Source: an uncultured Owenweeksia sp.
GTDB lineage: Bacteria; Bacteroidota; Bacteroidia; Flavobacteriales; Schleiferiaceae
DNA length: 64,000 nucleotides
NCBI GenBank assembly: GCA_937146805.1
Contig: CAKZRR010000003.1
Coordinates: forward strand, 6,332 to 70,331
Direction of reading: 5' to 3'
Shown here: piece after piece, positions 1 through 64,000 of the stretch
Position numbering within the stretch: the stretch's first letter is position 1
Layout of the letters: every line of letters begins with the position of its first letter
Position numbers and translations under genes: made by a program
The notes under the pieces: generated by a model
The model's database searches: none
Told to the model about the DNA's origin: nothing
Seen by the model: only the letters and a program-made list of their open reading frames with translations

Positions 1-33
1 TATTCGAGTTCTTAATCTCAAAAAAAACAAACC

Positions 34-681
34 ATGAAAAAAATTGTACTTGGAGCAGCAGCTCTTTTGCTTTCGTTTATTAGCTACGCACAACCAACTG
101 CGGGTAATTTAAATGTAACAGGAATATTGGCCTTTACCACCTCGGGGGGTGAAACCTCTGCTGGTGGAGTTACAGCAGACAACGCCAAAACCATGAACTT
201 CACATTCGCTCCTTCCATTGGTTATAATCTTTCGGATAATATGACGGCAGGACTTATTTTCGGTTTTGGAAGTAATAAAACCACTCAACCCGATAATGGA
301 AATGTTAGCGGGGCAGAAACTAAAAGCAGCTTTTTTGGAGCAGGTGTTTTCCTTAAGTATCATGTGCAGATGATTGAAAAATTAACCTTTTCCCCTCAGG
401 TAATTACCGGTTTCATTTCCAATAAAACTGAAAACACAAATGGAGGAACTACCGTAACCTCTCCCGAAGTAGGAACTTTTGCCTTAGGCATAATGCCAGG
501 CTTAACCTATGCCGCTTCTGAAAACTGGATGTTTGACTTTACAGCTGGATTTTTAGGTTTTACCACCTCCAATAGCAAAACACCTGGAAACCCAGGAACA
601 GAGGTGAAAACCAACAACTTTGGCTTAATGCTAAGCGGAGTAGCCATGAATATTGGCGTTACTTATAGCTTCGGTATTTAA
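34..681 (+). CDS. Outer-membrane beta-barrel (porin/OmpA-like) protein
   Basis: Signal peptide, alternating amphipathic beta-strands, terminal strand GVTYSFGI typical of small Bacteroidota barrels. Confidence 0.75.
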   Translation: MKKIVLGAAALLLSFISYAQPTAGNLNVTGILAFTTSGGETSAGGVTADNAKTMNFTFAPSIGYNLSDNMTAGLIFGFGSNKTTQPDNGNVSGAETKSSFFGAGVFLKYHVQMIEKLTFSPQVITGFISNKTENTNGGTTVTSPEVGTFALGIMPGLTYAASENWMFDFTAGFLGFTTSNSKTPGNPGTEVKTNNFGLMLSGVAMNIGVTYSFGI

Positions 682-705
682 ACCTAGGCAGTATAAATTT
701 TATAG

Positions 706-740
706 AAATACCTTACCCAAATGGGTGGGGTATTTTTTTT
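706..740 (+). terminator. Rho-independent terminator
   Basis: AAATACCTTACCCA / TGGGTGGGGTATTT stem (with G-U pairs) followed by a T-run, just after the barrel gene. Confidence 0.75.
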
Positions 741-767
741 ATATTAGTTCATCAAATACACCAACCA

Positions 768-1001
768 ATGGAACTACCACATTTTTTATTAGGAGACAAC
801 ACCGATGCCGAAAACGAAATGTTTATCATGCACACACAATACCCTAGATTTATTTGGGCTATTAATGCCGATGACGTTACTTGGCTAGATGAATTAGAGG
901 GCGAAGAAGAAGACTTGGTAAATGAAATTGCCAACTTATTGGAAACAGCCGAAGCCTTTTACGAACGTGAAATGAAACGTCACGAAGCCGAATTAATCTA
1001 A
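768..1001 (+). CDS. Small acidic conserved hypothetical protein (77 aa)
   Basis: ATG start, fills the gap between terminator and MATE; MELPHFLLGDNTD...HTQYPRF resembles a small Bacteroidota family. Confidence 0.7.
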   Translation: MELPHFLLGDNTDAENEMFIMHTQYPRFIWAINADDVTWLDELEGEEEDLVNEIANLLETAEAFYEREMKRHEAELI

Positions 1002-1009
1002 TACTTTTG
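1002..1009 (+). promoter_or_regulatory. Bacteroidota sigma-ABfr -7 box
   Basis: TACTTTTG matches TAnnTTTG, 19 nt before the MATE start. Confidence 0.55.
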
Positions 1010-1028
1010 CGAGCCGTATTTTAAGCGC

Positions 1029-2378
1029 TTGCCATTGACTTTCAAAAAACATCTACTTAAAAATTTTACCCTTGCTTGGCCTGTAATGCTTGGTCATTTG
1101 GGGCACATGCTGGTATCCTTGGCCGATAGCATTATGATTGGTCAATTGGGAACCATTCCTTTGGCGGCAGCCGCTTTTGCCAATTCTATATTTGTCATAC
1201 CCATGGTATTTGGCATTGGTATTGCCTATGGTATAACCACTAACGTGGCCAATGCCGATGGAAAAAACCAAGCCCAAAAAGCAGGTGATTTTCTTAAACA
1301 CGGTCTATTTATTAATAGTATAGCTGCCCTTCTCATTTTTATACTATTGTTAGGCGTAACACAACTTCTGCCATACCTTGGTCAGGACACGCAAGTGGTA
1401 GCCTTGTCCAAAAATTACTTTTTGCTTATTTCCAGTAGCATTTTTCCGTTTTTAGTTTACCTCAGTTTTAAGCAATTTGCCGAGGGACTTTCGGACACCA
1501 GAACTGCTATGCTTATTTCTTTAGCAGCCAATTTATTAAATGTAGCACTCAATTATGTTCTCATCTACGGCCATTGGGGTTTCCCTAAAATGGGGATTGA
1601 AGGAGCGGGAATTGCCACTTTCGTATCTCGTATTATTATGGCCATTGCTCTGGGTTGGTATTTGGTTAAAGCCAAAAAGTTTACAAAGCACCTAGGTCAC
1701 CTTTCATGGGGTAATTGGCAAAAGAAATACTTCCTAAAAATTCTAAAAATTGGTGTCCCATCTGGCCTTCAGTACATTTTCGAAATATCGGCCTTTGCAG
1801 TTTCCGCCATCATAGTAGGCATTATTAGCGCCAAAGCTTTAGCCGCACACCAAATAGCCATCAGTTTGGCATCATTAAGTTATATGGCCGCAAGCGGTTT
1901 AGGTGCCGCGGCTACCGTAAGAGTAGCCAATCAAATTGGAAAAAAAGACTACCTCGTAATGCGTAATGCCGGCAGATCAAATATGCTAATGGCAGCCGTA
2001 TTTATGCTGGTCTGTGGTTTTTTATTTTATTTCGGGAAAGATTACTTCCCTACTTGGTACACCCAAGATTTTTCAGTTCAAGAAATTGCCGCGCAATTGC
2101 TGGTAATTGCTGTGTTGTTCCAGCTATCAGATGGAGTACAAGTAGTAGCGCTTGGCGCTTTACGCGGCATGGGCGAAGTGAAAATTCCAACCTTTATAAC
2201 CTTTGTTGCTTATTGGTTACTGGGTCTTGTACCGGCTTATATTATGGGTATCCAGTTAAACTGGGGAGCTAAAGGTGTATGGTATGGATTAGCGCTAGGC
2301 CTAACCGCTGCTGCTGTTTTTCTGTATTGGCGTTTTGAGTGGAAATCAAAAAAAATGATTCATGAAAAATTGGGCTAA
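1029..2378 (+). CDS. MATE family efflux transporter (NorM-like)
   Basis: About 12 TM segments, AWPVMLGHLGHML..D.IMIGQLG, RVANQIG and QLSDGVQVVALGALRGMG motifs; TTG start. Confidence 0.92.
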   Translation: MPLTFKKHLLKNFTLAWPVMLGHLGHMLVSLADSIMIGQLGTIPLAAAAFANSIFVIPMVFGIGIAYGITTNVANADGKNQAQKAGDFLKHGLFINSIAALLIFILLLGVTQLLPYLGQDTQVVALSKNYFLLISSSIFPFLVYLSFKQFAEGLSDTRTAMLISLAANLLNVALNYVLIYGHWGFPKMGIEGAGIATFVSRIIMAIALGWYLVKAKKFTKHLGHLSWGNWQKKYFLKILKIGVPSGLQYIFEISAFAVSAIIVGIISAKALAAHQIAISLASLSYMAASGLGAAATVRVANQIGKKDYLVMRNAGRSNMLMAAVFMLVCGFLFYFGKDYFPTWYTQDFSVQEIAAQLLVIAVLFQLSDGVQVVALGALRGMGEVKIPTFITFVAYWLLGLVPAYIMGIQLNWGAKGVWYGLALGLTAAAVFLYWRFEWKSKKMIHEKLG

Positions 2379-2868
2379 ATGGCTCATAGCCCTTCCCTTG
2401 CTCTATTTTATGGCCCCAGTAACCATAGAAACGGCCGTGCTACCCATCACGCTGCAAACGCTTATCCTTTTTTCCTTGGCGGGATGGCTTGGTGGATTAC
2501 AAGGTTTTCTAATGTCCGCAATATATTTAGCTACCGGAGCAATGGGAGCGCCTATATTCGCGGACCACACGCATGGTTGGCAGAAAATGACAGGCCACAC
2601 GGCAGGATTCCTTTGGGCATTTCCGCTGGGCTGTTTAGCAATAGGTTACTGGTGCAAATACTATAAGCAACAATGGCTTTGGCTTATAGTCGGTTTTTCA
2701 CTTTGTCATTGCCTTATTTTTATTCCAGGTTTTTGGATACTCAAAGTACAAATTCCCCAATTTAAAATTGTTCCTGCCCTACTTGACCTCATTCCCGCAC
2801 TTCTTGTTAAATCTCTTATTGGCGGTACCTTCCTTTTTCTCACTCATAAATTAAGCTTTAATAAGTAG
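2362..2868 (+). CDS. bioY: Biotin transporter BioY (ECF S-component)
   Basis: PITLQTL...G...G...YLA.GA.GAPIFA....G....GHTAGFLWAFP signature; overlaps the MATE stop by 17 nt. Confidence 0.85.
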   Translation: MKNWAKWLIALPLLYFMAPVTIETAVLPITLQTLILFSLAGWLGGLQGFLMSAIYLATGAMGAPIFADHTHGWQKMTGHTAGFLWAFPLGCLAIGYWCKYYKQQWLWLIVGFSLCHCLIFIPGFWILKVQIPQFKIVPALLDLIPALLVKSLIGGTFLFLTHKLSFNK

Positions 2869-2893
2869 ATTCGTTGCTTGGCTAAAAGGCACT

Positions 2894-3970
2894 ATGGCGC
2901 TAAAAATTCTTTTCATATCACGAGCAACTTTGTTTAACCAACCTGGTGGAGATACTGTACAGGTTGAACAAACAGCCGCTTACCTGGAAAAGCTAGGCCA
3001 CCAAGTACATATTCAAACTGGAGCTAAACCAAACCGCAAAGGGCCGTTTGACATAGTCCATTTTTTTAACCTTATTAGACCCGCTGATGCGCGTTACTGG
3101 CTCCTAAGAAAAGTACCTTTTATAATAAGTAGCATTTACCACGACTATAGTGAATTTGATCAAAAACAACGAAAAGGTTTAGCCCATTTATTATTCAGCC
3201 TTTTTGGAAAAATGGGAGTTGAATACTTTAAAACCATCGCTCGCTGGCTCAATAAAACAGACCAATTTCCAGGAATCAGATACCTTGTTAAAGGCCAAAA
3301 GCGCAGTATGCAAGAGTTGTTAGTAAAAGCCCAAGCGCTTGTTACTACCTCGCAGCAAGAAATCAATCTTATTAAAAATGACCTAGGTTATGTACCCCAT
3401 TGCCACATAATTCCGCTTGGCTCAGAGCACATGACTCCGCCAATAGATGCTCTCGAAAAACAAGGAGTATTTTGTGCCGCTCGCATTGAAGGTGCTAAAA
3501 ATCAGCTACAGCTCATACATGCTGTACAAAGTACCTCACTAACCCTACGCCTAAGCGGTAATGCAGCTACCAACCAAAGTGAATACTACGAACGGTGTAA
3601 AACAGCGGCTTCTAAAAGTGTAACCTTCTTAGGTAGGATTGATAAAGTAGCATTGCAAAACGAATTTGCCAAAGCCAAAACACATGCCCTTATTAGTTAC
3701 TACGAAACCACCGGTCTCTCTACACTGGAAGCCCTAGCTAATGGCTGTCAAGTAGTTATTACCAATCGTGGTGCTCAACCCGAAATATTTGGCGAGCATG
3801 CTTTTTACTGCGACCCCGAAAATATTAATACTATTAAAGAAGCACTTTTAAAAGCCAATGAAAGTAATATTTCGCATCAAAATTGGGTAAAAGAAAACTT
3901 TAGCTGGGTTAAGGCCACTCATAAAATTTCGGATATTTACAAGCAGCTTTTAAACGAACCAAACAAGTGA
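2894..3970 (+). CDS. Glycosyltransferase family 4
   Basis: GT-B fold motifs: GGDTVQV, ARIEGAKNQ, E-x7-E (ETTGLSTLE). Confidence 0.9.
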   Translation: MALKILFISRATLFNQPGGDTVQVEQTAAYLEKLGHQVHIQTGAKPNRKGPFDIVHFFNLIRPADARYWLLRKVPFIISSIYHDYSEFDQKQRKGLAHLLFSLFGKMGVEYFKTIARWLNKTDQFPGIRYLVKGQKRSMQELLVKAQALVTTSQQEINLIKNDLGYVPHCHIIPLGSEHMTPPIDALEKQGVFCAARIEGAKNQLQLIHAVQSTSLTLRLSGNAATNQSEYYERCKTAASKSVTFLGRIDKVALQNEFAKAKTHALISYYETTGLSTLEALANGCQVVITNRGAQPEIFGEHAFYCDPENINTIKEALLKANESNISHQNWVKENFSWVKATHKISDIYKQLLNEPNK

Positions 3971-5055
3971 GAATAGGGATTATAGGCACCCGTGGAATTC
4001 CGAATTATTACGGAGGATTTGAAGAATGTGCCCAGCAATTGGCGGTGCGCTTGGTGGGCAAAGGTCATAAGGTTTGGGTGTACAATTCGCATCTTCATCC
4101 TTATTCGCAAAAATCGTTTGAAGGCGTTGAAATCATTCACAAATACGACCCCGAACATAAGGTAGGTACCTTCGGCCAGTTTGTTTACGACCTCAACTGT
4201 ATTATTGATTCGCGCTGGCGTAGGTTTGATATTATTTTAATGCTGGGCTATACCTCCAGCAGCATTTGGCAACGATTTTTACCTAGCAAACCTGTGGTAA
4301 TAACTAACATGGATGGCATGGAGTGGAGACGTAGCAAATACAGCCCAAAAGTGCAGCAGTTTTTACGAAGAGCCGAAAAGTGGGCTGCTAAGGGCAGTAG
4401 CCTACTAATTGCAGATTCTAAAGTGATTGAGGAACACCTTAACAGATTGTACAAAACTCAAATTATACACATTGCCTACGGGGCTCAAAAATTTAAGAAC
4501 CCTGATGAAGAAGTGTTGCAAAAATTTGGGGTAGAACCTTATAGCTACAATTTAGTAATTGCTAGGCTAGAGCCCGAAAACAATATTGAGTTGGTATTGG
4601 CTGGTATTCAAAAAAGTCAAAGCCAACGGGTAACATTAGTGGTAGGTAATCATGAAACCGAGTACGGTCAATATCTTAAAAATACATACCGGGACAGCCG
4701 TATTCGATTTATTAAAGGTATTTACAACAAATTACACATTACCAACTTGCGTTACTATTGCCACGTGTTTTTTCATGGGCACAGCGTGGGTGGCACCAAT
4801 CCCAGTTTACTGGAGGCAATGGCTTGTAGCAGTATGATTTGCGCGCATGACAACCCCTTTAACCGAGAGGTTTTAGGTGACAATGCTACCTACTTTTTAG
4901 ATTTAAATGATATTGCCAATGCGGCCGATCTAATGGAGCGAAATTCCATTCAAAAAGAAAAAATAAAAGCGAATCTTCAAAAAATTAAGGACACCTATAA
5001 TTGGGATTTGGTAACCGATCAATACGAATTGGTATTTCAACAGGCGCTTATCTAA
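3967..5055 (+). CDS. GT4 glycosyltransferase with DUF1972 (Cps2T/WchF-like)
   Basis: IGTRGIPNYYGGFE, NMDGMEW, ARLEPENN, HGHSVGGTNPSLLEAM; GTGA overlap with the upstream gene. Confidence 0.9.
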   Translation: MRIGIIGTRGIPNYYGGFEECAQQLAVRLVGKGHKVWVYNSHLHPYSQKSFEGVEIIHKYDPEHKVGTFGQFVYDLNCIIDSRWRRFDIILMLGYTSSSIWQRFLPSKPVVITNMDGMEWRRSKYSPKVQQFLRRAEKWAAKGSSLLIADSKVIEEHLNRLYKTQIIHIAYGAQKFKNPDEEVLQKFGVEPYSYNLVIARLEPENNIELVLAGIQKSQSQRVTLVVGNHETEYGQYLKNTYRDSRIRFIKGIYNKLHITNLRYYCHVFFHGHSVGGTNPSLLEAMACSSMICAHDNPFNREVLGDNATYFLDLNDIANAADLMERNSIQKEKIKANLQKIKDTYNWDLVTDQYELVFQQALI

Positions 5056-6440
5056 GCTTCGCTTTTAAACCCCTTAAATACCTGAAAAACGGTAAGCATT
5101 ACAATTTTTAAATCTAGAAGCAAGGACCAATTTTCAATGTAATAGACATCGGCTTGCACCCTTTTCAGCATTTGTTCGGTGGTACCTGTTTCTCCTCGGT
5201 AGCCTTTAATCTGTGCTAAACCTGTAATACCAGGCTTGGCCAAATGGCGCACCATATATTCATTTACCAAAACACGGTACTGCTCAGTATGTGCTAGCAT
5301 GTGGGGTCTGGGTCCAATTACCGACATATCTCCCTTTAAGACATTAAAAAATTGTGGTAATTCATCTAAACTGTGTTTGCGGATAAACCTACCAAAAGCC
5401 GTAATCCTGTTATCTAAATTAGTTGCTTGCTTTAAATCGGCCTCAGCATTTAACATCATGCTTCTAAACTTGTAAATGCTAAAACCATCATCTCGTAGGC
5501 CACTTCTTTTTTGTTTGAAAAATACCGGACCTTTGCCCGATAATTTTACACCCAAGGCCAGCAAAGGAAATAAGATGGGAAACAGAAAAACAATTATGGA
5601 TAGTGAAAAAATAACATCAATCCCTCTTTTTAACCAGCGATTATGCAATAATTCCAGAGGTTCTTTTCGCTGCACCAAAATGGGCACATCATGGTGATAA
5701 TCAATGGCTACGCTAGTAGCGTGATGTACGCCTAAATCAGGTACTATTCTAAAACGTAGCATATTTTCATCTGCAAATTTATACCACTCCGAAAAATTCT
5801 TCTCGCGCTCAGCATAAGCACAAAACAACTCTGCTACCTTATTATCTACTATAAAATTAGCTGCTTCTTTTTCACTTCCCTTTAAGGGAATACCAACAAT
5901 CGGGTTATTTGAAAAATAACCAACCACTCGTAACCCAAACTCGGGATGATCCAACACCGACTGATAAAATGGCACCAAAGCGGGTCCGTTTCCTATTAAA
6001 ACCACCGACCTAAAATTGGTGCCTCGCCTACGGGCGGCTATTAAAAAACGTAAAAAATAAAAACGCCAAGGCAATATGGTAACAAAAAAGCTCGCATAAA
6101 AGTAAATAAGAAAAAGGCGAGAATACTCGTCCTTTTTAAGGCTTACGAGCAAAAGCAGTAAAATAAAAAAATGCAGACTAAAGGCATTCAAAACCTTGGC
6201 GGTTGCCTTTCGAGGCACCAAAGTTCTTTTGGTATCGTAGGTTTTAAAAAGCAGCGATAAAAAAAGCCATGAGATGTTAAAGAAAACCGCCAACTGTACG
6301 TAATAATCGTAATACTGAGTATTTTGAAGTTTAATCTCATCAAAACGAAACGCCAACGCAAGCAAAAAGCTGCCATTTAGCAATAGCAAATCGCCTAGCA
6401 CAATAATAAATTGAAAAAACCGAGCGTAGCGTGAGTGCAT
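5052..6440 (-). CDS. wcaJ: Undecaprenyl-phosphate glucose phosphotransferase (priming transferase)
   Basis: N-terminal TMs, CoA-binding-like domain, Bac_transf motifs KFRSM, SLDELPQFFNV, GDMSVIGPRP, KPGITGLAQ. Confidence 0.88.
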   Translation of the reverse strand: MHSRYARFFQFIIVLGDLLLLNGSFLLALAFRFDEIKLQNTQYYDYYVQLAVFFNISWLFLSLLFKTYDTKRTLVPRKATAKVLNAFSLHFFILLLLLVSLKKDEYSRLFLIYFYASFFVTILPWRFYFLRFLIAARRRGTNFRSVVLIGNGPALVPFYQSVLDHPEFGLRVVGYFSNNPIVGIPLKGSEKEAANFIVDNKVAELFCAYAEREKNFSEWYKFADENMLRFRIVPDLGVHHATSVAIDYHHDVPILVQRKEPLELLHNRWLKRGIDVIFSLSIIVFLFPILFPLLALGVKLSGKGPVFFKQKRSGLRDDGFSIYKFRSMMLNAEADLKQATNLDNRITAFGRFIRKHSLDELPQFFNVLKGDMSVIGPRPHMLAHTEQYRVLVNEYMVRHLAKPGITGLAQIKGYRGETGTTEQMLKRVQADVYYIENWSLLLDLKIVMLTVFQVFKGFKSEA

Positions 6441-8830
6441 TAATTAAGACTTAAATTAAAAGTTCTATTCACTTTTCGTTTATCAAACTCATTCCAGCTT
6501 TCTTTGTTCTCCCCAATATAATCATCCAGCCATTTTTGTCTCTCAGGTACTTTATAATAGTGCTTAAGTCGGGCGGCAGCCTTGTTGCTTAACTTTCGGT
6601 TTAAATTAAATAAGGCATCAAAATAATGTACTGCCATATCCTTGTCAAAATAATCCAAGGCCATTAGGGCATCCATTGCATTATTTCTCGTCATAAAATC
6701 ATAACTCACCGAAGTATAGTTTTTTAAAGCATTTAAGGCCTCAACATCTTTTAAATACGCCAATCGGTACAACAAAACAAGTACGCGCATTTCGTTTCCC
6801 GGAAAACCAGGATTAGCATAAATTTCTTTGTTTAAAAGTAACTCTTTTACATCTGTATTTTCAATCGCCAATAACTTTTGAAAAACGCCAATACGTAGTT
6901 CATAGGATTTGGCATTAAACAAATCAAATAGCGCTTCATAGTGTTCCTTGGTTGGCTTATCTAGCATCTTAACTGCCTCTTTTTGCAAAGCCACATCTCC
7001 ACTTTTAAGCGCCTGTAACATCCAATAATTGGCATTTTCGGCATCCTGCTTCAACAATTGAAGCAAGGCCAAAGCTCGCACAGAATAAAACTCCTTTGAA
7101 TTATTGAAAGCTGTTTCCAACGATTCTTTTTTCTCAGCCAACTCCTCGCTTTTAAGGTTCTGCAAAGCCTCGTATCTATCTAAAACACCGACACTCCTCT
7201 CAAACTGAGCCTGCCACATTTCAATGGATTTAATTTGCTCAATATGAGCCAATAAATTTTTCCCATCATCAAAATTCCAGTACGCCAATTTTCTACCCTT
7301 GGGTAAGTCCAAATGCAGCGTATCGTTACTTTTTTTAAAATTTACAACCCGCAACTCAGGCTCACCTTTTGTAAAACCCAACAATACCTTTGCTTCAAAA
7401 CTAAAGTTATGATTCATATTATCAGACTGTTGCACATAAAGTTTCAAACTCTTTTTAGTATGTTCTAACTCTAGTACCTTTAACGTTGGCTCCACTCCCA
7501 CTTGCACCCATTGGGCAAAAAAGTCACTAAAATCTTTACCCGTAACTTCCTGTATAGCAATCCGCAATGAATCGGTGGTCACCAAGCCATGTGCATGTTT
7601 GTTTAGGTAATGCTGCATGCTTTTTTTAAACTCTTCCTCACTTAACTGTTGCTGCAATTGATGCACTACCCAAGCTCCTTTTTGATAAAAACGATTAGAG
7701 CCCGCCTTGCCATTTCCTAGCGGAATACTGTCCCTTTTAGAGGAATCAAAAACCAATTGTGCCGCCTTATAGCGCTCCCAATCCAAGAAATCTTTGCCGT
7801 ATAAATTTCCTTCTGACAACCACTGATAGTACGTTGCAAAACCCTCGTGTAACCAATGATGCTCGCTGCCTGTGGCAGTAACTAAATTGCCAAACCATTG
7901 ATGGGCAAGCTCATGCGCATTTACATAAGTATAATTTCTATCGGCAAAAGCAGCTTCATCAACCAAAAAGAAATCTCCAAAAATAGTAGCACCTGTGTTC
8001 TCCATGGCGCCATGCTGAAAATCCATAACGGGCACTTGCTTATAATCATTTCCCCAAGGGTAAGGCACCCCAATTTCAGTTTCTAAAAAGTTAAAGATCT
8101 CTTCATTACTACGGTAGTACCAATCGTAGTATCTACCGCGCTCGGGATAATAGTATTGAGATAAATTTATTTGGCTCGTACTCTTTGTTTTCTTCCATTC
8201 ATAATCTCCAACGGCCAGCATCATTAGGTAACTAGAGTGCGGCTTCTCCATTCTATAATGCCAAGTCATTTGATCTTGATTGTAACCATTTATGTATTTG
8301 CGAAACAACTCACCGTTCGAAATCACTTCGTATTTTTTGTCAAACGAGATAATCATTTCCGTTATTAGCTTATCAGTTTGATCGTCATTATGCGGTACCC
8401 AATGGCGGTGATCAATTCCCTGCCCTTGCGTCCAAATTTGCTTTTTAGCTTTGTTTTGTTCGTCATTCCATCCTGTAAAAAACAAACCTTTTCGTGGTGT
8501 ACAGGTGTAATCAATATTTATCCTGTTTTCGGCTTTTACAGTTCCTTTATCAGGAAAAATCCAAATACCTTTATCGTTACTTCCGAAACGAGCTAGTTGC
8601 CCGTTAAACTGTACTAATTGGTACTCCATACGTATGCCGTTTAAAAAAATACTATCTAGCTTATCGGCTTCGTTAGGATTTTTCATTTTAAAGGTAAGGC
8701 CTACTTCTCCCATTACCTTCTGCTCCATAACCTCAAACTTTAAGGCTACCGACAGATGCGTATAATCTAAGGACTGAGCCCAACCCGAAATCGCAAAAAC
8801 TACTCCTGTAATTACACCAAAAATTTTCAT
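6440..8830 (-). CDS. M1 family aminopeptidase with C-terminal HEAT-like repeats
   Basis: GAMEN exopeptidase motif, HELAHQW-x18-E zinc motif, YQKGA; signal peptide. Confidence 0.92.
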   Translation of the reverse strand: MKIFGVITGVVFAISGWAQSLDYTHLSVALKFEVMEQKVMGEVGLTFKMKNPNEADKLDSIFLNGIRMEYQLVQFNGQLARFGSNDKGIWIFPDKGTVKAENRINIDYTCTPRKGLFFTGWNDEQNKAKKQIWTQGQGIDHRHWVPHNDDQTDKLITEMIISFDKKYEVISNGELFRKYINGYNQDQMTWHYRMEKPHSSYLMMLAVGDYEWKKTKSTSQINLSQYYYPERGRYYDWYYRSNEEIFNFLETEIGVPYPWGNDYKQVPVMDFQHGAMENTGATIFGDFFLVDEAAFADRNYTYVNAHELAHQWFGNLVTATGSEHHWLHEGFATYYQWLSEGNLYGKDFLDWERYKAAQLVFDSSKRDSIPLGNGKAGSNRFYQKGAWVVHQLQQQLSEEEFKKSMQHYLNKHAHGLVTTDSLRIAIQEVTGKDFSDFFAQWVQVGVEPTLKVLELEHTKKSLKLYVQQSDNMNHNFSFEAKVLLGFTKGEPELRVVNFKKSNDTLHLDLPKGRKLAYWNFDDGKNLLAHIEQIKSIEMWQAQFERSVGVLDRYEALQNLKSEELAEKKESLETAFNNSKEFYSVRALALLQLLKQDAENANYWMLQALKSGDVALQKEAVKMLDKPTKEHYEALFDLFNAKSYELRIGVFQKLLAIENTDVKELLLNKEIYANPGFPGNEMRVLVLLYRLAYLKDVEALNALKNYTSVSYDFMTRNNAMDALMALDYFDKDMAVHYFDALFNLNRKLSNKAAARLKHYYKVPERQKWLDDYIGENKESWNEFDKRKVNRTFNLSLN

Positions 8831-8917
8831 GCGATAAAAATAGAATAATCCATTACTACGCTGTCAAATTTGTGCGGAACTTATTGCCTTTTGGTCAAAG
8901 TTATTGCTGGGGTATTT

Positions 8918-8925
8918 TACTTTTG
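8918..8925 (+). promoter_or_regulatory. -7 promoter box for recG
   Basis: TACTTTTG 9 nt before ATG 8935, which supports that start over GTG 8872. Confidence 0.55.
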
Positions 8926-8934
8926 ATTTTTAGA

Positions 8935-11034
8935 ATGAATCTCCTTGAAACATCCATAGAATATCTAAAAGGTGTAGGACCCAAACGCGGCCAGCTTTTA
9001 AAAAAGGAATTAGGCCTTAGCAACTACTCTGATCTCCTTCATTTTTTTCCGTTTAGATATGTGGATAGGTCTCATTTTCATAAAATTAACGGACTTATAT
9101 CGGCTACTACAGAAGTACAAATAGTTGGAACCTTAGGAGTTATAAAAGAACAAGGTGCAGGTCCCAAAAAACGACTAACAGCACAATTTAGTGATGAAAC
9201 TGGCAGTGTTGAACTTATTTGGTTTAAAGGAGTTAAGTGGGTAAAGGATTCGTTAAAAATTGGTAGCACCTATGTTTTGTATGGCAAACCTTCCGTTTAT
9301 CAAAACCGCTTCAACTTTCCGCACCCCGAGCTTGAGCTACTCAACGATTTTAAAGCCAACCCCATTAATGGCTTACAACCTGTTTATCCCTCTACCGAAA
9401 GGTTAAGCAACCAAGGGCTAAACGGAAAAGCGATTGGCAAGTTGCTAAAAAACCTTTTGCCTCAGCTGCAAAACACTTTGCAGGAGTACTTACCCGATTA
9501 TCTTATAAAAAAGTACCGTCTTAAAGGTTGTCGCGAAGCATACAATCAAGTGCATTTTCCGGCTAATATTGAGGAACTCGAAAAAGCACAAAGGCGCTTA
9601 AAGTTTGATGAGTTTTTATTTCTGCAATTTGAGCTATTGCAACAAAAACAGTTGCATCGTGAAACCATAAAAGGTTTTGCCTTTAAAAACTTAGGCTCTT
9701 ATTTTAATGATTTTTACAAACAAGTATTGCCCTTTACCCTAACGGGTGCGCAACAGCGGGTACTTAAAGAAATTCGTAAAGATTTACGGCAAGGTATTCA
9801 CATGAACCGCTTGGTGCAAGGAGATGTGGGTAGTGGAAAAACCATTGTGGCTTTAATGGCAATGCTTATGGCGCTTGACAATAATTTTCAAGCCTGTTTG
9901 ATGGCTCCTACCGAGATTCTGGCGAACCAACATTTTAGTAGTTTAAAAGAACTTACCCAGCCCTTGGGAGTAGAAATTGCCCTTTTAACAGGTAGTACCA
10001 AATCTGCCGAAAGGCGAAAAATACACGAACAGCTAGAAAACGGTACCCTTAAAATTTTAATTGGTACCCACGCACTAATTGAGGACAAAGTAAAATTTAA
10101 AAACCTAGGCTTAGCCGTTGTAGATGAGCAGCATAAATTTGGTGTTGCACAGCGAGCCAGCCTTTGGAAAAAGAACAGTTTACCACCCCATATTTTGGTA
10201 ATGACCGCTACTCCCATTCCTCGAACTTTGGCTATGAGCGTATATGGTCATTTGGATATTTCGGTGATTGATGAATTGCCGCCCGGACGAAAAGAAATTG
10301 AAACACACCATAGGTACGACTCTAGCCGTTTGCAAGTTTTTGGTTTTATGAAGCAACAAATTGAACTTGGCAGGCAGGTTTATGTGGTGTACCCCTTGAT
10401 TGAAGAATCTGAAAAAATGGATTACAAGGACTTGATGGATGGATATGAAAGTATTGAACGAGCCTTTCCTAAACCCAACTGCCAAATAAGTATTGTACAT
10501 GGGCGAATGACAGCCGAGGCCAAAGAGATTGAAATGCAACGATTTGTAAAAGGGCAAACACAAATAATGGTGGCCACCACCGTAATTGAAGTAGGTGTAA
10601 ATGTGCCCAATGCCTCTATTATGGTAATTGAAAGTAGCGAACGCTTTGGATTGAGTCAATTACATCAACTACGCGGACGTGTAGGGCGTGGTGCCGAACA
10701 GAGTTATTGCATTTTAATGAGCAGCTATAAACTAAGCGCCAATGCCAAAACCCGATTAAAAACAATGGTAGAAACGAACGATGGCTTTAAAATATCAGAA
10801 GTTGACATGAAGTTACGAGGACCCGGAGACTTAATGGGCACAAGACAAAGCGGTGATTTAAATTTAAAATTGGCCAGCTTAGTATTAGATGGAGCTATTT
10901 TGGAGCAAGCCAGGCTATGCGTCCAAAAAATATTGAATAACGACCCTCAGTTGGCCTTAATGCCCCATCAGCCACTAAAACGTAAACTACAAGAAAAATT
11001 GGCCGATAAAACGCAATGGGGTAAAATTTCTTAA
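8935..11034 (+). CDS. recG: ATP-dependent DNA helicase RecG
   Basis: LKGVGPKR wedge start, QGDVGSGKT, DEQH, MTATPIPRT, LHQLRGRVGRG, RGPGD. Confidence 0.97.
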   Translation: MNLLETSIEYLKGVGPKRGQLLKKELGLSNYSDLLHFFPFRYVDRSHFHKINGLISATTEVQIVGTLGVIKEQGAGPKKRLTAQFSDETGSVELIWFKGVKWVKDSLKIGSTYVLYGKPSVYQNRFNFPHPELELLNDFKANPINGLQPVYPSTERLSNQGLNGKAIGKLLKNLLPQLQNTLQEYLPDYLIKKYRLKGCREAYNQVHFPANIEELEKAQRRLKFDEFLFLQFELLQQKQLHRETIKGFAFKNLGSYFNDFYKQVLPFTLTGAQQRVLKEIRKDLRQGIHMNRLVQGDVGSGKTIVALMAMLMALDNNFQACLMAPTEILANQHFSSLKELTQPLGVEIALLTGSTKSAERRKIHEQLENGTLKILIGTHALIEDKVKFKNLGLAVVDEQHKFGVAQRASLWKKNSLPPHILVMTATPIPRTLAMSVYGHLDISVIDELPPGRKEIETHHRYDSSRLQVFGFMKQQIELGRQVYVVYPLIEESEKMDYKDLMDGYESIERAFPKPNCQISIVHGRMTAEAKEIEMQRFVKGQTQIMVATTVIEVGVNVPNASIMVIESSERFGLSQLHQLRGRVGRGAEQSYCILMSSYKLSANAKTRLKTMVETNDGFKISEVDMKLRGPGDLMGTRQSGDLNLKLASLVLDGAILEQARLCVQKILNNDPQLALMPHQPLKRKLQEKLADKTQWGKIS

Positions 11035-11055
11035 GGCTATTGCCTAGCGGCTACC

Positions 11056-11063
11056 TATATTTG
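11056..11063 (+). promoter_or_regulatory. -7 promoter box upstream of wzm
   Basis: TATATTTG, identical to boxes at 44419, 58687, 58642(-) and 61982; overlaps the annotated GTG. Confidence 0.5.
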
Positions 11064-11920
11064 TGCAAAATCACAACAACATCGCAAAGCAACCCACACC
11101 TCACACACGTATTACTGCAAAATCACCATCGCTGGGTGCTAGTTTAGCAGAGGTTTGGCGCTATCGCCAATTGCTCATTACCTTTGCTAAGCGCGATTAT
11201 AAAGTTCGCTACGCACAAACCCTTTTAGGTTTTAGTTGGTCATTTATTCAACCTCTGGCCTCGGTAGTAGTGCTGTATTTTATTTTTCAACGGGTAATGA
11301 AAGTACCTACGGGTAACATTAGTTACCTACCCTTTGCGCTAAGCGGCCTCATTTTTTGGAACTACTTTCAATCTGTGGTTACTCAGGCTTCCGCATCGCT
11401 TATAGGTAACCAAAGTATTATCCGTAAAATCTATTTCCCTAGGCTTACACTACCTCTTTCGCGAGCCATTGTAACGTTGGTAGAGCCCTTGGTAGCTGCC
11501 CTTTTGTTTATTATTGCCTTATTGTATTTCAATGAGGGCTCTTGGTTTGCGGCACTTAGCTTTATCCCATTATTAGCACTTACGGCATTAGCAGCTCTAG
11601 GTTTAGGTTTATGGAGCAGCGCACTTTCAATACGCTTTCGTGATTTACAGCAAGCGATACCTTTTGCCCTGCAAATGTTGTTCTTTGCCACACCCATTGC
11701 TTACTCCAGCTCGCTGTTACGTAAAATTTCACCTGCAAATGCAGATTACCTTTTATACCTCAATCCTTTAACAGGCATTATTGAAACCTTTCGCCACCTA
11801 GTATTTGGCACCAACCTATCTCCGCACGTTTGGATTTCGGTGCTTTTAGCCTTTTGCCTATTTGCTTCGGGACTGATTTATTTTCAAAAAGTAGAACGCA
11901 AAATTGCCGATATTGTATGA
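11063..11920 (+). CDS. wzm: Polysaccharide ABC transporter permease
   Basis: EVWRYRQLL..FAKRDYKVRYAQT.LG..W..IQP, KIYFPR, RFRDLQQ, LNPLT; start codon uncertain. Confidence 0.92.
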   Translation: MQNHNNIAKQPTPHTRITAKSPSLGASLAEVWRYRQLLITFAKRDYKVRYAQTLLGFSWSFIQPLASVVVLYFIFQRVMKVPTGNISYLPFALSGLIFWNYFQSVVTQASASLIGNQSIIRKIYFPRLTLPLSRAIVTLVEPLVAALLFIIALLYFNEGSWFAALSFIPLLALTALAALGLGLWSSALSIRFRDLQQAIPFALQMLFFATPIAYSSSLLRKISPANADYLLYLNPLTGIIETFRHLVFGTNLSPHVWISVLLAFCLFASGLIYFQKVERKIADIV

Positions 11921-13086
11921 TGCCTGCCATTAAGATTAGAAACTTATCTAAGCACTATCGAATTAAAGGCCCTAAAAAGAAAGAGCAATTTGAAGCCTTG
12001 CGCAATATCAATTTAGATATTGAGAAAGGTAAAGTTACGGGCCTAATTGGCCCCAATGGAGCAGGTAAATCAACACTCTTAAAAATTCTATCTCGCATTA
12101 CACTGCCCAGCACCGGCACCATTGAAATTGAAGGAAGACTGGCTTCTTTGTTAGAGGTAGGCACCGGTTTTAATCAAGAGTTAAGTGGCCGCGAAAACAT
12201 TTATTTAAACGGTGCTATATTAGGCATGAGCACCGCAGAAATTGATGCTCAGTTTGATGAAATTTTAGCCTTTTCGGGAGTAAATAAATTTATAGACACA
12301 CCTGTAAAACACTACAGTAGTGGCATGTATGTACGGCTGGCTTTTTCGGTAGCTGCGCATCTTCAGTCTGATATTTTATTGATAGATGAAGTACTGGCCG
12401 TTGGCGATGCTAATTTTCAAAAAAAATGCCTAGAAAAAATTAATGAAGCTACACAAGCCAATCGTACCGTAGTTTTTGTTAGCCATAACATGAGTATTGC
12501 GCGTACCCTCTGTGACACACTGGTTTACCTTAAAAAAGGAGAAGTTGTAAAAAAGGGAAATAGTGACGAAGTAGCTGATTTTTATCTTAAAGAATCCACC
12601 GAAGTAGCTAAAAAAGTGGCCGTATCCGACCGCATCGACCGAAAGGGAAATGGACAAGCTACGTTGCAAGATTTAAGTTGTCACCATCAAAACATGAATG
12701 GTGTTTTAACAACAGGTTTGTCTGCAAATTTTGTTAGCTGTTTACAAATAAACACCACTCATCAAGAGGTAGATGTAGAGCTACGTTTAAACATTTTTAA
12801 CACTCACGGGCAATTTTTAACCACGCTTAATAATAAACTGAGCGGGCACTTGTTTAAAACCGAAAAATCGGAGGTGTCTCTTAATTGTTCTATTAAAAAA
12901 TTACCCTTAATGCCTGGAAGTTATACTATTAAGGCCAAGGTAAATGTTAATGGCATTCAAGCAGATGTATTGGATAATGCTTATACGTTTAAGGTTTTAG
13001 AAGGCGATTTTTACGGCAGTAAGCAATGGGATAAAAAAAGAGTGCCTGGCGTATTTATTGACCAGCATTGGGGTATCGAAGCTTAA
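11917..13086 (+). CDS. wzt: Polysaccharide ABC transporter ATPase with C-terminal Wzt_C carbohydrate-binding domain
   Basis: GPNGAGKST, LLEVGTGF..ELSGREN, YSSGMYVRLAF, IDEVLAVGD..FQKKC; C-terminal Ig-like LMPGSY domain; ATGA overlap with wzm. Confidence 0.93.
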   Translation: MMPAIKIRNLSKHYRIKGPKKKEQFEALRNINLDIEKGKVTGLIGPNGAGKSTLLKILSRITLPSTGTIEIEGRLASLLEVGTGFNQELSGRENIYLNGAILGMSTAEIDAQFDEILAFSGVNKFIDTPVKHYSSGMYVRLAFSVAAHLQSDILLIDEVLAVGDANFQKKCLEKINEATQANRTVVFVSHNMSIARTLCDTLVYLKKGEVVKKGNSDEVADFYLKESTEVAKKVAVSDRIDRKGNGQATLQDLSCHHQNMNGVLTTGLSANFVSCLQINTTHQEVDVELRLNIFNTHGQFLTTLNNKLSGHLFKTEKSEVSLNCSIKKLPLMPGSYTIKAKVNVNGIQADVLDNAYTFKVLEGDFYGSKQWDKKRVPGVFIDQHWGIEA

Positions 13087-13855
13087 CCAAGGTGTCCTTG
13101 ATTTTTTGCTTACACTTTACATACGTAAGATAAGATTTAGCCCCACGCTGCATTTTTTCAAAGGCTATACGGGCATCTTCGTATAAATCCATATCCAATT
13201 GGTTCAATGCCTCAATTTGTGTTCTATAAGTTGTGATTAGCTCAGCTGCTTCGCCTGGCGACTTACCTCTATTAAGTCTTTTATAGCTTGTTTTTGGCCA
13301 GTTCAACTGACGGCACATTAACCAAACGCTGTCTTCAAAATACTCGGTAATACCGCAAAAAGCAATTCTATTATGCAGCGTATCTAGGGCATCCTTTTTT
13401 AACGTGACGGTATTGGCCGTTTCAGCGGTAAGTCCTCGCACACCACCCAAAAATTGAGATTGTGCATTAAAAGCAAGATCTGTTTCCAGAAACTCCTCAA
13501 AGGTTATCCATCCCCTCTCCTTTTGTCCTGAAAGTGTGTTTTTGGCATTTTTAAAATGGAGAAATTTGGAAACCGTATGTTCCACGGGGTTTCGTAAAAA
13601 TGTAAGCCACTCGTAGTTTTTAGCTAGCTCAAACTCATTAAGCATTTGAGTTTTTAAATGACCATATATCAAACACTTATCTTCGTTTAAAGCTTGCGAA
13701 AAACGGTTTTTAACCACCTCATACACAGAGCCATAACATTCACTACGATGTTGTTTGGCATAGTTAGAGAAAACCACCGTACGCAAACTTGTGCCGGCTG
13801 TTTTAGGGTTATGTAAAAAAATTATTTTCCTTTGAGACAAATTCAAAACACACAA
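13055..13855 (-). CDS. Sulfotransferase (Sulfotransfer_2-like)
   Basis: FLHNPKTAGTS 5'-PAPS loop, TFLRNPV 3'-PB motif, LNQLDMDLYE tail. Confidence 0.85.
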   Translation of the reverse strand: MCVLNLSQRKIIFLHNPKTAGTSLRTVVFSNYAKQHRSECYGSVYEVVKNRFSQALNEDKCLIYGHLKTQMLNEFELAKNYEWLTFLRNPVEHTVSKFLHFKNAKNTLSGQKERGWITFEEFLETDLAFNAQSQFLGGVRGLTAETANTVTLKKDALDTLHNRIAFCGITEYFEDSVWLMCRQLNWPKTSYKRLNRGKSPGEAAELITTYRTQIEALNQLDMDLYEDARIAFEKMQRGAKSYLTYVKCKQKIKDTLVKLRYPNAGQ

Positions 13856-14515
13856 TTGTTACCTATACCGCCCCCTTATATTATTATTGGTATGCACCGC
13901 AGCGGCACCTCGTTGCTGGCGAATGTACTCGAAAAATCAGGAATTTTTATGGGCGCGCATAAAGATCATAATTACGAGTCAATTCCTTTTTTAAGCCAAA
14001 ATCAAGAATGCCTATGGGCAACCAATGCCAATTGGCTGGAACCCAAAACACCTAAACCCGAACATTACACACCTTACTCTAATGCTTTTTTGTTTTACCA
14101 GCATTTTAAGGCGCATGGTAGATGGGCACAGCTAAAACTGCATTGTAAAATTGTTAGCTGGGGCTGGAAAGATCCGAGAAATACTTTTACGTTACCCATG
14201 TGGCTTGGCCTGTTTCCTAGAGCTCGAGTTATTCATATACATAGGCAGCAAAAGGACGTAGTGAAGAGTTTACAGCAACGAAATCATAAAACAGGCGAAG
14301 TACAAGACGAGCGCTTAAATGATTTGGGTTTTTGCCAGAATTTGCATCAACAATACATAGATGCCGCCAATAGCTACCAAGATTTAGGAAATAGATATTT
14401 TGAATTGACATATGAAGATTTAATACAGGCTAAGGCAGAAACTATTAGTGCCTTGGAGCATTTTACAGGCAAAAAAATCTTGAAAAACTTACAGGAAACC
14501 GTTCATACAAAATAA
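13832..14515 (+). CDS. Sulfotransferase (Sulfotransfer_3-like)
   Basis: IIIGMHRSGTS PAPS loop, WGWKDPRN, TYEDL; alternative TTG start at 13856. Confidence 0.85.
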   Translation: MRQIQNTQLLPIPPPYIIIGMHRSGTSLLANVLEKSGIFMGAHKDHNYESIPFLSQNQECLWATNANWLEPKTPKPEHYTPYSNAFLFYQHFKAHGRWAQLKLHCKIVSWGWKDPRNTFTLPMWLGLFPRARVIHIHRQQKDVVKSLQQRNHKTGEVQDERLNDLGFCQNLHQQYIDAANSYQDLGNRYFELTYEDLIQAKAETISALEHFTGKKILKNLQETVHTK

Positions 14516-14574
14516 GCCTTTAGCCCCCACTTTTTTAATTACTTTGCACCAAAGCTCACTCGCTAAATTTTACA

Positions 14575-15603
14575 ATGCCACAAGTTTCGGTTATTATTCC
14601 TAATTACAATCACGCAGATTTTCTACGCCAGCGTATTGAAAGTGTTTTGGCTCAAACTTTTACAGATTATGAACTCATCATTTTAGATGATTATTCTCCC
14701 GATAATTCTCGTGAAGTAATTGCAGAATATGCTAGCAAACATCCGCAAATAAAAACCGTGTTTAATGAACAAAATTCGGGTAGCCCTTTTGCCCAATGGA
14801 ACAAAGGTTGTGAACTAGCGAAGGGCGAATACTTATGGTTTGCAGAGAGTGATGATTTTTGCGAACCCAAATTGCTAGAAACGCTGGTGCCTTTGTTAAA
14901 TAAAAATGCAAACGTTGGCATTGCCTATGCTCAAACCTATTTGGTAGATGAAAAAGGAGCGGTTAAAAACAGCTATCTCAAAAACCTAGATTTTATCTAT
15001 AAAAACGATACTTGGCATACCCACTTTATTAAAAACGGAGCTGAAGCCTGTAAAGAGTGGTTGCTTTTTCATAACCCAATACCCAATGCCAGCGGGGCAC
15101 TTATACGCAAACGAAATTTTGTGGAAGCGGGAATGGGGGATGCCAGCATGAAGTTAAATGGAGATTGGTTTTTATACGCCAAAATTTTGGCCGAATCGGA
15201 TTTGGCGTTTAGCAACGAACACCTAAATTATTTTAGGGTTCACGACCGTACACAAAGACAAAGAGCTAAAGTAGATGGAACGGTATATTTAGAAATTATT
15301 AGAATAAATGACTTTATAAGAGAGCACATAAAAGATAGTAAAACAAATGCCGATTTGGCTTTGCGGAAAATTGCTGATTGGTGGATTGGAAGTATTCCTA
15401 GGCAAAAATGGACAGTCGGAAATTTCCAAATCAACCGTCAGCTTTATGGAGTCTTTAAAAAGTATCGCGGCTGGGTTCTTTTTCACATTTGTTATACTTA
15501 TATCCTATTAACCGCTCGCAAAGTATTGTACCATTTAGGTCTATTAAAAGTGGCCAAAACTGCTCGTTTCAAAATGTTTCCGGGCAAATACTTTACACAC
15601 TAG
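14575..15603 (+). CDS. Glycosyltransferase family 2
   Basis: VSVIIPNYNH, ILDDYSPDNS, AESDD (DxD), GDWFLY. Confidence 0.92.
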   Translation: MPQVSVIIPNYNHADFLRQRIESVLAQTFTDYELIILDDYSPDNSREVIAEYASKHPQIKTVFNEQNSGSPFAQWNKGCELAKGEYLWFAESDDFCEPKLLETLVPLLNKNANVGIAYAQTYLVDEKGAVKNSYLKNLDFIYKNDTWHTHFIKNGAEACKEWLLFHNPIPNASGALIRKRNFVEAGMGDASMKLNGDWFLYAKILAESDLAFSNEHLNYFRVHDRTQRQRAKVDGTVYLEIIRINDFIREHIKDSKTNADLALRKIADWWIGSIPRQKWTVGNFQINRQLYGVFKKYRGWVLFHICYTYILLTARKVLYHLGLLKVAKTARFKMFPGKYFTH

Positions 15604-15605
15604 TT

Positions 15606-16457
15606 ATGATCTCGGTTGTTGTTCCCATTTATAATGCAGAAAAAACGCTGGATGCTTGCCTACAAAGTATAAGCACTCAACTTTTCCTTCCTAAGCAGGT
15701 AGTTTTAATAAACGATGGGAGTACGGATAACAGCTTGGTAATCTGTGGGGAATGGGCCAAAAATAAAGACTTTGAAATAATTATTTACAGTCAAGAGAAC
15801 AAAGGTTTAGGTGCTGCGCGCAACAGTGGTATTTCACGTTGTTCTCAAAAGTGGGTAGCATTTTTAGATGCGGATGACATTTGGAATGAGTACAAGTTAG
15901 AGCTCTGCCATAGCCACTTGCTTCAGCAAGATTGTGATGTATTATACCACGAGGTAAACTCATTTGGGCTTGGCACCGAAAAAAAACGTGCCGCCTGGCC
16001 CATTAACAGCCTGCAAGATCTTTTATTAAAGGGTAATCCCATTTTTCCATCCGCTGTAGTTGTCAAAAAATCCAATCTTCTGGATCACCCCTTTCAAACC
16101 AATCCACAGTTTCATGGTGCCGAGGATCTGTATCTTTGGATTGAACTTTTAGAAGATGGTAAAATTTTTGATTTTATGAATCAGGCGCTTTGCCAATATC
16201 GAGAAAGTGGAGGAATGAGTACCCAGCTCGAAAATCATTTAGAACACGTACAAAATGTACTGAATCATTTTTTAGAGAAAGCTTACTTTACTCAAATAGA
16301 ATTGAAGCAGGCCTGGCAACGCAAAAACTATGAAGCCGCTAGGTTTTATCATAAACGCGGGCTATTTAAACAAGCCAAAAAACACTATAGTTTAACTAAC
16401 AGCAGCCTAAAAATTAATACACTGCAATTTTTGGGTAGACTTAAAATTAAGATTTAG
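15606..16457 (+). CDS. Glycosyltransferase family 2
   Basis: MISVVVPIYNAE, INDGSTDNS, AFLDADD, AEDLYLW; ATG 2 nt after the previous stop. Confidence 0.92.
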   Translation: MISVVVPIYNAEKTLDACLQSISTQLFLPKQVVLINDGSTDNSLVICGEWAKNKDFEIIIYSQENKGLGAARNSGISRCSQKWVAFLDADDIWNEYKLELCHSHLLQQDCDVLYHEVNSFGLGTEKKRAAWPINSLQDLLLKGNPIFPSAVVVKKSNLLDHPFQTNPQFHGAEDLYLWIELLEDGKIFDFMNQALCQYRESGGMSTQLENHLEHVQNVLNHFLEKAYFTQIELKQAWQRKNYEAARFYHKRGLFKQAKKHYSLTNSSLKINTLQFLGRLKIKI

Positions 16458-18381
16458 CTTTTTTATTTAATTCCAAAAAACCGAGGTAAGCCTGAATAAA
16501 AGCGGCTTCCCCTCTAGGATTGATACTTTCGATATGATCTAGCAAAGGTTTCATATCAGCTGGACGATTACGCACCAATTGCTGCAATGTAAAACTCATA
16601 TGTTTTGCAAACCTAGGATCGGTAGTTTTAGGGTTAATCATTACCAGCTCTCTAAAGGCCTGGCGGTAACTTTCTTCGGTAATTAAAAACTCTGTTTTAC
16701 CATAAATGGCCAACTCAAATCTACTTGAAATAGCTAAAGCCTTATCATAATACTCAAAGGCCATTTTTCGATTTTTCTGGGTTTTATAAATATTCCCCAT
16801 TTGCACTAAAGTGATAATGTTGTAAGGATGAATCTCTTCAGCATACAAACCATCTTGTAAGGCAGGTTGCATTTGCTGCTGAACTAGTTTAGCCATAGAG
16901 CTGTAATACGGTAATGGATTAGCATAACTATCCATATTGTAAAAGGCATTTACCGCACTTTCGGCCGCAGGTATCAACTTTTGAGCATTGCGCTCCGCGT
17001 TACCCTGCAGTACTATAGCGCTGTACTTTTCGCCACTAATGCGATAATTACTCACTATAGCCGAAAAGCTCACAAAAACCAACACCAATACTACCAGCAC
17101 TTTTGAGTTAACGTTTACCTTCGATTTCTCGGCTTGATTTCGATACAAAAGCGCAATAAGCAACATCAAAATAGTTGTATGAGGAGTTCGCTCTAAGGGG
17201 AAATCTGTAAGCGAAAAAATAAGGAAGGAAGAAAACCCAAAGCCTAGTATTAAATCTACCCCCAACTCAGAGGAACTCTTAGCACCTTTTAAATTCTTAA
17301 TCCATCTGGCGAAAGCCAAAATAAAAAATGCCAAGTAAAAAAGTAAGCCCAAAGGGCCGGTTTCGGCCAACACCCATAGGTAATCATTGTGGGGGCGCTG
17401 TACGTGGGTAATACCCTGAGAAACTGGATAAGACAATCCATCTAAACCGTACTTCGGGAAGTTTATTTTCCAGTTACCAAGGCCAACCCCTAAAACGGGA
17501 TGCTCCTGCACCATCTCCATACTATTTTTCCAAAAAATAAATCGTTTGTCCAAGTTAGTGCTATCGGAAACGGATTGTTTAACAGAACCTACACTAAATA
17601 ACAACACCAACATGGCCACTACAGCCATGCCTGAAATGGCTAACCATTTTAAAGGGAACTTCACCTCAAGTGCTTTTCTATTTGAAAAAACATAAAAGCT
17701 TAGAACGGTTAATCCGGCTGCACCAAAAGTAGCCACCCACACACCACGCGTTCGTAAAACAAAAATTTCTAAGAGCAGTAGAGCAGTTAAAGCAGCAGAT
17801 ACTTTTTTGAGCCACCCGTCATGAATTATAATACCCATTATGCTAAAGGGCAAAGACAACATTAAGGCCGAAGCCAACAGGTTTTTATGTCCAAAGCGGC
17901 CAGTTACCGCGTAAATATCTTCTAAAAATTGACCGTTATTTAAAGCCTCAATCAAATTGGCTGCAGCCGAAAGTGAAGCTATACCTCCAAAAATAAGCAT
18001 GGCATTGAGCACATTTTTAAAGTTTAACTTTTTTGCTTTTAGAAGCAACATGCTGCTCAACAACACCGAAAACATAAGCAGGTATCTACTGAGTGTAGCC
18101 CAACTTTCGGTGCTGTTAATGGCTTGACTGATAGAAAGAGCACCTACCAGTAAAAAAGCAAAAAAAGCAATTTGCAATCCTCCTATGGCCCAGGCAAACT
18201 TTTTCTCCCGAAAAACAAACAGAACCGCCAAAGCTAAAACAGCCAAGGAAACAAGCATTTGCCTAGGCACTAAATTAAAATCTACCAAATTGGTCATTTG
18301 CACAATTGGCAAAAATGCCAACATTGCTATTGTTATAAAGCCATAAACGGTTGTGGAAGATTTTTTAGCCGCCATTATCAA
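16447..18381 (-). CDS. O-antigen ligase / oligosaccharyltransferase-like (Wzy_C) membrane protein with C-terminal TPR region
   Basis: Multiple TMs, TRGVW, R..FW..S..M...HPVLGVGLGNW, RPHNDYLWVLAETG; TPR-like helices AFEYYDKALAIS. Confidence 0.85.
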   Translation of the reverse strand: MIMAAKKSSTTVYGFITIAMLAFLPIVQMTNLVDFNLVPRQMLVSLAVLALAVLFVFREKKFAWAIGGLQIAFFAFLLVGALSISQAINSTESWATLSRYLLMFSVLLSSMLLLKAKKLNFKNVLNAMLIFGGIASLSAAANLIEALNNGQFLEDIYAVTGRFGHKNLLASALMLSLPFSIMGIIIHDGWLKKVSAALTALLLLEIFVLRTRGVWVATFGAAGLTVLSFYVFSNRKALEVKFPLKWLAISGMAVVAMLVLLFSVGSVKQSVSDSTNLDKRFIFWKNSMEMVQEHPVLGVGLGNWKINFPKYGLDGLSYPVSQGITHVQRPHNDYLWVLAETGPLGLLFYLAFFILAFARWIKNLKGAKSSSELGVDLILGFGFSSFLIFSLTDFPLERTPHTTILMLLIALLYRNQAEKSKVNVNSKVLVVLVLVFVSFSAIVSNYRISGEKYSAIVLQGNAERNAQKLIPAAESAVNAFYNMDSYANPLPYYSSMAKLVQQQMQPALQDGLYAEEIHPYNIITLVQMGNIYKTQKNRKMAFEYYDKALAISSRFELAIYGKTEFLITEESYRQAFRELVMINPKTTDPRFAKHMSFTLQQLVRNRPADMKPLLDHIESINPRGEAAFIQAYLGFLELNKKAKS

Positions 18382-18585
18382 ATATCTTTTAGCCGCTAAA
18401 AGTAAACATTGCGCTTCATTGTGTTAATTTCGCAGCCCATAATTATTTATTAACCCGCTAAGTTTTTAATCATCGAGCCCTCCCCAAAAAATCGCAAACC
18501 AAAGGAGCGTAGCTTTTCGCAACAAAGCACCCTGTTTCACCACTACTATAAGCGGAGCGGGCGCTATAAGTTTATTGGTAAAAAC

Positions 18586-19107
18586 TTGCTTCGTTTATTA
18601 ATTATGCTGGCGATTTTTGCGCTGGCAGTTTGGGCTATCAATAAATACGTAATTAACCTTTCGGAGGTAGTTACTTGGATGGACGCCCGTGTGCCTCAGT
18701 GGGTAATTATTGGCATTCTTTTTATCAGCGAAAGCTTTGTAGGGCTGCTACCTCCCGATGCCTTTATTGCTTGGGCCAAAGCATTTAATCACCCTTACCT
18801 TATGGTATTGATTTTGGCCTTTGCCTCGTATATGGGAGGCGTAGTATCTTGGGTTACTGGCACTCAGCTACACAGATTAGCTCGGGTAAAAAATTATGTA
18901 GACGTAAAGTTTGCTGAGCAATTTTTAACCTTTAAAAAGTACGGAGGCATGGTTATTTTTATTTCAGCCCTTACCCCATTGCCTTTTTCGCCTATAAGCG
19001 TGGTAGCAGGCGTAGTAGGCTACCCTCTAAAAAGCTACTTATTGGTGGCTCTAGCACGTTACATTCGTTTCTTTTTATATGCCTACTTTATTTTTCAAGT
19101 ATTTTAA
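18586..19107 (+). CDS. DedA/YqaA (VTT) family membrane protein
   Basis: SESFVGLLPPD, KYGG...FISALTPLPF, RYIRF; frame is open further upstream (see findings). Confidence 0.82.
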   Translation: MLRLLIMLAIFALAVWAINKYVINLSEVVTWMDARVPQWVIIGILFISESFVGLLPPDAFIAWAKAFNHPYLMVLILAFASYMGGVVSWVTGTQLHRLARVKNYVDVKFAEQFLTFKKYGGMVIFISALTPLPFSPISVVAGVVGYPLKSYLLVALARYIRFFLYAYFIFQVF

Positions 19108-19113
19108 GCAGTG

Positions 19114-19121
19114 TACCTTTG
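19114..19121 (+). promoter_or_regulatory. -7 promoter box
   Basis: TACCTTTG 4 nt before ATG 19126. Confidence 0.6.
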
Positions 19122-19125
19122 CGGA

Positions 19126-20313
19126 ATGAATGTTACGCAACGCCAATTATTTTTACAGCATCAAGCTCAAACTACCGATTTTCCGCTTTCGTTGGAAATA
19201 GAAAAGGCAGAAGGCAGTTATTTGTTTGATAACCAAGGTAAAAAATATTTAGATCTAATATCTGGAATTTCAGTTAGCAACGTAGGTCACCGTCACCCTA
19301 AAGTGGTTACGGCCATTAAACAGCAAGTGGATAAATACATGCACCTTATGGTGTACGGTGAGTATATTCAAACACCACAAGTAGCCTTAGCCACTAAACT
19401 AGCTGAGCTACTAGGCCCTCAGCTAAACGCAACCTATTTTGTGAACTCCGGCAGCGAAGCTACTGAGGGTGCCATGAAATTAGCCAAACGCGCTACCGGA
19501 AGATTTGAAATTATTAGTCTTAAAAATGCCTACCACGGCAGTACACAAGGCGCTTTATCCATTATTGGAGATGAGGAATTTAAGCGCGGGTTTAGACCTT
19601 TACTACCAGCTACACGTGCCATTCGTTTTAATGAGGAAAGTGACCTCAGCCAAATTACGACAGCCACTGCAGCCGTGATCGTAGAACCTGTAATGGGCGA
19701 AGCGGGCTATCTTAAACCCCAGAAAAACTATTTAAAAGCATTGCGCGAAAAATGCACGGAAGTAGATGCATTATTAATTTTTGATGAAGTACAAACAGGC
19801 TTTGGCCGAACCGGTAAAATGTTTGCCCATCAGCTTTTTGGGGTAACTCCAGATATTATTACCCTGGCCAAAGGAATGGGAGGCGGCATGCCTATAGGAG
19901 CGTTTGTTGCAAGCAAAACGCTGATGGATACATTAAAAGAAAATCCAATTCTGGGTCATATAACCACTTTTGGAGGGCACCCTGTAAGTTGTGCTGCCGC
20001 CTTAGCCTGCATTGAAGTTATTGAAGAAGAAAAACTTGTTGATACGGTTAACGCGAAATCAGAATTGTTTAAAAGACTACTAGTACACCCCAACATAAAG
20101 GAAGTACGCGGCCAAGGCTTAATGCTGGCATTACAATTAACTGATTTTGAAGAGGTACAGAAGGTTATTGATTTCAGCTTAGAGAGAGGTGTTATTTCTG
20201 ATTGGTTTTTATTCTGCGATAGCGCCATTAGAATTAGTCCACCATTAAACATTACGGAGCAGGAAATAAAAGAAGCTTGTGAGGTGCTCGTAAAAGCGGT
20301 TGCCGCGCTTTAG
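19126..20313 (+). CDS. Class III PLP aminotransferase (ArgD/acetylornithine-like)
   Basis: NSGSEATEGA, AYHGST, EPVMGEAG, FDEVQTGFGRTG, TLAKGMGGG, TTFGGHP. Confidence 0.9.
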   Translation: MNVTQRQLFLQHQAQTTDFPLSLEIEKAEGSYLFDNQGKKYLDLISGISVSNVGHRHPKVVTAIKQQVDKYMHLMVYGEYIQTPQVALATKLAELLGPQLNATYFVNSGSEATEGAMKLAKRATGRFEIISLKNAYHGSTQGALSIIGDEEFKRGFRPLLPATRAIRFNEESDLSQITTATAAVIVEPVMGEAGYLKPQKNYLKALREKCTEVDALLIFDEVQTGFGRTGKMFAHQLFGVTPDIITLAKGMGGGMPIGAFVASKTLMDTLKENPILGHITTFGGHPVSCAAALACIEVIEEEKLVDTVNAKSELFKRLLVHPNIKEVRGQGLMLALQLTDFEEVQKVIDFSLERGVISDWFLFCDSAIRISPPLNITEQEIKEACEVLVKAVAAL

Positions 20314-20566
20314 GCCATTCACTATTCTTACAAAGCAAATCAGACCCCAAAGAGAATGGAAAGAGAAAATATACAAAACCACATTATTTCTACGATTTCG
20401 ATGCCAACCGAAATACAAGCTTAGACAGAGGCTTATTTTGAATTGAGGTGTACACTTTCAATGTTTAACTCCCCCAATAATAATTGGAATATCTAGCTAC
20501 GAGGTGCTCTAAACTTTAAAGTAAACGTTTGAAGGACATTCTAAAAAAAGGAAACATTACAGACTG

Positions 20567-22843
20567 CTATCTAATGAGCAAAACATGCCCCTTTAGTTCT
20601 TGGGGCCCAACCTTGGCCACATAAAAATAAGTCCCATCTGAATGGTTATTCCCCGTCCAACAATCACTAGGATTATTACTCTTAAACACATTCACGCCCC
20701 AGCGGTTGTAAATATTTAACTCAAAGCATTGCGAAAAACCTTCACTACTTTCTACATAAAAGCAATCGTTCAAACCATCCCCATTAGGTGTAAACACATT
20801 TGGCACTACCATCGATTGACCTTGTGTAGTATCCACAACTAACACTTTGCTAACCGTGCCTTGGCAACCTGAATTGCTTTCTATATCCAACGTTACTGTT
20901 ACATTTCTTCCATTCTCCATCTCCAAAAAAGTTGACTCATCATTACTAAACTCTTTGCCCTCAATTCGCCAACTATAATATTTCGCACCAACCGTTTGAT
21001 TATCCAGCTGCACAACTATGCCTTTACAACTTACTTGAAAGGAATAATCAAAAACTACTTCAGGAGCTTGTACAACCTCTATTTGAACACTATCCGCACC
21101 AAAACATCGAGTAACATCGTTTACTTTAATCCAATATTTTCCAGGCAATAAATATCTATGAGATATTCCTACTCCACGCTCTGCCGCAATTTGCTGTACG
21201 GTATCAGACCCATCTCCAAAATTCCAATACCAACTGGTATTCCTACCCACATTTGGGTATAATGTAAAACTTTCACCTACGCATAAGAGATCGTTAAAGT
21301 CCCTAAACTTTACTTTCCTTCCCTCTGTCTTTTTTATATAAAACGAAACCGAATCTTGAGGTATTGGGCCGCTTTCTCCTAAACAATAACCATATGCCGG
21401 CATATCAAAAAAGTTTTTTGTTTTTTTCATATAACTAAAATGATAACCCGTAAAACCCTCAGCCGAAGTCTCTAAAACATGAGTATTGTCATCAATTTCT
21501 ATTTCAGCATAACTCCATGCAGGATGGCTTGCATAGGTTTGCCAAACACTTGGTTGTAAAACTTGCCCATCTAAAGTAAAAGAGCCTGTCGATTGAGTCG
21601 GTGTATAAAGTGCCACCATATGAGATACTCCATAATTTCCAATAAAGGGTTTTAAAACACTTCGTTTTATTAACTCATTACTACCGGCTACGTTTATGCT
21701 AAACCCTGAAAACACCGAGGAGTTAAGTCTTGTAGAGTCCAATACCCAAGGTGTATTACGAGTAAGCATTAATTGCACCGGTTTACTAGCTGTAATTACC
21801 GCCTCGCCCAACCAACAAGTATCTAATTGATAACTTTTGTTGCGCCAACCAATTAACTGACCGTTTATAAAAATAGCGGTACTATCATGTAATGCCATAA
21901 TACTATAAAGACTTGCATGATGATTTAACATTTGATTGACTAAGAACATAGTATCTCCAACGGAGTTAGGCTTAACCTGCTCGTAGGTCTCTTTTCTCAT
22001 TGTAGATCGTGCAGAGAAACTGGAACAGTCTCCCCAAATATTGCTAGGCGTTCCTGCAAAAAGCAGAATAGGTTTATTTAAACCTTTTACTGTGCTACCA
22101 GAGTAACTTCGATTTTTGAGCTTAACGGATAATAGGGTATCGTATTCAGAATAGCTATGGAACGCATCACCCGATTCCATTTGTGGATAAAAAAATGTAT
22201 CAACCGTTAAGGGAGTTAATGAAAACGGGGTTGTCGATTTACCGTTTAAACGTATTGCCACTTGGGCAGAATCAAACGGTGTATAAGCCCAAAACTGCAT
22301 GGCTCGATGTTGGTTGGTTAATGCACTTGGGAGACCTTTCCGCATGAAGTTAGGCCCTGTTAGCCAATAATCTTTTTGAGCTGCAATTAAAGGCCCAATA
22401 GCCGTTGCTTCCGTATTTACACAATCAGTTTGATGAGCAGCGTATCCTCCCAACGAATCTAACCTGTTAATATCCGTAGCCTGTACCACTTGCACTGGAA
22501 ATTTACTTTTAACCGTTACACCTAAGGGCAGCACTCGACCAATAACCCCAGTATAATGAGGTAACTTCACTAATAACACGCTGTCCTTTTCAAGCCAAAA
22601 ATCAAGTCTAAAACCTATTTCAGGCACCTCCACAAAACCGCAGGTTGGGGTGGCCGCGGTAATCTGTACCACACGCTTTCTTGGCATACCACTCCCTGCA
22701 ATTCCATCAACCCCTAAGTAAGGGAATGAAAAATTAGTACCCGCACTGAAAAAAGGGGTGTTCTGAGCTTGTAATCCGAGCGAAAGAAATAGAAAAACCC
22801 CTATCCCAAAAAAGGATAGAGGTTTCATATTTAACAAATCCAT
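20567..22843 (-). CDS. T9SS type-B-CTD secreted protein with IgGFc-binding-like N-terminal domain and PKD domains
   Basis: Signal peptide; IMALHDST.IFING..ITASKPV (IgGFc_binding-like); WNFGDG PKD; C-terminal VPNVFTPNGDGLND...IYNRWG...DGTYFY. Confidence 0.85.
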   Translation of the reverse strand: MDLLNMKPLSFFGIGVFLFLSLGLQAQNTPFFSAGTNFSFPYLGVDGIAGSGMPRKRVVQITAATPTCGFVEVPEIGFRLDFWLEKDSVLLVKLPHYTGVIGRVLPLGVTVKSKFPVQVVQATDINRLDSLGGYAAHQTDCVNTEATAIGPLIAAQKDYWLTGPNFMRKGLPSALTNQHRAMQFWAYTPFDSAQVAIRLNGKSTTPFSLTPLTVDTFFYPQMESGDAFHSYSEYDTLLSVKLKNRSYSGSTVKGLNKPILLFAGTPSNIWGDCSSFSARSTMRKETYEQVKPNSVGDTMFLVNQMLNHHASLYSIMALHDSTAIFINGQLIGWRNKSYQLDTCWLGEAVITASKPVQLMLTRNTPWVLDSTRLNSSVFSGFSINVAGSNELIKRSVLKPFIGNYGVSHMVALYTPTQSTGSFTLDGQVLQPSVWQTYASHPAWSYAEIEIDDNTHVLETSAEGFTGYHFSYMKKTKNFFDMPAYGYCLGESGPIPQDSVSFYIKKTEGRKVKFRDFNDLLCVGESFTLYPNVGRNTSWYWNFGDGSDTVQQIAAERGVGISHRYLLPGKYWIKVNDVTRCFGADSVQIEVVQAPEVVFDYSFQVSCKGIVVQLDNQTVGAKYYSWRIEGKEFSNDESTFLEMENGRNVTVTLDIESNSGCQGTVSKVLVVDTTQGQSMVVPNVFTPNGDGLNDCFYVESSEGFSQCFELNIYNRWGVNVFKSNNPSDCWTGNNHSDGTYFYVAKVGPQELKGHVLLIR

Positions 22844-22848
22844 TGCCT

Positions 22849-25269
22849 TTATTTCAAAATCAACTTCTGGGTTAATTTAGTGCCGGCCTCAAAACTTACT
22901 TTAACAAAGTACAAGCCCGCAGGTATATTTTGGCAATCTAAAACAAGGTTTTTAACTATATCAATGGACACTTCACGCAGCACCTTTCCTTCTACATTTA
23001 CTAATTGCACTATTTCTGCTTTGTTTGTTAGTCCTCTTATTTCAACTTGGTCCTTAGCAGGATTAGGGAACAACACAAAACTTTGATTTACAATTTCTCC
23101 AAAACCTAAACCTTTATCAATACCCAAGGCCAGTGGCAACAGGTAATTACTGGCCGCTGTGGGCATATTTAAAGCAGTGCCTTCAAAAGTATTTAACACG
23201 GTAAAACCCATGTTAAAAGGGGTCGCAGGCAAACTAAAATTCTCGTAAACACTAAAAGCATAACCCGTATCCCCAGTAACGGATACCGTGTACTCATCGT
23301 TGGCATTTAAGGACACATTCATTTGCAAACTAACTAGTTCTGTAAAAGGTTTACCTAAGGTTAACACTTGGTGGTGAATTTCAGCTTGAGTCTTATCATG
23401 TATTTTTAGATTAAGCTCATAGCCTCCCGTTTTTCCAAACAAATCAACCAAACCGGGAATAGCTACGCTTTGCAACGTCACATTTTGATTAACCGTAAAC
23501 TGCACACCTGCACTACCCGTAAATATTACTGGGCTGTTTTGGTAATTGCCATTACCCATGGTTACTATAGCCAAATTAGCTCCATTAGGCACACCAATGG
23601 TATCACTTAGCTCCTTACAGTTTCCCTTACTAATACTTACTTGATAAACACCTCCACTAAATGGTGTAAGAGTATCGTAAGGATAGGCAAAGGGAACACC
23701 GTTGTAATACCATGTATGGTGCACTCCAAGGTTAGAGTTTGTTAAAACTAGCTGACCTCCTGTAAAGTTTAAAACAACTGGAGTCAAGGTGTCCATCATA
23801 ACAAATACCGAATCTTGGTAGCCCGGGGATTGAGAATCGGAGAGATAATAATACTGTGATTTCGTTACTACGGTGCTGGGGTTTGATTGTGTGCTATTAA
23901 AAGAGGCATCTGCAGATGTCCATTGAAAATTCCCACTTTTAGTCGTTCCACTAAATTGGACGCTATCGCCAACACAAGCTCTCAAGGTATCTCCATTGAT
24001 ATTAGCGGTTGGCACCACGCGTATCAAAAATGCCAAATCGGTATGTGCCGGAAAAGGGCAAACATCATTACTAAACTTCACATACAAAGCATGTCTTGAG
24101 TTTCCTGTTAAAACATGCTCTCCTCCAATTACCCATTTAAGTTGCACCGTGTTGGTAAGTGAAGTTGTATATCCAGTTTGTGGAGATATGGGATTTAATG
24201 TTGCCTTTACGCTGTAGTTACTAGACCCTAAAAAGGGTGCTGCAAATGCAGAACCTCTTGCCGAGGCAACAATATTCGCCAAAGTGGTATCCAGTCTCAT
24301 TTGACTGCTAGTAGCCGTAATATCTAAGGAAACGGTATCTCCTACACAGGCATCTATATAGTGTGTTTCACTATCTGTTTTAGTAATTGGATGGCTATTA
24401 TTAGCCACTAAAAAAGCGGGAGGCACTTGTTGGGTTATACTTCCTTTATACACAACGGCAAGATCTCTGTATACTTTTGATAGCAGCACACCTTTTCTCC
24501 ATTGTTGGATTTCAACGGCATACACATAACTGCCATTATTACCCGAGTTAATTCGTGTTTTAACAATACCAGTTTCATGATTAATAGTAGTTAACCCGTT
24601 ACTTGCATTGGTAGCCGAGTTCGGAAAGGGTTGCGAATAACTGTAACCACTGGAAAAGTTTACGGTTGTGGTCGCTCCATCTTTAGGTGTAGAGAAATCT
24701 ACATAAATAGAATCACTAGGGTTGTTGCTCATTGCACCCGTATTAAACGAAGCCGAATCGCTGGAAATAATATAACCGCTACTTTCTGAAAAATAAGGAG
24801 AAGGGTTCGTACATCCTCCAAAGTTTGTATACATAATAGAGCGGAGATAAAAAGCTCCGGTGGGGCCATTTCTGTTAGTACCCGATCGGCAACAATCAAA
24901 ATAACTAAACTCCCAACCTGCAGCAGGCGGTGTCCCAGATAGTACTATAGGACTACTGCGATAGGTGCCACGTCTTATAGCACCATTACCAGGAGTAGAC
25001 CAGCTACAGGCCACAGATCCAGGACCAACACAACTTGGAGAAATTTCTACACTACTTACTTGAGAGCAAACAATAACCCCTTGTGGGCCGGTAAGTGAAA
25101 CGGTAGATGGTGGGATTGCTGCGGGACCAGCACACTCAAAATATAAAACGGTTTGAAAGATATAACCTCCACTTGGTGTACACTCCCATGTAATTTCGCC
25201 ACCTAATAAGTGGGTAGCACTGGCAGCAAAAGAAGAAAGCATAATGGCTAAAGAAACGAGATACTTCAT
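22849..25269 (-). CDS. T9SS type-A-CTD secreted protein, array paralog 1
   Basis: Signal peptide, ATHLLGGEITWEC, DCCR motif, C-terminal FPNPAKD...GLYFVKV...KLILK. Confidence 0.85.
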   Translation of the reverse strand: MKYLVSLAIMLSSFAASATHLLGGEITWECTPSGGYIFQTVLYFECAGPAAIPPSTVSLTGPQGVIVCSQVSSVEISPSCVGPGSVACSWSTPGNGAIRRGTYRSSPIVLSGTPPAAGWEFSYFDCCRSGTNRNGPTGAFYLRSIMYTNFGGCTNPSPYFSESSGYIISSDSASFNTGAMSNNPSDSIYVDFSTPKDGATTTVNFSSGYSYSQPFPNSATNASNGLTTINHETGIVKTRINSGNNGSYVYAVEIQQWRKGVLLSKVYRDLAVVYKGSITQQVPPAFLVANNSHPITKTDSETHYIDACVGDTVSLDITATSSQMRLDTTLANIVASARGSAFAAPFLGSSNYSVKATLNPISPQTGYTTSLTNTVQLKWVIGGEHVLTGNSRHALYVKFSNDVCPFPAHTDLAFLIRVVPTANINGDTLRACVGDSVQFSGTTKSGNFQWTSADASFNSTQSNPSTVVTKSQYYYLSDSQSPGYQDSVFVMMDTLTPVVLNFTGGQLVLTNSNLGVHHTWYYNGVPFAYPYDTLTPFSGGVYQVSISKGNCKELSDTIGVPNGANLAIVTMGNGNYQNSPVIFTGSAGVQFTVNQNVTLQSVAIPGLVDLFGKTGGYELNLKIHDKTQAEIHHQVLTLGKPFTELVSLQMNVSLNANDEYTVSVTGDTGYAFSVYENFSLPATPFNMGFTVLNTFEGTALNMPTAASNYLLPLALGIDKGLGFGEIVNQSFVLFPNPAKDQVEIRGLTNKAEIVQLVNVEGKVLREVSIDIVKNLVLDCQNIPAGLYFVKVSFEAGTKLTQKLILK

Positions 25270-25403
25270 GGTATGGGTTTTTGGATTACAAACAATAGTA
25301 CGATTTTTCCGAAATAAAGAAACCTCTGGATTAGTTAACGATTGGTTCGGGAGAATTAACGGCTGTTTGAATTCATTCTATTCCAGGAGCAAGGGTGTAA
25401 AGT

Positions 25404-27827
25404 TTACTCTATCAAAAATTTATGAGAAACGGCTGCCCCATTGTGTAAATAAACCCGAACGAGATAAATCCCAGGCGGCACATTGGCACAGTTTAAAATT
25501 AAAGGTTTTGTAGTGGCCTGCACCGCCATACTTCTTAAAACCTCTCCGTTTACGTTTATTAATTCTACTTTCTCAGCAACACTAATCAAACCCCTTATCT
25601 CTACTCTATCTTTAGTAGGATTGGGGAATAAAGAGAACTCATACCCTTTTGGGTGTTTTACATTCAAACCCTTATTAGTACCCAAGGATATAGGAAGTAA
25701 ATAGTTACTAGTAGTGGTTGGCATGCTAAATGAAAATCCTTCCACCGCTCTAACTACCGTAAAGCCAATGTTAAAAGGAGTTGCAGGCAAGGTAAAGTTC
25801 TCAAAAATGCTAAACGCATAACCTGAATCTCCAGTAAGTGCTAGAGTGTAAACTTTACTTGCTACCAGCGAAAAATTTAGCGGTAGCCGAAGTAACTCCT
25901 TAAACGGAGCGGCTAGACTTACAGATTGATTGTAAACCTCAACCTGTAAATCGTCATAAATTTTAACATTTAAGTCATATTGATTTATTTGTCCATTTAA
26001 ATTTACCAAACCAGGAATGGTTAAACTCCTTAAGTCTATATTTTTATTAACCTTAAAGTCAATACCTAAACTACCAATTGAAGCAATTTCATTCCCTACA
26101 TACTGTCCGTTACCCATTGTAGTTACGGCTAAGTTTGTTCCATTTAAAAGTGCCAAAGTATCAGTAAATTTTCTGCATCCCCCTTTAACAACACTGGCCT
26201 GATACAAACCTCCGCTAAAACGAGATAAAGTATCATATGGATAAGCAAAAGGAATCTCATTGTAAAACCAAGTACGGCTGGCCACTAAATTAGGGTTTAC
26301 CATGGCCAGCTCCTTACCATTAAAACCCAAGGTAACGGGCAAAAGCGTATCCACCTCCACGTACACAACCTCTAAAAATCCGGGATTGTGCGGATCAGAA
26401 AGGTAATAATACTGTGAGCTATCCGCTCTAATTTTAGGATTTGGCATTTGACTGCTAAAAGTAGCGTCTGCCGATGTCCATAAGAAACTTCCACTCCGCG
26501 TAATACCGCTCAGCTCAACACTATCACCAAAACAGGCTCCAATAGTATCTCTACCTATACTTGGTGCCCCTGATACTTTTATCATAAAAACCATATTAGT
26601 TATAGCAGGATAAGGGCATACATCATTACTAAATTTTACATATAAAGCGTGCCTCTTATTGCCATTCAACACATGCTCTCTTCCAATTACCCATTTTAGG
26701 CGAACATTGTTGGATACAGAAGATGTCAAACTCATCTGAGGGCTTACGGGGGTAAGTGTAGCCTTTTGGCTATAGTTACTTGCTCCTAAAAAAGGCGCAT
26801 CAAACGCATACCCACGGCCAGTAGCGATAATATCTGCCAAAGTTGTATCTAGGCGCATCTGAGTACTTGTAGCCTCTATATCAATCAAAATGGTATCACC
26901 CATAGAAACATCTAAATTGTACGTTTCCTGATCCACCCTTGAAACAGCATGGCTGGAATTAACAATTTGAAAGCTCGGTACCACCTGCTGCGCTGCTGTG
27001 GCAGAATACATGGCAACATAATCTCTGTATATTCTAGACAACAAAACACTATTCTCCCATTGCTCAATAACAATCCCGTAGCAATAAAGACCTGAGGTTC
27101 CGGCATGTACATGGGTTTTAATAATACCAGTACTATGATTAATAGAAGTTAAACCATTACTAGCATTAGTATTGGTATTTGGAAATGGTTGTGAGTAACT
27201 AAAGTTTGGGCTAAAACCAACAGAACTAACTGAATTTATCCTAGGACTTGCGAAATCTATATATAGTGAATCTGTAGAATTATTACTAGCAGCACCAGTT
27301 GCTAGTGTTATAGAGTCTCCGGAAATAATATGACTAGCACTCTCAGCAAAATGAGGCGAATCCTTTTGACATTGAGACGAACTACCGTACATTACTGAGC
27401 GTAGATAAAAATTTCCAGCCGCACCATTCTCTAAACCAATCTGGCGGCAACATTCAACAAAGCTAAACTCCCAACCCAATGGAGGAGGTGTTCCACTAAG
27501 CGAAATTGGCGGGCTTCGGTAAATATAGCGCCTTATAGCACCCTTGGTTCTTGCGGTAGTACCACAAGAAACTGCCCCCGGGCCAGTGCAGCTTGGTGAA
27601 ATCTGAACACCTCCAATTCTAACACATGTTATATATCCCTGCGGCCAAGTAAGAACAAGTGATGGCGGAACTGGAGCGGAGCCCGTCCCACATTCTTGAT
27701 ACAAAACTGTTTCAAAAATAAAAGACCCGTTCGTGGTGCATTCCCAGGTAATTTCTCCCCCTACCAAATGACCTGCCCTAGTGCTAAAAAAGGATAATAA
27801 AGCTACAATAATAGTTAGGTTCCTCAT
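25404..27827 (-). CDS. T9SS type-A-CTD secreted protein, array paralog 2
   Basis: HLVGGEITWEC, ECCR, FPNPTKD...GIYLVRV...KFLIE; colinear with paralog 1. Confidence 0.85.
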   Translation of the reverse strand: MRNLTIIVALLSFFSTRAGHLVGGEITWECTTNGSFIFETVLYQECGTGSAPVPPSLVLTWPQGYITCVRIGGVQISPSCTGPGAVSCGTTARTKGAIRRYIYRSPPISLSGTPPPLGWEFSFVECCRQIGLENGAAGNFYLRSVMYGSSSQCQKDSPHFAESASHIISGDSITLATGAASNNSTDSLYIDFASPRINSVSSVGFSPNFSYSQPFPNTNTNASNGLTSINHSTGIIKTHVHAGTSGLYCYGIVIEQWENSVLLSRIYRDYVAMYSATAAQQVVPSFQIVNSSHAVSRVDQETYNLDVSMGDTILIDIEATSTQMRLDTTLADIIATGRGYAFDAPFLGASNYSQKATLTPVSPQMSLTSSVSNNVRLKWVIGREHVLNGNKRHALYVKFSNDVCPYPAITNMVFMIKVSGAPSIGRDTIGACFGDSVELSGITRSGSFLWTSADATFSSQMPNPKIRADSSQYYYLSDPHNPGFLEVVYVEVDTLLPVTLGFNGKELAMVNPNLVASRTWFYNEIPFAYPYDTLSRFSGGLYQASVVKGGCRKFTDTLALLNGTNLAVTTMGNGQYVGNEIASIGSLGIDFKVNKNIDLRSLTIPGLVNLNGQINQYDLNVKIYDDLQVEVYNQSVSLAAPFKELLRLPLNFSLVASKVYTLALTGDSGYAFSIFENFTLPATPFNIGFTVVRAVEGFSFSMPTTTSNYLLPISLGTNKGLNVKHPKGYEFSLFPNPTKDRVEIRGLISVAEKVELINVNGEVLRSMAVQATTKPLILNCANVPPGIYLVRVYLHNGAAVSHKFLIE

Positions 27828-27938
27828 AAGGCTCGTTTATATTAAATGAACTAAATACTTTTATGTTTTCCTCTTTATCCAAAGTTGGTCAAATAAAGCT
27901 GGCTAACCTTATCCGTCAAAAACAATCGCCCGTTAAAA

Positions 27939-30368
27939 TTACTCTATCAAAAGTTTACGAGATACGGTTGCTCCTTTGCTTAAATGAACCCGAACCATAT
28001 AAACCCCAGACGGTACATTGGTACAGTTTAAAATTAAAGGCTTAGTGTTGGCCGTTACAACCATGCTACTTATTACCTGACCATTTACATTTACTAATTC
28101 TACTTTTTCCGCTTCATTGCTTAGTCCCACCAACTGCACCTCTGCTTTGGTAGGATTTGGAAACAAACGGAATACACTATAATCCATTTTATTTATCTCC
28201 ATACCTTTATCTATACCAAGCGCAAGAGGCAGCATAAAATTACTTTTTTGAATAGGTATTCCCAAAGGCAAACCTTCTGTAGCCTTCAAAACGGTAAAAC
28301 CTATATTAAAAGGAGTTGCCGGTAAACTAAAATTCTCATAAACACTAAAAGCATAACCCGAATCACCTGTAAGAGCAATAGTATATGTACTATTCGCTTG
28401 AAGCGGCACGTTGGCTCTAATCCTAAACAACTCCCTAAAGGGACTCCCTACACCCACGGTTTGATTGTGCACTTCCAGCTGTAAATGATTATAAATCTTT
28501 AAGTTCAAATTATAATCGTTCGCCTGTCCGTTCAAATTTATCAAACCCGGAATGGTTAAACTTGTAAGGTTGACGTTTTTATTAACTCTAAACTGGATAC
28601 CTATACTCCCAAGTGCTCTAACTGGCTCTTTTCTATAATTACCATTGCCTATGGTTGTAACCGCCAAATTTGCCCCATTCAAGAGTCCTAAAGTATCCGT
28701 AAAATCTTTGCACCTTCCTTTTACAATACTTGCTTGATATAAACCTCCACTAAAGGAGGTTAAGGTATCGTAAGGATATGCAAAGGGAATTTCATTGTAA
28801 AACCATGTGCGTATAACATTTATATTGTTATTTGATATTTGCAATGCACCACCATTACTGCTTAAACTAATGGGTGAAATCGTATCTACCTCAACATACA
28901 CTGAGTCAATAAAACCTGGATTTTGAGGATCCGAAAGAAAGTAATATTGCGAGTTAGTCGCCACTAACTCTGGTGCCGCCAGCTGGCTGCTCAATGTTGC
29001 GTCTGCCGATGTCCATTGAAAATTGCCGCTTTTAGTGCTTCCCATTAATTTAATACTATCATATCGACACACTCTTAAAGAATCATCTTTTGCTTTTACA
29101 ATTGATTTCACCCGAACCAAAAAGGCCTTATTGTTTCTAGCTGGAAAAGGGCAAATATCATTGCGCAGTTTAACGTTAATGTAATGAGGTTGCGAACCAC
29201 GATGTGTATGTTCCGCACCCGTTACCCAATTAAACCTTACCCTATTAATAAAGGCGTTTGTGTAATTTGCCTGAGGTGCAATTGGGATTAATAAAGCCTG
29301 TGATAAATATCCACTTACACCTCCAAAAGGAGTGTCTAATACAAGCCCATTAGCTTCAAAAGTCATTTCAGTGATGGTGAAGTCAGGGCGAGATTGTGTC
29401 GTTGAAGCTTCTAAATTAAAGGTGAGTGTATCACCTTCATACAAATCAAAAAAATACGTATTTGGGTCAGGATTACTAAAGGAATAATTATTATTAGTTA
29501 CCTGAAAGTAAATTGGTTGCTGAGCTGTAGAGTATCCATAAATAGCAACATTATCCTTAAATATTTTAGATAGCAATTTACCATCACGCCATTGCTGCAC
29601 TTCTACACAATACATATAATTACCATTAACAGCCGTATCAAAATTTGTTGTAATAATGCCTGTTTGATGATTGATAGTGGTCAGTCCATTTACCGAATCA
29701 CTCATTGTATTTGGAAAAGGCTGAGTATAAGTATAACCCGCCCCTAAAGTTGTTAGTACTAGTGAATCATCCCACGAATTAGCAAAGTCAATATAAAGAG
29801 AATCAGAAGAATTTTTTCTGCTTACATCAATGGTAAATGTTGCCGAATCTCCCGCCATTAAATAAATCGGGTTTTCATTGAAGGAAGGGGACGAGTTATT
29901 ACAAATGCCGTTACCGCTATTGTACATGAGGGCCCTTAAATAAGTATTGTTACTCGTTCCTGATATATTTACTACTGAGGATGGCTTGCAACATTGTTGG
30001 TAACTAAATTGCCACCCAGCAGCAGGTGGTGAACCATTTAGTGTAATTGGAACACTCTTGTAAAGATGACGCGCTACCGCTCCAGTACCTTTTGGTGATA
30101 CAATGCAGGCTAAACCCGTTCCCCAACAACTTGGAGAAACATCACTTGGTGTACCCACCAAACTACAATTGATAATACCCTGCGGACCCGAAACATCTAC
30201 ATTGGCAGGTAAACCAGCCCCCCCAATACCACACTCTCTGTATAAAGCTACATTAAAAACATACTTTCCCGATGCCGTGCACTCCCAGGTAATTTCGCCA
30301 CCAAAGAAATGCGTGGCTTGCACAAAAAATGACGAAAAAACAATAATTACAGTAATGCAGTACTTCAT
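27939..30368 (-). CDS. T9SS type-A-CTD secreted protein, array paralog 3
   Basis: ATHFFGGEITWEC, QCCK, FPNPTKA...GVYMVRV...KLLIE. Confidence 0.85.
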   Translation of the reverse strand: MKYCITVIIVFSSFFVQATHFFGGEITWECTASGKYVFNVALYRECGIGGAGLPANVDVSGPQGIINCSLVGTPSDVSPSCWGTGLACIVSPKGTGAVARHLYKSVPITLNGSPPAAGWQFSYQQCCKPSSVVNISGTSNNTYLRALMYNSGNGICNNSSPSFNENPIYLMAGDSATFTIDVSRKNSSDSLYIDFANSWDDSLVLTTLGAGYTYTQPFPNTMSDSVNGLTTINHQTGIITTNFDTAVNGNYMYCVEVQQWRDGKLLSKIFKDNVAIYGYSTAQQPIYFQVTNNNYSFSNPDPNTYFFDLYEGDTLTFNLEASTTQSRPDFTITEMTFEANGLVLDTPFGGVSGYLSQALLIPIAPQANYTNAFINRVRFNWVTGAEHTHRGSQPHYINVKLRNDICPFPARNNKAFLVRVKSIVKAKDDSLRVCRYDSIKLMGSTKSGNFQWTSADATLSSQLAAPELVATNSQYYFLSDPQNPGFIDSVYVEVDTISPISLSSNGGALQISNNNINVIRTWFYNEIPFAYPYDTLTSFSGGLYQASIVKGRCKDFTDTLGLLNGANLAVTTIGNGNYRKEPVRALGSIGIQFRVNKNVNLTSLTIPGLINLNGQANDYNLNLKIYNHLQLEVHNQTVGVGSPFRELFRIRANVPLQANSTYTIALTGDSGYAFSVYENFSLPATPFNIGFTVLKATEGLPLGIPIQKSNFMLPLALGIDKGMEINKMDYSVFRLFPNPTKAEVQLVGLSNEAEKVELVNVNGQVISSMVVTANTKPLILNCTNVPSGVYMVRVHLSKGATVSRKLLIE

Positions 30369-30379
30369 ATGATTAAAAT

Positions 30380-32815
30380 TTACTCTATCAAAAGTTTACC
30401 AGAAATAGCAGCTCCTTTGCTTAAATAAACCCGAACCATATAAACCCCAGGCGGAACATTGGTACAGTTTAAAATTAAAGGCTTTGTAGTGGCCGTTATA
30501 ACCATACTTCTTATTACCTGGCCATTTACATTTACCAATTCTACTTTTTCGGCTTCATGGGTTAGTCCAGCTATTTCTAATTGATCTTTAGCAGGATTTG
30601 GGAATATACGTAAACCTGATCTTAAATTTCCCTCAAGACCAACCCATTTCCATTGATCAACACCCAAGCCCAGCGGCAGCAAATAATTACTTGAAGAATC
30701 TGGGAAAATCAGCGCCCCTCCTTTTTTCGCTTCCAATACCGTAAAACCAACATTGTAAGGTGTAGCGGGTAAATTGAATTTTTCAAACACACTAAAAGCA
30801 TAGCCTGTATCACCAGTAAGAGCTATTGTATAGATTTCGTTTGCTACTAAAGGCACGTTGGTGCTTAGGTGAAACAACTCCGGAAAGGGGTTCCCTAAAG
30901 TTACTTGCTGGCTGTGAATTTCTGCTTCCTGCTGATCGTATATTTTTAGGGTTAAATCATAACCACCCGTTTTTCCATTTAAATTCATTAAACCTGGCAC
31001 ACTCACACTTTGCAGTGTTAAAGCTTGATTCATGGTAAAACTAACGCCTATGCTACCAGTAATACTAGCAGGACCATTTAAGTAATTACCATTACCGGTA
31101 CTTACCACTGCTAAGCTTGAATTATTACTAGTAAGGTTTATCACTGGACTTGAAAGGCTACAGTTACCGTTGGTGATTGAAACCTGATAACTACCCAAGC
31201 CAAAAGGCGTTAAAGTATCGTAGCTATAAGTAAAAGGAACCCCATTATAATACCAAGTTGGATTAGGCGTATTATTAGGGTCATTAAATACTATTTGAGT
31301 TCCATTAAACACAAACGATATAGGCGCTATCGTATCTGCATTAACGTAAACCGAATCCATAAAACCTGGGTACTGCGGATCGGTAAGGTAGTAATACTGC
31401 GAACTACCAGAGGCAAAGCTAGGGCTGGCCAATTGACTGCTAAACGTAGCATCTGCAGATGTCCATTGAAAATTACCGCTACGAGTACTTCCTCTTAACA
31501 AAATACTATCGCCTGTACAAACATTTAAAGTATCGTTATCAGTCCATACCGTGGGATTTACACTAACTAATACAGCCACGTTGCTACGTGCAGGAAACGG
31601 ACAAATGTCATTTTGCAGCTTTATATTGAATATATGCTTCACTTTACCACTTGTAACATGTTCGGAACCCAGCTTCCAATTAAACCTAACCTTGTTAGTA
31701 CCTACAGATGTATAGCCCGATTGTGGCGCTATAGGATATAAACTAGCTTTTTCTAGATAAGTACTTGGGCCTGCAAAAGGCGTATCTAAGGCAAAACCTC
31801 GTGCACTTACAACTATAGCGGCCAATGTAGTATCTGGGCGCATTTGTGTGGTAACCGACTCTAAATCAAAATTGAGCGTATCTCCCTCGTATAACTCAAA
31901 TTGAAAGGTTTCTCGATCGCTATTAGTAAAGGTATGGTTACTATTGGTTACCGAAAAAGCGGGTGCTATCTGTGGTGTATCAGGTATAAACACGGCTGCA
32001 CAATCGCGGTATATTTTAGACAGCAATACACCCGATCGCCATTGTTGTAACTCCACACAATAGGCATAACTTCCAGAAACACCATTAGCAATGTTTGTCT
32101 TTATTACTCCCGTTTCGTGGTTAATAGTTGTTACACCATTAGCACTCATACTACCGTTATTGGGAAAAGGTTGCGTATAACTGAACCCAGCTGCAAAAAT
32201 TATACTTGTGGAGCTATCCTCCATTGGTTGTGCAAAGTCAAAATAAACAGAATCAGATGGATGGCTAATTGCTCCCGAACTAAAGGTAGCCGAATCTCCG
32301 CTCATTAGATAAGTTGCGTTTTGGACAAAAACAGGTGATTCATCATTACACAAACCCGAAACATTCGAATACATTATTGATCTCAAATGAAAAGGATCTC
32401 CATTTCTTAGCAAATTTCTCACTGTTGATGGTCGGCAACATAGATTCCAGCTAAACTCCCATCCCCTACTTGGTGGGGTTCCTGTTAACGAAATTGGCGT
32501 GCTTTGATATTTTTGACGTAACACCGCACCGGTCCCACTAGGAGATGCTAAACATGCAATATTACTACCTAGGCAATTTGGCGAAATATCTAGGGCAGTA
32601 CCTACTTTATTACAGGTAATTGTGCCTTGCGGCCCCAAAACACTCAGAACATTTGGAAGCGATGCGGTATTAACCCCACACTCTTTATAAAGCACTACAT
32701 TAAACACGTATTGCCCCGAAGGTGTGCACTCCCATGTAATTTCACCCCCTAAAAGGTGGGTGGCCTTGGCAGTAAAACAGGATATTAAAATAGCGAGGGT
32801 GATAAGGTATTTCAT
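30380..32815 (-). CDS. T9SS type-A-CTD secreted protein, array paralog 4
   Basis: ATHLLGGEITWEC, LCCR, FPNPAKD...GVYMVRV...KLLIE. Confidence 0.85.
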   Translation of the reverse strand: MKYLITLAILISCFTAKATHLLGGEITWECTPSGQYVFNVVLYKECGVNTASLPNVLSVLGPQGTITCNKVGTALDISPNCLGSNIACLASPSGTGAVLRQKYQSTPISLTGTPPSRGWEFSWNLCCRPSTVRNLLRNGDPFHLRSIMYSNVSGLCNDESPVFVQNATYLMSGDSATFSSGAISHPSDSVYFDFAQPMEDSSTSIIFAAGFSYTQPFPNNGSMSANGVTTINHETGVIKTNIANGVSGSYAYCVELQQWRSGVLLSKIYRDCAAVFIPDTPQIAPAFSVTNSNHTFTNSDRETFQFELYEGDTLNFDLESVTTQMRPDTTLAAIVVSARGFALDTPFAGPSTYLEKASLYPIAPQSGYTSVGTNKVRFNWKLGSEHVTSGKVKHIFNIKLQNDICPFPARSNVAVLVSVNPTVWTDNDTLNVCTGDSILLRGSTRSGNFQWTSADATFSSQLASPSFASGSSQYYYLTDPQYPGFMDSVYVNADTIAPISFVFNGTQIVFNDPNNTPNPTWYYNGVPFTYSYDTLTPFGLGSYQVSITNGNCSLSSPVINLTSNNSSLAVVSTGNGNYLNGPASITGSIGVSFTMNQALTLQSVSVPGLMNLNGKTGGYDLTLKIYDQQEAEIHSQQVTLGNPFPELFHLSTNVPLVANEIYTIALTGDTGYAFSVFEKFNLPATPYNVGFTVLEAKKGGALIFPDSSSNYLLPLGLGVDQWKWVGLEGNLRSGLRIFPNPAKDQLEIAGLTHEAEKVELVNVNGQVIRSMVITATTKPLILNCTNVPPGVYMVRVYLSKGAAISGKLLIE

Positions 32816-32911
32816 GGTAAATAGGATTTACGAATTCTATTTACAATAATACGAAAATTCCGAAATACACCGCTTACTCATCATTGGCGGGGCAGTTTAA
32901 TGCAGGTAATA

Positions 32912-33055
32912 TCAATATATTAGAATGGGGTCCGCCAAAAAAACCTGCCATACCGCCTCACTGGTTTTTCCAAACTTTTTAGGAGCTTGCACCAATATAA
33001 TGTCGGCTTCAAATTTGGGTCTATCAGTAGCAGTGGCTACAGGCCCCAGCATACC
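32912..33055 (-). pseudogene. 5'-truncated remnant of the gene at 35493-35993 (last 47 codons)
   Basis: Hand translation GMLGPVATATDRPKFEADIILVQAPKKFGKTSEAVWQVFLADPILIY* vs GVLGHVATAGDRPKFEADVILVKAPKKFGKLSEPVWQVFLTNPVLRY* (36/47 identical, no indel); TAA in frame immediately upstream. Confidence 0.88.
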
Positions 33056-33153
33056 TTAAATGAACCAACTACCCCCCTTTTTAGCTACAGGAATATATTA
33101 CCTAAAGCTTAAAAACAGTAGCTTAGCACCTCACAAGTTGCTCATAGAATAGA

Positions 33154-35445
33154 ATGATCCAATTAAAAAAAACAACTTTCTTCCTGCTCCTAATGCTTAC
33201 CTTAGGAGTGGGAAGTTTTACTATAACAGCCCAAAACTCAAATGTTCCTTATTTTACCTCAGGTACTGATTTTTCCTTTCCTAACTTGGCACGGAAAACA
33301 ATTGTACCATCGTTCCACAGAACCGAAAAATCCAAATCTATAGTACAAATAACCGCTCAAAACAATACCTGCGGACGATTGTGGATACCGGGGCAAGGAT
33401 TTGAAAAAAAATTCAGCCTTTTGGCCGATAGCACCGTGCTAGTTACTTTACCGGATGATACGATTAGACGAGATACAAATAGTGATGTTGGTATTTTTAT
33501 AAAAACTACGTATCCAGTACAGGTAGTTTTTGCGACAGACGTAGGCCTACTGGACAGCTCTAAAGCCGGTGGATTTTTTGCACCGCTTACCGACTCCATT
33601 AACACTGAAGCTACCGCAATTACTCCAATTGTAAGAGCGTCAGATCAATATTTCTTAAACATCCCTAATATCCCCAATGAATTCCATCCTTTTGAGGCTT
33701 GGCATCAATTATGGGTGCACGCCCCTATGGAGGCTATTTCGGTAGAAATTGAACTCAAAAACGCTCCTCTTTCTTACATAATTTCGCCAAACGTACCCTT
33801 TCTACAATCAATACCTTTTGGATATTGTTTTTATGGAGTTACCGCAGGACTAACAATCCTACCTCCAAGACCGGCTTTAGAAGGAAGTAGTTTTTTTGAA
33901 TTGGACAATAAAGATTTTTTAATGTTTGGGGGATGTCAACATGTTACCTACGGGAATTGTATGGACATCTCACCCTTTTCGACACTGGGTTCTAACAGGA
34001 AGCTTACTTTCGATCAATCAAAGCCGCTAACTTTTGGCGACACGATGCATATGGCCGCTCAAATCCTAAATCATTATCCCAATCTGTATTCCATTTTAGC
34101 TTTAAATGACAGCACAAGCATCTACCTAAATGGCACCTTTTTAGCTCTGCTTAATAGTGGAGAACAAATAGATACGTGCGCTACGGAGGCATTAATCATA
34201 ACCTCTACTAGGCCTACACTTTTAACCTTAACACGTAGTGCTATAGGGACAGATTTCCCGGGACTTCATCCCAGCTCATCATCTAACTCTCCCTTTTCAA
34301 TTACAATGCCGGGCAGTAACGAGTTGATGAAAAGAAGCATTTTAAAACCATTTAGTGAAAGTTATAAAAACACCTATGTTGTGGCCCTTTTTACTAAAAG
34401 TGGCGATACAAGCAATTTTACTTTGAATGGACAAACTCTACCCTTTGGCAATTGGAAAACATTTGCCGCAAGGCCTGGCTGGGCTTGGACGCAAATAGAG
34501 ATAAGCGATAAAACACATATCCTAGAAAGTAGTGGAGAAGGTTTTATAGGCTACCACTACTCCTATGCTAAAAAAAGACCCAACTATTACTTCTATCCTT
34601 CTTACGGTTATTGCTTAATTGAAAGCAAGGCTGTTACAGAAGACTCCTTACAGTTTTATATTAAAACTGAAAATACTAGCAAGCAGATATTGAAAAATTT
34701 TCACGAGAGCATATGTGTTGGAGACAGCGTACAATTGTTTGCAAATGCCGCACGTCATACCAGTTGGCATTGGAATTTTGGTGATGGAAATGACACCCTA
34801 CAACAAGTTGGTAACACAAGTGGCAAGCCCATTTCACATACTTACACTAACCCAGGGCAATACTGGCTTTTTGTAACAGACACCAGCGGATGCGCAACTG
34901 GTGATAGTGTTCGTATTGAGGTATTACCTGCACCCGCTCCTTCCTTTACCTATACAGCTTTTGAAACTTGTGAAGAAGGAAGTAAAATTGAACTACACAA
35001 CAGTAGCACTGGCGCTAGCTCTTACAGCTGGAGTTTACCCGAGGGCATCAGCAATGAAGAATCCCCCTCATTCTTTTACAGCGGTTCAGAGCCATTCAAA
35101 ATCAGTTTAATTGCCAAACACAACAATTGCAGCTCATCACCTATTACTAAAATTATAAATCCGCAAACCGATATTTTTACGGATACCAAAATACCTAATG
35201 TTTTTACCCCAAATAATGATGGATTAAATGATTGTTTTGGAGTTAACAATTTAATAGGAAAGTATGCCGAATGTTTTGAGCTTTCAATTTTCAACAGATG
35301 GGGCAGTATGGTATGGAGCACAACGAACCCAAATGGTTGTTGGAATGGCTTAACAGATAATAAGCCTAACGCCTCAGGAACTTACTATTATATTCTTAAA
35401 GTTGCCAACTCAGATTACAAAGGCCATTTGTATTTATCCCGATAG
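33154..35445 (+). CDS. T9SS type-B-CTD secreted protein (IgGFc-binding-like + PKD), paralog of 20567-22843
   Basis: Shared blocks SGTDFSFP, VQITA, NTEATAI, KRSILKPF, YGYCL, WNFGDG; CTD IPNVFTPNNDGLND...IFNRWG...GTYYY. Confidence 0.85.
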   Translation: MIQLKKTTFFLLLMLTLGVGSFTITAQNSNVPYFTSGTDFSFPNLARKTIVPSFHRTEKSKSIVQITAQNNTCGRLWIPGQGFEKKFSLLADSTVLVTLPDDTIRRDTNSDVGIFIKTTYPVQVVFATDVGLLDSSKAGGFFAPLTDSINTEATAITPIVRASDQYFLNIPNIPNEFHPFEAWHQLWVHAPMEAISVEIELKNAPLSYIISPNVPFLQSIPFGYCFYGVTAGLTILPPRPALEGSSFFELDNKDFLMFGGCQHVTYGNCMDISPFSTLGSNRKLTFDQSKPLTFGDTMHMAAQILNHYPNLYSILALNDSTSIYLNGTFLALLNSGEQIDTCATEALIITSTRPTLLTLTRSAIGTDFPGLHPSSSSNSPFSITMPGSNELMKRSILKPFSESYKNTYVVALFTKSGDTSNFTLNGQTLPFGNWKTFAARPGWAWTQIEISDKTHILESSGEGFIGYHYSYAKKRPNYYFYPSYGYCLIESKAVTEDSLQFYIKTENTSKQILKNFHESICVGDSVQLFANAARHTSWHWNFGDGNDTLQQVGNTSGKPISHTYTNPGQYWLFVTDTSGCATGDSVRIEVLPAPAPSFTYTAFETCEEGSKIELHNSSTGASSYSWSLPEGISNEESPSFFYSGSEPFKISLIAKHNNCSSSPITKIINPQTDIFTDTKIPNVFTPNNDGLNDCFGVNNLIGKYAECFELSIFNRWGSMVWSTTNPNGCWNGLTDNKPNASGTYYYILKVANSDYKGHLYLSR

Positions 35446-35492
35446 ACCCCTTTGCCTCAAATCGTTCAGCTCAAAACGCTAAGGTGCCTAAA

Positions 35493-35993
35493 CTAATACC
35501 TTAAAACTGGATTCGTCAAAAAAACTTGCCAAACGGGCTCGCTTAGTTTTCCAAACTTTTTTGGGGCTTTTACCAGAATAACATCGGCCTCAAATTTGGG
35601 TCTGTCTCCCGCAGTAGCTACATGGCCTAAAACACCTTTCTTTTTAGTAAATACAATTTCAACGGGCGCTCCGCTTTTACTTTGCATTACACTGCGCACC
35701 AAGGTAACGATAGAATCAGTATTAAGCGATTCATTGGGTTTTATATAAAAAAGCTCTATTACCTTGGTTTCTACATAGCGTTGGTTAGATACATTACCCG
35801 AATTACTATAATGCACCTGCGTAAAATCAACCAAACTATACGCCTTTTGAATACCCGCTTCAATAAAGGCAGCACTATCTAAAGCGCTTAAGCTACGCTT
35901 TACAAAACGTTTTTCCATTACCTCATAACTGCTTTGGCTTACAGCACTTTTGCCAAAGCTTAAGGCCAATAGTAAAATCCATAGTTTATTCAT
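35493..35993 (-). CDS. Secreted hypothetical protein
   Basis: Signal peptide MNKLWILLLALSFGKSAVS; ATG overlaps the stop of the upstream gene (ATGAATAA); a homologous remnant exists at 32912. Confidence 0.75.
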   Translation of the reverse strand: MNKLWILLLALSFGKSAVSQSSYEVMEKRFVKRSLSALDSAAFIEAGIQKAYSLVDFTQVHYSNSGNVSNQRYVETKVIELFYIKPNESLNTDSIVTLVRSVMQSKSGAPVEIVFTKKKGVLGHVATAGDRPKFEADVILVKAPKKFGKLSEPVWQVFLTNPVLRY

Positions 35994-36894
35994 TTTCATA
36001 ATCTTCTGTTTTTTGCACAAATCGAAGTCTATAGATTTTCCCTTCCTGATATTGGATATCCTGAATTTCTAAATTTTTGAGACTATTTACAGGCAGTATT
36101 AGTCGGTCTATAAATTCGTGCTTGTTCAACATTTCAATTCCTTGATGCTTTGGGTGGCTCTGAAAAATTTTAGAGTCGTCATGAATGGCTTCTTCCAATT
36201 GCATCCTTCTCTTTTCCCAATTATCCGATTGGGCTCTCGAAAAATAATTGAGCATCAGGGCATAATCATCTGGCCAAAGCTCTACCCACACCGTGTCACT
36301 TTTACTTTTATCTAAAGCCATTGAAAAAGGCTTATAATACGCCCCATCAATTTGTAGTGTATCTAGTTGATTGACCTTTAATTGCAAAGCCCCTCCCTTT
36401 ACAACGGTTCTGCTTTTGGCTGCTGTAAAAGTCAATGTCTTTAAATCTATTAGTTGGTGCGTATAAGCATCCTTAAATACCATTACTGTATAATTAGCAC
36501 GGCTGTTCCACCAAAAAACAGCCAACAATAAAACCAATACGGGTAGCAGCAACCAGGCTACTTTTACCTTGGCCTTTGGTTTATTTTCGGTTGGTTTTAC
36601 TTGATTTTTAAATTTAAAATCATCCCAGTTTTTATATCCGCAATAGCGGCTCAATAAATTAAGCACATCTACCCGTGGCATTTTTTCACTTTGATTTTTA
36701 AAATGGAGGTACACCCATTTTTCACTTACCGTGCTTTGGCAGCTTTGCTCTAAATCAATTTGAAAATTATGAATATCGGCTATAGACCATTCTTTAAAAT
36801 CTTTTCTGATTTCAAGCTTGGTTTCAACCCTTATTCTCAACTTTTTTTTGAGTTGATTGAAATAAATACGCTCTGTAGTTTTAGTGGAATCCAA
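35986..36894 (-). CDS. Putative membrane-anchored regulator: XRE-like HTH + TM + periplasmic domain
   Basis: N-terminal TVSEKWVYLHFK...MPRVDVLNLLSRYCGY (XRE-like pattern), Lys-rich linker, single TM VAWLLLPVLVLLLAVFWW; TTG start. Confidence 0.65.
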   Translation of the reverse strand: MDSTKTTERIYFNQLKKKLRIRVETKLEIRKDFKEWSIADIHNFQIDLEQSCQSTVSEKWVYLHFKNQSEKMPRVDVLNLLSRYCGYKNWDDFKFKNQVKPTENKPKAKVKVAWLLLPVLVLLLAVFWWNSRANYTVMVFKDAYTHQLIDLKTLTFTAAKSRTVVKGGALQLKVNQLDTLQIDGAYYKPFSMALDKSKSDTVWVELWPDDYALMLNYFSRAQSDNWEKRRMQLEEAIHDDSKIFQSHPKHQGIEMLNKHEFIDRLILPVNSLKNLEIQDIQYQEGKIYRLRFVQKTEDYENE

Positions 36895-36920
36895 AAGTAG
36901 AATATGAGCTAAAAGCCCCT

Positions 36921-36949
36921 TTGTAAAAGGCTTGTAAATTAAGTTACAA
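36921..36949. promoter_or_regulatory. Operator-like palindrome TTGTAA-N6-TTACAA plus an extra TTGTAAA half-site
   Basis: TTGTAA 36932-36937, TTACAA 36944-36949, second TTGTAAA 11 bp upstream (36921), in a divergent intergenic region. Confidence 0.5.
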
Positions 36950-37027
36950 TTGCAAAACTGCTAAGATGCAACCAAAATTTTACTCAACATACTTGTTTTG
37001 CTCCTGTAATCTTAAAAACAGAAAAAC

Positions 37028-38041
37028 ATGTTACATTCAAAATTAATTATGGGTTTAGGCTTGGTACTGGCAAGTTATTGGGCTCCAGGTCAGGCAAAAG
37101 GCAATTACGATTTTAGAAACGCCTTAAACAACTCATATGTACAAAGCAGCCAACAACCTATTCAAATGCCCGTGGCTATCGCCATGCCTAGTTTAGGCGA
37201 TCTCACCTTTTCAATTAAAGGCTTGTATAACGCTTCCGCAGATTCGTACTTAGCGATATTTACTTCCACGCAAGTGGGAAAAACCCAAAAAGAAACCAAC
37301 CGATTATTGCAAAACAAAATAGACTCTATTAGAATAAAAATGATGCAAAAAGGCCACGATGCCGAGTTGTTTGTAGATATGATTTCGTTTATACCCATGT
37401 ATGAGGTAAGCCCCGAGAAGAAGTTGTTTTCTAAGAAAACGTACAATGAAATTCCTGTGGGTTTTGAGCTTAAAAAAAATCTACACTTTAAGTATTCCGA
37501 CCCCAGAGAGCTGGAAGCATTGGTAACCCTTTGTGCCGAACAAGAAATTTACGACCTAGTACGCGTTGATTATTTTATTGATGATATAGAAGCCGTAAAA
37601 GCCGAAATGATTGCAAAGGCACAATCGCACATTAACCGAAAAATAAGCCGATACGGTAAACTAACCAACGAAACCTACACCGATAAAAACAGAATAATGA
37701 CCGAGGGTTTTGCCATACATTACCCCATTGAGCAATACCAAAGCTACCAAGCATACTGCACCAATGCTTTAACCTACAAACACGAAATCAACTCAACGGC
37801 TACCAAAATAACCTCTCAATTTTACATGCCCAAACTCAATAAAAACTATGATTTTGTGGTAAACGCCAGTATGCTAGAACCCGTAGTACAAGTGGAATAC
37901 GAAATAAAAATGCGACTCACTCAAAAACCCAAAGCACCAACCAAACCTGCCCCTAAGCCCAAAGAAATAATTAAAAAAGAAGTGGTGAAAGAGATTTTCT
38001 TGATTACACCCGATGCCCAAGTAAAGGAAATAAAACTGTAA
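37028..38041 (+). CDS. SIMPL (DUF541) domain protein
   Basis: Signal peptide; LYN..ADSYLAIF...Q, GFELKKNLHFKY, EIYDLVRVDYF, AEMIAKA pattern of Bacteroidota SIMPL proteins. Confidence 0.72.
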   Translation: MLHSKLIMGLGLVLASYWAPGQAKGNYDFRNALNNSYVQSSQQPIQMPVAIAMPSLGDLTFSIKGLYNASADSYLAIFTSTQVGKTQKETNRLLQNKIDSIRIKMMQKGHDAELFVDMISFIPMYEVSPEKKLFSKKTYNEIPVGFELKKNLHFKYSDPRELEALVTLCAEQEIYDLVRVDYFIDDIEAVKAEMIAKAQSHINRKISRYGKLTNETYTDKNRIMTEGFAIHYPIEQYQSYQAYCTNALTYKHEINSTATKITSQFYMPKLNKNYDFVVNASMLEPVVQVEYEIKMRLTQKPKAPTKPAPKPKEIIKKEVVKEIFLITPDAQVKEIKL

Positions 38042-38052
38042 TTGGGTAAAGG

Positions 38053-38083
38053 AAAGCCGTGGAGAAATTCACGGCTTTTTTTT
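38053..38083 (+). terminator. Rho-independent terminator between convergent genes
   Basis: AAAGCCGTG-gagaaatt-CACGGCTTT followed by a T-run. Confidence 0.85.
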
Positions 38084-38126
38084 ATAAACGAGCCTCTTGG
38101 TTTATCCTTTTTCAATCGCTGTTTAG

Positions 38127-38804
38127 CTAATTTAATGGATTAACTATTATCTCCTTAAAGCTTGGCAACTTAAATTGGGCATCATCCACTTTTTCTGACT
38201 TATAGTCAATTGCAACTTGAGTTGTTTTAGACATAAAACCACTTTGCTCAATTTTAAGAGGTAAACATTTTATCGCTTCCAATATTTGAGTCCAGTGGCC
38301 GTAAATATGTCCTTGATAAAACTCTGGATTCATTTTTAAGTAATCGCTGTTATACCAAAGCGTTACCTTCCCCATCTTAGATTTCACAACAATGCTTTTA
38401 CATGGAATACCTAAAATAGTATCCTTTTCTTCTGATGTAAGAATTTCCACAAAAGAATCTAAGTATTTCTGACTATCCACGGTAATCGCGGTATCTGAAT
38501 TTTTATGCCAAGAATAAAGCAAACTGTCCTTTGGATTAAACACTTGATAACCCGCCTCGTTTTTTGATTGAATTTCAGACATATAGTTGCTTTCCTTGTA
38601 GTAATACTTTTGAATAACACCTCCATTCCCTCCTAACCTTTCCTCAAGGATTTGCTGCCAAACGCTATCGGCCAACATCTCTGGATTAGGATTCTGAGCT
38701 GTCATTCGATAGGTTATTGAGCCCTCAAAATCTTGACAAATAGCTGTGAAACTGCACAAAACAAGTCCTAATATAACCAACTGCCTTCCTTTAATTTTTT
38801 TCAT
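38127..38804 (-). CDS. Secreted hypothetical protein (DUF4412/GLPGLI-like)
   Basis: Signal peptide; FEGSITY, DTILGIPCK...TLWY, PLKIE, F.LP tail. Confidence 0.65.
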   Translation of the reverse strand: MKKIKGRQLVILGLVLCSFTAICQDFEGSITYRMTAQNPNPEMLADSVWQQILEERLGGNGGVIQKYYYKESNYMSEIQSKNEAGYQVFNPKDSLLYSWHKNSDTAITVDSQKYLDSFVEILTSEEKDTILGIPCKSIVVKSKMGKVTLWYNSDYLKMNPEFYQGHIYGHWTQILEAIKCLPLKIEQSGFMSKTTQVAIDYKSEKVDDAQFKLPSFKEIIVNPLN

Positions 38805-38833
38805 CGTTTAATACTTGTACTAAAAATTATCGA

Positions 38834-40237
38834 TTAACTAAACACCTTCCCTGGGTTTAAAATTCCTTTAGGGTCAAACACTTTCTTGATTGCTTTTTGT
38901 AAATTCACCATAGTTTCGGAAAAAACCACATCTAAATAATCTCGCTGTACGTAACCAATACCGTGCTCACCGCTAATGGTACCGCCCAGTTTTTTTACCA
39001 GCTCAAAAATTTCTCGTATTCCCAAAGGCAATTCCTCTTTCCATTGGGTTTCGCTTAAATTGCCCTTGATAATGTTTACGTGCAAATTACCATCTCCGGC
39101 ATGACCGTAACACACCGATTTAAACCCATACTTTGCCCCTATTTGTTTTACCCCTTTTAGCAATACCGCCAATTCGGCCCGAGGCACCACGGTATCTTCT
39201 TCTTTGTACACCGAATTGGCTTTAACAGCCTCCCCTACTCTTCTACGTAATTTCCAAAGCGCGTCTTTTTCACTTTGGCTTTCCGCGAAGAGCACCTCAC
39301 CAGCACCAAACTCCGTTACCACATCTGCAATTTTTTGGCAATCGTCCATTAGTACTTCCTGGTTATTTCCATCCACCTCTATTAACAAATGTGCTTGTAC
39401 TTCATCGCCAATAGGCAAGGCTACGTTGTCCACAAATTTTAAAGTCCAATCAATGGCATCACGTTCCATAAACTCCAAAGCACTAGGGGTAATACCGGCT
39501 CTAAATATGGCTGAAACAGCTTCACAAGCTTTTTGCGCATCGCCAAAAGGCACCAACATTAATAAATTGTGTTTAGGGTAAGGTATTAAGCGAACCACCG
39601 CTTTGGTAACCACCCCTAAGGTACCCTCGCTACCCACCATTAGTTGCGTAAGGTTATATCCCGTACTGTTTTTCAACACATTAGCGCCTGTCCAAATTAT
39701 TTCGCCCGTAGGCAAAACCACCTCTAAGTTTAAAACATAGGCGTTGGTTACCCCGTATTTAACGGCTCTAGGGCCTCCAGAGTTTAGGGCAAAATTACCA
39801 CCCATAAAGCAGCTTCCCCAACTGCTGGGGTCTGGTGGATAGAACAAACCCTTAGCTTTACAAGCTTCGTGAAAAACTTGATTTATCACCCCAGGTTCTA
39901 CCGTAGCCTGCAAATTGCGCTCATCTATTTCCACAATTTTATTCATCCGCTCTAGCGACATATTTACACCACCAAAAATGGGTAAAGCACCACCACTTAA
40001 GCCCGTACGCGCACCACTTGGTGTAACCGCAATCTTGTATTCATTACAGTATTTTAAAATAGATGCAACTTGCTCGGTAGTCTTTGGTTTCAAGACTAAT
40101 TCAGGTAAAAACTCTAAGTTCTCTGTTTCGTCATGCCCATACTTTTTCAAGTTATCGGAATCGGATAAACAAAAATCTTGACCCAAAAGGTTTTTAAAAT
40201 AAGATTGATGACTGGCATTTAAGGGAGTGTAACTCAT
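38834..40237 (-). CDS. FAD-linked 2-hydroxyacid oxidase/dehydrogenase (GlcD/D2HGDH family)
   Basis: GARTGLSGGA, PPDPSS, MVGSEGTLG, GHAGDGNLH, SGEHGIG, DPKGILNPGK; start set at MSYTP. Confidence 0.92.
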   Translation of the reverse strand: MSYTPLNASHQSYFKNLLGQDFCLSDSDNLKKYGHDETENLEFLPELVLKPKTTEQVASILKYCNEYKIAVTPSGARTGLSGGALPIFGGVNMSLERMNKIVEIDERNLQATVEPGVINQVFHEACKAKGLFYPPDPSSWGSCFMGGNFALNSGGPRAVKYGVTNAYVLNLEVVLPTGEIIWTGANVLKNSTGYNLTQLMVGSEGTLGVVTKAVVRLIPYPKHNLLMLVPFGDAQKACEAVSAIFRAGITPSALEFMERDAIDWTLKFVDNVALPIGDEVQAHLLIEVDGNNQEVLMDDCQKIADVVTEFGAGEVLFAESQSEKDALWKLRRRVGEAVKANSVYKEEDTVVPRAELAVLLKGVKQIGAKYGFKSVCYGHAGDGNLHVNIIKGNLSETQWKEELPLGIREIFELVKKLGGTISGEHGIGYVQRDYLDVVFSETMVNLQKAIKKVFDPKGILNPGKVFS

Positions 40238-40287
40238 ACGTGCTATAAAAATTCTATTTTCGTCCATTCGAAAAAACAATAAAACAT

Positions 40288-42468
40288 ATGACGCGTAAAA
40301 TTGCGATAGCCTTAAGCCTTGTTTGCTTGTACCAAATGGGAATGGCACAAGATAGAAAAGTTACCCTTGAAGACGTTTGGAAAAGAGGTGAATTTCGTGC
40401 CCGTAGCACAGCAGGCCTAAACTCTATGAATGATGGCGAGCATTATTCTGCTTTAAACCGATCGGGTGGCGAAGTAGCCATTGAAAAATACAGCTACCAA
40501 AGTGGCCAAAAAGTAAGCACTATACTTACCAGTGCAGAGATTAAAGAGAAAACGGGTAAAACGCTAAACTTTAGCAGCTACGAATTTAATCCTACCGAAA
40601 CCAAGGTATTACTGGCCACTCAAGAAGAGTCTATTTACCGCCACAGCAGCAAAGCACGCTATTATGTGTACGACATAAACTCTGGAAAGCTGGACTCATT
40701 GGCTACTGAAGGGAAGCAGCAGTTGGCTACCTTTTCACCTACCCAAAATAAGGTAGCCTTTGTTAAGGATAACCGTATGCATATTCAAGATTTTGACAGC
40801 AAAAACCGTGATCTTTTGAGCTTTGGTCAAGGAGCCGATGACTCCTACATTGCAGGTGCTGTGGATTGGGTGTATGAAGAAGAGTTTAGCTTTCATAAAG
40901 GTTTTGATTGGTCACCCGATGGGATGTTTATTGCCTACTACCAAACAGATGAACGCGAAGTGCCTTTGTTTTCGATGGATCTTTTTGGCAAGGGTTTATA
41001 CCCTAGCGAGTATGAGTTTAAATACCCAAAAGCAGGTGAAGCTAATGCTAAGGTGGGCATTCATATTTTTGATATTACTCAAAAGAAAAACAATCCTATT
41101 CAAATTGAGAGTTATGAGTACATCCCTAGAATAAAATGGACGAAAGCGAGCCATGAACTGGTGATTTTTTCGATGAACAGAACACAAAACGAACTTAACT
41201 TGTGGTCTGTAAATGCTGAAAAGAACCAAGCCAATTTATTGTACACCGAAACAGCTCCCAGCTACATAGAAATTAGTGATGATCTTCGCTTTTTACGTGA
41301 TGGTAGCTTTATTTGGACTAGTGAAACCAATGGCTTTAAACATATCTATCACATTTCTAACAAAGGAAAAGTTATAAAGCAAGTTACCAAAGGCGACTGG
41401 GACGTAACGGAGTTTTATGGAATAGATGAAACCACCGCAACATTATACTATCAATCGGCAGAAGAATCGCCTCTTGAGCGTGCTGTTTACAGCATTAACC
41501 TTAGCGGGAAAAAGAAGAAAAAGCTTAGCACGCAAAAAGGATGGAACGCAGCTGAGTTCAGCAATGGGTTTAAATTCTATATCAATACCTTTTCATCGGT
41601 GGAAACACCTACCTATGAAACGCTACATCGCAACAGCGGAGAGGAAATTAGAGTAACCAATGCCAACCAAAAGGTAGTAGAAAAGCTTAAAACCTTTGAT
41701 TTTAATCCTAAAGAATTTTTCAGTTTTAAAACGGAAGAAGGTGTAGAATTAAACGGCTGGATGATTAAGCCAACTGATTTTGATGAGAGCAAACAATACC
41801 CCGTACTTATGTTTGTTTACGGAGGACCAGGGTCGCAAACAGTAAAAAATCAATACGATGCCTTTAACGGTTTTTACTTTCAAAGTTTGGCCAACCAAGG
41901 ATATTTAGTGGTATCGGTAGATAACCGAGGCACAGGTGCCCGAGGCCGTGATTTTAGAACTACTACCTACCAACAATTAGGAAAATACGAAGTGGAAGAT
42001 CAAATTGCCGCTGCCAAATACTTGGGCAGTCAAGATTACATTGATGCTGGCCGTATTGGCATTTGGGGTTGGAGCTATGGTGGCTACATGAGTAGCTTGT
42101 GCCTAACCAAAGGAGCAGAAGTTTTTACCATGGCTATTGCGGTGGCTCCGGTTACTAACTGGCGCTTTTACGATAGCATTTACACCGAACGCTACATGCG
42201 CACGCCACAGGAAAACCCTGAAGGCTATGATGACAACTCACCCATAAATCATGTGGCCAAAATGGAAGGCGCCTACCTTTTAGTACACGGAAGCGCAGAT
42301 GACAACGTACATTTACAAAACACCACTCGTATGACGGAGGCTTTGGTACAAGCCAACAAGCAATTTGATTTGTTTATTTATCCCGATAAAAATCATGGTA
42401 TTTACGGAGGCAATACCCGCTACCATTTATATAATATGATGACCAATTTCATCAAAGAGAATCTTTAA
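40288..42468 (+). CDS. Dipeptidyl peptidase IV (S9B)
   Basis: DWVYEEE, GWSYGG nucleophile, YDSIYTERYM, HGSADDNVH, KNHGI; signal peptide. Confidence 0.95.
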   Translation: MTRKIAIALSLVCLYQMGMAQDRKVTLEDVWKRGEFRARSTAGLNSMNDGEHYSALNRSGGEVAIEKYSYQSGQKVSTILTSAEIKEKTGKTLNFSSYEFNPTETKVLLATQEESIYRHSSKARYYVYDINSGKLDSLATEGKQQLATFSPTQNKVAFVKDNRMHIQDFDSKNRDLLSFGQGADDSYIAGAVDWVYEEEFSFHKGFDWSPDGMFIAYYQTDEREVPLFSMDLFGKGLYPSEYEFKYPKAGEANAKVGIHIFDITQKKNNPIQIESYEYIPRIKWTKASHELVIFSMNRTQNELNLWSVNAEKNQANLLYTETAPSYIEISDDLRFLRDGSFIWTSETNGFKHIYHISNKGKVIKQVTKGDWDVTEFYGIDETTATLYYQSAEESPLERAVYSINLSGKKKKKLSTQKGWNAAEFSNGFKFYINTFSSVETPTYETLHRNSGEEIRVTNANQKVVEKLKTFDFNPKEFFSFKTEEGVELNGWMIKPTDFDESKQYPVLMFVYGGPGSQTVKNQYDAFNGFYFQSLANQGYLVVSVDNRGTGARGRDFRTTTYQQLGKYEVEDQIAAAKYLGSQDYIDAGRIGIWGWSYGGYMSSLCLTKGAEVFTMAIAVAPVTNWRFYDSIYTERYMRTPQENPEGYDDNSPINHVAKMEGAYLLVHGSADDNVHLQNTTRMTEALVQANKQFDLFIYPDKNHGIYGGNTRYHLYNMMTNFIKENL

Positions 42469-42530
42469 TGCCAATTTTTTGATATTTTGGCACATCTTAA
42501 AAAATACAGAACAATAACCACTAAGAAACT

Positions 42531-44312
42531 ATGGCAAACGCGACAACGGAATCAATAAAAAGAAAAGAAATACTGGGTCACCCGGTAGGCCTATTTATAC
42601 TTTTCTTTACTGAAATGTGGGAGCGCTTCTCCTATTATGGAATGCGCGGAATTTTAACGTTGTATGTGGCTACCTCAGCTACTGCCATTGACCCAGGTTT
42701 GGGATGGAGCAACAAAGATGCTCTTTGGTTATATGGTTGGTACACCATGCTAGTGTATGTTATGTCTATTCCAGGTGGTTACATAGCAGATAAATTTCTA
42801 GGACAAAAAAAAACCGTGCTCCTCGGGGGTATTTTGTTATGCCTTGGTCACGGTATTTTAGCTATTCCGCAAGACTGGGCCTTTTTCACTGGCTTACTTT
42901 TAATTATTTTAGGTGTAGGCGGATTGAAACCGAACATTTCAACTATGGTTGGTGGACTATATCAACCTGGTGATATTAGAAGAGATAGTGGATTTACTAT
43001 TTTCTACATAGGTATAAATATAGGTGCCTTTTTATCAAGTATTACTGTTGGATTGGTGGCCTACCACTATGGCTGGCACTACGGGTTTGGCCTTGCAGGT
43101 ATTGGTATGATTTTAGGCCAAATAGTTTACATGGCGGGTCAAAAACACTTGGTAGGTGTTGGAGAGTTTATTGGAGGCGAGAGTTCAACTGTTGACCCAG
43201 AGATTGCAAAAAAACCTCTTAGTAAAATCGAAAAAGACAGAGTTGTTGTCTTATTAATTTCATTCTTAATTGTTGTCGTATTCTGGGGAGCATTTGAGCA
43301 AGCTGGCGGCCTGATGAATCTTTATACAGATGCAAAAGTTGATCGTACCACAAGTTTAAGCTGGTTAATGGAAATTCCTGCAGCTGTTTTTCAATCGCTT
43401 AACGCGGGATATATTATTCTATTTGGAACCGTGATAGCAGCATTTTGGGCAATCCGAAAGCGCAAAGGAAAAGAGTCTTCATCGTTATTTAAAATGGCTA
43501 TTGGTACCATTATTATGGGATTAGGTTATGTGTTTATGATGTTTGCCTCTAAAGAAGCCTCTGCTGAAGTTTTTGGAAAAGCAGCCATGTCATGGATTTT
43601 CCTTGCTTATCTTTTCCATACTATTGGCGAACTTTGTACCTCTCCGGTATCGCTATCATTTATTACCAAACTGGCACCCGTGAAATACGCTTCCATCATG
43701 ATGGGGGTTTACTTTGCTGCAACTGGATTTGGAAACAAACTAGCAGGCTCAATTGGTGAAGCATCTCAATTAGAGTCTTATGCTGGTGAAGTAATTGCGT
43801 CTAAAGAGGATGTTTTTAGATACACATCGCAAGACACCATTGAGGTGAAAACTCAGGAAGGAATAGAAAAGATTTATGATTACCCTATTAATCTTGATAA
43901 AAACTTTGGCCTAAAAACCAGAGTATTCCCTTCGGGTGGAAATATCATTTTTGAAGACATTGAAACTGGCGATAATGTTTCCGGTTTGTTTTCAATGAAC
44001 GATGAAGGTAAAACTAAGCTTATGGCTTACCTAAACGAAAATAGTTCTTCAAGAGAAAAACCGTATCACGCAAAATTGTCGATGGAAAAAGACAAGGATG
44101 CTGCCCAAATTACAGAGAACATTGGTGATGGAAAAGACTATGGCGTTTCATTTGTAATTGAGGAAGAGCAAAACGAACAGGAGTATATGACCTTTATGTG
44201 GCTCGTAATATTTACCGTAGCTTTTGGTCTACTACTACTAGTTTTCCTTAAAAAGTTGAAGAAACTCACACATGGAGCTGAAGAGCTTGAACTCGAGATG
44301 AGTCAAGATTAA
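42531..44312 (+). CDS. POT/PTR proton-coupled oligopeptide transporter with an inserted soluble domain
   Basis: EMWERFSYYGMR (ExxERFxYY), KPNISTMVG, FYIGINIGA, FQSLN, GELCTSP; ~135-aa hydrophilic insert before the last TM. Confidence 0.92.
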   Translation: MANATTESIKRKEILGHPVGLFILFFTEMWERFSYYGMRGILTLYVATSATAIDPGLGWSNKDALWLYGWYTMLVYVMSIPGGYIADKFLGQKKTVLLGGILLCLGHGILAIPQDWAFFTGLLLIILGVGGLKPNISTMVGGLYQPGDIRRDSGFTIFYIGINIGAFLSSITVGLVAYHYGWHYGFGLAGIGMILGQIVYMAGQKHLVGVGEFIGGESSTVDPEIAKKPLSKIEKDRVVVLLISFLIVVVFWGAFEQAGGLMNLYTDAKVDRTTSLSWLMEIPAAVFQSLNAGYIILFGTVIAAFWAIRKRKGKESSSLFKMAIGTIIMGLGYVFMMFASKEASAEVFGKAAMSWIFLAYLFHTIGELCTSPVSLSFITKLAPVKYASIMMGVYFAATGFGNKLAGSIGEASQLESYAGEVIASKEDVFRYTSQDTIEVKTQEGIEKIYDYPINLDKNFGLKTRVFPSGGNIIFEDIETGDNVSGLFSMNDEGKTKLMAYLNENSSSREKPYHAKLSMEKDKDAAQITENIGDGKDYGVSFVIEEEQNEQEYMTFMWLVIFTVAFGLLLLVFLKKLKKLTHGAEELELEMSQD

Positions 44313-44330
44313 CAAATTGACCACTTCTAC

Positions 44331-44366
44331 AAAAAGCTCCTGAATACTTTTTTCAGGAGCTTTTTT
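44331..44366 (+). terminator. Rho-independent terminator
   Basis: AAAAAGCTCCTGAA-tactttt-TTCAGGAGCTTTTT. Confidence 0.88.
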
Positions 44367-44418
44367 ATTTTAAGCCAATTGGTCAAACAACAGACCTTAC
44401 AAAATTGGTATGAGTCAC

Positions 44419-44426
44419 TATATTTG
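44419..44426 (+). promoter_or_regulatory. -7 promoter box
   Basis: TATATTTG 5 nt before ATG 44432. Confidence 0.6.
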
Positions 44427-44431
44427 AAAAC

Positions 44432-44800
44432 ATGAATACACCTGCTATTTCAAGGTTAGAAGCACTTAGCTACTCCAAAAAGATTATTACTCGTGGAGAC
44501 GGCTACTTTGCCGTAAACAGATACTTAGAAAGGCAACATATAAGCGCAGAAGATACTGCCTATATATTAGAGCAATTGCATACCCTTGAAAAAAACGGAC
44601 AACTTAGTCCGCAAGAAAGTAGTTTAAAAGAACCTTTTGATGCCAATAAAATTTTAGGCCTTATTTTTGTCTTTGGTGGTATCGCGCTAAGTATTTTACT
44701 TTGGAATCGAGGACTGGTTGGCACCCTTCCCTTTGCGCTAATTGCCATAGGCATATACGCCCTGTTCACAAAAAAACAAACTCTCATAAATCGAAAATAA
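44432..44800 (+). CDS. Hypothetical membrane protein (soluble N-terminal part + 2 C-terminal TMs)
   Basis: Own -7 box, ATG, two hydrophobic segments at the C-terminus. Confidence 0.7.
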   Translation: MNTPAISRLEALSYSKKIITRGDGYFAVNRYLERQHISAEDTAYILEQLHTLEKNGQLSPQESSLKEPFDANKILGLIFVFGGIALSILLWNRGLVGTLPFALIAIGIYALFTKKQTLINRK

Positions 44801-44805
44801 CAAAC

Positions 44806-45321
44806 ATGAAAAAATTACTCTTAGCATTATTTATTTGCGCTTCCGTTGGCGTTTCGGCTCAAACCACTATTAATTGGATGAGTTTTGAAGAAGTTGAAAA
44901 AGCCTCAAAAGAGGATCCCCGCCCTGTGTTTATTGATGTGTATACTAACTGGTGCGGTTGGTGTAAAAAAATGGACAAGGACACTTTTCAGAATGAAAAA
45001 ATTGCGGCCTTTGTAAATAAACATTACTATGCCATAAAGTTTAATGCTGAACAAAAGGACAGTATCCAATTTCAAGGAAACACCTTTAAGTTTGTAGCTC
45101 AAGGCAAACGTGGCTACCACGAGTTAGCTGCTGCCCTACTCAACGGAAAAATGTCCTACCCCAACATTGTATATCTAGATAAGGACTTAAAAATGATTCA
45201 GCCCATGCCAGGCTACCAAGCGGCTCCTGCTTTTGAAAAAATCATCAACTACATTGCAGGTGAACATTATAAAACGCAGCCTTTCGAAGAATTTCAAACC
45301 AGCTTTAAATCACAACTTTAA
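44806..45321 (+). CDS. Thioredoxin-like protein (DUF255 family)
   Basis: Signal peptide MKKLLLALF, DVYTNWCGWCKKMD, SYP cis-Pro loop. Confidence 0.88.
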   Translation: MKKLLLALFICASVGVSAQTTINWMSFEEVEKASKEDPRPVFIDVYTNWCGWCKKMDKDTFQNEKIAAFVNKHYYAIKFNAEQKDSIQFQGNTFKFVAQGKRGYHELAAALLNGKMSYPNIVYLDKDLKMIQPMPGYQAAPAFEKIINYIAGEHYKTQPFEEFQTSFKSQL

Positions 45322-45426
45322 GAAGAGGGACTGCTATATAGGTAGCTCTTCTCGAGGGCTATTAACATGGCATTTACACACTCTTTTTAACCACTTTAAA
45401 GCCCCTATTTTTACCGCGCAAAACAA

Positions 45427-45434
45427 TACCTTTG
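45427..45434 (+). promoter_or_regulatory. -7 promoter box for pheT
   Basis: TACCTTTG 22 nt before the pheT ATG. Confidence 0.55.
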
Positions 45435-45456
45435 CGCACTTAAAAATTTTGGCTCC

Positions 45457-47880
45457 ATGAAAATTTCTTACAACTGGCTTAAGGAATACATAAACACCGA
45501 TTTAGCTCCTGAAAAAATCTCCGAATTACTAACTGACACCGGACTAGAGGTAGAAGGTTTGGAGGAAATTGAAACCATAAAAGGTGGCTTAAAAGGAGTG
45601 GTGATTGGCGAGGTACTTACTTGCGAACAACACCCCAATGCCGATAGACTGCGAAAAACCACCATTAACATTGGTGATGAAAATGTTTTAGACATTGTTT
45701 GCGGTGCTCCCAATGTAGCCGTGGGCCAAAAAGTAGTTGTGGCCACGGTAGGTACTATTATTTATGCTTCCGATGGCGAGTTTAAAATAAAGAAGAGTAA
45801 AATTAGAGGTGAAGTATCTCAAGGAATGCTTTGTGCCGAAGATGAACTTAACCTAGGCGAAGGTCATGACGGTATTATGGTACTACCGAATGAGGCCCAA
45901 GTGGGAATAACGGCTGCCGAATACTTTAATATTAAAAGCGACTTTGTTTTTGAAATTGGCCTTACCCCCAACCGTACCGATGCCATGTGCCACTTTGGGG
46001 TTGCCCGTGATTTACGCGCTGCTCTATTGCGCTACGATCATAAAGGGATTGAGAACAATCTTCCCTCGGTAGCCTCTTTCAACGCAAGCACCAAAGGTTT
46101 AACCATTAGCATACAAATTGAAAATCAAAACGATTGCTACCGCTATGCGGGCGTTTCGTTAAAAAATATTACGGTTGGCCCGTCTCCAGATTGGATTCAA
46201 AATCGCTTACGCGCCATCGGTATTGGCCCCATTAATAATGTAGTGGATATTACCAACTACGTATTGCACGAAACCGGTCACCCTTTGCATGCCTTTGATG
46301 CAGATACCATTAAAGGAAATACCATTATTGTAAAAAATCAGCCCAATGGCACCCCCTTTATCACGCTTGACGAAAAGGAAAGAACCTTACACCAAGATGA
46401 TTTAATGATTTGCGATGGCGAAGGAAGCATGGTATTAGCAGGTGTTTTTGGAGGCTTGCATTCCGGTGTAACAGAAGCAACTAAAAACGTGTTTTTAGAA
46501 TCGGCTTACTTCAACCCTGTTTCGGTTCGTAAAACCGCCAAACGACATGCCTTAAACACCGATGCTTCTTTTAGATACGAGCGAGGTGTAGATCCAGAAA
46601 TGACGATATACGCTTTGCAAAGAGCCGCCATTTTACTTCGCGATATTGCAGGCGGTGAAATTGCTATGGATATTCGTGATGAACACCCAGTAAAAATAAC
46701 CCCCGTACAAGTAGAGTTGGAATTAAGCCGCATGAAAGTGCTTATTGGTCAAGAAATACCGCTTGATCTAGTAAAAAGCATTTTACATTCATTGGATATC
46801 AAAATACTATCCGAAGGTGCCAACAAACTTCTATTAGAGATTCCTACTTATCGTAGGGACGTTACCCGTGAAGCGGATGTCGTGGAAGAAATCTTGAGGA
46901 TTTACGGTTTCAACGCTATCGAAATTGGTAGCAAAATGCATATTTCGGTAGCACAAACTGACAGCAAAAGTGAAGCGCGCTACCGCGAAAAAATGAGCAC
47001 CGTATTAAGCGGAAAAGGCTTTAATGAAATTATGAATAACTCGCTTACCAAAGCTAGTTACTTCAATGGGTTTGGGTTTACACCCGAAAATAATGTGACT
47101 ATGCTCAACCCGCTTTCGCAGGATTTAAGCGTAATGCGCCAAACATTGCTTTTTGGTGGTTTAGAAACTATTGCCCGAAACAGCAATCGCCAACGAGCTG
47201 ATCTTAACTTATACGAGTATGGTAAAACCTACCAAAAGGTAGAGGATAAATACCAAGAGAAACAACGACTGGCCTTGTGGATGAGCGGACATCAACATCC
47301 TGAGAGCTGGAAAGTTCCTTTTGAAAAATCTGATTTCTTCAGCTTAAAAACACAGGTGCAGCAAATATTATATACCCTAGGTATTACTGATTGGCAGGAA
47401 TTAGATCATGACAGCGAATGTTTGGAATATGGAATTTCGTTGCAATTAAACCAACAGCAAATTGCCATTATTGGTAAGGTTAAACCAGAAGTTTGTCGAT
47501 TGGCTGATGTAAAAATTGATGCTTTTTACGCAGATATTGATTGGGAGTACATTTATAAAAAGGCCCGTAAAAAGAAAATCCGCTACAGCGAATTACCAAA
47601 ATACCCTGAGGTAAGACGCGACCTAGCCTTATTGCTTAATAAGGACGTGGCCTATGCCGATTTGAAAAAAACAGCTTTAACCGCTGAAAGAAAATTATTG
47701 AAGCAGGTTAATCTTTTTGATGTGTATGAAGGGAAAAACTTGCCCGAAAACAAAAAATCGTATGCCCTTAGCTTTACATTATTAGATGAACAAGCCACCT
47801 TAAACGACATGCAAGTTGATAAGGTGATGGATAAAATTGTATCGAAATTTAAAGATGAGTTTGCTGCCGAGCTTCGGTAA
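45457..47880 (+). CDS. pheT: Phenylalanyl-tRNA synthetase beta subunit
   Basis: MKISYNWL, HPNADRL, CGAPNV, GLTPNR, RYERGVD, EEILRIYG, FDX-ACB domain RRDLA...KSYA. Confidence 0.97.
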   Translation: MKISYNWLKEYINTDLAPEKISELLTDTGLEVEGLEEIETIKGGLKGVVIGEVLTCEQHPNADRLRKTTINIGDENVLDIVCGAPNVAVGQKVVVATVGTIIYASDGEFKIKKSKIRGEVSQGMLCAEDELNLGEGHDGIMVLPNEAQVGITAAEYFNIKSDFVFEIGLTPNRTDAMCHFGVARDLRAALLRYDHKGIENNLPSVASFNASTKGLTISIQIENQNDCYRYAGVSLKNITVGPSPDWIQNRLRAIGIGPINNVVDITNYVLHETGHPLHAFDADTIKGNTIIVKNQPNGTPFITLDEKERTLHQDDLMICDGEGSMVLAGVFGGLHSGVTEATKNVFLESAYFNPVSVRKTAKRHALNTDASFRYERGVDPEMTIYALQRAAILLRDIAGGEIAMDIRDEHPVKITPVQVELELSRMKVLIGQEIPLDLVKSILHSLDIKILSEGANKLLLEIPTYRRDVTREADVVEEILRIYGFNAIEIGSKMHISVAQTDSKSEARYREKMSTVLSGKGFNEIMNNSLTKASYFNGFGFTPENNVTMLNPLSQDLSVMRQTLLFGGLETIARNSNRQRADLNLYEYGKTYQKVEDKYQEKQRLALWMSGHQHPESWKVPFEKSDFFSLKTQVQQILYTLGITDWQELDHDSECLEYGISLQLNQQQIAIIGKVKPEVCRLADVKIDAFYADIDWEYIYKKARKKKIRYSELPKYPEVRRDLALLLNKDVAYADLKKTALTAERKLLKQVNLFDVYEGKNLPENKKSYALSFTLLDEQATLNDMQVDKVMDKIVSKFKDEFAAELR

Positions 47881-47906
47881 AACAAGCCTTTTTAAAGTAA
47901 AAAGTT

Positions 47907-49928
47907 ATGGCCAAAAAGTTTAAAATAGTATCTGATTATTCCCCTACGGGCGATCAGCCGCAGGCCATAAAACAATTAGTAGAGGGTCTTAAGGCAGGTG
48001 ATCGTTTTCAAACCTTAATGGGAGTAACGGGCTCGGGTAAAACCTTTACCGCGGCCAATGTAATTGAGCAGGTAGAGCAGCCCACTTTAGTACTTAGTCA
48101 CAACAAAACATTGGCGGCTCAATTGTACAGCGAGCTCAAGCAGTTTTTCCCAGAAAATGCCGTTGAATATTTCGTTTCCTACTATGATTATTACCAACCC
48201 GAGGCCTATATGCCTACATCGGGGACCTACATAGAAAAGGACTTAAGCATTAATGATGAAATTGAAAAACTGCGATTAAGCACCACCTCGTCTTTATTAT
48301 CTGGCAGGCGCGATGTAATTGTAGTGGCTTCGGTTTCTTGCTTATACGGCATTGGTAACCCTCAAGAGTTTGCCAACCAGGTATTGGAAATTAGTACTGG
48401 TCAAGTTATTTCGAGAAACGCCTTGTTACAACATTTTGTAGATGCTTTATATAGCCGTACTACCGCTGAGTTTTCTAGAGGAAATTTTAGAGTAAAAGGC
48501 GACACGGTGGATATTTTCCCTGCCTATTCGGATTCAGCTTTGCGCATTCATTTTTGGGGAGATGAGATTGAAGCTATTGAAAGTTTTGAGCCTTCGTCAA
48601 GGGAAGTTATTGAGCGTTTTGAAACCATTCGAATTTTCCCAGCCAACATATTTGTAACTGGTAAAGACCAACTAAAAGAAGCCATTCATAAAATTCAGGA
48701 TGACATGGTAGAGCAGGTTGATTTTTTTCAGCAAAACCAGCGTCCGCTTGAAGCAAAACGTTTGCAAGAACGAACCGAGTTTGATCTGGAGATGATTCGA
48801 GAGCTGGGTTATTGCTCCGGAATCGAAAATTATTCTCGCTACCTTGATGGCCGACAGCCAGGCTCCCGCCCTTTTTGTCTATTGGATTATTTTCCAGATG
48901 ATTACCTCATGGTAATTGACGAAAGTCATGTAACCACCTCGCAGGTTAAAGCCATGTATGGCGGTGATCGCTCTCGTAAAGAAAATTTAGTAGAATACGG
49001 CTTTCGCCTACCAGCCGCTATGGACAACCGACCTCTAAAATTTGAGGAGTTTGAAATGCTTCAAAATCAAGTAATTTATATCAGTGCCACCCCTGCCGAT
49101 TACGAATTGGAAAAATCGGGTGGTGTTGTGGTAGAGCAACTTATTCGCCCAACAGGGCTACTAGACCCTGTAATTGAGGTACGCCCTGTAGAAACTCAGG
49201 TGGACGACCTGATGGAAGAAATAAACAAGCGCACACAGCTAGATGAACGTGTTTTGGTGACCACACTTACCAAGCGGATGGCCGAAGAACTCACTAAATA
49301 TTTAACGCGCTACGGTATTCGCTGCCGCTATGTACACTCAGATGTAGACACCTTGGAGCGCGTTGAAATTATGCGCGATTTACGCCTAGGAGTTTTTGAT
49401 GTTTTGATTGGAGTAAACCTACTGAGAGAAGGTTTAGATTTACCCGAAGTATCCTTAGTAGCCATTTTAGATGCGGATAAAGAAGGATTTTTAAGATCAG
49501 AGAGAGCCTTGGTACAAACAGTAGGTAGAGCTGCGCGTAACTTAAAGGGTAAGGCTATAATGTATGCTTCCAAAATCACCAATAGTATGCAGCTTACCAT
49601 TGATGAAACCAACCGAAGAAGAGGCATTCAGCAAGAGCATAACGAAAAAAACAATATTACCCCAACCGCTATAGTCAAGTCCAAAGAATCAATTATTGCG
49701 GGCGCCAAAGCCACTGCTTCGGCTAATTACATGCAAGATGATACGCTCACAGCAGCCGCTGAACCAAAGGCCGTTTACCTTAATGCGGATCATTTAAAAA
49801 AGGATATTTTCAAAGTGCGCAAGAGCATGGAAAACGCAGCAAAAGCGCTCGATTTTCTTTCGGCAGCTGCCTTGCGCGATGAATTATCGGAGCTTCAAGA
49901 ACGCTTAAAAATTGAGTTTCCTGAATAA
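47907..49928 (+). CDS. uvrB: Excinuclease ABC subunit B
   Basis: GDQPQAI, GVTGSGKT, HNKTLAAQLY, YYDYYQPEAY, DESHVT, NLLREGLDLPEVSL. Confidence 0.98.
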   Translation: MAKKFKIVSDYSPTGDQPQAIKQLVEGLKAGDRFQTLMGVTGSGKTFTAANVIEQVEQPTLVLSHNKTLAAQLYSELKQFFPENAVEYFVSYYDYYQPEAYMPTSGTYIEKDLSINDEIEKLRLSTTSSLLSGRRDVIVVASVSCLYGIGNPQEFANQVLEISTGQVISRNALLQHFVDALYSRTTAEFSRGNFRVKGDTVDIFPAYSDSALRIHFWGDEIEAIESFEPSSREVIERFETIRIFPANIFVTGKDQLKEAIHKIQDDMVEQVDFFQQNQRPLEAKRLQERTEFDLEMIRELGYCSGIENYSRYLDGRQPGSRPFCLLDYFPDDYLMVIDESHVTTSQVKAMYGGDRSRKENLVEYGFRLPAAMDNRPLKFEEFEMLQNQVIYISATPADYELEKSGGVVVEQLIRPTGLLDPVIEVRPVETQVDDLMEEINKRTQLDERVLVTTLTKRMAEELTKYLTRYGIRCRYVHSDVDTLERVEIMRDLRLGVFDVLIGVNLLREGLDLPEVSLVAILDADKEGFLRSERALVQTVGRAARNLKGKAIMYASKITNSMQLTIDETNRRRGIQQEHNEKNNITPTAIVKSKESIIAGAKATASANYMQDDTLTAAAEPKAVYLNADHLKKDIFKVRKSMENAAKALDFLSAAALRDELSELQERLKIEFPE

Positions 49929-50003
49929 GCCTAAAGCTCAAAACAGGCATAGCTTTTGATGAAAGGATTGCCCTATAATTGACCCTGTACTTTCCCCATT
50001 CAC

Positions 50004-52379
50004 ATGAAAAACTTTTTACTCTTTTCCCTTCTAATTCTTTGTCAAAACTACTTGTTTGGGCAAGTTACAGGCACGGTTGTCGACAACGAAGGGTTGCCGA
50101 TTCCTGGAGCTTCGGTAGCAGCCCACAATCCGCAAAACGAAATAATTAAAGGAACTACTACCAACATAAATGGTGAGTTTGAACTGATTTTGCCAGACGG
50201 CAAGTATCAGATTAAAATAGGTTTTATTGGCTTTAAGGAATGGGCTAAGCCCATTATTGTAGTAGGCGGCAGAGCCCAAGCCTTAGGAACTCTGCAATTG
50301 CAAGTTTCGGAAACTACCTTGGAGGAGGTTACCGTAAAAACAGACGGTAAGATAATGGAGTTTAAAGCCGACAAACGAGTTTTTAACGTAAGTCAAGATA
50401 TTGGCAGCCAAGGCTCTAATGCCTCCGATATTTTAAGTAACATTCCTTCGGTAAGTGTAGATGTAGAAGGCGAGGTAAGCTTACGCGGAAGCTCCAATGT
50501 TCGCATTTTAATTGACGGAAAACCTTCTGGCTTGGTAGGCTCAGATCCCGCGGCCGCCTTGCGTTTATTACAAGGCAGTATGATCGAAAGAATTGAGGTA
50601 ATTACCAACCCTTCTGCGAAATACGATGCCGAAGGAGAAGCGGGAATCATTAACATTGTTTTAAAGAAAGATCAGAAAAAAGGACTAAACGGAACCTTTG
50701 AAGCCCATGCTGGTTATCCAGATAATTATGGCGGTTCACTGGGTTTGAATTACCGAACCGGTAAGTTTAACTTTTTTGTAAACGGAAGTGCAAATTACCG
50801 CGAATCTCCAGGAGGAGGTTTTACCAACCAAAACTACTTTTACACCGATACTACTTTCTCATTAAACACCAGGCGCGACCATACCCGTGGAGGTACAAGC
50901 GCTACCTTGCGCATGGGAAGCGATTATCACTTTAATGCGAATCAAACATTTACCGCAGCCTTTTTATACAGTCCATCGGTAGGCTATAATGATGCTTTAA
51001 TTAGATACCAAGATTTTGATGCAGACAAGGTTTTACGCGAAACTAGCTTTAGGCAAGATGACGAAACCGAGGAAAAGCGAAACTTGGAAACCGACCTAAA
51101 ATTTGTTCAACGTTTTAAAGGAAAAAAGCACCAATGGGCAACTTCATTCAAATTTAGGGACAACAACGATCATGAAAAATCTAACATTCACGAAAACATT
51201 TTATGGAATGAACCGCATCTCTACCAAAAGGTAGAAAATACAGAAGAAGAGCAAAATATTTTAGCGCAAACAGATTATGTTAGACCGCTAAAAAAAGACA
51301 AAAACATTGAAGTGGGTGCCAAAGCAAACTGGCGAACTTTAAACAACCACTATGAGGTAAGCGAATTTGATGGCTTGAGCACATTTGAAGTTTTAGACTC
51401 TTTTACCAATCAATTTAATTACCACGAAAACATTTACGCGGGCTACGCTATTTTTAACAATAAATTTAAAGAAAAACTAAGCTACCAACTGGGCCTTAGA
51501 GCTGAATACAGCTACATAAGTACCGAGTTGGCTTTGGATGACTACGAAAACGTACGAGACTATTTTAACCTTTTTCCCAGCGCATTTTTTAGCTATACAA
51601 TTAAAAAGGGCAGTGAGCTACAAGCAAACTACAGCCGTAGAATAAGCCGCCCTGGTTTTTATTCCCTACTCCCATTTTTCAGCTTTAGCGATAGCCGAAA
51701 TTTTTACTCGGGTAACCCCGATTTAAATCCTGAATTTACAGATAGCTACGAAATAGGTTATCAAAAATATTGGGAAAAAGCCAGTCTTTATAGTGGCCTT
51801 TACTACCGTCATCAAACGGATGTGGTAACCCGAATTAGATTGGTGGACACAGAGGGTAACTCACGCATGTTCCCCATTAATTTAGGCATGCGCGATGCCT
51901 ATGGCCTAGAGCTTAACCTCAATTACAAAATCAAAAAATGGTGGGAAATTAATGCCAATGCCAACCTGTTTCAAGCCAATAACACAGGCACATACCAAGA
52001 GGTAGATTACGGGCGCGCCAACTTTAACAGCCAAGGGCGCTTTAGTAGTAAATTTGCCATTTGGAAAAGTGACGCACAAGTTAGTTTGAATTATCGCGGA
52101 AAAACCAAAACGGCTCAAGGCGAAAGACTCGAAATGTTAAGCCTTGATTTTGGCTGGAGTTTAGACGTATTAAAAGACAAAGCCACCATCAGTTTCTCTG
52201 CTAAGGATTTATTCAACACCCGCAAAAGAAGATCTTACAGTGCAGGAACCAACTTTGATAATTACTCCGAATTTCAATGGCGCCAACGCCAAATATTATT
52301 GAGTTTTAATTACCGCCTCAATCAAAAAAAATCAAAACGCCCGGCAGGCACGCCCTCTGGCAATTCGGGCGGACATTAA
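50004..52379 (+). CDS. TonB-dependent-receptor-like outer membrane barrel with N-terminal carboxypeptidase-regulatory-like domain
   Basis: IPSVSVD..G.VSLRG...V.ILIDGKP plug, IEVITNPSAKYDAEG.AGIINIVLKK, GNPDLNPE, LSFNYR terminus. Confidence 0.88.
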   Translation: MKNFLLFSLLILCQNYLFGQVTGTVVDNEGLPIPGASVAAHNPQNEIIKGTTTNINGEFELILPDGKYQIKIGFIGFKEWAKPIIVVGGRAQALGTLQLQVSETTLEEVTVKTDGKIMEFKADKRVFNVSQDIGSQGSNASDILSNIPSVSVDVEGEVSLRGSSNVRILIDGKPSGLVGSDPAAALRLLQGSMIERIEVITNPSAKYDAEGEAGIINIVLKKDQKKGLNGTFEAHAGYPDNYGGSLGLNYRTGKFNFFVNGSANYRESPGGGFTNQNYFYTDTTFSLNTRRDHTRGGTSATLRMGSDYHFNANQTFTAAFLYSPSVGYNDALIRYQDFDADKVLRETSFRQDDETEEKRNLETDLKFVQRFKGKKHQWATSFKFRDNNDHEKSNIHENILWNEPHLYQKVENTEEEQNILAQTDYVRPLKKDKNIEVGAKANWRTLNNHYEVSEFDGLSTFEVLDSFTNQFNYHENIYAGYAIFNNKFKEKLSYQLGLRAEYSYISTELALDDYENVRDYFNLFPSAFFSYTIKKGSELQANYSRRISRPGFYSLLPFFSFSDSRNFYSGNPDLNPEFTDSYEIGYQKYWEKASLYSGLYYRHQTDVVTRIRLVDTEGNSRMFPINLGMRDAYGLELNLNYKIKKWWEINANANLFQANNTGTYQEVDYGRANFNSQGRFSSKFAIWKSDAQVSLNYRGKTKTAQGERLEMLSLDFGWSLDVLKDKATISFSAKDLFNTRKRRSYSAGTNFDNYSEFQWRQRQILLSFNYRLNQKKSKRPAGTPSGNSGGH

Positions 52380-52440
52380 AAAAAAGCTCCATAGCCATTA
52401 AAAACGTTAAATTTACGGTAGTTTAACGCTTTTCATTCCA

Positions 52441-54276
52441 ATGATTACAAACCGTTCGTCTCGGATTACTACTTTTATTTTGGCGCTTCTTTTTTCCGCT
52501 TTCGCGGGATATAATTTGAAAGCCCAATCGGCTATTGACACCCTAAAAGTAAGACTAGATACCAGCACCAATAAGTGGAACAAAGCAAGGTTGTATGTAG
52601 ATGTTTCTTGGGAGTACCTTTATAATTTCCCAGTATTAACCAAAAAATACGCCCTGGATTTACTGAAGTTTGCTGAAACCGAAAACATGGTAAAAGCTCA
52701 AAGCAGCGCCTACGGTTTGCTAGGCCTTTATCACGAGGTAACAGGTGATTATCAATCCAGTATAGAGAGCTACGTAACAGCTATAGAACTTATCGAAAGA
52801 GTGGATAGCTTAAAGGACAATGCCTCTAGCCATTACGGAAATTTAGCCATTGTTTACCACCATACTGGTGATTATCAAAAAGCCATTTACTATAGGCAAA
52901 AGGAAATGCAAATCCTTAAAAAATATAAGGCCACTCGATCTATGGTAAACGGTTACAATAGTTTGGGTAACACCTTTACGCAGCTTGGCAAAACCGATAC
53001 CGCCTTAGCCTGTTATCAAAAAGCCCTGGATTTAAATAGTGGTAAAGACAAACGCTTAGAGGCTATGATAACCTCCAATATTGGCGATATTTATTTGCAA
53101 TCAAAAAACTACGAAGAAGCGCAAAAGGCCTATTGGTTTAACTATAGTTTCTCGCAAGAAAGCCCAAATGCCACTAGCACTGACAAACTGGATGCCAATT
53201 TTGATTTAGCTGAGTTGTACCTCAAAACCAACGACTATCGTAAAAGCAAAAACTACCTAGACTCTTCTCTTAAAATTGCCCTTAGGCTGAGTAATTACAA
53301 TTATATAGAAGGCGTGTACGATCTTTACTCGCAATATTATGAGCAGGCTGGAGATTTCAAAAACGCTTTACTATATCGAAACAAAAATTACCACATTAGG
53401 GACAGCATTGAAGGAGTCAATGTGCTTCAAAAAATGGCTGAAATAGAATCGAAATTTCAACTACAAACTAAGGAGTTGGAAATTGACAACCTTAGCGCTA
53501 CCGCCAAACTAAAAGACTTAGAACTTGTTGAGAGCGAAAGTAGAACCTTCTTTTGGGCAGCCGTAAGTGTTCTTATTGCATTGCTACTACTATCCTCTAT
53601 TGCCTTGTTGCTTAATATTCGAAAAAAATCGCGTGCTATGAGCAAGCAAAACGAGATTATTAAAGACAAGCATCAAACTATTGAAAGCCTAATGCGTGAA
53701 AATCATCACCGCATTAAAAACAACCTGCAAGTAGTAAGCAGCCTGTTAAAACTACAAAGCAAAAATGTAAAATCTGATAAAGCACGCACCGCGCTTTTAG
53801 AAGCTTTTAATAGGATAAAGACCATTGCCATGATGCACCAAAACCTGCAGGGTGCTCAAACGTTTGAAACCATACCATTGCAAAATTTTATTTCGCAGCT
53901 TACTGAAAATATTAAAAGCTCCATGCTTCCAAAGGATACTGGCATTCAAATTATATCCAGTATTGACCCTTTCGATTTACCAACGGATATTAGTATTTCG
54001 ATAGGACTAATTGTAAATGAACTAGTTACAAATAGCCTTAAATATGCCTTTGATGATGATAAAGGTTTGGTAGAGGTGAATATTGGGCACTGCGAAAAGT
54101 GCCTATACATTGAAATAAATGACAATGGAAAAGGCTTTGAATCAGACTTTAACCCAAAAGAACTAGCAAGTTTAGGTTATAAGATTGTAAATTCCTTAAC
54201 TTCGAAACTCAAAGGAGAGTTAAAAATTGCCAACGAAAAGGGCGCACACATTAAGATAACCATTCCGTATGATTAA
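52441..54276 (+). CDS. Sensor histidine kinase (periplasmic TPRs, HisKA_2 + HATPase)
   Basis: TPR repeats, TM, ENHHRIKNNLQVVSSLL, NELVTNSLKYA, DNGKG, LG..IV. Confidence 0.92.
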   Translation: MITNRSSRITTFILALLFSAFAGYNLKAQSAIDTLKVRLDTSTNKWNKARLYVDVSWEYLYNFPVLTKKYALDLLKFAETENMVKAQSSAYGLLGLYHEVTGDYQSSIESYVTAIELIERVDSLKDNASSHYGNLAIVYHHTGDYQKAIYYRQKEMQILKKYKATRSMVNGYNSLGNTFTQLGKTDTALACYQKALDLNSGKDKRLEAMITSNIGDIYLQSKNYEEAQKAYWFNYSFSQESPNATSTDKLDANFDLAELYLKTNDYRKSKNYLDSSLKIALRLSNYNYIEGVYDLYSQYYEQAGDFKNALLYRNKNYHIRDSIEGVNVLQKMAEIESKFQLQTKELEIDNLSATAKLKDLELVESESRTFFWAAVSVLIALLLLSSIALLLNIRKKSRAMSKQNEIIKDKHQTIESLMRENHHRIKNNLQVVSSLLKLQSKNVKSDKARTALLEAFNRIKTIAMMHQNLQGAQTFETIPLQNFISQLTENIKSSMLPKDTGIQIISSIDPFDLPTDISISIGLIVNELVTNSLKYAFDDDKGLVEVNIGHCEKCLYIEINDNGKGFESDFNPKELASLGYKIVNSLTSKLKGELKIANEKGAHIKITIPYD

Positions 54277-54997
54277 TAGTTTGGATAATATATTAATAGT
54301 TGAGGACGAGCCATTAATTGCGGAAGATATAAATGAAACACTAAGCCAAGCTGGGCATAGTGTTGTTGGTATTGCTCATAATGCAGATGATGCTATTAAA
54401 ATTTTAAAAAGCAACCGAGTTAGCTTGGCATTATTAGATATTGAAATAGACGGCAACATTGATGGCCTTATGTTGGGCTCTATGATAAATGCCGATTTCA
54501 ATATTCCATTCATCTTTTTAACCTCCTTTACAGATCAAAAAACAATTGAAAAAATATTGGCTTTGAAACCCTACGGTTACATTGTAAAGCCTTTTGATGA
54601 TAGCGAGCTGGTTACCAATGTAAACTTGGCCATCTTAAAATTCAAAGAAAAAAGTGAACAACTGGTAAGTGTAGAAAACAGCTTGGAGAATTCCTTTTTC
54701 TTACGTCAAAATGGATCTCTCATTAAAGTACACACTAGTGATATTTTATATGCTGAAGCTTTTGATAACTATTGTTTCATCCATACATTGGGTGCTAAAT
54801 ACCTGCTACCGCACACTTTAAAATCGGTAGAAAAGAAATTGGAAAAACTAAATTTTATGCGGGTGCATCGCAGTTTTTTAGCCAATTTAAATTCAATCGA
54901 GGTAATTAATGAAGACCATTTGGTGATTAACAAAGCCGCTATTCCACTTTCTAAAAACACGCGTTCAGATCTTGTAAAGCGTATTTCCTTGCTATAA
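54269..54997 (+). CDS. LytTR family response regulator
   Basis: IVEDE, LLDI phospho-Asp, FLTS, KP; C-terminal FMRVHRSFLAN LytTR. Confidence 0.93.
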   Translation: MINSLDNILIVEDEPLIAEDINETLSQAGHSVVGIAHNADDAIKILKSNRVSLALLDIEIDGNIDGLMLGSMINADFNIPFIFLTSFTDQKTIEKILALKPYGYIVKPFDDSELVTNVNLAILKFKEKSEQLVSVENSLENSFFLRQNGSLIKVHTSDILYAEAFDNYCFIHTLGAKYLLPHTLKSVEKKLEKLNFMRVHRSFLANLNSIEVINEDHLVINKAAIPLSKNTRSDLVKRISLL

Positions 54998-55019
54998 AAG
55001 CAAACATTATTAGCACGAA

Positions 55020-55053
55020 AAAATCCCTGCCTTTTTACAAAAGCAGGGATTTT
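55020..55053. terminator. Bidirectional Rho-independent terminator
   Basis: AAAATCCCTGC...GCAGGGATTTT between convergent genes. Confidence 0.82.
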
Positions 55054-55078
55054 ATATAATCTGTGTTCGGTAAACTTA

Positions 55079-56011
55079 CTAGCCTACTTTCACTAATTCT
55101 ACTTCAAAAACAAGCCAAGCATTTGGGGGAATTACACCACCTGCGCCCGCTGGACCATAAGCCAAATTAGGAGGAATTACTAAACGTGCTTTATCGCCTT
55201 CTTTTAGCAATAAAATACCTTCATCCCAGCCTGGGATAACCTTACCAGTACCTACCGGAAACTGAATAGGTTGACCGCGTTCAATTGAATTATCAAAAAC
55301 AGAACCATCCTCAAGCATACCTTTATAGTGTACCGAAACATTAGCTCCAGACTGGGCTGGCTTTCCACTTCCAGCTACATCAATTTTAAAACGTAAACCA
55401 GTGGCCGTTTCTTCAAAACCTTTAGATAACTCGTCTATACGAACCATTGCATTTTTCGCTGCAGCTTCTGCCATTTCCTCTTCCTTTTCTCTAAAGCTGT
55501 TAAACACGGTTGCTGCATCAAAACCCTCGGCATTGGCACCAATACGCTCAATGCTTAAAGTTTCAATCAGGTCATCTTGAGCTATCGCATTTACAATATC
55601 CAAGCCTTCTACTACCTTACCAAAAATGGAGTGCTTGTTGTCCAACCACGGGGTTTCAACATGCGTAATAAAAAACTGACTGCCGTTGGTACCTGGGCCC
55701 GCATTGGCCATAGATAACATTCCAGGACCGCTATGGGTTAGAGTTGCGTCAAATTCATCAGGAAAGTTATATCCTGGGCCACCAGAACCGGTGCCTTGAG
55801 GGTCACCTCCTTGAATCATGAAATCGTTAATTACACGGTGAAACTTCAAACCATTGTAATAGGGTTCACCTTCACTCTTTGCTTCATTTTTAATTTTTCC
55901 TTCTGCTAATCCCACAAAATTGGCCACCGTCATTGGGGTACGTTTGTGAAACAACTCGGCTACTATTTCGCCTTTTGAGGTAGAAAACCTCGCATAAACT
56001 CCTTCTTGCAT
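55079..56011 (-). CDS. Cyclophilin-FKBP fusion peptidyl-prolyl isomerase
   Basis: [32 protein letters not shown]; [20 protein letters not shown]. Confidence 0.95.
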
Positions 56012-56012
56012 T

Positions 56013-57071
56013 TTACTTTGCTACACTAATTAATTCAACATCAAAAATCATCCACGAATTAGCGGGGATAGGACCACGAGCCTGTGCTCCATAACCTAAA
56101 GTTGGAGGAATAATTAAAGTAGCTTTATCACCCACTTTAAGGTATCCAATACCTTCGTCCCAGCCTTTAATTACAGCACCTTGTCCAATTGGAAATTCAA
56201 TTGGCTCACCTCTATCAACAGAGCTGTCAAACTTGGTGCCATCAATAAGAGTACCGGTGTAATGTACTTTTACCTTTTTACCCGCTACCGGAGATTCGGT
56301 GCCATTTTTAGTACCCGTGATTTTATAGAACATACCGCTTGGTGTTTTTTCAAAACCTTCAGTTAAGCTACCCAATTTAGCTTCATCTTCTTTTTGCTTA
56401 GCTACTGCCGCTTCTTTAGCCGCTGCTGCATCCTTATCCGCTTTTACCTTAGCTTCTGCAAAAATAGCTACGGCATCAAACTTTTTACCTTCCTTTCCAA
56501 TTCTAACAATGGTAACGGTGTTCATCACATCGTCCTTTTTAATGGTATTAACCACATCCATTCCTTTAATTACTTTACCAAAAATGCTGTGCTTATTATC
56601 CAACCAGGGAGTAGCCGCAACCGTGATAAAGAATTGACTTCCATTGGTACCAGGACCTGAATTTGCCATTGATAAAATTCCCGGCACATCGTGCTTTAAG
56701 CTCGCGTCAAACTCATCTGGAAAGGCATATCCGGGGCCACCCGCACCTGTACCCTGTGGATCACCACCCTGAATCATAAAATCCTGCGCATCGCCATTGG
56801 CCTTGGTAATTACACGGTGAAATTTCAATCCATCGTAAAACGGAACGCCTTCTCCTTTTACTTCATTTTTCATGTTACCTTCGGCTAAAGCCACAAAGTT
56901 GGCCACCGTTACAGGTACTTTATCATAGTGTAGTTTTATCAAAATTGTTCCCTTATCGGTACTAAATTCTGCATAAACACCCTCTTCTAAATCTTTGTGT
57001 GCTTTGTTTTGTGAGTTACAGCTACTCAAAAAGCTTACTGCTAAAAGTGCAGTCATTACTAAATTTCTCAT
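56013..57071 (-). CDS. Lipoprotein cyclophilin-FKBP fusion PPIase
   Basis: Lipobox FLSSC; same two domains as the downstream paralog. Confidence 0.94.
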
Positions 57072-57080
57072 TCTTTTAAA

Positions 57081-57614
57081 TTACGATTTTTTAATACTTA
57101 GAATTTTTATTTCGTACACCAACGGTGTCATTGGGGGTACCTTATTTTGATCTCCAGCCACCCCAAAAGCGAGGTGCGAAGGTAATATAAATCGACCCTT
57201 ATCGCCAAGGCCTAAATACTTTACTGCTTCATGAATCCCAATCTCTACATCTCCTTGATCTACTTTAAATATTTGGGGTTCTGTTTCATCGCTAGAGTAC
57301 AATAATTCACCGGTAAGACTAAAGGTTTTTATCTCCATTTCTACAATATCCATGGTAACAATTTTTATGGAGTCGGATCCGCTCTCAAGTAGGGAATAGT
57401 AAAGACCGGTACCTGTTCTTTCCATCTTCAATTCCCTTTCGGTGATGTAGGTTTCGATAGAGGCTCGCTCTTTGGCTAAAAAATCGCGCCTTGCCTCTAC
57501 CCTTCGTTCGCTGCGTTCCTCCAAGGTTTCAGCTGGGGCAGCGCTTTTCTTGGTAGAGCACTCGCAACTTAGTAACATTAATCCGCTCGCCAGTGCTAGG
57601 GTCCAATATTTCAT
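57081..57614 (-). CDS. gldI: FKBP-type lipoprotein PPIase, GldI-like
   Basis: Lipobox LLSC, TGTGLYY, SHLAFGVAGD..KVPP; nrnA-gldI-ppi order is typical of Flavobacteriia. Confidence 0.65.
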   Translation of the reverse strand: MKYWTLALASGLMLLSCECSTKKSAAPAETLEERSERRVEARRDFLAKERASIETYITERELKMERTGTGLYYSLLESGSDSIKIVTMDIVEMEIKTFSLTGELLYSSDETEPQIFKVDQGDVEIGIHEAVKYLGLGDKGRFILPSHLAFGVAGDQNKVPPMTPLVYEIKILSIKKS

Positions 57615-58636
57615 ATAACCTTTGTATTTAATTGTTCTTTATATTTTGGCAGAATAGATCTTATTTTGGATAGAGTTTCTTCTAAACCCATATCCGAAAT
57701 GCCTCCTGCGGCATTAATATGACCTCCTCCCGAAAAATGTTGCCGCGCCATTTCGTTTACGTTAAAACTGCCTTTAGATCTAAAAGACATTTTCACCTTT
57801 CCGTCTTTTTCGCTGCAAAAAATACTCAACACCTTTCCTTGTAACGACAAACCTTGATTTACAAAACCCTCAGTATCGCCTTTTTTATAATTGAATTCGG
57901 CTAAATCTGTTGCACTTAAATGCAAAATAACCACAGGTAAATCTGCTACCAATTCCATTTTATCAAGAAGCCTCCCCAACAAACCTAATCTAGCTGGGGT
58001 ATTGGTGTCGTAAATATTTGCTGCCACCTTATTAGGTGCCACCCCAATGGCGAGTAACTTTCCTGCCACCTCGTGGGTGTGAATAGAAGTACTGGCAAAC
58101 CTAAAGTTACCCGTATCAGTAATAATTCCAGAGTACAAACATTCCGCAGCAGCGGTATCCAAAAGAGTTGTAAGCCGTAAATTCTCTATTAAATGAAAAA
58201 CCATTTCACAGGTAGATGACATCGAAGTATCGGAGTATAACACATCCGCAAAATCATCCGGCTCCTGATGATGATCGATCACTAAACGTTTTGCTGTTGC
58301 ATTTGTTAAAACCTGCAGCATAGGTCCACTTCGTTTCAACGAGTTGTAATCCAAATAGATTATCAAATCCGCCTCTTGCAATGCTTTGTTTGCCGCTTCT
58401 TCCCGTTCATCAAAAATCAGGGCTTTATCAGCTCCTTTCATCCAAGCTAAAAAACTTGGGAAAGTATTGGGTACCACCACTTGCGCAGCTTTTCCCATTT
58501 CGTTTAAAACCAATTGTAATCCAAGTGCGCTTCCCATGGCGTCTCCGTCAGGGTTTACATGATTTGTGATTACAATTTTTTGGGAATTTTGTATCAGAAT
58601 CGAAGCCGATTCAACTAAGGATGTATCTAATTTCAT
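57611..58636 (-). CDS. nrnA: DHH/DHHA1 oligoribonuclease / pAp phosphatase
   Basis: HVNPDGDAMGS, IDHH, GIITDTGNF, SFRSKG, GGGHINAAG; start supported by an adjacent -7 box. Confidence 0.92.
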   Translation of the reverse strand: MKLDTSLVESASILIQNSQKIVITNHVNPDGDAMGSALGLQLVLNEMGKAAQVVVPNTFPSFLAWMKGADKALIFDEREEAANKALQEADLIIYLDYNSLKRSGPMLQVLTNATAKRLVIDHHQEPDDFADVLYSDTSMSSTCEMVFHLIENLRLTTLLDTAAAECLYSGIITDTGNFRFASTSIHTHEVAGKLLAIGVAPNKVAANIYDTNTPARLGLLGRLLDKMELVADLPVVILHLSATDLAEFNYKKGDTEGFVNQGLSLQGKVLSIFCSEKDGKVKMSFRSKGSFNVNEMARQHFSGGGHINAAGGISDMGLEETLSKIRSILPKYKEQLNTKVI

Positions 58637-58641
58637 TAGTG

Positions 58642-58649
58642 CAAATATA
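58642..58649 (-). promoter_or_regulatory. -7 promoter box (nrnA-gldI-ppi operon)
   Basis: TATATTTG on the minus strand, 5 nt before the ATG. Confidence 0.62.
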
Positions 58650-58686
58650 GGCCAAGCTTTTATGCCTGTGGCTGCAAATTGCCTTC

Positions 58687-58694
58687 TATATTTG
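58687..58694 (+). promoter_or_regulatory. -7 promoter box (ctaA)
   Basis: TATATTTG 4 nt before ATG 58699; divergent from the nrnA promoter. Confidence 0.62.
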
Positions 58695-58698
58695 CCCA

Positions 58699-59703
58699 AT
58701 GGAAAAGTGGATACGAAGACTTACTCGCCTAGAAATAGTATTGGTATTTTTAGTGATTATTGCGGGTAGTGTGGTGCGAATGACAGGATCTGGCATGGGT
58801 TGTCCCGATTGGCCCAAATGCTTCGGACACCTTATTCCGCCTACCGATAGAGCGCAATTAGATTGGCTACCAAACCACACCTTTACTAAAGGACAAATTA
58901 TTATTGCGGATGAAAGTTTACAAGTGGCCGCAAACAATTTTACAAGCACTTCAACTTATAACAAAATCAACTGGAAACCCTATACCAAGCACAACTATGC
59001 AGAATTTAATCCCGTTCATACTTGGATAGAATATATCAACCGGCTGTTTGGTGCCCTTTCAGGGATTCCAATGCTACTATTGGTTTTTATAAGTGCCTTA
59101 TACCTCAAAAAAAACTGGAAATATTTTGCATTGTCAATCTCTGGGTTATTCCTTTTAGGATTTGAAGCTTGGCTTGGGAAATTAGTGGTAGATGGTAATT
59201 TAATTCCTGGAAGCATCACCATTCACATGCTAGGATCGCTTGTTATAATTGGTGTTTTAATGCTATTACTTCGTTTGGTTTCAGACAAAGCAGTGGCATC
59301 AATCACCAAAAAACAGCAACAATTTTTATTATTGACTTTGCTGCTTACCATACTACAAATTGGCCTTGGCACCCAAGTACGTGAGCAAATTGATGTATTA
59401 AATGATGAAGGGCTTGTTCGTAGCAGCTGGATTAATCGACTCAATTGGCAATTTTTGGTACACCGAAGCCTGTCTATCGTTTTTGTTATTCTAAATGTTT
59501 GGATTTTTAAACTAACCCGTAGTTCGGCTATAGCTGCCGAGTACCGCTGGGTGCTAATTCTAATCGGTTTTGAAATTTTTGTGGGCGTTGCCCTCAATTA
59601 CTTTGGAATGCCTTTATGGGCACAACCAACCCACCTATTAATAGGAACTTTACTATTCGCCTTTCAAACCTTTGCTTATTTTAAGGTTGTCATTCAAAAC
59701 TAG
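58699..59703 (+). CDS. ctaA: Heme A synthase (COX15/CtaA)
   Basis: VRMTGSGMGCPDWPKC, EYINRL, TIHM, VHRS, QPTHL; about 8 TMs. Confidence 0.87.
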   Translation: MEKWIRRLTRLEIVLVFLVIIAGSVVRMTGSGMGCPDWPKCFGHLIPPTDRAQLDWLPNHTFTKGQIIIADESLQVAANNFTSTSTYNKINWKPYTKHNYAEFNPVHTWIEYINRLFGALSGIPMLLLVFISALYLKKNWKYFALSISGLFLLGFEAWLGKLVVDGNLIPGSITIHMLGSLVIIGVLMLLLRLVSDKAVASITKKQQQFLLLTLLLTILQIGLGTQVREQIDVLNDEGLVRSSWINRLNWQFLVHRSLSIVFVILNVWIFKLTRSSAIAAEYRWVLILIGFEIFVGVALNYFGMPLWAQPTHLLIGTLLFAFQTFAYFKVVIQN

Positions 59704-59900
59704 TCAGCATAGAGTATATCCATCGCTTTAAACGAATCCGCTAAAGATGTTTGTACTTTTATCTTATTAAACCCAGCAGGCAAAATACTGCCCAAGTTTT
59801 CGTTCTGTAAAAACACATCAATACTTTCCGCTTCCAACCTGCTTTTCAGCAGATATGCTTCGGTTGCATTGTAAAACTCGGCAATAGTAATTAGTTCCAC
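59700..59900 (-). CDS. DUF2007 putative signal-transducing small protein
   Basis: F.NATEAYLLKSRLEAESI..FLQNE...IKVQ....A..IL pattern; GTG start chosen. Confidence 0.72.
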   Translation of the reverse strand: MELITIAEFYNATEAYLLKSRLEAESIDVFLQNENLGSILPAGFNKIKVQTSLADSFKAMDILYAD

Positions 59901-59928
59901 AGCGGTAATATACCAATTTGCCAGCACC

Positions 59929-61176
59929 CTAGCCTTTCGGCAGATACTCCAAACAGGCCTTTACAATTATATCAGAAGCCCCCTTTTTCGATTCTAAAAA
60001 TTGCCGCGCTTTGGCCTGCAAGTCTTCTTGGAAACTCTTTTCTTTTATCAACTTTCCTAAAACCGACAGTAGTCCATCTCCTTTATCAATTTCAAAGGCA
60101 AAACCTGCCTCCATCATTTCTTTGGGTTCCACAAACCCATCATGTTTTGGTCCAAAAAACACGGGTAAACCATAAGCCGCTGCCTCCAACGAATTATGAA
60201 TTCCCTTGCCAAAGGCTCCACCAATATAGGCCGCATTGCCCAATCTGTACAACCTACTCAGCAATCCAATGGTGTCAATAATAGCCACTTTATAATTTTC
60301 GGGATTTGAAGGTACATTACTGTATTTAAAACAGTTACCAACACCAAACAGCCTTTCAATTCTACTAACATTGGCGGGGCGTATATCGTGCGGTGCAATA
60401 ATCAATTTTACATTTGGAAATGTATACAAGGCTCTTTTCAATATTTCCTCTCCAGGTTCCCAGGTACTCCCTCCTATCAAAACAAAACTCTCACCCACAA
60501 AACTCTCCAGCGCCTTGCCCTCCCAATCTGTTTTTACGTTTTGCTTTACGCGATCTATTCGACTATCGCCACAAACCTCAGCTTTCCCAAAATTATTCTC
60601 TTCCAATACCTTTTTAGATTCTTCATCCTGAACCAAAACGGTATTAATCCTTTGAAAAATAGATTTGAAGAAATTTCGATGTAGCTTTTTGAAATAGAAA
60701 AAGTCCTTAGAAAAATAGGCCGGTGCCAGTACTATTGGGATTTTCTTTTGCTGAAGAGTGGTAATGAAATTAGGCCATATTTCATATTTTACAAACAAGG
60801 CCATAGACGGCTTCACAATTTCCAAAAAACGTACAGCATTGGCCTTGGTATCGCTGGGCATATAAAATACCCAATCGGCTAAGTTCTTAGGGTTGAAATG
60901 GTGATATCCCGAAGGGGAAAAAAAAGTAACCAATATTTTATAGGTTGGTCTTTCTATTCGCAGGCGCTCTAAAATAGGTATGGCCATTTCAATTTCGCCC
61001 AAAGAGGCGGCATGCACCCAAATTACTTTTTCTTCATTTTGTATAGCATCCTTTAATTTTACAGACCACTTTTTACGTCCATTAACCCAATCTTTAGCTT
61101 TTGTATTAAATGGAGATGCCAAACGAATAACCAGTTTGTATCCGTAAACAGACAAAGTGTAAAGCGCTCTATACAT
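59929..61176 (-). CDS. waaA: Kdo transferase
   Basis: IWVHAASLGE, VTFFSPSG, FVKYEIWPN, GDSRID, IDTIGLL..LY, GIHNSLEAAAYG. Confidence 0.93.
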   Translation of the reverse strand: MYRALYTLSVYGYKLVIRLASPFNTKAKDWVNGRKKWSVKLKDAIQNEEKVIWVHAASLGEIEMAIPILERLRIERPTYKILVTFFSPSGYHHFNPKNLADWVFYMPSDTKANAVRFLEIVKPSMALFVKYEIWPNFITTLQQKKIPIVLAPAYFSKDFFYFKKLHRNFFKSIFQRINTVLVQDEESKKVLEENNFGKAEVCGDSRIDRVKQNVKTDWEGKALESFVGESFVLIGGSTWEPGEEILKRALYTFPNVKLIIAPHDIRPANVSRIERLFGVGNCFKYSNVPSNPENYKVAIIDTIGLLSRLYRLGNAAYIGGAFGKGIHNSLEAAAYGLPVFFGPKHDGFVEPKEMMEAGFAFEIDKGDGLLSVLGKLIKEKSFQEDLQAKARQFLESKKGASDIIVKACLEYLPKG

Positions 61177-61925
61177 TAATCGTAATAGAAGGTTTGTGAA
61201 CTACCTCCAGTGTAAATCGGTAAAATCCAATCCAACCTAAAGCCATAAATTAAATCAAAGTTGGTACCTGATGTAGGTCTGCCTGTACTGTAATCAAACT
61301 TGCGATAGTTAGTTGTAAAAGCCTCTAAAAGCTCAAACGAGAATTTAAAATTTATTCGCTTTTTGGGAGATAAGAAAGTGTACCCAATGGACTGCTTCAG
61401 CATAAATCCACCGCTACTTTCATCATACCCTTTTCGGTATTCCTCCTCCAGTTGTGGAATACTATTACCCGCATTATCAATCTCTACCCAATGAATTAGG
61501 TAACCTGCACCCATCGAGAAACCAATACCTGAATTAGGATTGGCCGCAAGCCATTTGGTGGTTTTGCCTACTTCCGCTAAACCATAAGCACCTCGCTGCG
61601 AAAGCGAAAAACTAGTATAGTTACCTACTTGGTTTAAAATATCGCCACTGTTTGTGGTTAGCGCGTTTAACAATCTATTGGTGTTTCTCACATCGGTGCC
61701 AAACATGTACTGCCCCTGTAAGCTCCATGTCCAGTTTTTATTGGTTTTATAACCCACGGCCAAACCAGCCGATAAGCTTTGTCCAAATCGGTCACCCATA
61801 TCACCTCCGGCAAATTGAATACCCAAGGATGGTTGAATTAACACTGCGGACTCTGGATTTTTAACCTTCTGCGCATTTAAAAACGAAGCAAAAGAAATAA
61901 GCAATAAAAAAAGATGTTTTTTCAT
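61176..61925 (-). CDS. Hypothetical outer-membrane beta-barrel protein
   Basis: Signal peptide, amphipathic aromatic strands; TAATG coupling to waaA. Confidence 0.65.
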   Translation of the reverse strand: MKKHLFLLLISFASFLNAQKVKNPESAVLIQPSLGIQFAGGDMGDRFGQSLSAGLAVGYKTNKNWTWSLQGQYMFGTDVRNTNRLLNALTTNSGDILNQVGNYTSFSLSQRGAYGLAEVGKTTKWLAANPNSGIGFSMGAGYLIHWVEIDNAGNSIPQLEEEYRKGYDESSGGFMLKQSIGYTFLSPKKRINFKFSFELLEAFTTNYRKFDYSTGRPTSGTNFDLIYGFRLDWILPIYTGGSSQTFYYD

Positions 61926-61950
61926 TGGTGAAAGCGGATATTAATTAAGG

Positions 61951-61958
61951 CAAATTTA
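61951..61958 (-). promoter_or_regulatory. -7 promoter box
   Basis: TAAATTTG on the minus strand upstream of the barrel-waaA operon. Confidence 0.5.
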
Positions 61959-61981
61959 GGATATCATAACAAAGGCTGCTC

Positions 61982-61989
61982 TATATTTG
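61982..61989 (+). promoter_or_regulatory. -7 promoter box
   Basis: TATATTTG upstream of the DegT-ugd operon. Confidence 0.58.
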
Positions 61990-62010
61990 TTGCCACAGAA
62001 AATGTAGTTT

Positions 62011-63141
62011 ATGAACAAGATTCAAATGGTAGACTTAGTAAGTCAATACCAAAAAATGGAAGCCGAAATAAATGAGGCCGTTATAAATGTTATCAAATCA
62101 TCTGCTTACATAAACGGTCCAGAAGTAAAAAGCTTTCAAAAGGAACTAGAAAATTATTTAGATGTAAAGCATGTAATTCCTTGTGCCAATGGCACCGATG
62201 CTTTACAAATGGCTATGATGGCTTTGGGTTTAAAACCTGGAGATGAAGTGATCACAGCTACTTTTACATTTGTGGCCACAGCCGAGGTAATCGCCCTATT
62301 AGGCTTAGTGCCTGTTTTAGTAGATGTGGACCCTGATACCTTTATGCTTAACCCAGAGCAAGTAGCCAATGCCATTACACCAAAAACAAAGGCCATTGTA
62401 CCTGTTCACTTATTTGGGCAATGTGCTGATATGGAGGCTATTTTAGAAATCGCGACAAAAAACAACCTCTTTGTAATTGAAGATACGGCTCAGGCCATTG
62501 GTGCGGACTATACTTTTAGTAATGGTCAATCGGCTAAAGCCGGAACCATTGGAGATATTGGTACTACTTCCTTTTTCCCCAGTAAAAACTTAGGTTGCTT
62601 TGGAGACGGAGGCGCTATTTTTACCAATAATGACGAATTAGGAGATAAGTTGCGCGTGATAGCCAATCATGGGATGAAAGTGCGTTATTATCATGATGAA
62701 ATTGGTGTTAACTCAAGGTTAGACAGTATTCAAGCGGCTGTTCTAAGAAAAAAATTACCACAATTAGATAGTTACAATGCCGCCAGAAATAAAGCCGCTG
62801 CCTTTTATGATGAAGCTTTTAAAGGACATTCTAAAATAACCACTCCAAAAAGAGCCGATCAAAGCTCGCACGTTTTCCACCAATATACACTCAAAGTAAC
62901 TGGTGTTGATAGAGATGCGTTAATACAACATTTACAGGATAATGAAATACCCGCTATGATTTACTATCCGGTGCCTTTACACATGCAAAAAGCATACACC
63001 GATGAAAGATATAATGTGGGCGATTTTCCCATTGCGGAATCTCTTATTACTCAAGTTATTTCATTACCTATGCATACGGAATTGACTGAAAATCAGCTCC
63101 AATTTATCACTCGATCTTTCTTAACTTTTGTAAATCAATAA
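62011..63141 (+). CDS. DegT/DnrJ/EryC1/StrS nucleotide-sugar aminotransferase (WbpE-like)
   Basis: [48 protein letters not shown]. Confidence 0.94.
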
Positions 63142-63149
63142 ATAAGACT

Positions 63150-64000
63150 ATGAAAATAGTTGTAGTAGGAACTGGCTATGTAGGCCTCGTAACCGGCACA
63201 TGTTTAGCCGAAGTTGGTATTGACGTAACTTGTGTTGACGTTGACACCCAAAAAATTGAAAATCTGAAAAATGGGATTCTTCCTATTTACGAACCTGGTT
63301 TAGATAAACTCGTTCATAAAAATTTCACCAAAGGCCGTTTGCGTTTTAGCACCAGTTTACCCGAAAGTATTCCAGGAGCTGACGTTGCTTTTATTGCTGT
63401 TGGAACCCCACCGGGAGAAGATGGCAGTGCAGATCTTCAATATGTTTTAGCTGTAGCTAAAGAAATTGGAGAACACATGAATGATTACGGTGTAATCATC
63501 ACCAAATCTACGGTACCAGTAGGTACCGCTGCTAAGGTTAAAGGTGCTTTGCAAACCGCTTTGGATGCTAGAGGGGTAAACACAGAATTTGATGTAGCCT
63601 CTAATCCTGAATTTTTAAAGGAAGGAGCGGCTGTTAACGACTTTATGAAACCCGACCGTATTGTGGTGGGTATTGAAAGTGACAAAGCCCGTAAGGTATT
63701 AGACAAATTATACCATCCATTTACCTTAAACGGCCACCCTGTTATTTTCATGGATATTCCTTCGGCAGAAATGACGAAATACGCTGCTAACGCCATGTTA
63801 GCTACCAAAATTAGCTTCATGAATGACATCGCTAATCTATGCGAGATTATGGGAGCTGATGTAAACTTGGTACGCAAGGGTATAGGAACGGACCCAAGAA
63901 TTGGAAACAAATTTATTTACCCCGGCATTGGGTACGGAGGTTCTTGTTTTCCTAAAGATGTAAAAGCATTGGTTCGTACCGCCCGTGAAAACGGACATGA
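63150..64000 (+). CDS. ugd: UDP-glucose 6-dehydrogenase, 5' part (runs off the window; absent from the ORF track)
   Basis: Hand translation [16 protein letters not shown]..., [48 protein letters not shown]. Confidence 0.95.

Follow-up and report, generated by a model that had tools for sequence, protein, structure and literature searches.

A lineage-conserved locus that very probably makes a sulfated surface glycan in Schleiferiaceae, with sulfate as a candidate export cap

We believe this locus very probably encodes a complete ABC-transporter-dependent pathway for a sulfated surface glycan, conserved across its lineage. It lies in a stretch of 64,000 nucleotides, the window, from an uncultured Owenweeksia sp. 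of the Schleiferiaceae. The original prediction was that sulfate may be the chain-terminating export signal of this glycan. We think this more specific reading quite possible, but hold it tentatively. These are the genes of interest:

2894..3970, plus strand: GT4a, a glycosyltransferase (Pfam Glycos_transf_1, 69.5 bits), probable adaptor-forming enzyme
3967..5055, plus strand: GT4b, a glycosyltransferase with DUF1972 (Pfam DUF1972, Glycos_transf_1 and Glyco_transf_4), probable adaptor-forming enzyme
5052..6440, minus strand: WbaP-like initiating phosphoglycosyl transferase, PGT (Pfam Bac_transf, 216 bits, and CoA_binding_3)
11063..11920, plus strand: wzm, ABC-2 permease (Pfam ABC2_membrane, 56 bits)
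11917..13086, plus strand: wzt, nucleotide-binding domain (NBD) and C-terminal carbohydrate-binding domain (CBD) (ABC_tran, 79.5 bits; Wzt_C, 37.1 bits)
13055..13855, minus strand: ST1, sulfotransferase (Gal-3-O_sulfotr, 27.6 bits, and Sulfotransfer_2, 23 bits, both just above cut-offs)
13832..14515, plus strand: ST2, sulfotransferase (Pfam Sulfotransfer_3, 75.4 bits)
14575..15603, plus strand: GT2a, a glycosyltransferase with a hydrophobic C-terminal tail (Pfam Glycos_transf_2, 112 bits), probable chain-building enzyme
15606..16457, plus strand: GT2b, a glycosyltransferase (Pfam Glycos_transf_2, 108 bits), probable second chain-building enzyme
16447..18381, minus strand: WaaL-like ligase (Wzy_C) with a C-terminal TPR domain (Pfam Wzy_C, 74 bits, and TPR)
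18586..19107, plus strand: DedA/VTT-family membrane protein (Pfam VTT_dom, 45 bits)

The starting point was a wzt gene with a Wzt_C domain beside two sulfotransferases and two GT2s, and the Pfam matches bear this out. The genes were right but the span given for them, 11917-16457, was too narrow; the unit also takes in 2894-6440 and the WaaL-like/TPR gene at 16447-18381. Across genomes the CBD-bearing Wzt and its module are linked to primer (the Bac_transf PGT), adaptor (two GT4s) and polymerase (two GT2s) enzymes. GT4a is syntenic with the module in loci L024 and L027 and contiguous with GT2b in L035, which belongs to a different family. Orthologues of GT4b, 57-73% identical, stand beside the module in L024, L027, L028, L035 and L046, and those of the PGT are found with it in L024, L027, L028, L031, L035, L042 and L046. 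The WaaL-like/TPR gene adjoins the module in every case, on either side. It is uncertain whether the DedA/VTT protein is part of the unit. Its synteny is confined to the genus and its match to NCBIfam UptA is weak (E 0.0015, under the cut-off); a role in undecaprenyl-phosphate recycling is possible.

The gene order is repeated in 10 of 10 genomes of the genus, as well as in other genera and families, so the arrangement is not chance. Genomes of the Cryomorphaceae/Schleiferiaceae type share this conserved module. ST2 travels with wzm, the CBD-bearing wzt, GT2a and GT2b in all 10 congeners and in the other genera and families, and every orthologous locus found except L038 has it together with GT2a and GT2b. 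The module genes stay linked despite rearrangements, and in L035 they are contiguous. Orthologue identity is 40-70% for GT2a and 31-49% for GT2b. In Desulfobacterales, Pseudomonadota and Planctomycetota, too, ST2-family genes lie directly beside wzm and a wzt that encodes Wzt_C; in the Desulfocapsaceae they lie directly beside wzm.

The exporter genes are translationally coupled, with the wzt ATG at 11917 overlapping the wzm stop (ATGA). Wzm is the sole ABC2_membrane match in the genome; its best NCBIfam match, under the cut-off, is the galactan export permease Wzm/RfbD. Wzt has its nucleotide-binding domain at residues 1 to about 230 and its CBD at about 242-389. Several results confirm the CBD that had been read from the sequence. 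Pfam Wzt_C matches residues 242-362 above its cut-off of 30.4 bits, the one such domain in the whole genome. The AlphaFold2 model of the CBD has a pLDDT of 88.8, and the 12 best Foldseek matches to it are all Wzt CBDs (2R5O, 5HNO/5HNP, 6O14/8DKY; TM 0.58-0.74). This supports a Wzt of the cap-reading type within an ABC-transporter-dependent glycan pathway, with the reading itself a prediction.

Both sulfotransferases have a family profile match and a 5'-phosphosulfate-binding loop, which agrees with the claim that they are PAPS-dependent. They had been treated as equals, yet by comparison ST2 is the conserved partner and ST1 the variable accessory. ST2 has 227 aa (its true start is possibly the TTG at 13856), and its motifs GMHRSGTS and WGWKDPRN are invariant in 15 orthologues. 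Its PDB relatives are the mycobacterial 2Z6V and 2ZQ5, and TPST. We regard this conserved sulfotransferase (Sulfotransfer_3, Stf/TPST-like) as the candidate capping enzyme. ST1 has 266 aa and the PAPS-loop motif HNPKTAGTS. It lies on the minus strand, convergent with wzt and divergent from ST2, and the start regions of ST1 and ST2 overlap. Its best PDB match is heparan sulfate 6-O-sulfotransferase 5T03, its homologues are 26-36% identical, and it is absent from L024, L045 and L051, with a Sulfotransfer_1 type instead in L033 and L034. Judged by sequence, ST1 appears to be a variable accessory sulfotransferase of the Sulfotransfer_2 / heparan-sulfate-6-OST-like type. The two sulfotransferases each consist of a single domain without extensions, and no coiled-coil ruler was found in either. 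ST2-like domains are frequently fused to GT modules, and in some of the distant fusions a helical stretch of 100-125 residues, free of proline, separates an N-terminal sulfotransferase from the GTs that follow.

The domain scan agrees that the sulfotransferases are the only dedicated modifying enzymes of the unit. Scanning the ORFs from 34 to 22843 turned up no enzyme of a known capping type, whether methyltransferase, kinase or Kdo transferase. The claim that there is no methyltransferase or kinase nearby thus holds for these ORFs, but it fails for the whole lineage since the congeneric locus L032 has a SAM methyltransferase directly adjoining wzt. PAPS-synthesis genes are absent from the window, as had been noted. 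They are located on another contig, C25, where cysC, cysD and cysN sit together with an SLC13-type sulfate permease; the genome's only APS kinase match is there and the genome is able to make PAPS. No sulfite reductase was found in the genome, which is 98.9% complete, so the PAPS is probably dedicated to sulfation.

We infer the following order of steps. The WbaP-like PGT would prime undecaprenyl phosphate, GT4a and GT4b would add the adaptor, and GT2a and GT2b would build the chain on the cytoplasmic face. Sulfate would be moved from PAPS, made by cysC/cysD/cysN elsewhere in the genome, by ST2 and by ST1 where it is present. Wzm/Wzt would then export the lipid-linked glycan, and the WaaL-like/TPR enzyme would ligate it onto an acceptor. 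What we tentatively propose is that the sulfate ester placed by ST2 on the non-reducing terminal sugar may be the epitope, or part of it, that the CBD of Wzt reads before export. Sulfate would fill the role held by methyl, phosphomethyl or Kdo in known systems. In favor of a sulfate cap, every role but that of the terminator is filled (PGT, two GT4s, two GT2s, Wzm, Wzt with its CBD, ligase), ST2 is linked to the module, the CBD has a genuine Wzt-type fold, the residues at the putative pocket positions are basic and polar, and the PAPS looks dedicated to sulfation. Against it, ST1 and ST2 are small (227-266 residues) and have no coiled coil, two sulfotransferases and two GT2s would equally fit one sulfate per sugar of a disaccharide repeat, and L032 has its methyltransferase beside wzt.

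The pocket deserves a closer look. The 3-O-methyl cap sits in a pocket of Leu300, Thr346, Ala348 and Trp362 in the A. aeolicus CBD (PMC9445017). By alignment, Leu300, Thr346 and Ala348 become N292, K339 and K341 in the window's CBD, with R290 two residues ahead of N292, and the ring-oxygen-binding Asn313 is conserved as N305. Mapped onto the A. aeolicus CBD, the putative cap-pocket residues are R290, N292, N305, K339, K341 and N343. These basic, polar positions would suit an anionic ligand such as sulfate and not a methyl group, and the mark of a 'finished' chain may accordingly be sulfate. We surveyed 95 CBDs, counting Arg, Lys and His over five pocket positions. The sulfotransferase-adjacent CBDs have a mean of 1.55, with at least one in 30 of 31, and the means are 0.33 for methyltransferase-adjacent CBDs and 0.65 for the rest; these statistics are weak because the clades are non-independent and position 65 was included only after the window's Arg was seen. 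Methyltransferase-linked CBDs have small or aromatic residues at the pocket positions, and those linked to an FkbM methyltransferase have mostly Trp and Tyr/Phe (5 of the 8 nearest wzt). L182 is the sole non-sulfotransferase CBD with Arg at position 65, and it has a pyruvyl transferase one gene from wzt. Two loci were chosen for a basic residue at position 116: L168, a post hoc pick, has a sulfotransferase directly after wzt and L166 has none. The spot checks of L182 and L168 fit the rule that a basic pocket goes with an anionic group.

Other observations count against the sulfate cap. In one CBD subclade, position 65 is occupied by Glu, Ser or Asp, and positions 67 and 116 by His. Genomes G031 and G028 have an alignable Wzt with Wzt_C, yet no sulfotransferase match genome-wide. 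Fast evolution of the CBD (25-44% identity, versus 50-70% for ST2 and GT2a) is unexpected if the ligand is constant. In the solved sulfated bacterial polysaccharides of the literature we searched, among them the Cobetia capsule, each repeat unit is sulfated, and the ABC export of these polymers involves no CBD.

There is an alternative that we consider possible, if on the doubtful side: ST2 and ST1 would sulfate one or both sugars of each repeat in the cytoplasm to give a polyanionic chain, and the CBD would read something else, which could be the repeat in its sulfated form or a terminal sugar attached by any of the four GTs. The known sulfated bacterial polysaccharide structures in the literature we searched have their sulfate in repeat units, including an ABC-exported capsule. 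The heparan sulfate enzyme closest to ST1 modifies polymers internally, the two sulfotransferases adjoin two GT2s, and neither has a coiled-coil ruler. L150 and L174 each have a sulfotransferase alongside an FkbM methyltransferase, and their CBD pockets are hydrophobic; standing near wzt thus does not always make a sulfotransferase the capping enzyme. The difficulty with internal sulfate is that the CBD is left with no dedicated capping enzyme when the other roles of the unit are all filled. Nor does it alone account for the basic, polar pocket, though a CBD reading the sulfated repeat could carry such residues.

It could also be argued that ST1 rather than ST2 makes the cap and diversifies with the CBD, while ST2 makes a conserved internal or adaptor modification. 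ST1 and the CBD do evolve equally fast (mean identity 37% and 35%, versus 56% for ST2), and the slot beside wzt varies between the ST1 type, the Sulfotransfer_1 type (L033, L034) and a methyltransferase (L032). However, L024, L045 and L051 keep the CBD with the slot empty, and the L024 CBD is the nearest to the window's own (44%). CBD distances correlate no more strongly with those of ST1 (partial correlation 0.47) than with those of GT2a (0.52). We consider a cap made by ST1 unlikely. That the sulfotransferases act on some other substrate (a lipid, small molecule or protein) and sit in a glycan locus by historical accident strikes us as highly improbable. In its favor, there are about nine sulfotransferase matches at seven other places in the genome, and paralogues of ST2 (38-46% identity) occur in L054 and L056-L060 with no wzm/wzt or GT2a/GT2b nearby. 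Such an accident would have to be reconciled with an ST2-GT2a-GT2b order kept through families and rearrangements, and with the repeated fusion of ST2-like domains to glycosyltransferase modules.

The closest known systems share parts of this layout. E. coli O9a/O8 (K. pneumoniae O3/O5) uses WecA, the adaptor GT4s WbdC/WbdB, the polymerase WbdA, the terminator WbdD and Wzm/Wzt with a CBD. The window likewise combines a transferase for initiation with two enzymes of the GT4 adaptor type and GTs for chain building; its wzm and wzt are translationally coupled, its Wzt ends in a jelly-roll CBD, and small modifying enzymes adjoin wzt. Its modifying enzymes are PAPS sulfotransferases lacking a coiled-coil ruler instead of a methyltransferase/kinase, its initiator is WbaP-like instead of WecA, its polymerase is two separate GT2s, and the locus is conserved in the family rather than variable by serotype. 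The WzmWzt of Aquifex aeolicus, which has a 3-O-methyl-mannose/rhamnose cap (8DKY, 8DKU; PMC9445017), shares the CBD fold (TM 0.63-0.74), the PGxY strand and the ring-oxygen-binding Asn, and differs in its hydrophobic methyl pocket where the window has Asn292, Lys339, Lys341 and the adjacent Arg290. The K. pneumoniae O12 / R. terrigena WbbB and K. pneumoniae O4/O7 terminators serve terminated, CBD-gated ABC export, with anionic caps (Kdo, methyl phosphate) in some cases (PMC11231755). Relatives of ST2 at the N-terminus of multi-GT proteins have a WbbB-like layout; the window's sulfotransferase stands alone, with no Kdo transferase or kinase. In Klebsiella, all characterised terminators are part of a protein that has a coiled-coil ruler (PMC11231755). 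The Cobetia marina KMM 1449 capsule resembles the window in cytoplasmic sulfation, a dedicated PAPS supply and ABC export, but its KpsMT has no CBD, its sulfate is on a repeat-unit sugar (Rha2S), its lipid is Kdo-primed and its PAPS genes are within the cluster (PMC11766843). Aeromonas salmonicida wb(salmo) resembles the window in that its Wzt, of 438 residues, is followed directly by a sulfotransferase-domain protein, of 216 residues (PMC4483657). Unlike the window it also has WbbB, elsewhere (K. pneumoniae O12) a Kdo-adding terminator-polymerase. Its O-antigen structure showed no sulfate (PMC4483657).

The acceptor of the glycan may be lipid A-core or protein. The WaaL-like protein is a polytopic membrane protein with a Wzy_C periplasmic loop and weakly matches the WaaL structure 7TPG. 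Both acceptors are candidates because its C-terminal TPR domain of roughly 200 residues is absent from solved WaaL and because the genome has seven further Wzy_C matches. In Porphyromonas, A-LPS is the anchor for type IX secretion (T9SS) cargo. There are hints of a counterpart here. The conservation of the module resembles that of a housekeeping glycan, unlike a serotype-variable O-antigen. T9SS cargo genes are inserted within the module in three relatives (L031, L032, L034), and a 15-kb T9SS cargo array begins 250 bp past the aminotransferase gene that ends the window's syntenic block. The combined reading is very unlikely: sulfate would end the chain and signal export through a basic CBD pocket, and the glycan would take the place in marine Flavobacteriales that A-LPS has in Porphyromonas.

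Many bacterial surface glycans have their length set by CBD-gated export, which serves as quality control. In the literature we searched, the Wzt CBDs described recognise methyl, phosphomethyl and Kdo caps. If the sulfate is internal, this is an ordinary sulfated polysaccharide locus. If sulfate is also a cap, the chemistry of the CBD export checkpoint would be wider, and the checkpoint would be tied to sulfur metabolism in marine bacteria. There would also be a genome rule for cap type, a basic pocket meaning an anionic cap and an aromatic pocket a methyl one. The Cryomorphaceae/Schleiferiaceae are common marine bacteria associated with particles and blooms, and we know of no study of their envelope chemistry. 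Through this locus they are predicted to share a conserved sulfated surface glycan that is probably abundant.

We believe that the locus very probably encodes a conserved, ABC transporter-dependent pathway for a sulfated glycan. The original prediction placed a Wzt with a C-terminal carbohydrate-binding domain (CBD) beside two sulfotransferases and two GT2 glycosyltransferases, and Pfam and structure matches bear out that gene content. The boundaries it drew were too narrow, since the unit also includes GT4s and a phosphoglycosyl transferase (PGT) at 2894-6440. The genes are as follows.

2894-5055, two GT4 genes, upstream, past pepN and recG
5052-6440, minus strand, WbaP-like PGT, upstream, past pepN and recG
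11063-11920, wzm, overlapping wzt by ATGA
11917-13086, wzt, ABC ATPase domain and Wzt_C
13055-13855, minus strand, sulfotransferase ST1, barely above Pfam cut-offs, nearest to heparan sulfate 6-O-sulfotransferase
13832-14515, sulfotransferase ST2, Sulfotransfer_3 at 75 bits, relatives including mycobacterial Stf enzymes and TPST
after ST2, GT2a, GT2b, then a convergent Wzy_C/TPR protein (the ligase)

Orthologues of the GT4s and the PGT accompany the module in L024, L027, L028, L031 and L046. In L035, a locus from a different family, everything is contiguous in the order PGT, ligase, wzm, wzt, ST1, second ST1, ST2, GT2a, GT2b, GT4b, GT4a. The pathway thus has an enzyme for priming, a pair of adaptor-type GT4s, a pair of GT2s for chain building, an exporter and a ligase; its sole modifying enzymes are the sulfotransferases. 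No coiled-coil-type ruler is found on a sulfotransferase in the window. ST1 and ST2 are divergent and their longest ORFs share 24 bp at their starts (13832-13855), which leaves no intergenic promoter room, so each promoter must sit within the other gene. A reading of the locus as a defence system was rejected, PADLOC having matched Wzt to generic P-loop ATPase models alone and the sulfotransferases to nothing. Adjoining the ligase, and syntenic across the genus, is a DedA/VTT-family gene (18586-19107) that weakly matches UptA, the undecaprenyl-phosphate transporter, and may recycle lipid carrier for the glycan pathway.

All 10 genomes of the genus carry a full-length Wzt orthologue, as do 10 of the 14 other genera searched in the family. 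The order wzm, wzt, [ST1], ST2, GT2a, GT2b, ligase is repeated in these genomes, and the related loci found by searching with an ST2 alignment show it in named MAGs of Cryomorphaceae, Schleiferiaceae, Croceimicrobium and Phaeocystidibacter as well, which favours an Owenweeksia-like source organism. The module is conserved beside housekeeping genes, unlike a serotype-variable O-antigen locus. ST2 is kept in every orthologous locus but one (L038). ST1 is more variable: where found, its orthologues have 26-36% identity; L035 has two copies, L033 and L034 have Sulfotransfer_1-type genes in its place, and among the orthologous loci compared L024, L045 and L051 lack it. In one congener (L032) wzt converges with a class I SAM methyltransferase gene. 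Relatives also carry second, different wzm/wzt loci in which a sulfotransferase directly adjoins wzt (L036:8549-10650 in genome G001, among DegT-type amino-sugar genes, and G011:C10:36230-38706). Genes for type IX secretion (T9SS) cargo with a Por_Secre_tail are inserted within the wzt-sulfotransferase-GT2 module at L031:11370-12983, L032:6283-8472 and L034:8066-9364, and the window itself has a T9SS cargo array that begins at 20567, right after the syntenic block. In genomes so rich in cargo genes this placement could be accidental; alternatively, it could hint at a role of the glycan in anchoring T9SS cargo.

The PAPS donor is made elsewhere. The absence of PAPS-synthesis genes from the window, as originally predicted, was confirmed, and a search for cysC/cysDN placed the genome's only APS kinase on another contig, C25, where the genes run sulfate permease, cysC, cysD, cysN. 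In this region (C25:4854-15402, L003) these genes, whose permease is CitMHS plus TrkA_C, lead directly into a Wza/Wzc locus (Poly_export, GNVR tyrosine kinase). The Wza/Wzc locus holds a UDP-sugar dehydrogenase, an epimerase and its own sulfotransferase at C25:21357, and is for a second, probably sulfated polysaccharide of the Wzx/Wzy type. Sulfite reductase was not found in the genome, which is 98.9% complete, so PAPS is probably made for sulfation alone. About nine sulfotransferase matches occur genome-wide.

How unusual is it to find a sulfotransferase beside wzt? Wzt_C itself is common, with a match in 205 of the 401 genomes of the class. The survey that the original prediction called for shows the pairing to be infrequent outside the family: at least 4 of the 60 Wzt_C loci fetched, all from outside it, have a sulfotransferase within 9 kb, a lower bound because non-iterated phmmer overlooked at least one weak sulfotransferase (L168). 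In 58 of these loci the next two genes after wzt (116 ORFs in all) are mainly for sugar-nucleotide enzymes, GT2s and methyltransferases, and no sulfotransferase is within their 25 most frequent families. The methyltransferases are 9 of FkbM type and about 7 of class I, the latter counted from a pooled Pfam scan since regex plus phmmer recovered just ~3 of the ~7. The window's sulfotransferases thus occupy positions that, in roughly one in four other loci, belong to methyltransferases. ST2 has more than 540 relatives across many phyla, the majority away from wzt. In MAGs of Desulfobacterales, Pseudomonadota, Planctomycetota and Desulfocapsaceae an ST2-like sulfotransferase directly adjoins wzm or wzt. 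All four Wzt proteins scanned among the distant ST2 loci match Wzt_C (L065, L070, L089 and L122, the last below the Pfam cut-off); in L122, from Acidobacteriota, the sulfotransferase is 4.5 kb from wzt. Two Pseudomonadota MAGs (L070:8402-13692 and L084:9050-14479) have an operon of a MORN-repeat protein, an ST2-like sulfotransferase, wzm, wzt with Wzt_C and a B12-binding radical SAM enzyme, an unusual glycan modification chemistry.

Longer relatives carry the ST2-like domain in fusions. About 70 of the 120 matches listed also bear GT2 domains, and several have, by a crude heuristic, an N-terminal sulfotransferase followed by 100-125 proline-free, helix-rich residues and then GT modules. In distant ST2 relatives this layout is reminiscent of WbbB and of K. 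pneumoniae O7 ORF6; the 80 closest ST2 loci contain no sulfotransferase-coiled-coil-GT fusion. The fusions show that ST2-family sulfotransferases work inside glycan assembly complexes, and their layouts are compatible with chain termination, short of proving it. The three fusion genes examined are found beside a PAPS synthase and a wzm/wzt pair lacking the CBD, and so give no direct support for the reading of sulfate by a CBD. Each encodes a protein about 1100 residues long, in which the sulfotransferase is followed by a helical stretch and then by GT4 and GT2 modules, and has as neighbours a bifunctional PAPS synthase, rhamnose genes and the CBD-less transporter (L186:509-12282, L187:2173-7863, L188:4071-11889). 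If the sulfotransferase terminates the chain there, termination proceeds without a CBD reader. A further fusion, ST-GT2-GT2, sits two genes past a wzt bearing Wzt_C, amid several methyltransferases.

The window's Wzt does have such a domain. Wzt_C scores 37.1 bits against a cut-off of 30.4, and the C-terminal 164 residues, modelled from an alignment of 17 orthologues, reach a pLDDT of 88.8. Foldseek's top 12 PDB matches are without exception Wzt CBDs (TM 0.58-0.74), from E. coli O9a (2R5O), R. terrigena (5HNO/5HNP) and A. aeolicus (6O14/8DKY). Judged by the modelled fold, the carbohydrate-binding domain is real. In A. aeolicus the methyl group of the cap is held by Leu300, Thr346, Ala348 and Trp362, and Asn313 binds the ring oxygen (PMC9445017). 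HMMER and MAFFT alignments, anchored on the PGxY strand, concur on the equivalent residues.

Equivalent residues of the A. aeolicus and window CBDs (A1 is the CBD alignment)
Gly298, window R290, A1 position 65
Leu300, window N292, A1 position 67
Asn313, window N305, A1 position 80
Thr346, window K339, A1 position 114
Ala348, window K341, A1 position 116
His350, window N343, A1 position 118

Over positions 65, 67, 114, 116 and 118 in 95 CBDs, those adjacent to a sulfotransferase average 1.55 Arg/Lys/His, with at least one in 30 of 31, against 0.33 next to a methyltransferase and 0.65 in all the rest; this compares residues by sequence alignment, position 65 was included after the data were seen, and the module CBDs are one clade. 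FkbM-linked CBDs mostly have Trp at 80 and Tyr/Phe at 116 (5/8 of those nearest wzt; L124, L125, L131, L161, L164), which is what CH-pi contact to a methyl group would predict, and this pair may be a signature of CBDs that read methyl caps. One subclade has Glu/Ser/Asp65, His67 and His116 instead. The single CBD with Arg at 65 and no sulfotransferase is L182 (Bacteroidia), in which a polysaccharide pyruvyl transferase lies one gene away from wzt (genes of interest L182:7049-7987 and L182:8922-10118). Pyruvyl transferase likewise adds an anionic group. L182, one of three spot checks, is a candidate for a pyruvate-ketal cap read by the CBD. L168, picked post hoc for basic residues, has its weak sulfotransferase directly after wzt; L166, picked for a basic residue at 116, has no sulfotransferase, and an acetyltransferase and an asparagine-synthase-like gene follow wzt.

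Where, then, does the sulfate go? A terminal sulfate made by ST2 and read by the CBD as the export mark is the best single explanation, at a little under even odds. Sulfation inside the chain is a serious rival, to which we give roughly one chance in three, and several observations count against a cap. The structurally characterised sulfated bacterial polysaccharides that we found, including the ABC-exported Cobetia capsule, carry sulfate on repeat units, and two sulfotransferases with two GT2s fit one sulfate per sugar. The CBD evolves fast, at a mean identity of 35% (ST1 37%) versus near 56% for ST2 and GT2a. In a mirror-tree analysis every partner's distances correlate with those of the CBD (partial r 0.23-0.52), which does not single out any one of them. 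Two other genomes, G031 and G028, have Wzt_C domains and no sulfotransferase found genome-wide. A. salmonicida has a sulfotransferase-domain gene after wzt, yet its O-antigen is without observed sulfate (PMC4483657); a sub-stoichiometric sulfate cap could have escaped notice there.

The caps described in the accessible literature as read by the Wzt CBD are methyl, phosphomethyl and Kdo, and no paper there was found to mention a sulfotransferase together with both ABC transporter-dependent export and chain termination. What this window contributes is family-wide conservation, a full complement of enzymes, a pocket signature, and the sulfotransferase in a plain form that has no ruler.

Follow-up and report, generated by a model that had tools for sequence, protein, structure and literature searches.

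Six large open reading frames, all intact and with zero internal stops, were found at positions 20567-35445 of the window (the whole 64,000-nucleotide stretch of an uncultured Owenweeksia sp. that was analysed), at the coordinates of an earlier note on this DNA. That note had described six large secreted proteins of two families, and the ORFs, their paralogy and their sorting-domain matches bear this out. Four type-A genes are flanked by two type-B genes, B1 and B2:

20567-22843, (-) strand: B1, 758 aa, type-B T9SS cargo
22849-25269, (-) strand: A1, 806 aa, type-A T9SS cargo, paralog 1
25404-27827, (-) strand: A2, 807 aa, type-A T9SS cargo, paralog 2
27939-30368, (-) strand: A3, 809 aa, type-A T9SS cargo, paralog 3
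30380-32815, (-) strand: A4, 811 aa, type-A T9SS cargo, paralog 4; the copy used for modelling
33154-35445, (+) strand: B2, 763 aa, type-B T9SS cargo, divergent from the A array

Between A4 and A3, the next gene downstream, there are 11 nt. The A1 stop codon and the B1 ATG are 5 nt apart (22844-22848), as had been reported; codon 6 of B1 is a second in-frame ATG, which would give a more typical signal peptide and a gap of 20 nt from A1.

Sequence features of the two families

The sole domain matched in A1-A4 was the type-A T9SS sorting domain, at 38.7-45.4 bits for PF18962 (cut-off 27 bits) and 32.6-38.3 bits for TIGR04183 (cut-off 23 bits). A4 matched the other three copies at E 1e-254 to 1e-291, and pairwise identity among the four was 45-56%. 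The Cys-rich N-terminal domain with GGEITWEC and CC motifs described earlier was recovered: H20-x-x-GGEITWEC30 and C126-C127 are invariant in A1-A4 and nearly invariant across 78-96 relatives. Conserved positions of the A4 N-module were H20, GG, W28, C46, C81, C88, C126-C127, D188 and G236. No Pfam family covered the N-module in 96 of 96 members. The module is common to ~1150-aa proteins with a type-B CTD in many Flavobacteriales and was found on many other architectures, once fused to an endonuclease/exonuclease/phosphatase domain; these varied partners suggest a general binding or targeting module.

B1 has a signal peptide, with cleavage predicted between LQA and Q, followed by an IgGFc_binding domain (residues 175-467), a PKD domain (531-575) and, at the C-terminus, a CHU_C type-B sorting domain (679-758). 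B2 has a signal peptide, with cleavage predicted between ITA and Q, and likewise IgGFc_binding, PKD and CHU_C domains. IgGFc_binding was matched at 46.1 bits in B1 and 43.7 bits in B2 (cut-off 25.6), and the type-B sorting domain PF13585 at 74.7 and 78.4 bits, respectively, with TIGR04131 also matched. The two proteins are 40% identical (E 2e-180), and on these matches their description as IgGFc-binding/PKD paralogs holds. Exactly this architecture, IgGFc_binding (PF17517) plus a T9SS sorting domain, PKD being optional, occurs in Bacteroidota and related phyla; the Atlas model of B2 matched many such clusters at TM 0.74-0.78, and one genome (G031) carries five IgGFc_binding/T9SS genes in tandem, an array of their own. 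We know of no protein of this kind with a demonstrated function. None of the six proteins matched a catalytic family in Pfam or NCBIfam, in keeping with the lack of a recognisable catalytic motif reported earlier.

Modelled structure of the type-A proteins

The full-length AlphaFold model of A4 had a pLDDT of 91.9, and that of its N-module, which is rigid, a pLDDT of 93.0 and a pTM of 0.90. The following parts were delimited in A4:

31550-32761, (-) strand: residues 19-422, Cys-rich N-module of three beta-sandwich domains
31130-31549, (-) strand: residues 423-562, PKD-like domain (421-495) and small Ig-like domain; GhpA profile match and ColH PKD match
30644-31129, (-) strand: residues 563-724, PHR/lectin-like jelly roll, by structural matches
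30383-30607, (-) strand: residues 737-811, type-A T9SS C-terminal sorting domain, by Pfam/NCBIfam and structural match

The PKD-like domain was superposed on the PKD domain of ColH (Z 9.5, rmsd 2.1 Å, 73 aligned). The jelly roll matched the PHR domain of MYCBP2 (Z 12.6, rmsd 2.9 Å, 135 aligned), the lectin-like domain of Cwp84 (Z 11.1), phage tail and baseplate domains (Z about 11), DUF4082 (TM 0.74/0.67) and Lectin_like clusters (TM 0.69-0.72). The CTD matched that of mirolase (Z 10.6, rmsd 1.7 Å) and the translocon-bound CTDs of NucA, FspA and RemA (Z 9.3-9.7), the RemA structure being 8gl6.

The earlier note had described several beta-rich domains and a CTD, and had proposed structure prediction and Foldseek searches as a check. 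Run on the type-A copy A4, these gave a chain of adhesin-like beta sandwiches ending in the sorting domain. The structural matches listed were to Ig, cadherin, contactin, titin, GhpA, PKD, PHR/lectin-like or T9SS CTD folds, and the few enzyme entries among them were aligned to one beta-sandwich part of the model and nothing more. Neither a catalytic family nor an enzyme fold was found that would place the proteins in a known enzyme family, the possibility that the note had set against its own proposal.

Outside the CTD, the only solved protein matched by the type-A family profile was GhpA, the Aureispira grappling-hook protein (PDB 9flp and others; bioRxiv 10.1101/2024.01.29.577165), at E 2.6e-37, a value summed over more than 30 repeats aligned to profile positions about 389-540 (PKD/Ig-like D4-D5). 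GhpA was also among the top Foldseek matches of A4. It is a multimeric hook of 5898 residues, unlike the A proteins (~810 residues), and the common repeat type alone is held in common: the A N-module and PHR-like domain did not match GhpA by family profile, and A4 as a single sequence gave no significant match to it.

Over the whole three-domain N-module, eukaryotic extracellular regions from AlphaFold DB were superposed. These included an 'Integrin beta-like protein A-E N-terminal domain' protein (TM 0.53, rmsd 6.4 Å), Dictyostelium SibA (Q54KF7; TM 0.46 over residues 20-390) and ZP-domain proteins (TM 0.47-0.50); SibB was the top Swiss-Prot match of the full A4 model. SibA has been described as an adhesion molecule (PMC3279395). 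The remaining architecture of the Sib and ZP proteins differs. With identity to the N-module at only 10-14% and profile searches giving no link by sequence, the likeness is structural and homology is not claimed.

No solved-structure match specific to N-terminal domains 1-2 (about residues 20-280) was found, so these may harbour an unrecognised activity. His20, which at least 90% of 78 aligned relatives share, falls right after the predicted cleavage site (mature position 2) and with conserved acidic residues could mark a catalytic site; alternatively the proteins could be released as soluble binders. We regard such release or hidden catalysis as improbable: every confidently matched part is a binding-type beta sandwich, the N-module as a whole resembles extracellular portions of adhesion proteins from eukaryotes, and catalytic family matches are lacking in Pfam and NCBIfam.

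The mobile surface adhesins RemA and SprB of Flavobacterium johnsoniae are reportedly secreted by the T9SS. Like the A proteins they are large non-enzymatic T9SS cargo with Ig-like repeats, a lectin-type domain, several paralogs and surface display (predicted for A). No sequence relation was detected beyond the CTD, however; the A lectin-like domain is of PHR/DUF4082 type, and the mobility of RemA and SprB has no indicated counterpart here.

History of the array and the placing of type-B genes

In all Owenweeksia-like relatives examined, the ancestral A slot has an FAD-linked oxidase gene on one side and an aminotransferase/glycan cluster on the other. It holds one or two type-A genes (one full-length copy and one truncated), against four here, and mostly no type-B gene; the comparison of copy number had been proposed earlier. 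A1-A4 formed one clade (SH-aLRT 100), so that the expansion is, judged from the trees, lineage-specific and by tandem duplication, as had been claimed. Segment trees paired A1 with A2 for D3 (support 100/100) and A2 with A3 for D5-D6 (100/98 and 99/96), and grouped A2, A3 and A4 for the CTD (84/93). These conflicting, strongly supported pairings indicate gene conversion among the copies.

Two further features bear on the type-B genes:

22784-22826, (-) strand: terminator-like hairpin with 14-bp stem, 5-nt loop and U-rich tail
32912-33055, (-) strand: gene-end remnant; a homolog of the 175-aa gene at 35493-36020 has left its final 47 codons here

The earlier note had proposed a modular adhesin or surface layer in which a type-B scaffold or anchor carries interchangeable type-A subunits, with the genes co-transcribed. 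Besides the close spacing of A1 and B1 on the same strand, this proposal can draw on the congener G004, where the A-then-B order recurs with a B1 ortholog (49-55% identical) at the same position. The two families also resemble each other in being beta-rich, non-enzymatic T9SS cargo, and a lineage-specific A-B interaction would be compatible with unconserved synteny. The wider comparison speaks against it. At 73 of 74 loci the 8-10 kb around the type-A N-module contained no type-B relative, the syntenic loci L001-L003 among relatives have no type-B gene, and A-B adjacency was confined to this genome and G004; in every other of the 41 genomes searched, IgGFc_binding and A-module genes are apart. 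In G004 two frameshifts spread the type-B gene over three frames, the A genes being intact. Sequencing error is a possible source of these frameshifts.

The hairpin stem begins 23 nt past the A1 stop codon, overlaps B1 codons 6-17 and separates A1 from the body of B1. It is a strong hairpin, with an MFE of -24 kcal/mol (z -3.83), a stability that 1 of 200 shuffles attained, and G004 carries it in the corresponding position (L004 11504-11530). Because of its position after A1 and inside the first B1 codons, simple co-transcription of A1 and B1, and with it the claim made for both classes, is doubtful.

The remnant, upstream of A4, stops 96 nt before the start codon of that gene and forms, with the end of the 175-aa gene, a 144-nt repeat (74% identical; 36 of 47 aa identical, no stop) that encloses B2. 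At another locus (L007) an intact homolog of the 175-aa gene lies directly upstream of the A gene. From this arrangement, B2 is a later insertion inside a rearrangement scar. B1 would have joined downstream of the array in the common ancestor with G004, and B2 would have come later, through rearrangement.

Separate anchoring also weighs against a shared scaffold. Type-A and type-B cargo use different shuttles and anchors: type-A CTDs follow the PorV route to anchoring on anionic LPS, and type-B CTDs bind PorP/SprF-like proteins (PMC9143113, PMC12618676). Type-A cargo has its own covalent anchor and needs no protein scaffold (PMC9143113). Taken with the rarity of adjacency, the late arrival of B2 and the hairpin, this makes the type-B scaffold very unlikely. 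The parts of the earlier proposal that stand are T9SS cargo without enzyme domains, adhesin-like type-A proteins and duplication.

Predicted anchoring and glycosylation, and proposed role

The genome encodes T9SS machinery: PorU, PorV and SprA were matched at 1234, 456 and 2587 bits, respectively. As in the Porphyromonas gingivalis type-A model, A1-A4 each combine a Sec signal peptide with a type-A CTD that scores above curated cut-offs, and the A4 CTD model superposes on solved CTDs; unlike that model, the passenger is a previously undescribed domain combination, and both LPS attachment and an A-LPS equivalent in this organism are putative. Elsewhere in the Bacteroidota, part of the type-A cargo is released. 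From CTD type alone, we infer that the A proteins are kept on the surface.

In F. johnsoniae, genetic linkage of type-B substrates to a PorP/SprF gene is frequent (PMC12618676). B1 and B2 lack such linkage: the genome has four clear PorP/SprF-like genes, with zero in the 64-kb window. B1 and B2 are orphan type-B cargo of the widespread IgGFc_binding plus PKD family, presumably held at the surface by one of these four proteins.

All six proteins carry 9-12 copies of the Bacteroidota O-glycosylation sequon D-(S/T)-(A/I/L/V/M/T) (PMC8550257), against about 2 in shuffles. This count ranks in the top 4-8% of the genome's long ORFs and in the top 7-17% only among ORFs with a signal-peptide-like start, high sequon density being common in exported proteins of this genome. 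Given these sequons and the absence of an enzyme fold, the A proteins are probably independently anchored, O-glycosylated surface binding proteins.

The same sequon occurs in TfsA and TfsB of Tannerella forsythia, T9SS-dependent, O-glycosylated S-layer proteins (PMC4175972, PMC8550257). With their sequons, T9SS CTD, tandem copies and beta-sandwich domains with a rigid N-module, the A proteins might form, by themselves or together with other proteins, a glycosylated two-dimensional layer of that kind instead of individual adhesins. We think this unlikely: no sequence similarity to TfsA/TfsB and no match to a named S-layer family in Pfam or NCBIfam was found, relatives carry only one full-length and one truncated copy, and the N-module on its many architectures suggests a general role. 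Four diverged mosaic paralogs of one family, ~50% identical, are more easily read as a variable binding repertoire than as a uniform lattice, and the second family here has a type-B CTD.

The reading that we consider reasonably likely is that two unrelated sets of T9SS cargo are neighbours here and form no combined system, the A proteins being anchored binding proteins. They would be exported via Sec, with cleavage predicted after A18; by analogy with type-A cargo (PMC9143113, PMC12618676), the CTD would be recognised by PorV and carried through SprA, and PorU would cut it off and join the new C-terminus to surface lipopolysaccharide. The PHR/lectin-like jelly roll would then be the part closest to the cell. 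From the models, the two small Ig/PKD-like domains would form a stalk, and the rigid Cys-rich N-module a distal binding head. Once duplicated, the copies would have drifted to about 50% identity and swapped segments via gene conversion, giving a small repertoire of mosaic variants that may act as adhesins or as lectin-like receptors, with particles, polymers, or algal or other cells as their targets.

Gene array, sorting signals and export

Positions 20567-35445 hold six long open reading frames, four type-A T9SS cargo paralogs (A1-A4) between two type-B genes (B1, B2), and the array was confirmed in every particular as the earlier note had described it.

Genes of the array (window coordinates, strand, product)
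20567-22843, minus strand: B1, intact ORF, 758 aa
22849-25269, minus strand: A1, intact ORF, 806 aa
25404-27827, minus strand: A2, intact ORF, 807 aa
27939-30368, minus strand: A3, intact ORF, 809 aa
30380-32815, minus strand: A4, intact ORF, 811 aa
33154-35445, plus strand: B2, intact ORF, 763 aa

The type-A proteins are paralogs with 45-56% full-length identity, and B1 and B2 are paralogs with 40% identity. The Cys-rich motifs proposed for the A family are present, H20-x-x-GGEITWEC30 and C126-C127 being invariant in A1-A4. Expansion by duplication was borne out by a tree of 47 full-length proteins, in which the four copies formed one clade (support 100). Of 78 aligned relatives, 90% or more keep His20 (A4 codon at window positions 32756-32758), which is the second residue of the predicted mature protein (cleavage between A18 and T/G/S19, followed by H20) and stands directly before the GGEITWEC strand.

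A1-A4 matched the type-A sorting domain PF18962 at 38.7-45.4 bits (Pfam cut-off 27) and TIGR04183 at 32.6-38.3 bits (cut-off 23); nothing except this C-terminal domain was matched in Pfam/NCBIfam. A Sec signal peptide was read by eye in 4/4 (hydrophobic N-terminus, A/V/T-x-A at residues 16-18), and the C-terminal sorting domain (CTD) matched solved CTDs in fold at Z 9.1-10.6. B1 and B2 carry IgGFc_binding (PF17517; 46.1 and 43.7 bits, cut-off 25.6), PKD and the type-B (CHU_C) sorting domain, all above curated cut-offs; the last scored 74.7 and 78.4 bits with PF13585 (Pfam cut-off 27) and 41.4 and 58.4 bits with TIGR04131 (cut-off 35). All of the best ten Atlas feature matches of B2 were PF17517 clusters (structure TM 0.74-0.78, with the Atlas's lower-confidence model). 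B1 and B2 belong to the large IgGFc_binding(+PKD) family with T9SS sorting domains. Both fit the Bacteroidota 'Q-rule', with predicted cleavage between A and Q.

The genome of the window (G000; 3.16 Mb, 58 contigs) encodes SprA (2587 bits), PorV (456 bits) and the PorU sortase (1234 bits), each above cut-off, and four clear PorP/SprF-like genes (contigs C21, C24, C17 and C44), so both cargo classes can be secreted. A PorP_SprF shuttle gene was sought beside B1 and B2, with no match anywhere in the window; by the usage of PMC12618676 both are orphan type-B substrates. Type-A and type-B cargo differ in shuttles and anchors (PMC12618676). PorV recognises type-A cargo, and in the Porphyromonas gingivalis model the CTD is removed and the type-A protein is joined to anionic LPS (PMC9143113, PMC12618676). 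By analogy with other type-A cargo, the A proteins would be recognised by PorV, cleaved at the CTD and linked to surface LPS.

The Bacteroidota O-glycosylation sequon, D-(S/T)-(A/I/L/V/M/T) (PMC8550257), occurs 9-12 times in each of the six proteins vs about 2 times in shuffles, and many positions are conserved between paralogs. The six proteins rank in the top 4-8% of long ORFs genome-wide. Sequon enrichment as a locus-specific trait was rejected, many exported proteins of the genome being equally or more enriched; glycosylation of the six proteins is plausible from the motif counts and not special to this locus.

Domain architecture of the type-A proteins

Relatives of the A genes were found in Owenweeksia, Schleiferiaceae, Cryomorphaceae and other Flavobacteriales MAGs. 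An exhaustive search with an A-family profile returned 1996 cluster representatives at E<=1e-3 and at least 183 at E<=1e-30, the 183 being almost all Flavobacteriales-like Bacteroidota. The full architecture of about 800 aa was found in about 45 representatives. Most others have in common only the first ~420 residues, often on proteins of about 1150 aa; the ~1150-aa relatives in the first protein search bore type-B sorting domains.

The AlphaFold2 model of A4 (78-sequence alignment) is all-beta with pLDDT 91.9, and the sorting-domain match lies at its C-terminus, in agreement with the several beta-rich domains and CTD that had been predicted. The Cys-rich, three-domain N-terminal part (N-module; A4 residues ~19-422) was also modelled separately. 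With the N-terminal 405 residues alone, pLDDT was 93.0 and pTM 0.90, from which the three domains are predicted to pack rigidly. Domain assignment was clear only with this separate model and an exhaustive aligner.

Domains of the A4 model (residues, assignment, solved-structure match)
~20-280: a pair of beta sandwiches holding most conserved cysteines; no specific match
280-422: cadherin/Ig-like adhesin-type sandwich; Z 8-10
421-495: PKD-like domain; ColH, Z 9.5, rmsd 2.1 A
498-562: small Ig-like domain; assigned from the model
564-722: PHR / lectin-like jelly roll; MYCBP2 PHR, Z 12.6, and Cwp84 lectin-like domain, Z 11.1
733-811: T9SS C-terminal sorting domain; mirolase CTD, Z 10.6, rmsd 1.7 A

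Residues ~20-280 were searched as parts of larger models, so that the lack of a specific match there does not point to a new fold. Residues 564-722 also matched phage tail-tip and baseplate domains at Z ~11 and DUF4082 at TM 0.74 (Atlas). Foldseek with the full model gave low-TM multi-Ig arrays only (contactins, titin, NCAM, protocadherins, GhpA and similar proteins). The single A4 sequence had no match among PDB sequences, where solved CTDs and GhpA were reached by the family profile only. No Pfam family was found in the N-module among 96 N-modules scanned.

The earlier note had seen no recognisable catalytic motif, and no catalytic Pfam/NCBIfam match was found in any of the six proteins. Fold searches were made with the A models, the B proteins being checked for enzymes by Pfam/NCBIfam profiles. 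In the A models only binding-type beta sandwiches were found and no enzyme fold, domains 1-2 being barely covered by solved-structure matches. Given the domain matches and all-beta folds there is no sign of an enzyme, and the predicted A architecture fits a binding protein of the cell surface. The finding stands, and, as far as these searches reach, its products look like adhesins, not enzymes.

The N-module matched bacterial relatives in AlphaFold DB clusters at TM 0.66-0.74. One cluster, A0A7Y2HEW5 (TM 0.74), has the N-module fused to an endonuclease/exonuclease/phosphatase domain, which suggests, as far as the models go, that it can serve enzymes as a targeting or binding head. The genome of the window has at least four further N-module genes (C17:208712-212646; C44:23779-25110; C42:25639-26967): two 641-660-aa open frames in tandem, both with a type-A sorting-domain match after them, and one 1150-aa and one 542-aa open frame.

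Array evolution and the type-B genes

The A genes lie in a slot with a FAD-linked oxidase gene on one side and aminotransferase/VTT/Wzy_C/GT2/sulfotransferase genes on the other. Three relatives and a congener (G004) have in this slot one full-length A gene and a second A-type gene, either full-length or of a ~490-525-aa form without the middle domains. Every other sampled genome has at most two full-length copies; with the window's four included, copy number ranges from one to four between close relatives. Tandem pairs or triplets of N-module genes are common across Flavobacteriales. Trees built by segment conflicted: domain 3 grouped A1 with A2 (100/100), residues 498-724 grouped A2 with A3 (100/98 and 99/96), and the CTD united A2, A3 and A4 (84/93). 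In every segment tree the four window copies cohered against other genomes. Taken together, on tree evidence, the conflict and the cohesion indicate that the copies arose by duplication in situ and then underwent gene conversion.

A glycan cluster (window 13832-20313; loci L001-L004 of relatives) always adjoins the A slot in Owenweeksia-like genomes and contains a Wzy_C/TPR O-antigen-ligase-like gene, two GT2 genes, sulfotransferases and a Wzt ABC exporter. Since type-A cargo is anchored to surface glycolipid, a functional link between the array and this cluster is conceivable, although synteny at genus level is not enough to show one.

The earlier note proposed a type-B scaffold combined with interchangeable type-A subunits. 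Among 41 genomes and 74 loci, the A module was present in 26 genomes and IgGFc_binding in 16, the two being adjacent only in the genome of the window and in the congener; a B relative within 8-10 kb of an A module was absent in 73 of the 74 loci. The congener's B1 ortholog (L004:11478-13720 = G004:C1:3399477-3401719) is 49-55% identical and is split into three reading frames by two frameshifts, and the adjacent A genes are intact; the split gene is a pseudogene or a sequencing error. Five IgGFc_binding-domain genes stand in a row in a related genome (G031:C3:46129-59940), so the B-type family also appears to expand in tandem, independently of the A family. Lack of association, differing shuttles and anchors, and the lack of a linked PorP/SprF gene leave the scaffold-plus-subunit system unsupported, and the adjacency of A and B genes probably came about by recent rearrangement and does not mark a conserved two-part machine.

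The surroundings of B2 were compared with relatives. A 144-nt direct repeat (74% identical) encloses the gene at 32912-33055 and 35493-35638. The 32912-33055 copy, whose frame is still open, is what remains of the 3' end of a 175-aa gene, as judged against the gene at 35493-36020 (36 of 47 residues identical). In another relative (L007:1-333) an A gene has an intact homolog of the 175-aa gene (74% identical) as its immediate upstream neighbour. From this order the ancestral arrangement would be the small gene then A, B2 having been inserted later. The small-gene cassette at 35493-36894 is, judged by gene order, probably the original upstream neighbour of the A array and perhaps its regulator.

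Co-transcription of the two classes had been proposed from the 5-nt gap between A1 and B1. The gap is real and favours a common transcript; an alternative ATG at B1 codon 6 would give a more typical signal peptide and a gap of 20 nt. Against a common transcript stands a strong terminator-like hairpin on the minus strand at 22784-22826 (14-bp, U-rich tail, -24 kcal/mol, z -3.8), starting 23 nt past the A1 stop and within B1 codons 6-17, the signal-peptide region. It is kept at the same place in the congener (L004:11504-11530), where C-G replaces a U-G pair. A-array transcription may largely end before B1; the hairpin could serve as terminator of the array or as an attenuator of B1. A sigma-70 promoter scan gave 38 sites vs 43 in shuffles, that consensus being unfit for Bacteroidota; imperfect matches only were found when intergenic regions were read by eye for the Bacteroidota TAnnTTTG motif, and no promoter was placed.

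The reading that fits best is that one uncharacterised family of T9SS surface proteins expanded in this lineage into an array shuffled by gene conversion, and that the two orphan type-B cargo genes beside it were acquired independently.

Relation to known systems and biological meaning

GhpA, the Aureispira grappling-hook protein, was matched by the A-family profile at E 2.6e-37, only through the PKD/Ig repeat (residues ~389-540). GhpA has about 5900 aa, with long Ig-like repeat arrays as the hook, whereas the A proteins have 806-811 aa; the repeat type of domains D4-D5 is all that the two have in common, and the A proteins are not of the GhpA type. The N-module superposes at TM ~0.5 on the N-terminal regions of Dictyostelium Sib (integrin-beta-like) adhesion proteins and, likewise at TM ~0.5, of ZP-domain proteins; this model-based likeness is a structural resemblance only. 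With respect to the TfsA/TfsB S-layer, no named S-layer family was among the Pfam/NCBIfam matches of the six proteins. Literature searches on IgGFc_binding/PF17517 with T9SS and on Owenweeksia with T9SS turned up no paper dealing with either family.

Attachment to particles, algae and polymers is part of the life of marine Flavobacteriales, most of whose T9SS cargo is without an assigned function. For one such cargo family the domain architecture is now defined, and the attractive two-part idea of type-A and type-B proteins is corrected. T9SS-displayed multi-domain binding proteins are of an already known kind; what is somewhat new is the N-module without a Pfam family, the likeness of that module to adhesion domains of eukaryotes, and the array of four mosaic copies. 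A bolder proposal, which we consider speculative and rather improbable, is that the N-module is a widespread bacterial adhesion head, possibly akin to the N-termini of eukaryotic Sib/integrin-beta-like and ZP-domain proteins, and that the four-gene array diversifies the head and the lectin-like domain by segmental gene conversion, giving a programmable surface-binding repertoire or evasion of phages or grazers. With its common, Pfam-less N-module that is structurally similar to eukaryotic adhesion domains, a copy number of one to four and segment exchange, the A family is a reasonable candidate for a part in strain-specific attachment, or in phage and grazer recognition.

Follow-up and report, generated by a model that had tools for sequence, protein, structure and literature searches.

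How four tandem paralogs in an uncultured marine Owenweeksia sp. came to resemble one another in combinations that change along their length, and whether they are still doing so, are the questions raised by the locus described here. The genes lie in a 64,000-nucleotide stretch of DNA (the window). A first-pass annotation, made from the letters alone, described them as recombination mosaics and proposed that domain shuffling or gene conversion generates surface diversity there without a dedicated recombinase. Here, we report segment-by-segment phylogenies, breakpoint tests, synonymous-site dating and comparisons with related genomes. The four genes are recombination mosaics in which different segments give different well-supported trees. 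Most of the exchanges are very old and the sole younger one has brought the copies closer together in sequence, which is what ordinary gene-family evolution would leave behind.

The array and its products

The array is encoded entirely on the minus strand. P4 (30380..32815, 811 aa) is its first gene, followed by P3 (27939..30368, 809 aa), P2 (25404..27827, 807 aa) and P1 (22849..25269, 806 aa), the last paralog. The ends of these ORFs agree with the first-pass annotation, and all the peptide motifs quoted there are present in the copies to which they were assigned. Each gene is a full ORF with a start codon, leader and CTD, and silent cassettes are absent. P3 starts 11 nt past the P4 stop codon, so the two are probably co-transcribed; a scan for sigma-70 promoters and terminators returned counts equal to those in shuffled sequence. 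Directly downstream of P1, P0005 (20567..22843, minus strand) starts after 5 nt; by Pfam and NCBIfam its product is a T9SS type-B (CHU_C) protein that contains IgGFc-binding-like and PKD domains. Its paralog P0006 (33154..35445, plus strand; 40% identical) is divergent from P4. Of the ten flanking ORFs, those with a Pfam match encode glycosyltransferases, an O-antigen ligase, an aminotransferase and an FAD oxidase; the others have none. In agreement with the first-pass annotation, none of these ten encodes a recombinase, reverse transcriptase, invertase or integrase, and the adjacent enzyme of a shufflon or DGR is thus absent from them.

By curated CTD profiles, P1–P4 are T9SS type-A cargo paralogs, with secretion and surface attachment predicted. 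All four match Por_Secre_tail (PF18962; 38.7–45.4 bits against a cut-off of 27, with P4 at 40.9 bits) and TIGR04183 (34.9–36.4 bits against a cut-off of 23). Reading of the sequences shows a hydrophobic leader, a putative signal peptide, that ends in A-x-A ahead of THLLGGE; residues 2–12 form a helix in the AF2 model. The host encodes T9SS machinery, including SprA (2587 bits) and GldK (568 bits), both above their cut-offs. Pfam found no match outside the CTD in the bodies of P1–P4, and a sequence and profile search of the PDB matched the CTDs only. The AF2 model of P4 is all-beta (pLDDT 66), and at this pLDDT Foldseek returned nothing but generic strings of Ig/cadherin-like domains; no specific function can therefore be assigned. 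The array protein is probably a multi-beta-sandwich surface protein of predicted T9SS secretion, and a probable adhesin.

Segmental relationships among the four genes

An alignment of the four copies needs hardly any indels, and the DNA of their bodies is 57–62% identical. Segment trees and AU tests were run with 9–10 outgroups; the segment limits were set post hoc from the data, which the permutation tests take into account and the AU p values do not. In the N-terminal half, the proposed pairs P1+P2 and P3+P4 were borne out: quartet-informative amino-acid sites in columns 37–502 divide 28:5:4 in favour of 12|34, and the tree of residues 320–505 with outgroups unites P1 and P2 at 100/99 and rejects (P2,P3) (AU p=0.0002), while P3 and P4 are joined at only 92/90 in residues 20–300. 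A triplet test of P1 against P2 and P4 in the window of columns 310–407 gave 29 to 7. Together with the trees and AU tests, it defines a block common to P1 and P2 at columns 310–441 (P2 26517..26912, P1 counterpart 23959–24354, minus strand).

In the C-terminal half, the first-pass annotation had paired P2 with P3 and P1 with P4, and only the former reflects exchange. All 13 informative sites in columns 525–636 favour 14|23 (0:0:13). The tree of block 504–636 (P2 25935..26330, P3 counterpart 28470–28865, minus strand) joins P2 and P3 at 100/99 on a stem of 0.58 substitutions per site, and both (P1,P2) and (P3,P4) are rejected (AU p=0.0005 and p=0.001, respectively). P1 and P4 are not a clade here (AU p=0.033). 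The outgroups fix the polarity: they carry the P1/P4 residues WYYNG[VI]PF, KTGGY and GDTGY, so the P1+P4 likeness is retained ancestral sequence and only P2 and P3 hold a derived block. The rooted tree of this block places P1 beside P2+P3 (96/95), for which a single unequal crossover is insufficient; either extra events occurred or the rooting is skewed by a faster-evolving P4.

The last ~56 codons of the CTD group P2, P3 and P4 (94/91), leaving P1 outside. This homogenised 3' part, columns 761–816 (P4 30383..30550, P3 27942–28109, P2 25407–25574, minus strand), is further marked by dS and codon identity. The three CTDs had been called nearly identical, which is too strong: protein identity is 78% between P3 and P4 (86% for DNA) and 65–72% between P2 and these two, with P1 at 46–49%.

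Breakpoint permutations reached the observed values in 0–1 of 1000 shuffles for protein and 0–2 of 300 for DNA, so that no single tree accounts for all segments. For P2, the maximum chi-square statistic places a single breakpoint at columns 441/443, with 93 P1-like and 26 P3-like sites to the left and 25 and 65 to the right (reached in 0/1000 permutations); P2 is thus a chimera that is P1-like to about column 441 and P3-like from there to its end. P3 is P4-like except at residues ~502–633, where the triplet test counts 6 P4-like and 38 P2-like sites against 126 and 45 outside. The longest identical runs, at nt 1351–1376 and 2018–2054, lie at the block borders, and the block ends coincide with the most conserved DNA (FQWTSADA, LPATPFN and the CTD start), as expected if homology sets where an exchange resolves. 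Domain shuffling in the strict sense was considered and set aside: the block end at ~636 falls inside the predicted last beta-sandwich (~582–720, limits approximate and taken from model secondary structure and pLDDT). Since the borders follow conserved DNA rather than clearly following domains, the blocks look like products of homologous exchange. All well-supported pairings join neighbours, namely P1–P2, P2–P3 and P3–P4.

Another pairing, of P1 with P4, had been proposed upstream of the genes and in their leaders. The genome (3.16 Mb) does contain exactly two copies of the motif TATTTCGGAANNNTCGTANTATTG, one upstream of P4 (32844..32867, minus strand, nt −52 to −29 relative to the ATG) and one upstream of P1 (25293..25316, minus strand, nt −47 to −24), and the 5' regions of the two genes align; the motif was not found ahead of homologs in other species. 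In the leader, the first 36 columns, 11 of the 12 informative sites link P1 to P4 and not to P2 (permutation p=0.069), which is only suggestive.

Age of the exchanges

Synonymous sites in the bodies are saturated in every segment, grouped pairs included (pS 0.66–0.81), and no identical DNA run outside the CTD exceeds 26 nt. Only the CTDs of P2–P4 depart from this, with dS of 0.43 (P3–P4), 0.59 (P2–P4) and 0.85 (P2–P3), synonymous codon identities of 0.86 (p=6e-9), 0.69 (p=0.0016) and 0.60 over a background of 0.48, and identical runs of 29 and 23 nt. The CTD of P1 is saturated against the other copies (pS 0.77–0.91); as an internal control, it argues against codon bias alone explaining the CTD identity. 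The body mosaic is therefore ancient, and the sole younger exchange, in the CTD, increases the likeness among copies.

Reduced synonymous divergence relative to flanking sequence, which holds for the CTD of P2–P4, does not hold for the two body blocks, because they are too old to show it. Their codon identity at shared residues (0.49 and 0.41) equals the background (0.476), and the signal of both is confined to codon positions 1 and 2; for block 504–636, the quartet counts are 3:2:25 at positions 1+2 and 1:8:9 at position 3. DNA alone thus cannot part block descent from parallel amino-acid change, and these figures are what would be seen had the bodies never recombined, the pairings reflecting parallel or convergent change under shared constraint (for example, a common partner of P2 and P3 acting through residues 504–636) and the CTD alone having been converted. 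We nevertheless regard such convergence as quite improbable. It would have to produce 13 of 13 informative sites on a stem of 0.58, all within a single uninterrupted stretch of 130 residues whose sharp limits fall at conserved DNA, and pairings exclusively between neighbours; the same segment was recently converted in a relative (99% DNA identity; see below), and loss of synonymous signal is expected of any event that predates saturation.

Population and syntenic comparisons

The array lies between aminotransferase and FAD-oxidase genes. Two other Owenweeksia/Schleiferiaceae genomes, G010 and G006, have it at the same chromosomal site, with one copy in G010 and two in G006, compared with four here. 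The array proteins are 37–42% identical to their syntenic counterparts, whereas the flanking proteins are 73–79% identical. A homolog search with P3 found none close outside its own genome, the next match being 30% identical; in a scan of the genome contigs, P4 alone gave no match and an alignment-based scan succeeded.

Recent tracts occur elsewhere in the family. In the G006 tandem pair, a 258-nt tract at residues ~549–634 is identical at 245 of 258 positions (98–99% in its core) over a background of 45–60%. In the C17 gene pair of the array's own genome, the CTDs differ by 2 mismatches in ~215 nt over a background of 50–70%, and the identity stops at the stop codon. Both support exchange between adjacent copies. 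Across the genome, 18 of the 23 adjacent homologous CTD-gene pairs have greater synonymous codon identity in their CTDs than in their bodies.

A second assembly from the same population contains the same array with 5 differing bases over 22.4 kb. The differences are SNPs in P4, all 5 clustered in a 27-nt span of the gene. We considered whether a paralog had donated them by micro-conversion, and no matching paralog was found in the array or the genome. No chimeric allele was found in this assembly, a single comparison within one population.

These data bear on the claim that the locus generates surface diversity now, by ongoing exchange among copies or with incoming DNA that would yield chimeric surface proteins varying between cells. 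The recent tracts in the family, the low identity of the array proteins to their counterparts relative to that of the flanking proteins and the SNP cluster that parts the two assemblies would each fit such an active generator, but we consider it very improbable. Body DNA that is 57–62% identical with runs of at most 26 nt is a poor substrate for homologous exchange, and its synonymous sites are saturated; the younger tracts make the copies more uniform; every gene of the array is complete from leader to CTD, and there are no silent cassettes; and the array is the same in the two assemblies except at the 5 SNPs, a variant for which no paralog match was found. Finally, although the genome is a 58-contig draft and its relatives are MAGs, it is hardly credible that repeats collapsed in metagenomic assembly, or variable regions aligned wrongly, are the source of the mosaic, given the nearly indel-free alignment, a sequence identity that rules out collapse by the assembler and an independent assembly that reproduces the 22.4 kb with 5 differences.

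Discussion

The locus is probably a lineage-specific tandem expansion of one surface protein. We consider it likely that the copies were patched by RecA-type recombination (unequal crossover or gene conversion) between adjacent genes, followed by CTD homogenisation. In the order that we infer, duplications would first have given (P4,P3) and (P2,P1). An old exchange between the inner neighbours would then have left P2 and P3 sharing residues ~504–636, either through an unequal crossover that made P2 from the front of P1 and the back of P3 or as a conversion tract. One or more later conversions, confined to the 3'-terminal ~170 nt of the CTD, would have homogenised P4, P3 and P2. The adjacency of the exchanging copies and the borders at conserved DNA point to RecA dependence. 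The monophyly of the four copies could reflect earlier concerted evolution instead of recent duplication.

Several known systems resemble the array in part. The first is the general process of interlocus gene conversion, with concerted evolution, among members of bacterial multigene families, a subject that has reportedly been reviewed. As there, the paralogs have incongruent segments, tracts are bounded by conserved sequence, nearby copies exchange and no dedicated enzyme is involved; unlike there, most tracts predate synonymous saturation and the younger ones centre on the secretion-sorting domain. The second is babA/babB/babC of Helicobacter pylori, dispersed outer-membrane adhesin paralogs with long near-identical 3' regions, in which RecA-dependent conversion proceeds at a measurable rate in the course of infection. 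Both are sets of chimeric paralogs whose N-terminal parts vary and whose 3' parts are homogenised, but the array bodies are 57–62% identical and current exchange was not seen. In Neisseria pilE/pilS, Borrelia vlsE and Mycoplasma genitalium mgpB/MgPar, one expression site is served by silent partial cassettes with high-identity flanks. These surface protein genes are likewise altered by segmental, non-reciprocal copying, whereas the array consists of four complete, separately translatable genes without high-identity flanks; it has neither an expression site with truncated donors nor, in the one comparison made, variant alleles. For RgpA, Kgp and HagA of Porphyromonas gingivalis, it has been proposed that surface diversity arises by domain rearrangement and gene conversion (Dashper et al., 2017; PMC5266723). 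They too are T9SS type-A cargo with C-terminal modules made common to paralogs by recombination. Nevertheless, the genes of P. gingivalis are not linked to one another and have different variants in different strains, whereas ours are tandem with no strain variation seen in one comparison, and the array bodies are unrelated to gingipain or CAD domains. Our literature search found no paper on an excess of CTD homogenisation among tandem T9SS cargo genes.

A further reading, which we hold to be rather unlikely, is that the T9SS sorting domain is a built-in recombination handle. As the best-conserved DNA in each cargo gene, the CTD would repeatedly seed conversion between neighbours, and matched tags of co-located cargo may be selected, making CTD-focused concerted evolution general. 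If so, it would be a selected feature of T9SS cargo arrays and not a by-product, with the tags kept compatible with one another or with a shared recognition and attachment step.

The array offers an example, from one environmental Flavobacteriales genome, of how a family of fast-evolving surface proteins is built up and kept: copies are added at one site, where neighbours swap blocks and the export tag stays alike as the bodies drift. It also counsels caution, in that mosaic paralogs need not be active variation systems: here, synonymous-site dating shows the body mosaic to be old. The homogenisation of CTDs among tandem cargo genes across the genome is a small, testable generalisation.

Organization of the array and its predicted secretion

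The four adjacent paralogs P1 (22849-25269), P2 (25404-27827), P3 (27939-30368) and P4 (30380-32815) lie on the minus strand of the window, on contig C3 of a 3.16 Mb genome in 58 contigs. All are open reading frames within a range of 806-811 aa, transcribed in the order P4, P3, P2, P1; the stop of P4 and the start of P3 are separated by 11 nt, and the gaps 5' of P2 and P1 are 111 and 134 nt, respectively. The array is bracketed by P0005 and P0006, paralogous type-B (CHU_C) genes (40% identity) with IgGFc-binding-like and PKD domains, and P0005 starts 5 nt after the P1 stop. The region 5' of P4 contains, at 32912-33055, a diverged and stop-terminated 144-nt copy of the 3' terminus of a 175-aa gene (35493-36020; matching part 35493-35636), with 105/144 nt and 36/47 aa identical. 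Because the two copies of this segment flank P0006, the layout suggests that P0006 was inserted there. The interval 35493-38804, between P0006 and the FAD-oxidase gene, contains four ORFs (175, 302, 337 and 225 aa) with no Pfam match; neither of the two relatives examined showed them at the syntenic site.

Each of P1-P4 combines a hydrophobic leader with a Por_Secre_tail T9SS type-A sorting domain (the CTD; 38.7-45.4 bits, cut-off 27), which is also matched by TIGR04183; outside the sorting domain, no further Pfam or PDB sequence match was found. The AlphaFold2 model of P4 is all-beta (pLDDT 66), and its Foldseek matches are only strings of Ig/cadherin-like domains, the best being Aureispira GhpA. 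Since SprA and GldK are encoded in the same genome, P1-P4 are best read as predicted T9SS-exported multi-beta-sandwich surface proteins, and probably as adhesins. The N-terminal ~410 residues also front proteins of ~1150 aa across many genera of the family, including proteins on contigs C44 and C42 of this genome and at loci such as L022 and L038 in relatives; this N-module appears to occur joined to differing C-terminal architectures.

Mosaic structure of the paralogs

The first-pass annotation had read P1-P4 as mosaics in which each segment pairs the copies differently, and the peptide motifs that it cited were all found in the copies named. The alignment is nearly indel-free, with 48-56% protein and 57-62% DNA identity, and its quartet-informative amino-acid sites are sorted by region along the gene rather than intermingled. 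In columns 37-502, 28 sites support P1+P2 versus P3+P4, five support P1+P3 versus P2+P4 and four support P1+P4 versus P2+P3, upholding the pairing proposed for the N-terminal half; in columns 525-636 the corresponding counts are 0, 0 and 13. Shuffles matched the best segmentations in 0-1 of 1000 cases (protein) and 0-2 of 300 (DNA). Maximum-likelihood trees of segments (P4 residue numbering), built together with 9-10 full-length homologs from congeneric species and accompanied by AU tests, unite P3 and P4 in residues 20-300 (support 92/90; P2+P3 rejected, p = 0.028), P1 and P2 in 320-505 (100/99; P2+P3 rejected, p = 0.0002) and P2 and P3 in 520-640 (100/99; P1+P2 rejected, p = 0.0005; P3+P4 rejected, p = 0.001). 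No grouping was resolved in residues 655-735, where no alternative is rejected; the CTD unites P2, P3 and P4 (94-95/91), with no alternative rejected at the protein level. A single topology does not fit, rival pairings being rejected at p = 0.0002-0.001, and the segment-wise differences in pairing are borne out by counts, shuffles, trees and AU tests alike.

Finer breakpoints were located by triplet maximum chi-square tests. Left of columns 441/443, P2 is P1-like at 93 sites and P3-like at 26, whereas to the right it is P3-like at 65 and P1-like at 25. P3 is P2-like at 38 sites and P4-like at six within columns 504-636, and P4-like elsewhere. From column ~759 to the end, P4, P3 and P2 group against P1 (27:2, 27:0 and 21:1, respectively). 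The C-terminal half had been described as pairing both P2+P3 and P1+P4, but only the former survives as a derived grouping. The outgroups bear the P1/P4 residues in block 504-636 (WYYNG[VI]PF, KTGGYDLNLK, GDTGYAFS and VNQN) and a P1+P4 clade is rejected (p = 0.033), so the likeness of P1 and P4 there is retained ancestral sequence. The informative feature is the derived block common to P2 and P3, whose common stem measures 0.58 substitutions per site. All supported pairings involve physically adjacent copies, and the block borders fall at the most conserved DNA: at the CTD and at two identical stretches, nt 1351-1376 (FQWTSADA) and nt 2018-2054 (LPATPFN).

The pairing of P1 with P4 upstream is upheld. 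Just two copies of TATTTCGGAANNNTCGTANTATTG exist in the genome as a whole; they precede the ATGs of P1 and P4 by 24-52 nt, and the 5' regions of these two genes align over about 55 nt. For the leader, the same pairing is suggestive only (11:1 sites, permutation p = 0.069). As P1 and P4 appear to head the transcription units P1-P0005 and P4-P3, we infer that the motif is most simply a common promoter or operator kept by selection.

Age of the exchanges

Synonymous differences (Nei-Gojobori, per segment and pair) are saturated in all body segments and all pairs (pS 0.66-0.81), including the supported pairs P1-P2 in 320-505 (0.79) and P2-P3 in 520-640 (0.73). The fraction of identical codons at identical residues is 0.41 and 0.49 in these blocks versus a background of 0.476; the body mosaic therefore predates synonymous saturation. 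The topological signal in 520-640 resides in codon positions 1+2 (3:2:25) and is absent from position 3 (1:8:9). Outside the CTD tract, identical DNA runs between copies reach at most 26 nt.

Only the CTD is younger, over a tract that takes up its final ~170 nt as far as the stop codon region. For P3-P4, P2-P4 and P2-P3, dS is 0.43, 0.59 and 0.85, and codon identity is 0.86 (p = 6e-9), 0.69 (p = 0.0016) and 0.60 (p = 0.057), respectively; as an internal control, the P1 CTD is saturated against all of the others. The CTDs of P2-P4 do stand apart from P1 but, at 65-78% protein and 73-86% DNA identity, are not nearly identical as first described.

The array is also present in ENA ERZ928254, an independent second metagenome assembly sampling the same population, with five differences in 22,436 nt, and in this one comparison no chimeric allele was seen. 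All five lie at 32417-32443 in P4, spanning 27 nt (codons 125-133) with one L-to-N change. The variant matches neither the paralogs nor the rest of the genome, which rules out micro-conversion from a source inside this genome; a multi-nucleotide mutation or a short patch of imported DNA may account for it.

Conversion elsewhere in the family

Independent support for recombination within the family comes from two further tracts. In G006, a Schleiferiaceae MAG with a syntenic two-copy array (contig CAVWUM010000001.1), the tandem pair is identical at 245/258 nt (core 98-99%, background 45-60%) over residues ~549-634 (L042:7213-7470 and 9645-9902). This segment is that of the P2-P3 block, and conversion may recur there. 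Within the genome of the window itself, two distant relatives of the array proteins (640-660 aa), encoded in tandem at C17:208640-212652 (L008/L005), have two mismatches in ~215 nt of CTD, identity ending at the stop codon, against a background of 50-70%; here conversion is very recent and confined to the CTD.

An iterated HMM survey of the genome yielded 172 ORFs with a type-A CTD, forming 32 adjacent same-strand pairs, 23 with homologous bodies. In 18/23 of the latter, synonymous codon identity in the CTD exceeds that in the body, a tally rather than a test as pairs of one array are non-independent. The excess is strong in about a dozen pairs, drawn from some ten arrays, including tandem pairs on C17 (0.99 versus 0.51), C38 (0.96 versus 0.73), C33 (0.89 versus 0.58) and C24 (0.83 versus 0.47). 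At C24:36320-37894, the bodies of two adjacent small CTD proteins are 39% identical without a DNA-level match and their CTDs are 91% identical in DNA, possibly through copying of the sorting tag to a neighbour that had diverged strongly. A role of the CTD as a recombination handle selected for in cargo arrays seems to us improbable.

Origin of the mosaic

The syntenic site, between aminotransferase and FAD-oxidase genes, holds one copy in the related genome G010 and two in G006. Flanking proteins are 73-79% identical to their counterparts in these relatives, the array proteins only 37-42%. P1-P4 form one starred clade against other species' copies in most segment trees (4/5 once the most divergent outgroup is dropped, with weak support in 655-735), and no closer homologs were found in the protein collection searched. 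The array is a lineage-specific expansion, or an earlier homogenization, of a fast-evolving gene.

The mosaic is best read as ordinary homologous recombination between adjacent copies. P2, with its single breakpoint, fits one unequal crossover, which would have joined a P1 front to a P3 back in one step; the block common to P2 and P3 could instead stem from a conversion tract between these two. Both the sequence of these events and the route, crossover or conversion, are our inference; under either route, conversions limited to the CTD came later.

The array lacks the enzymes of recombinase- or RT-driven variation: neither a recombinase nor a reverse transcriptase occurs among its ten neighbouring ORFs. 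Nor does it show the hallmarks of cassette-type antigenic variation, as it has no silent partial copies and the one assembly compared revealed no strain variants. The proposal that recombination here generates surface diversity is not supported, the body events being ancient and the younger ones homogenizing the secretion tag, with the second assembly showing no chimeric allele; nothing points to a working diversity generator. The bab paralogs of H. pylori are among the closest specific parallels. So are the RgpA/Kgp/HagA modules of P. gingivalis (PMC5266723). As first proposed, the genes became mosaics by recombination that involved no dedicated recombinase, and the array exemplifies interlocus gene conversion or unequal crossover within a family of surface proteins.
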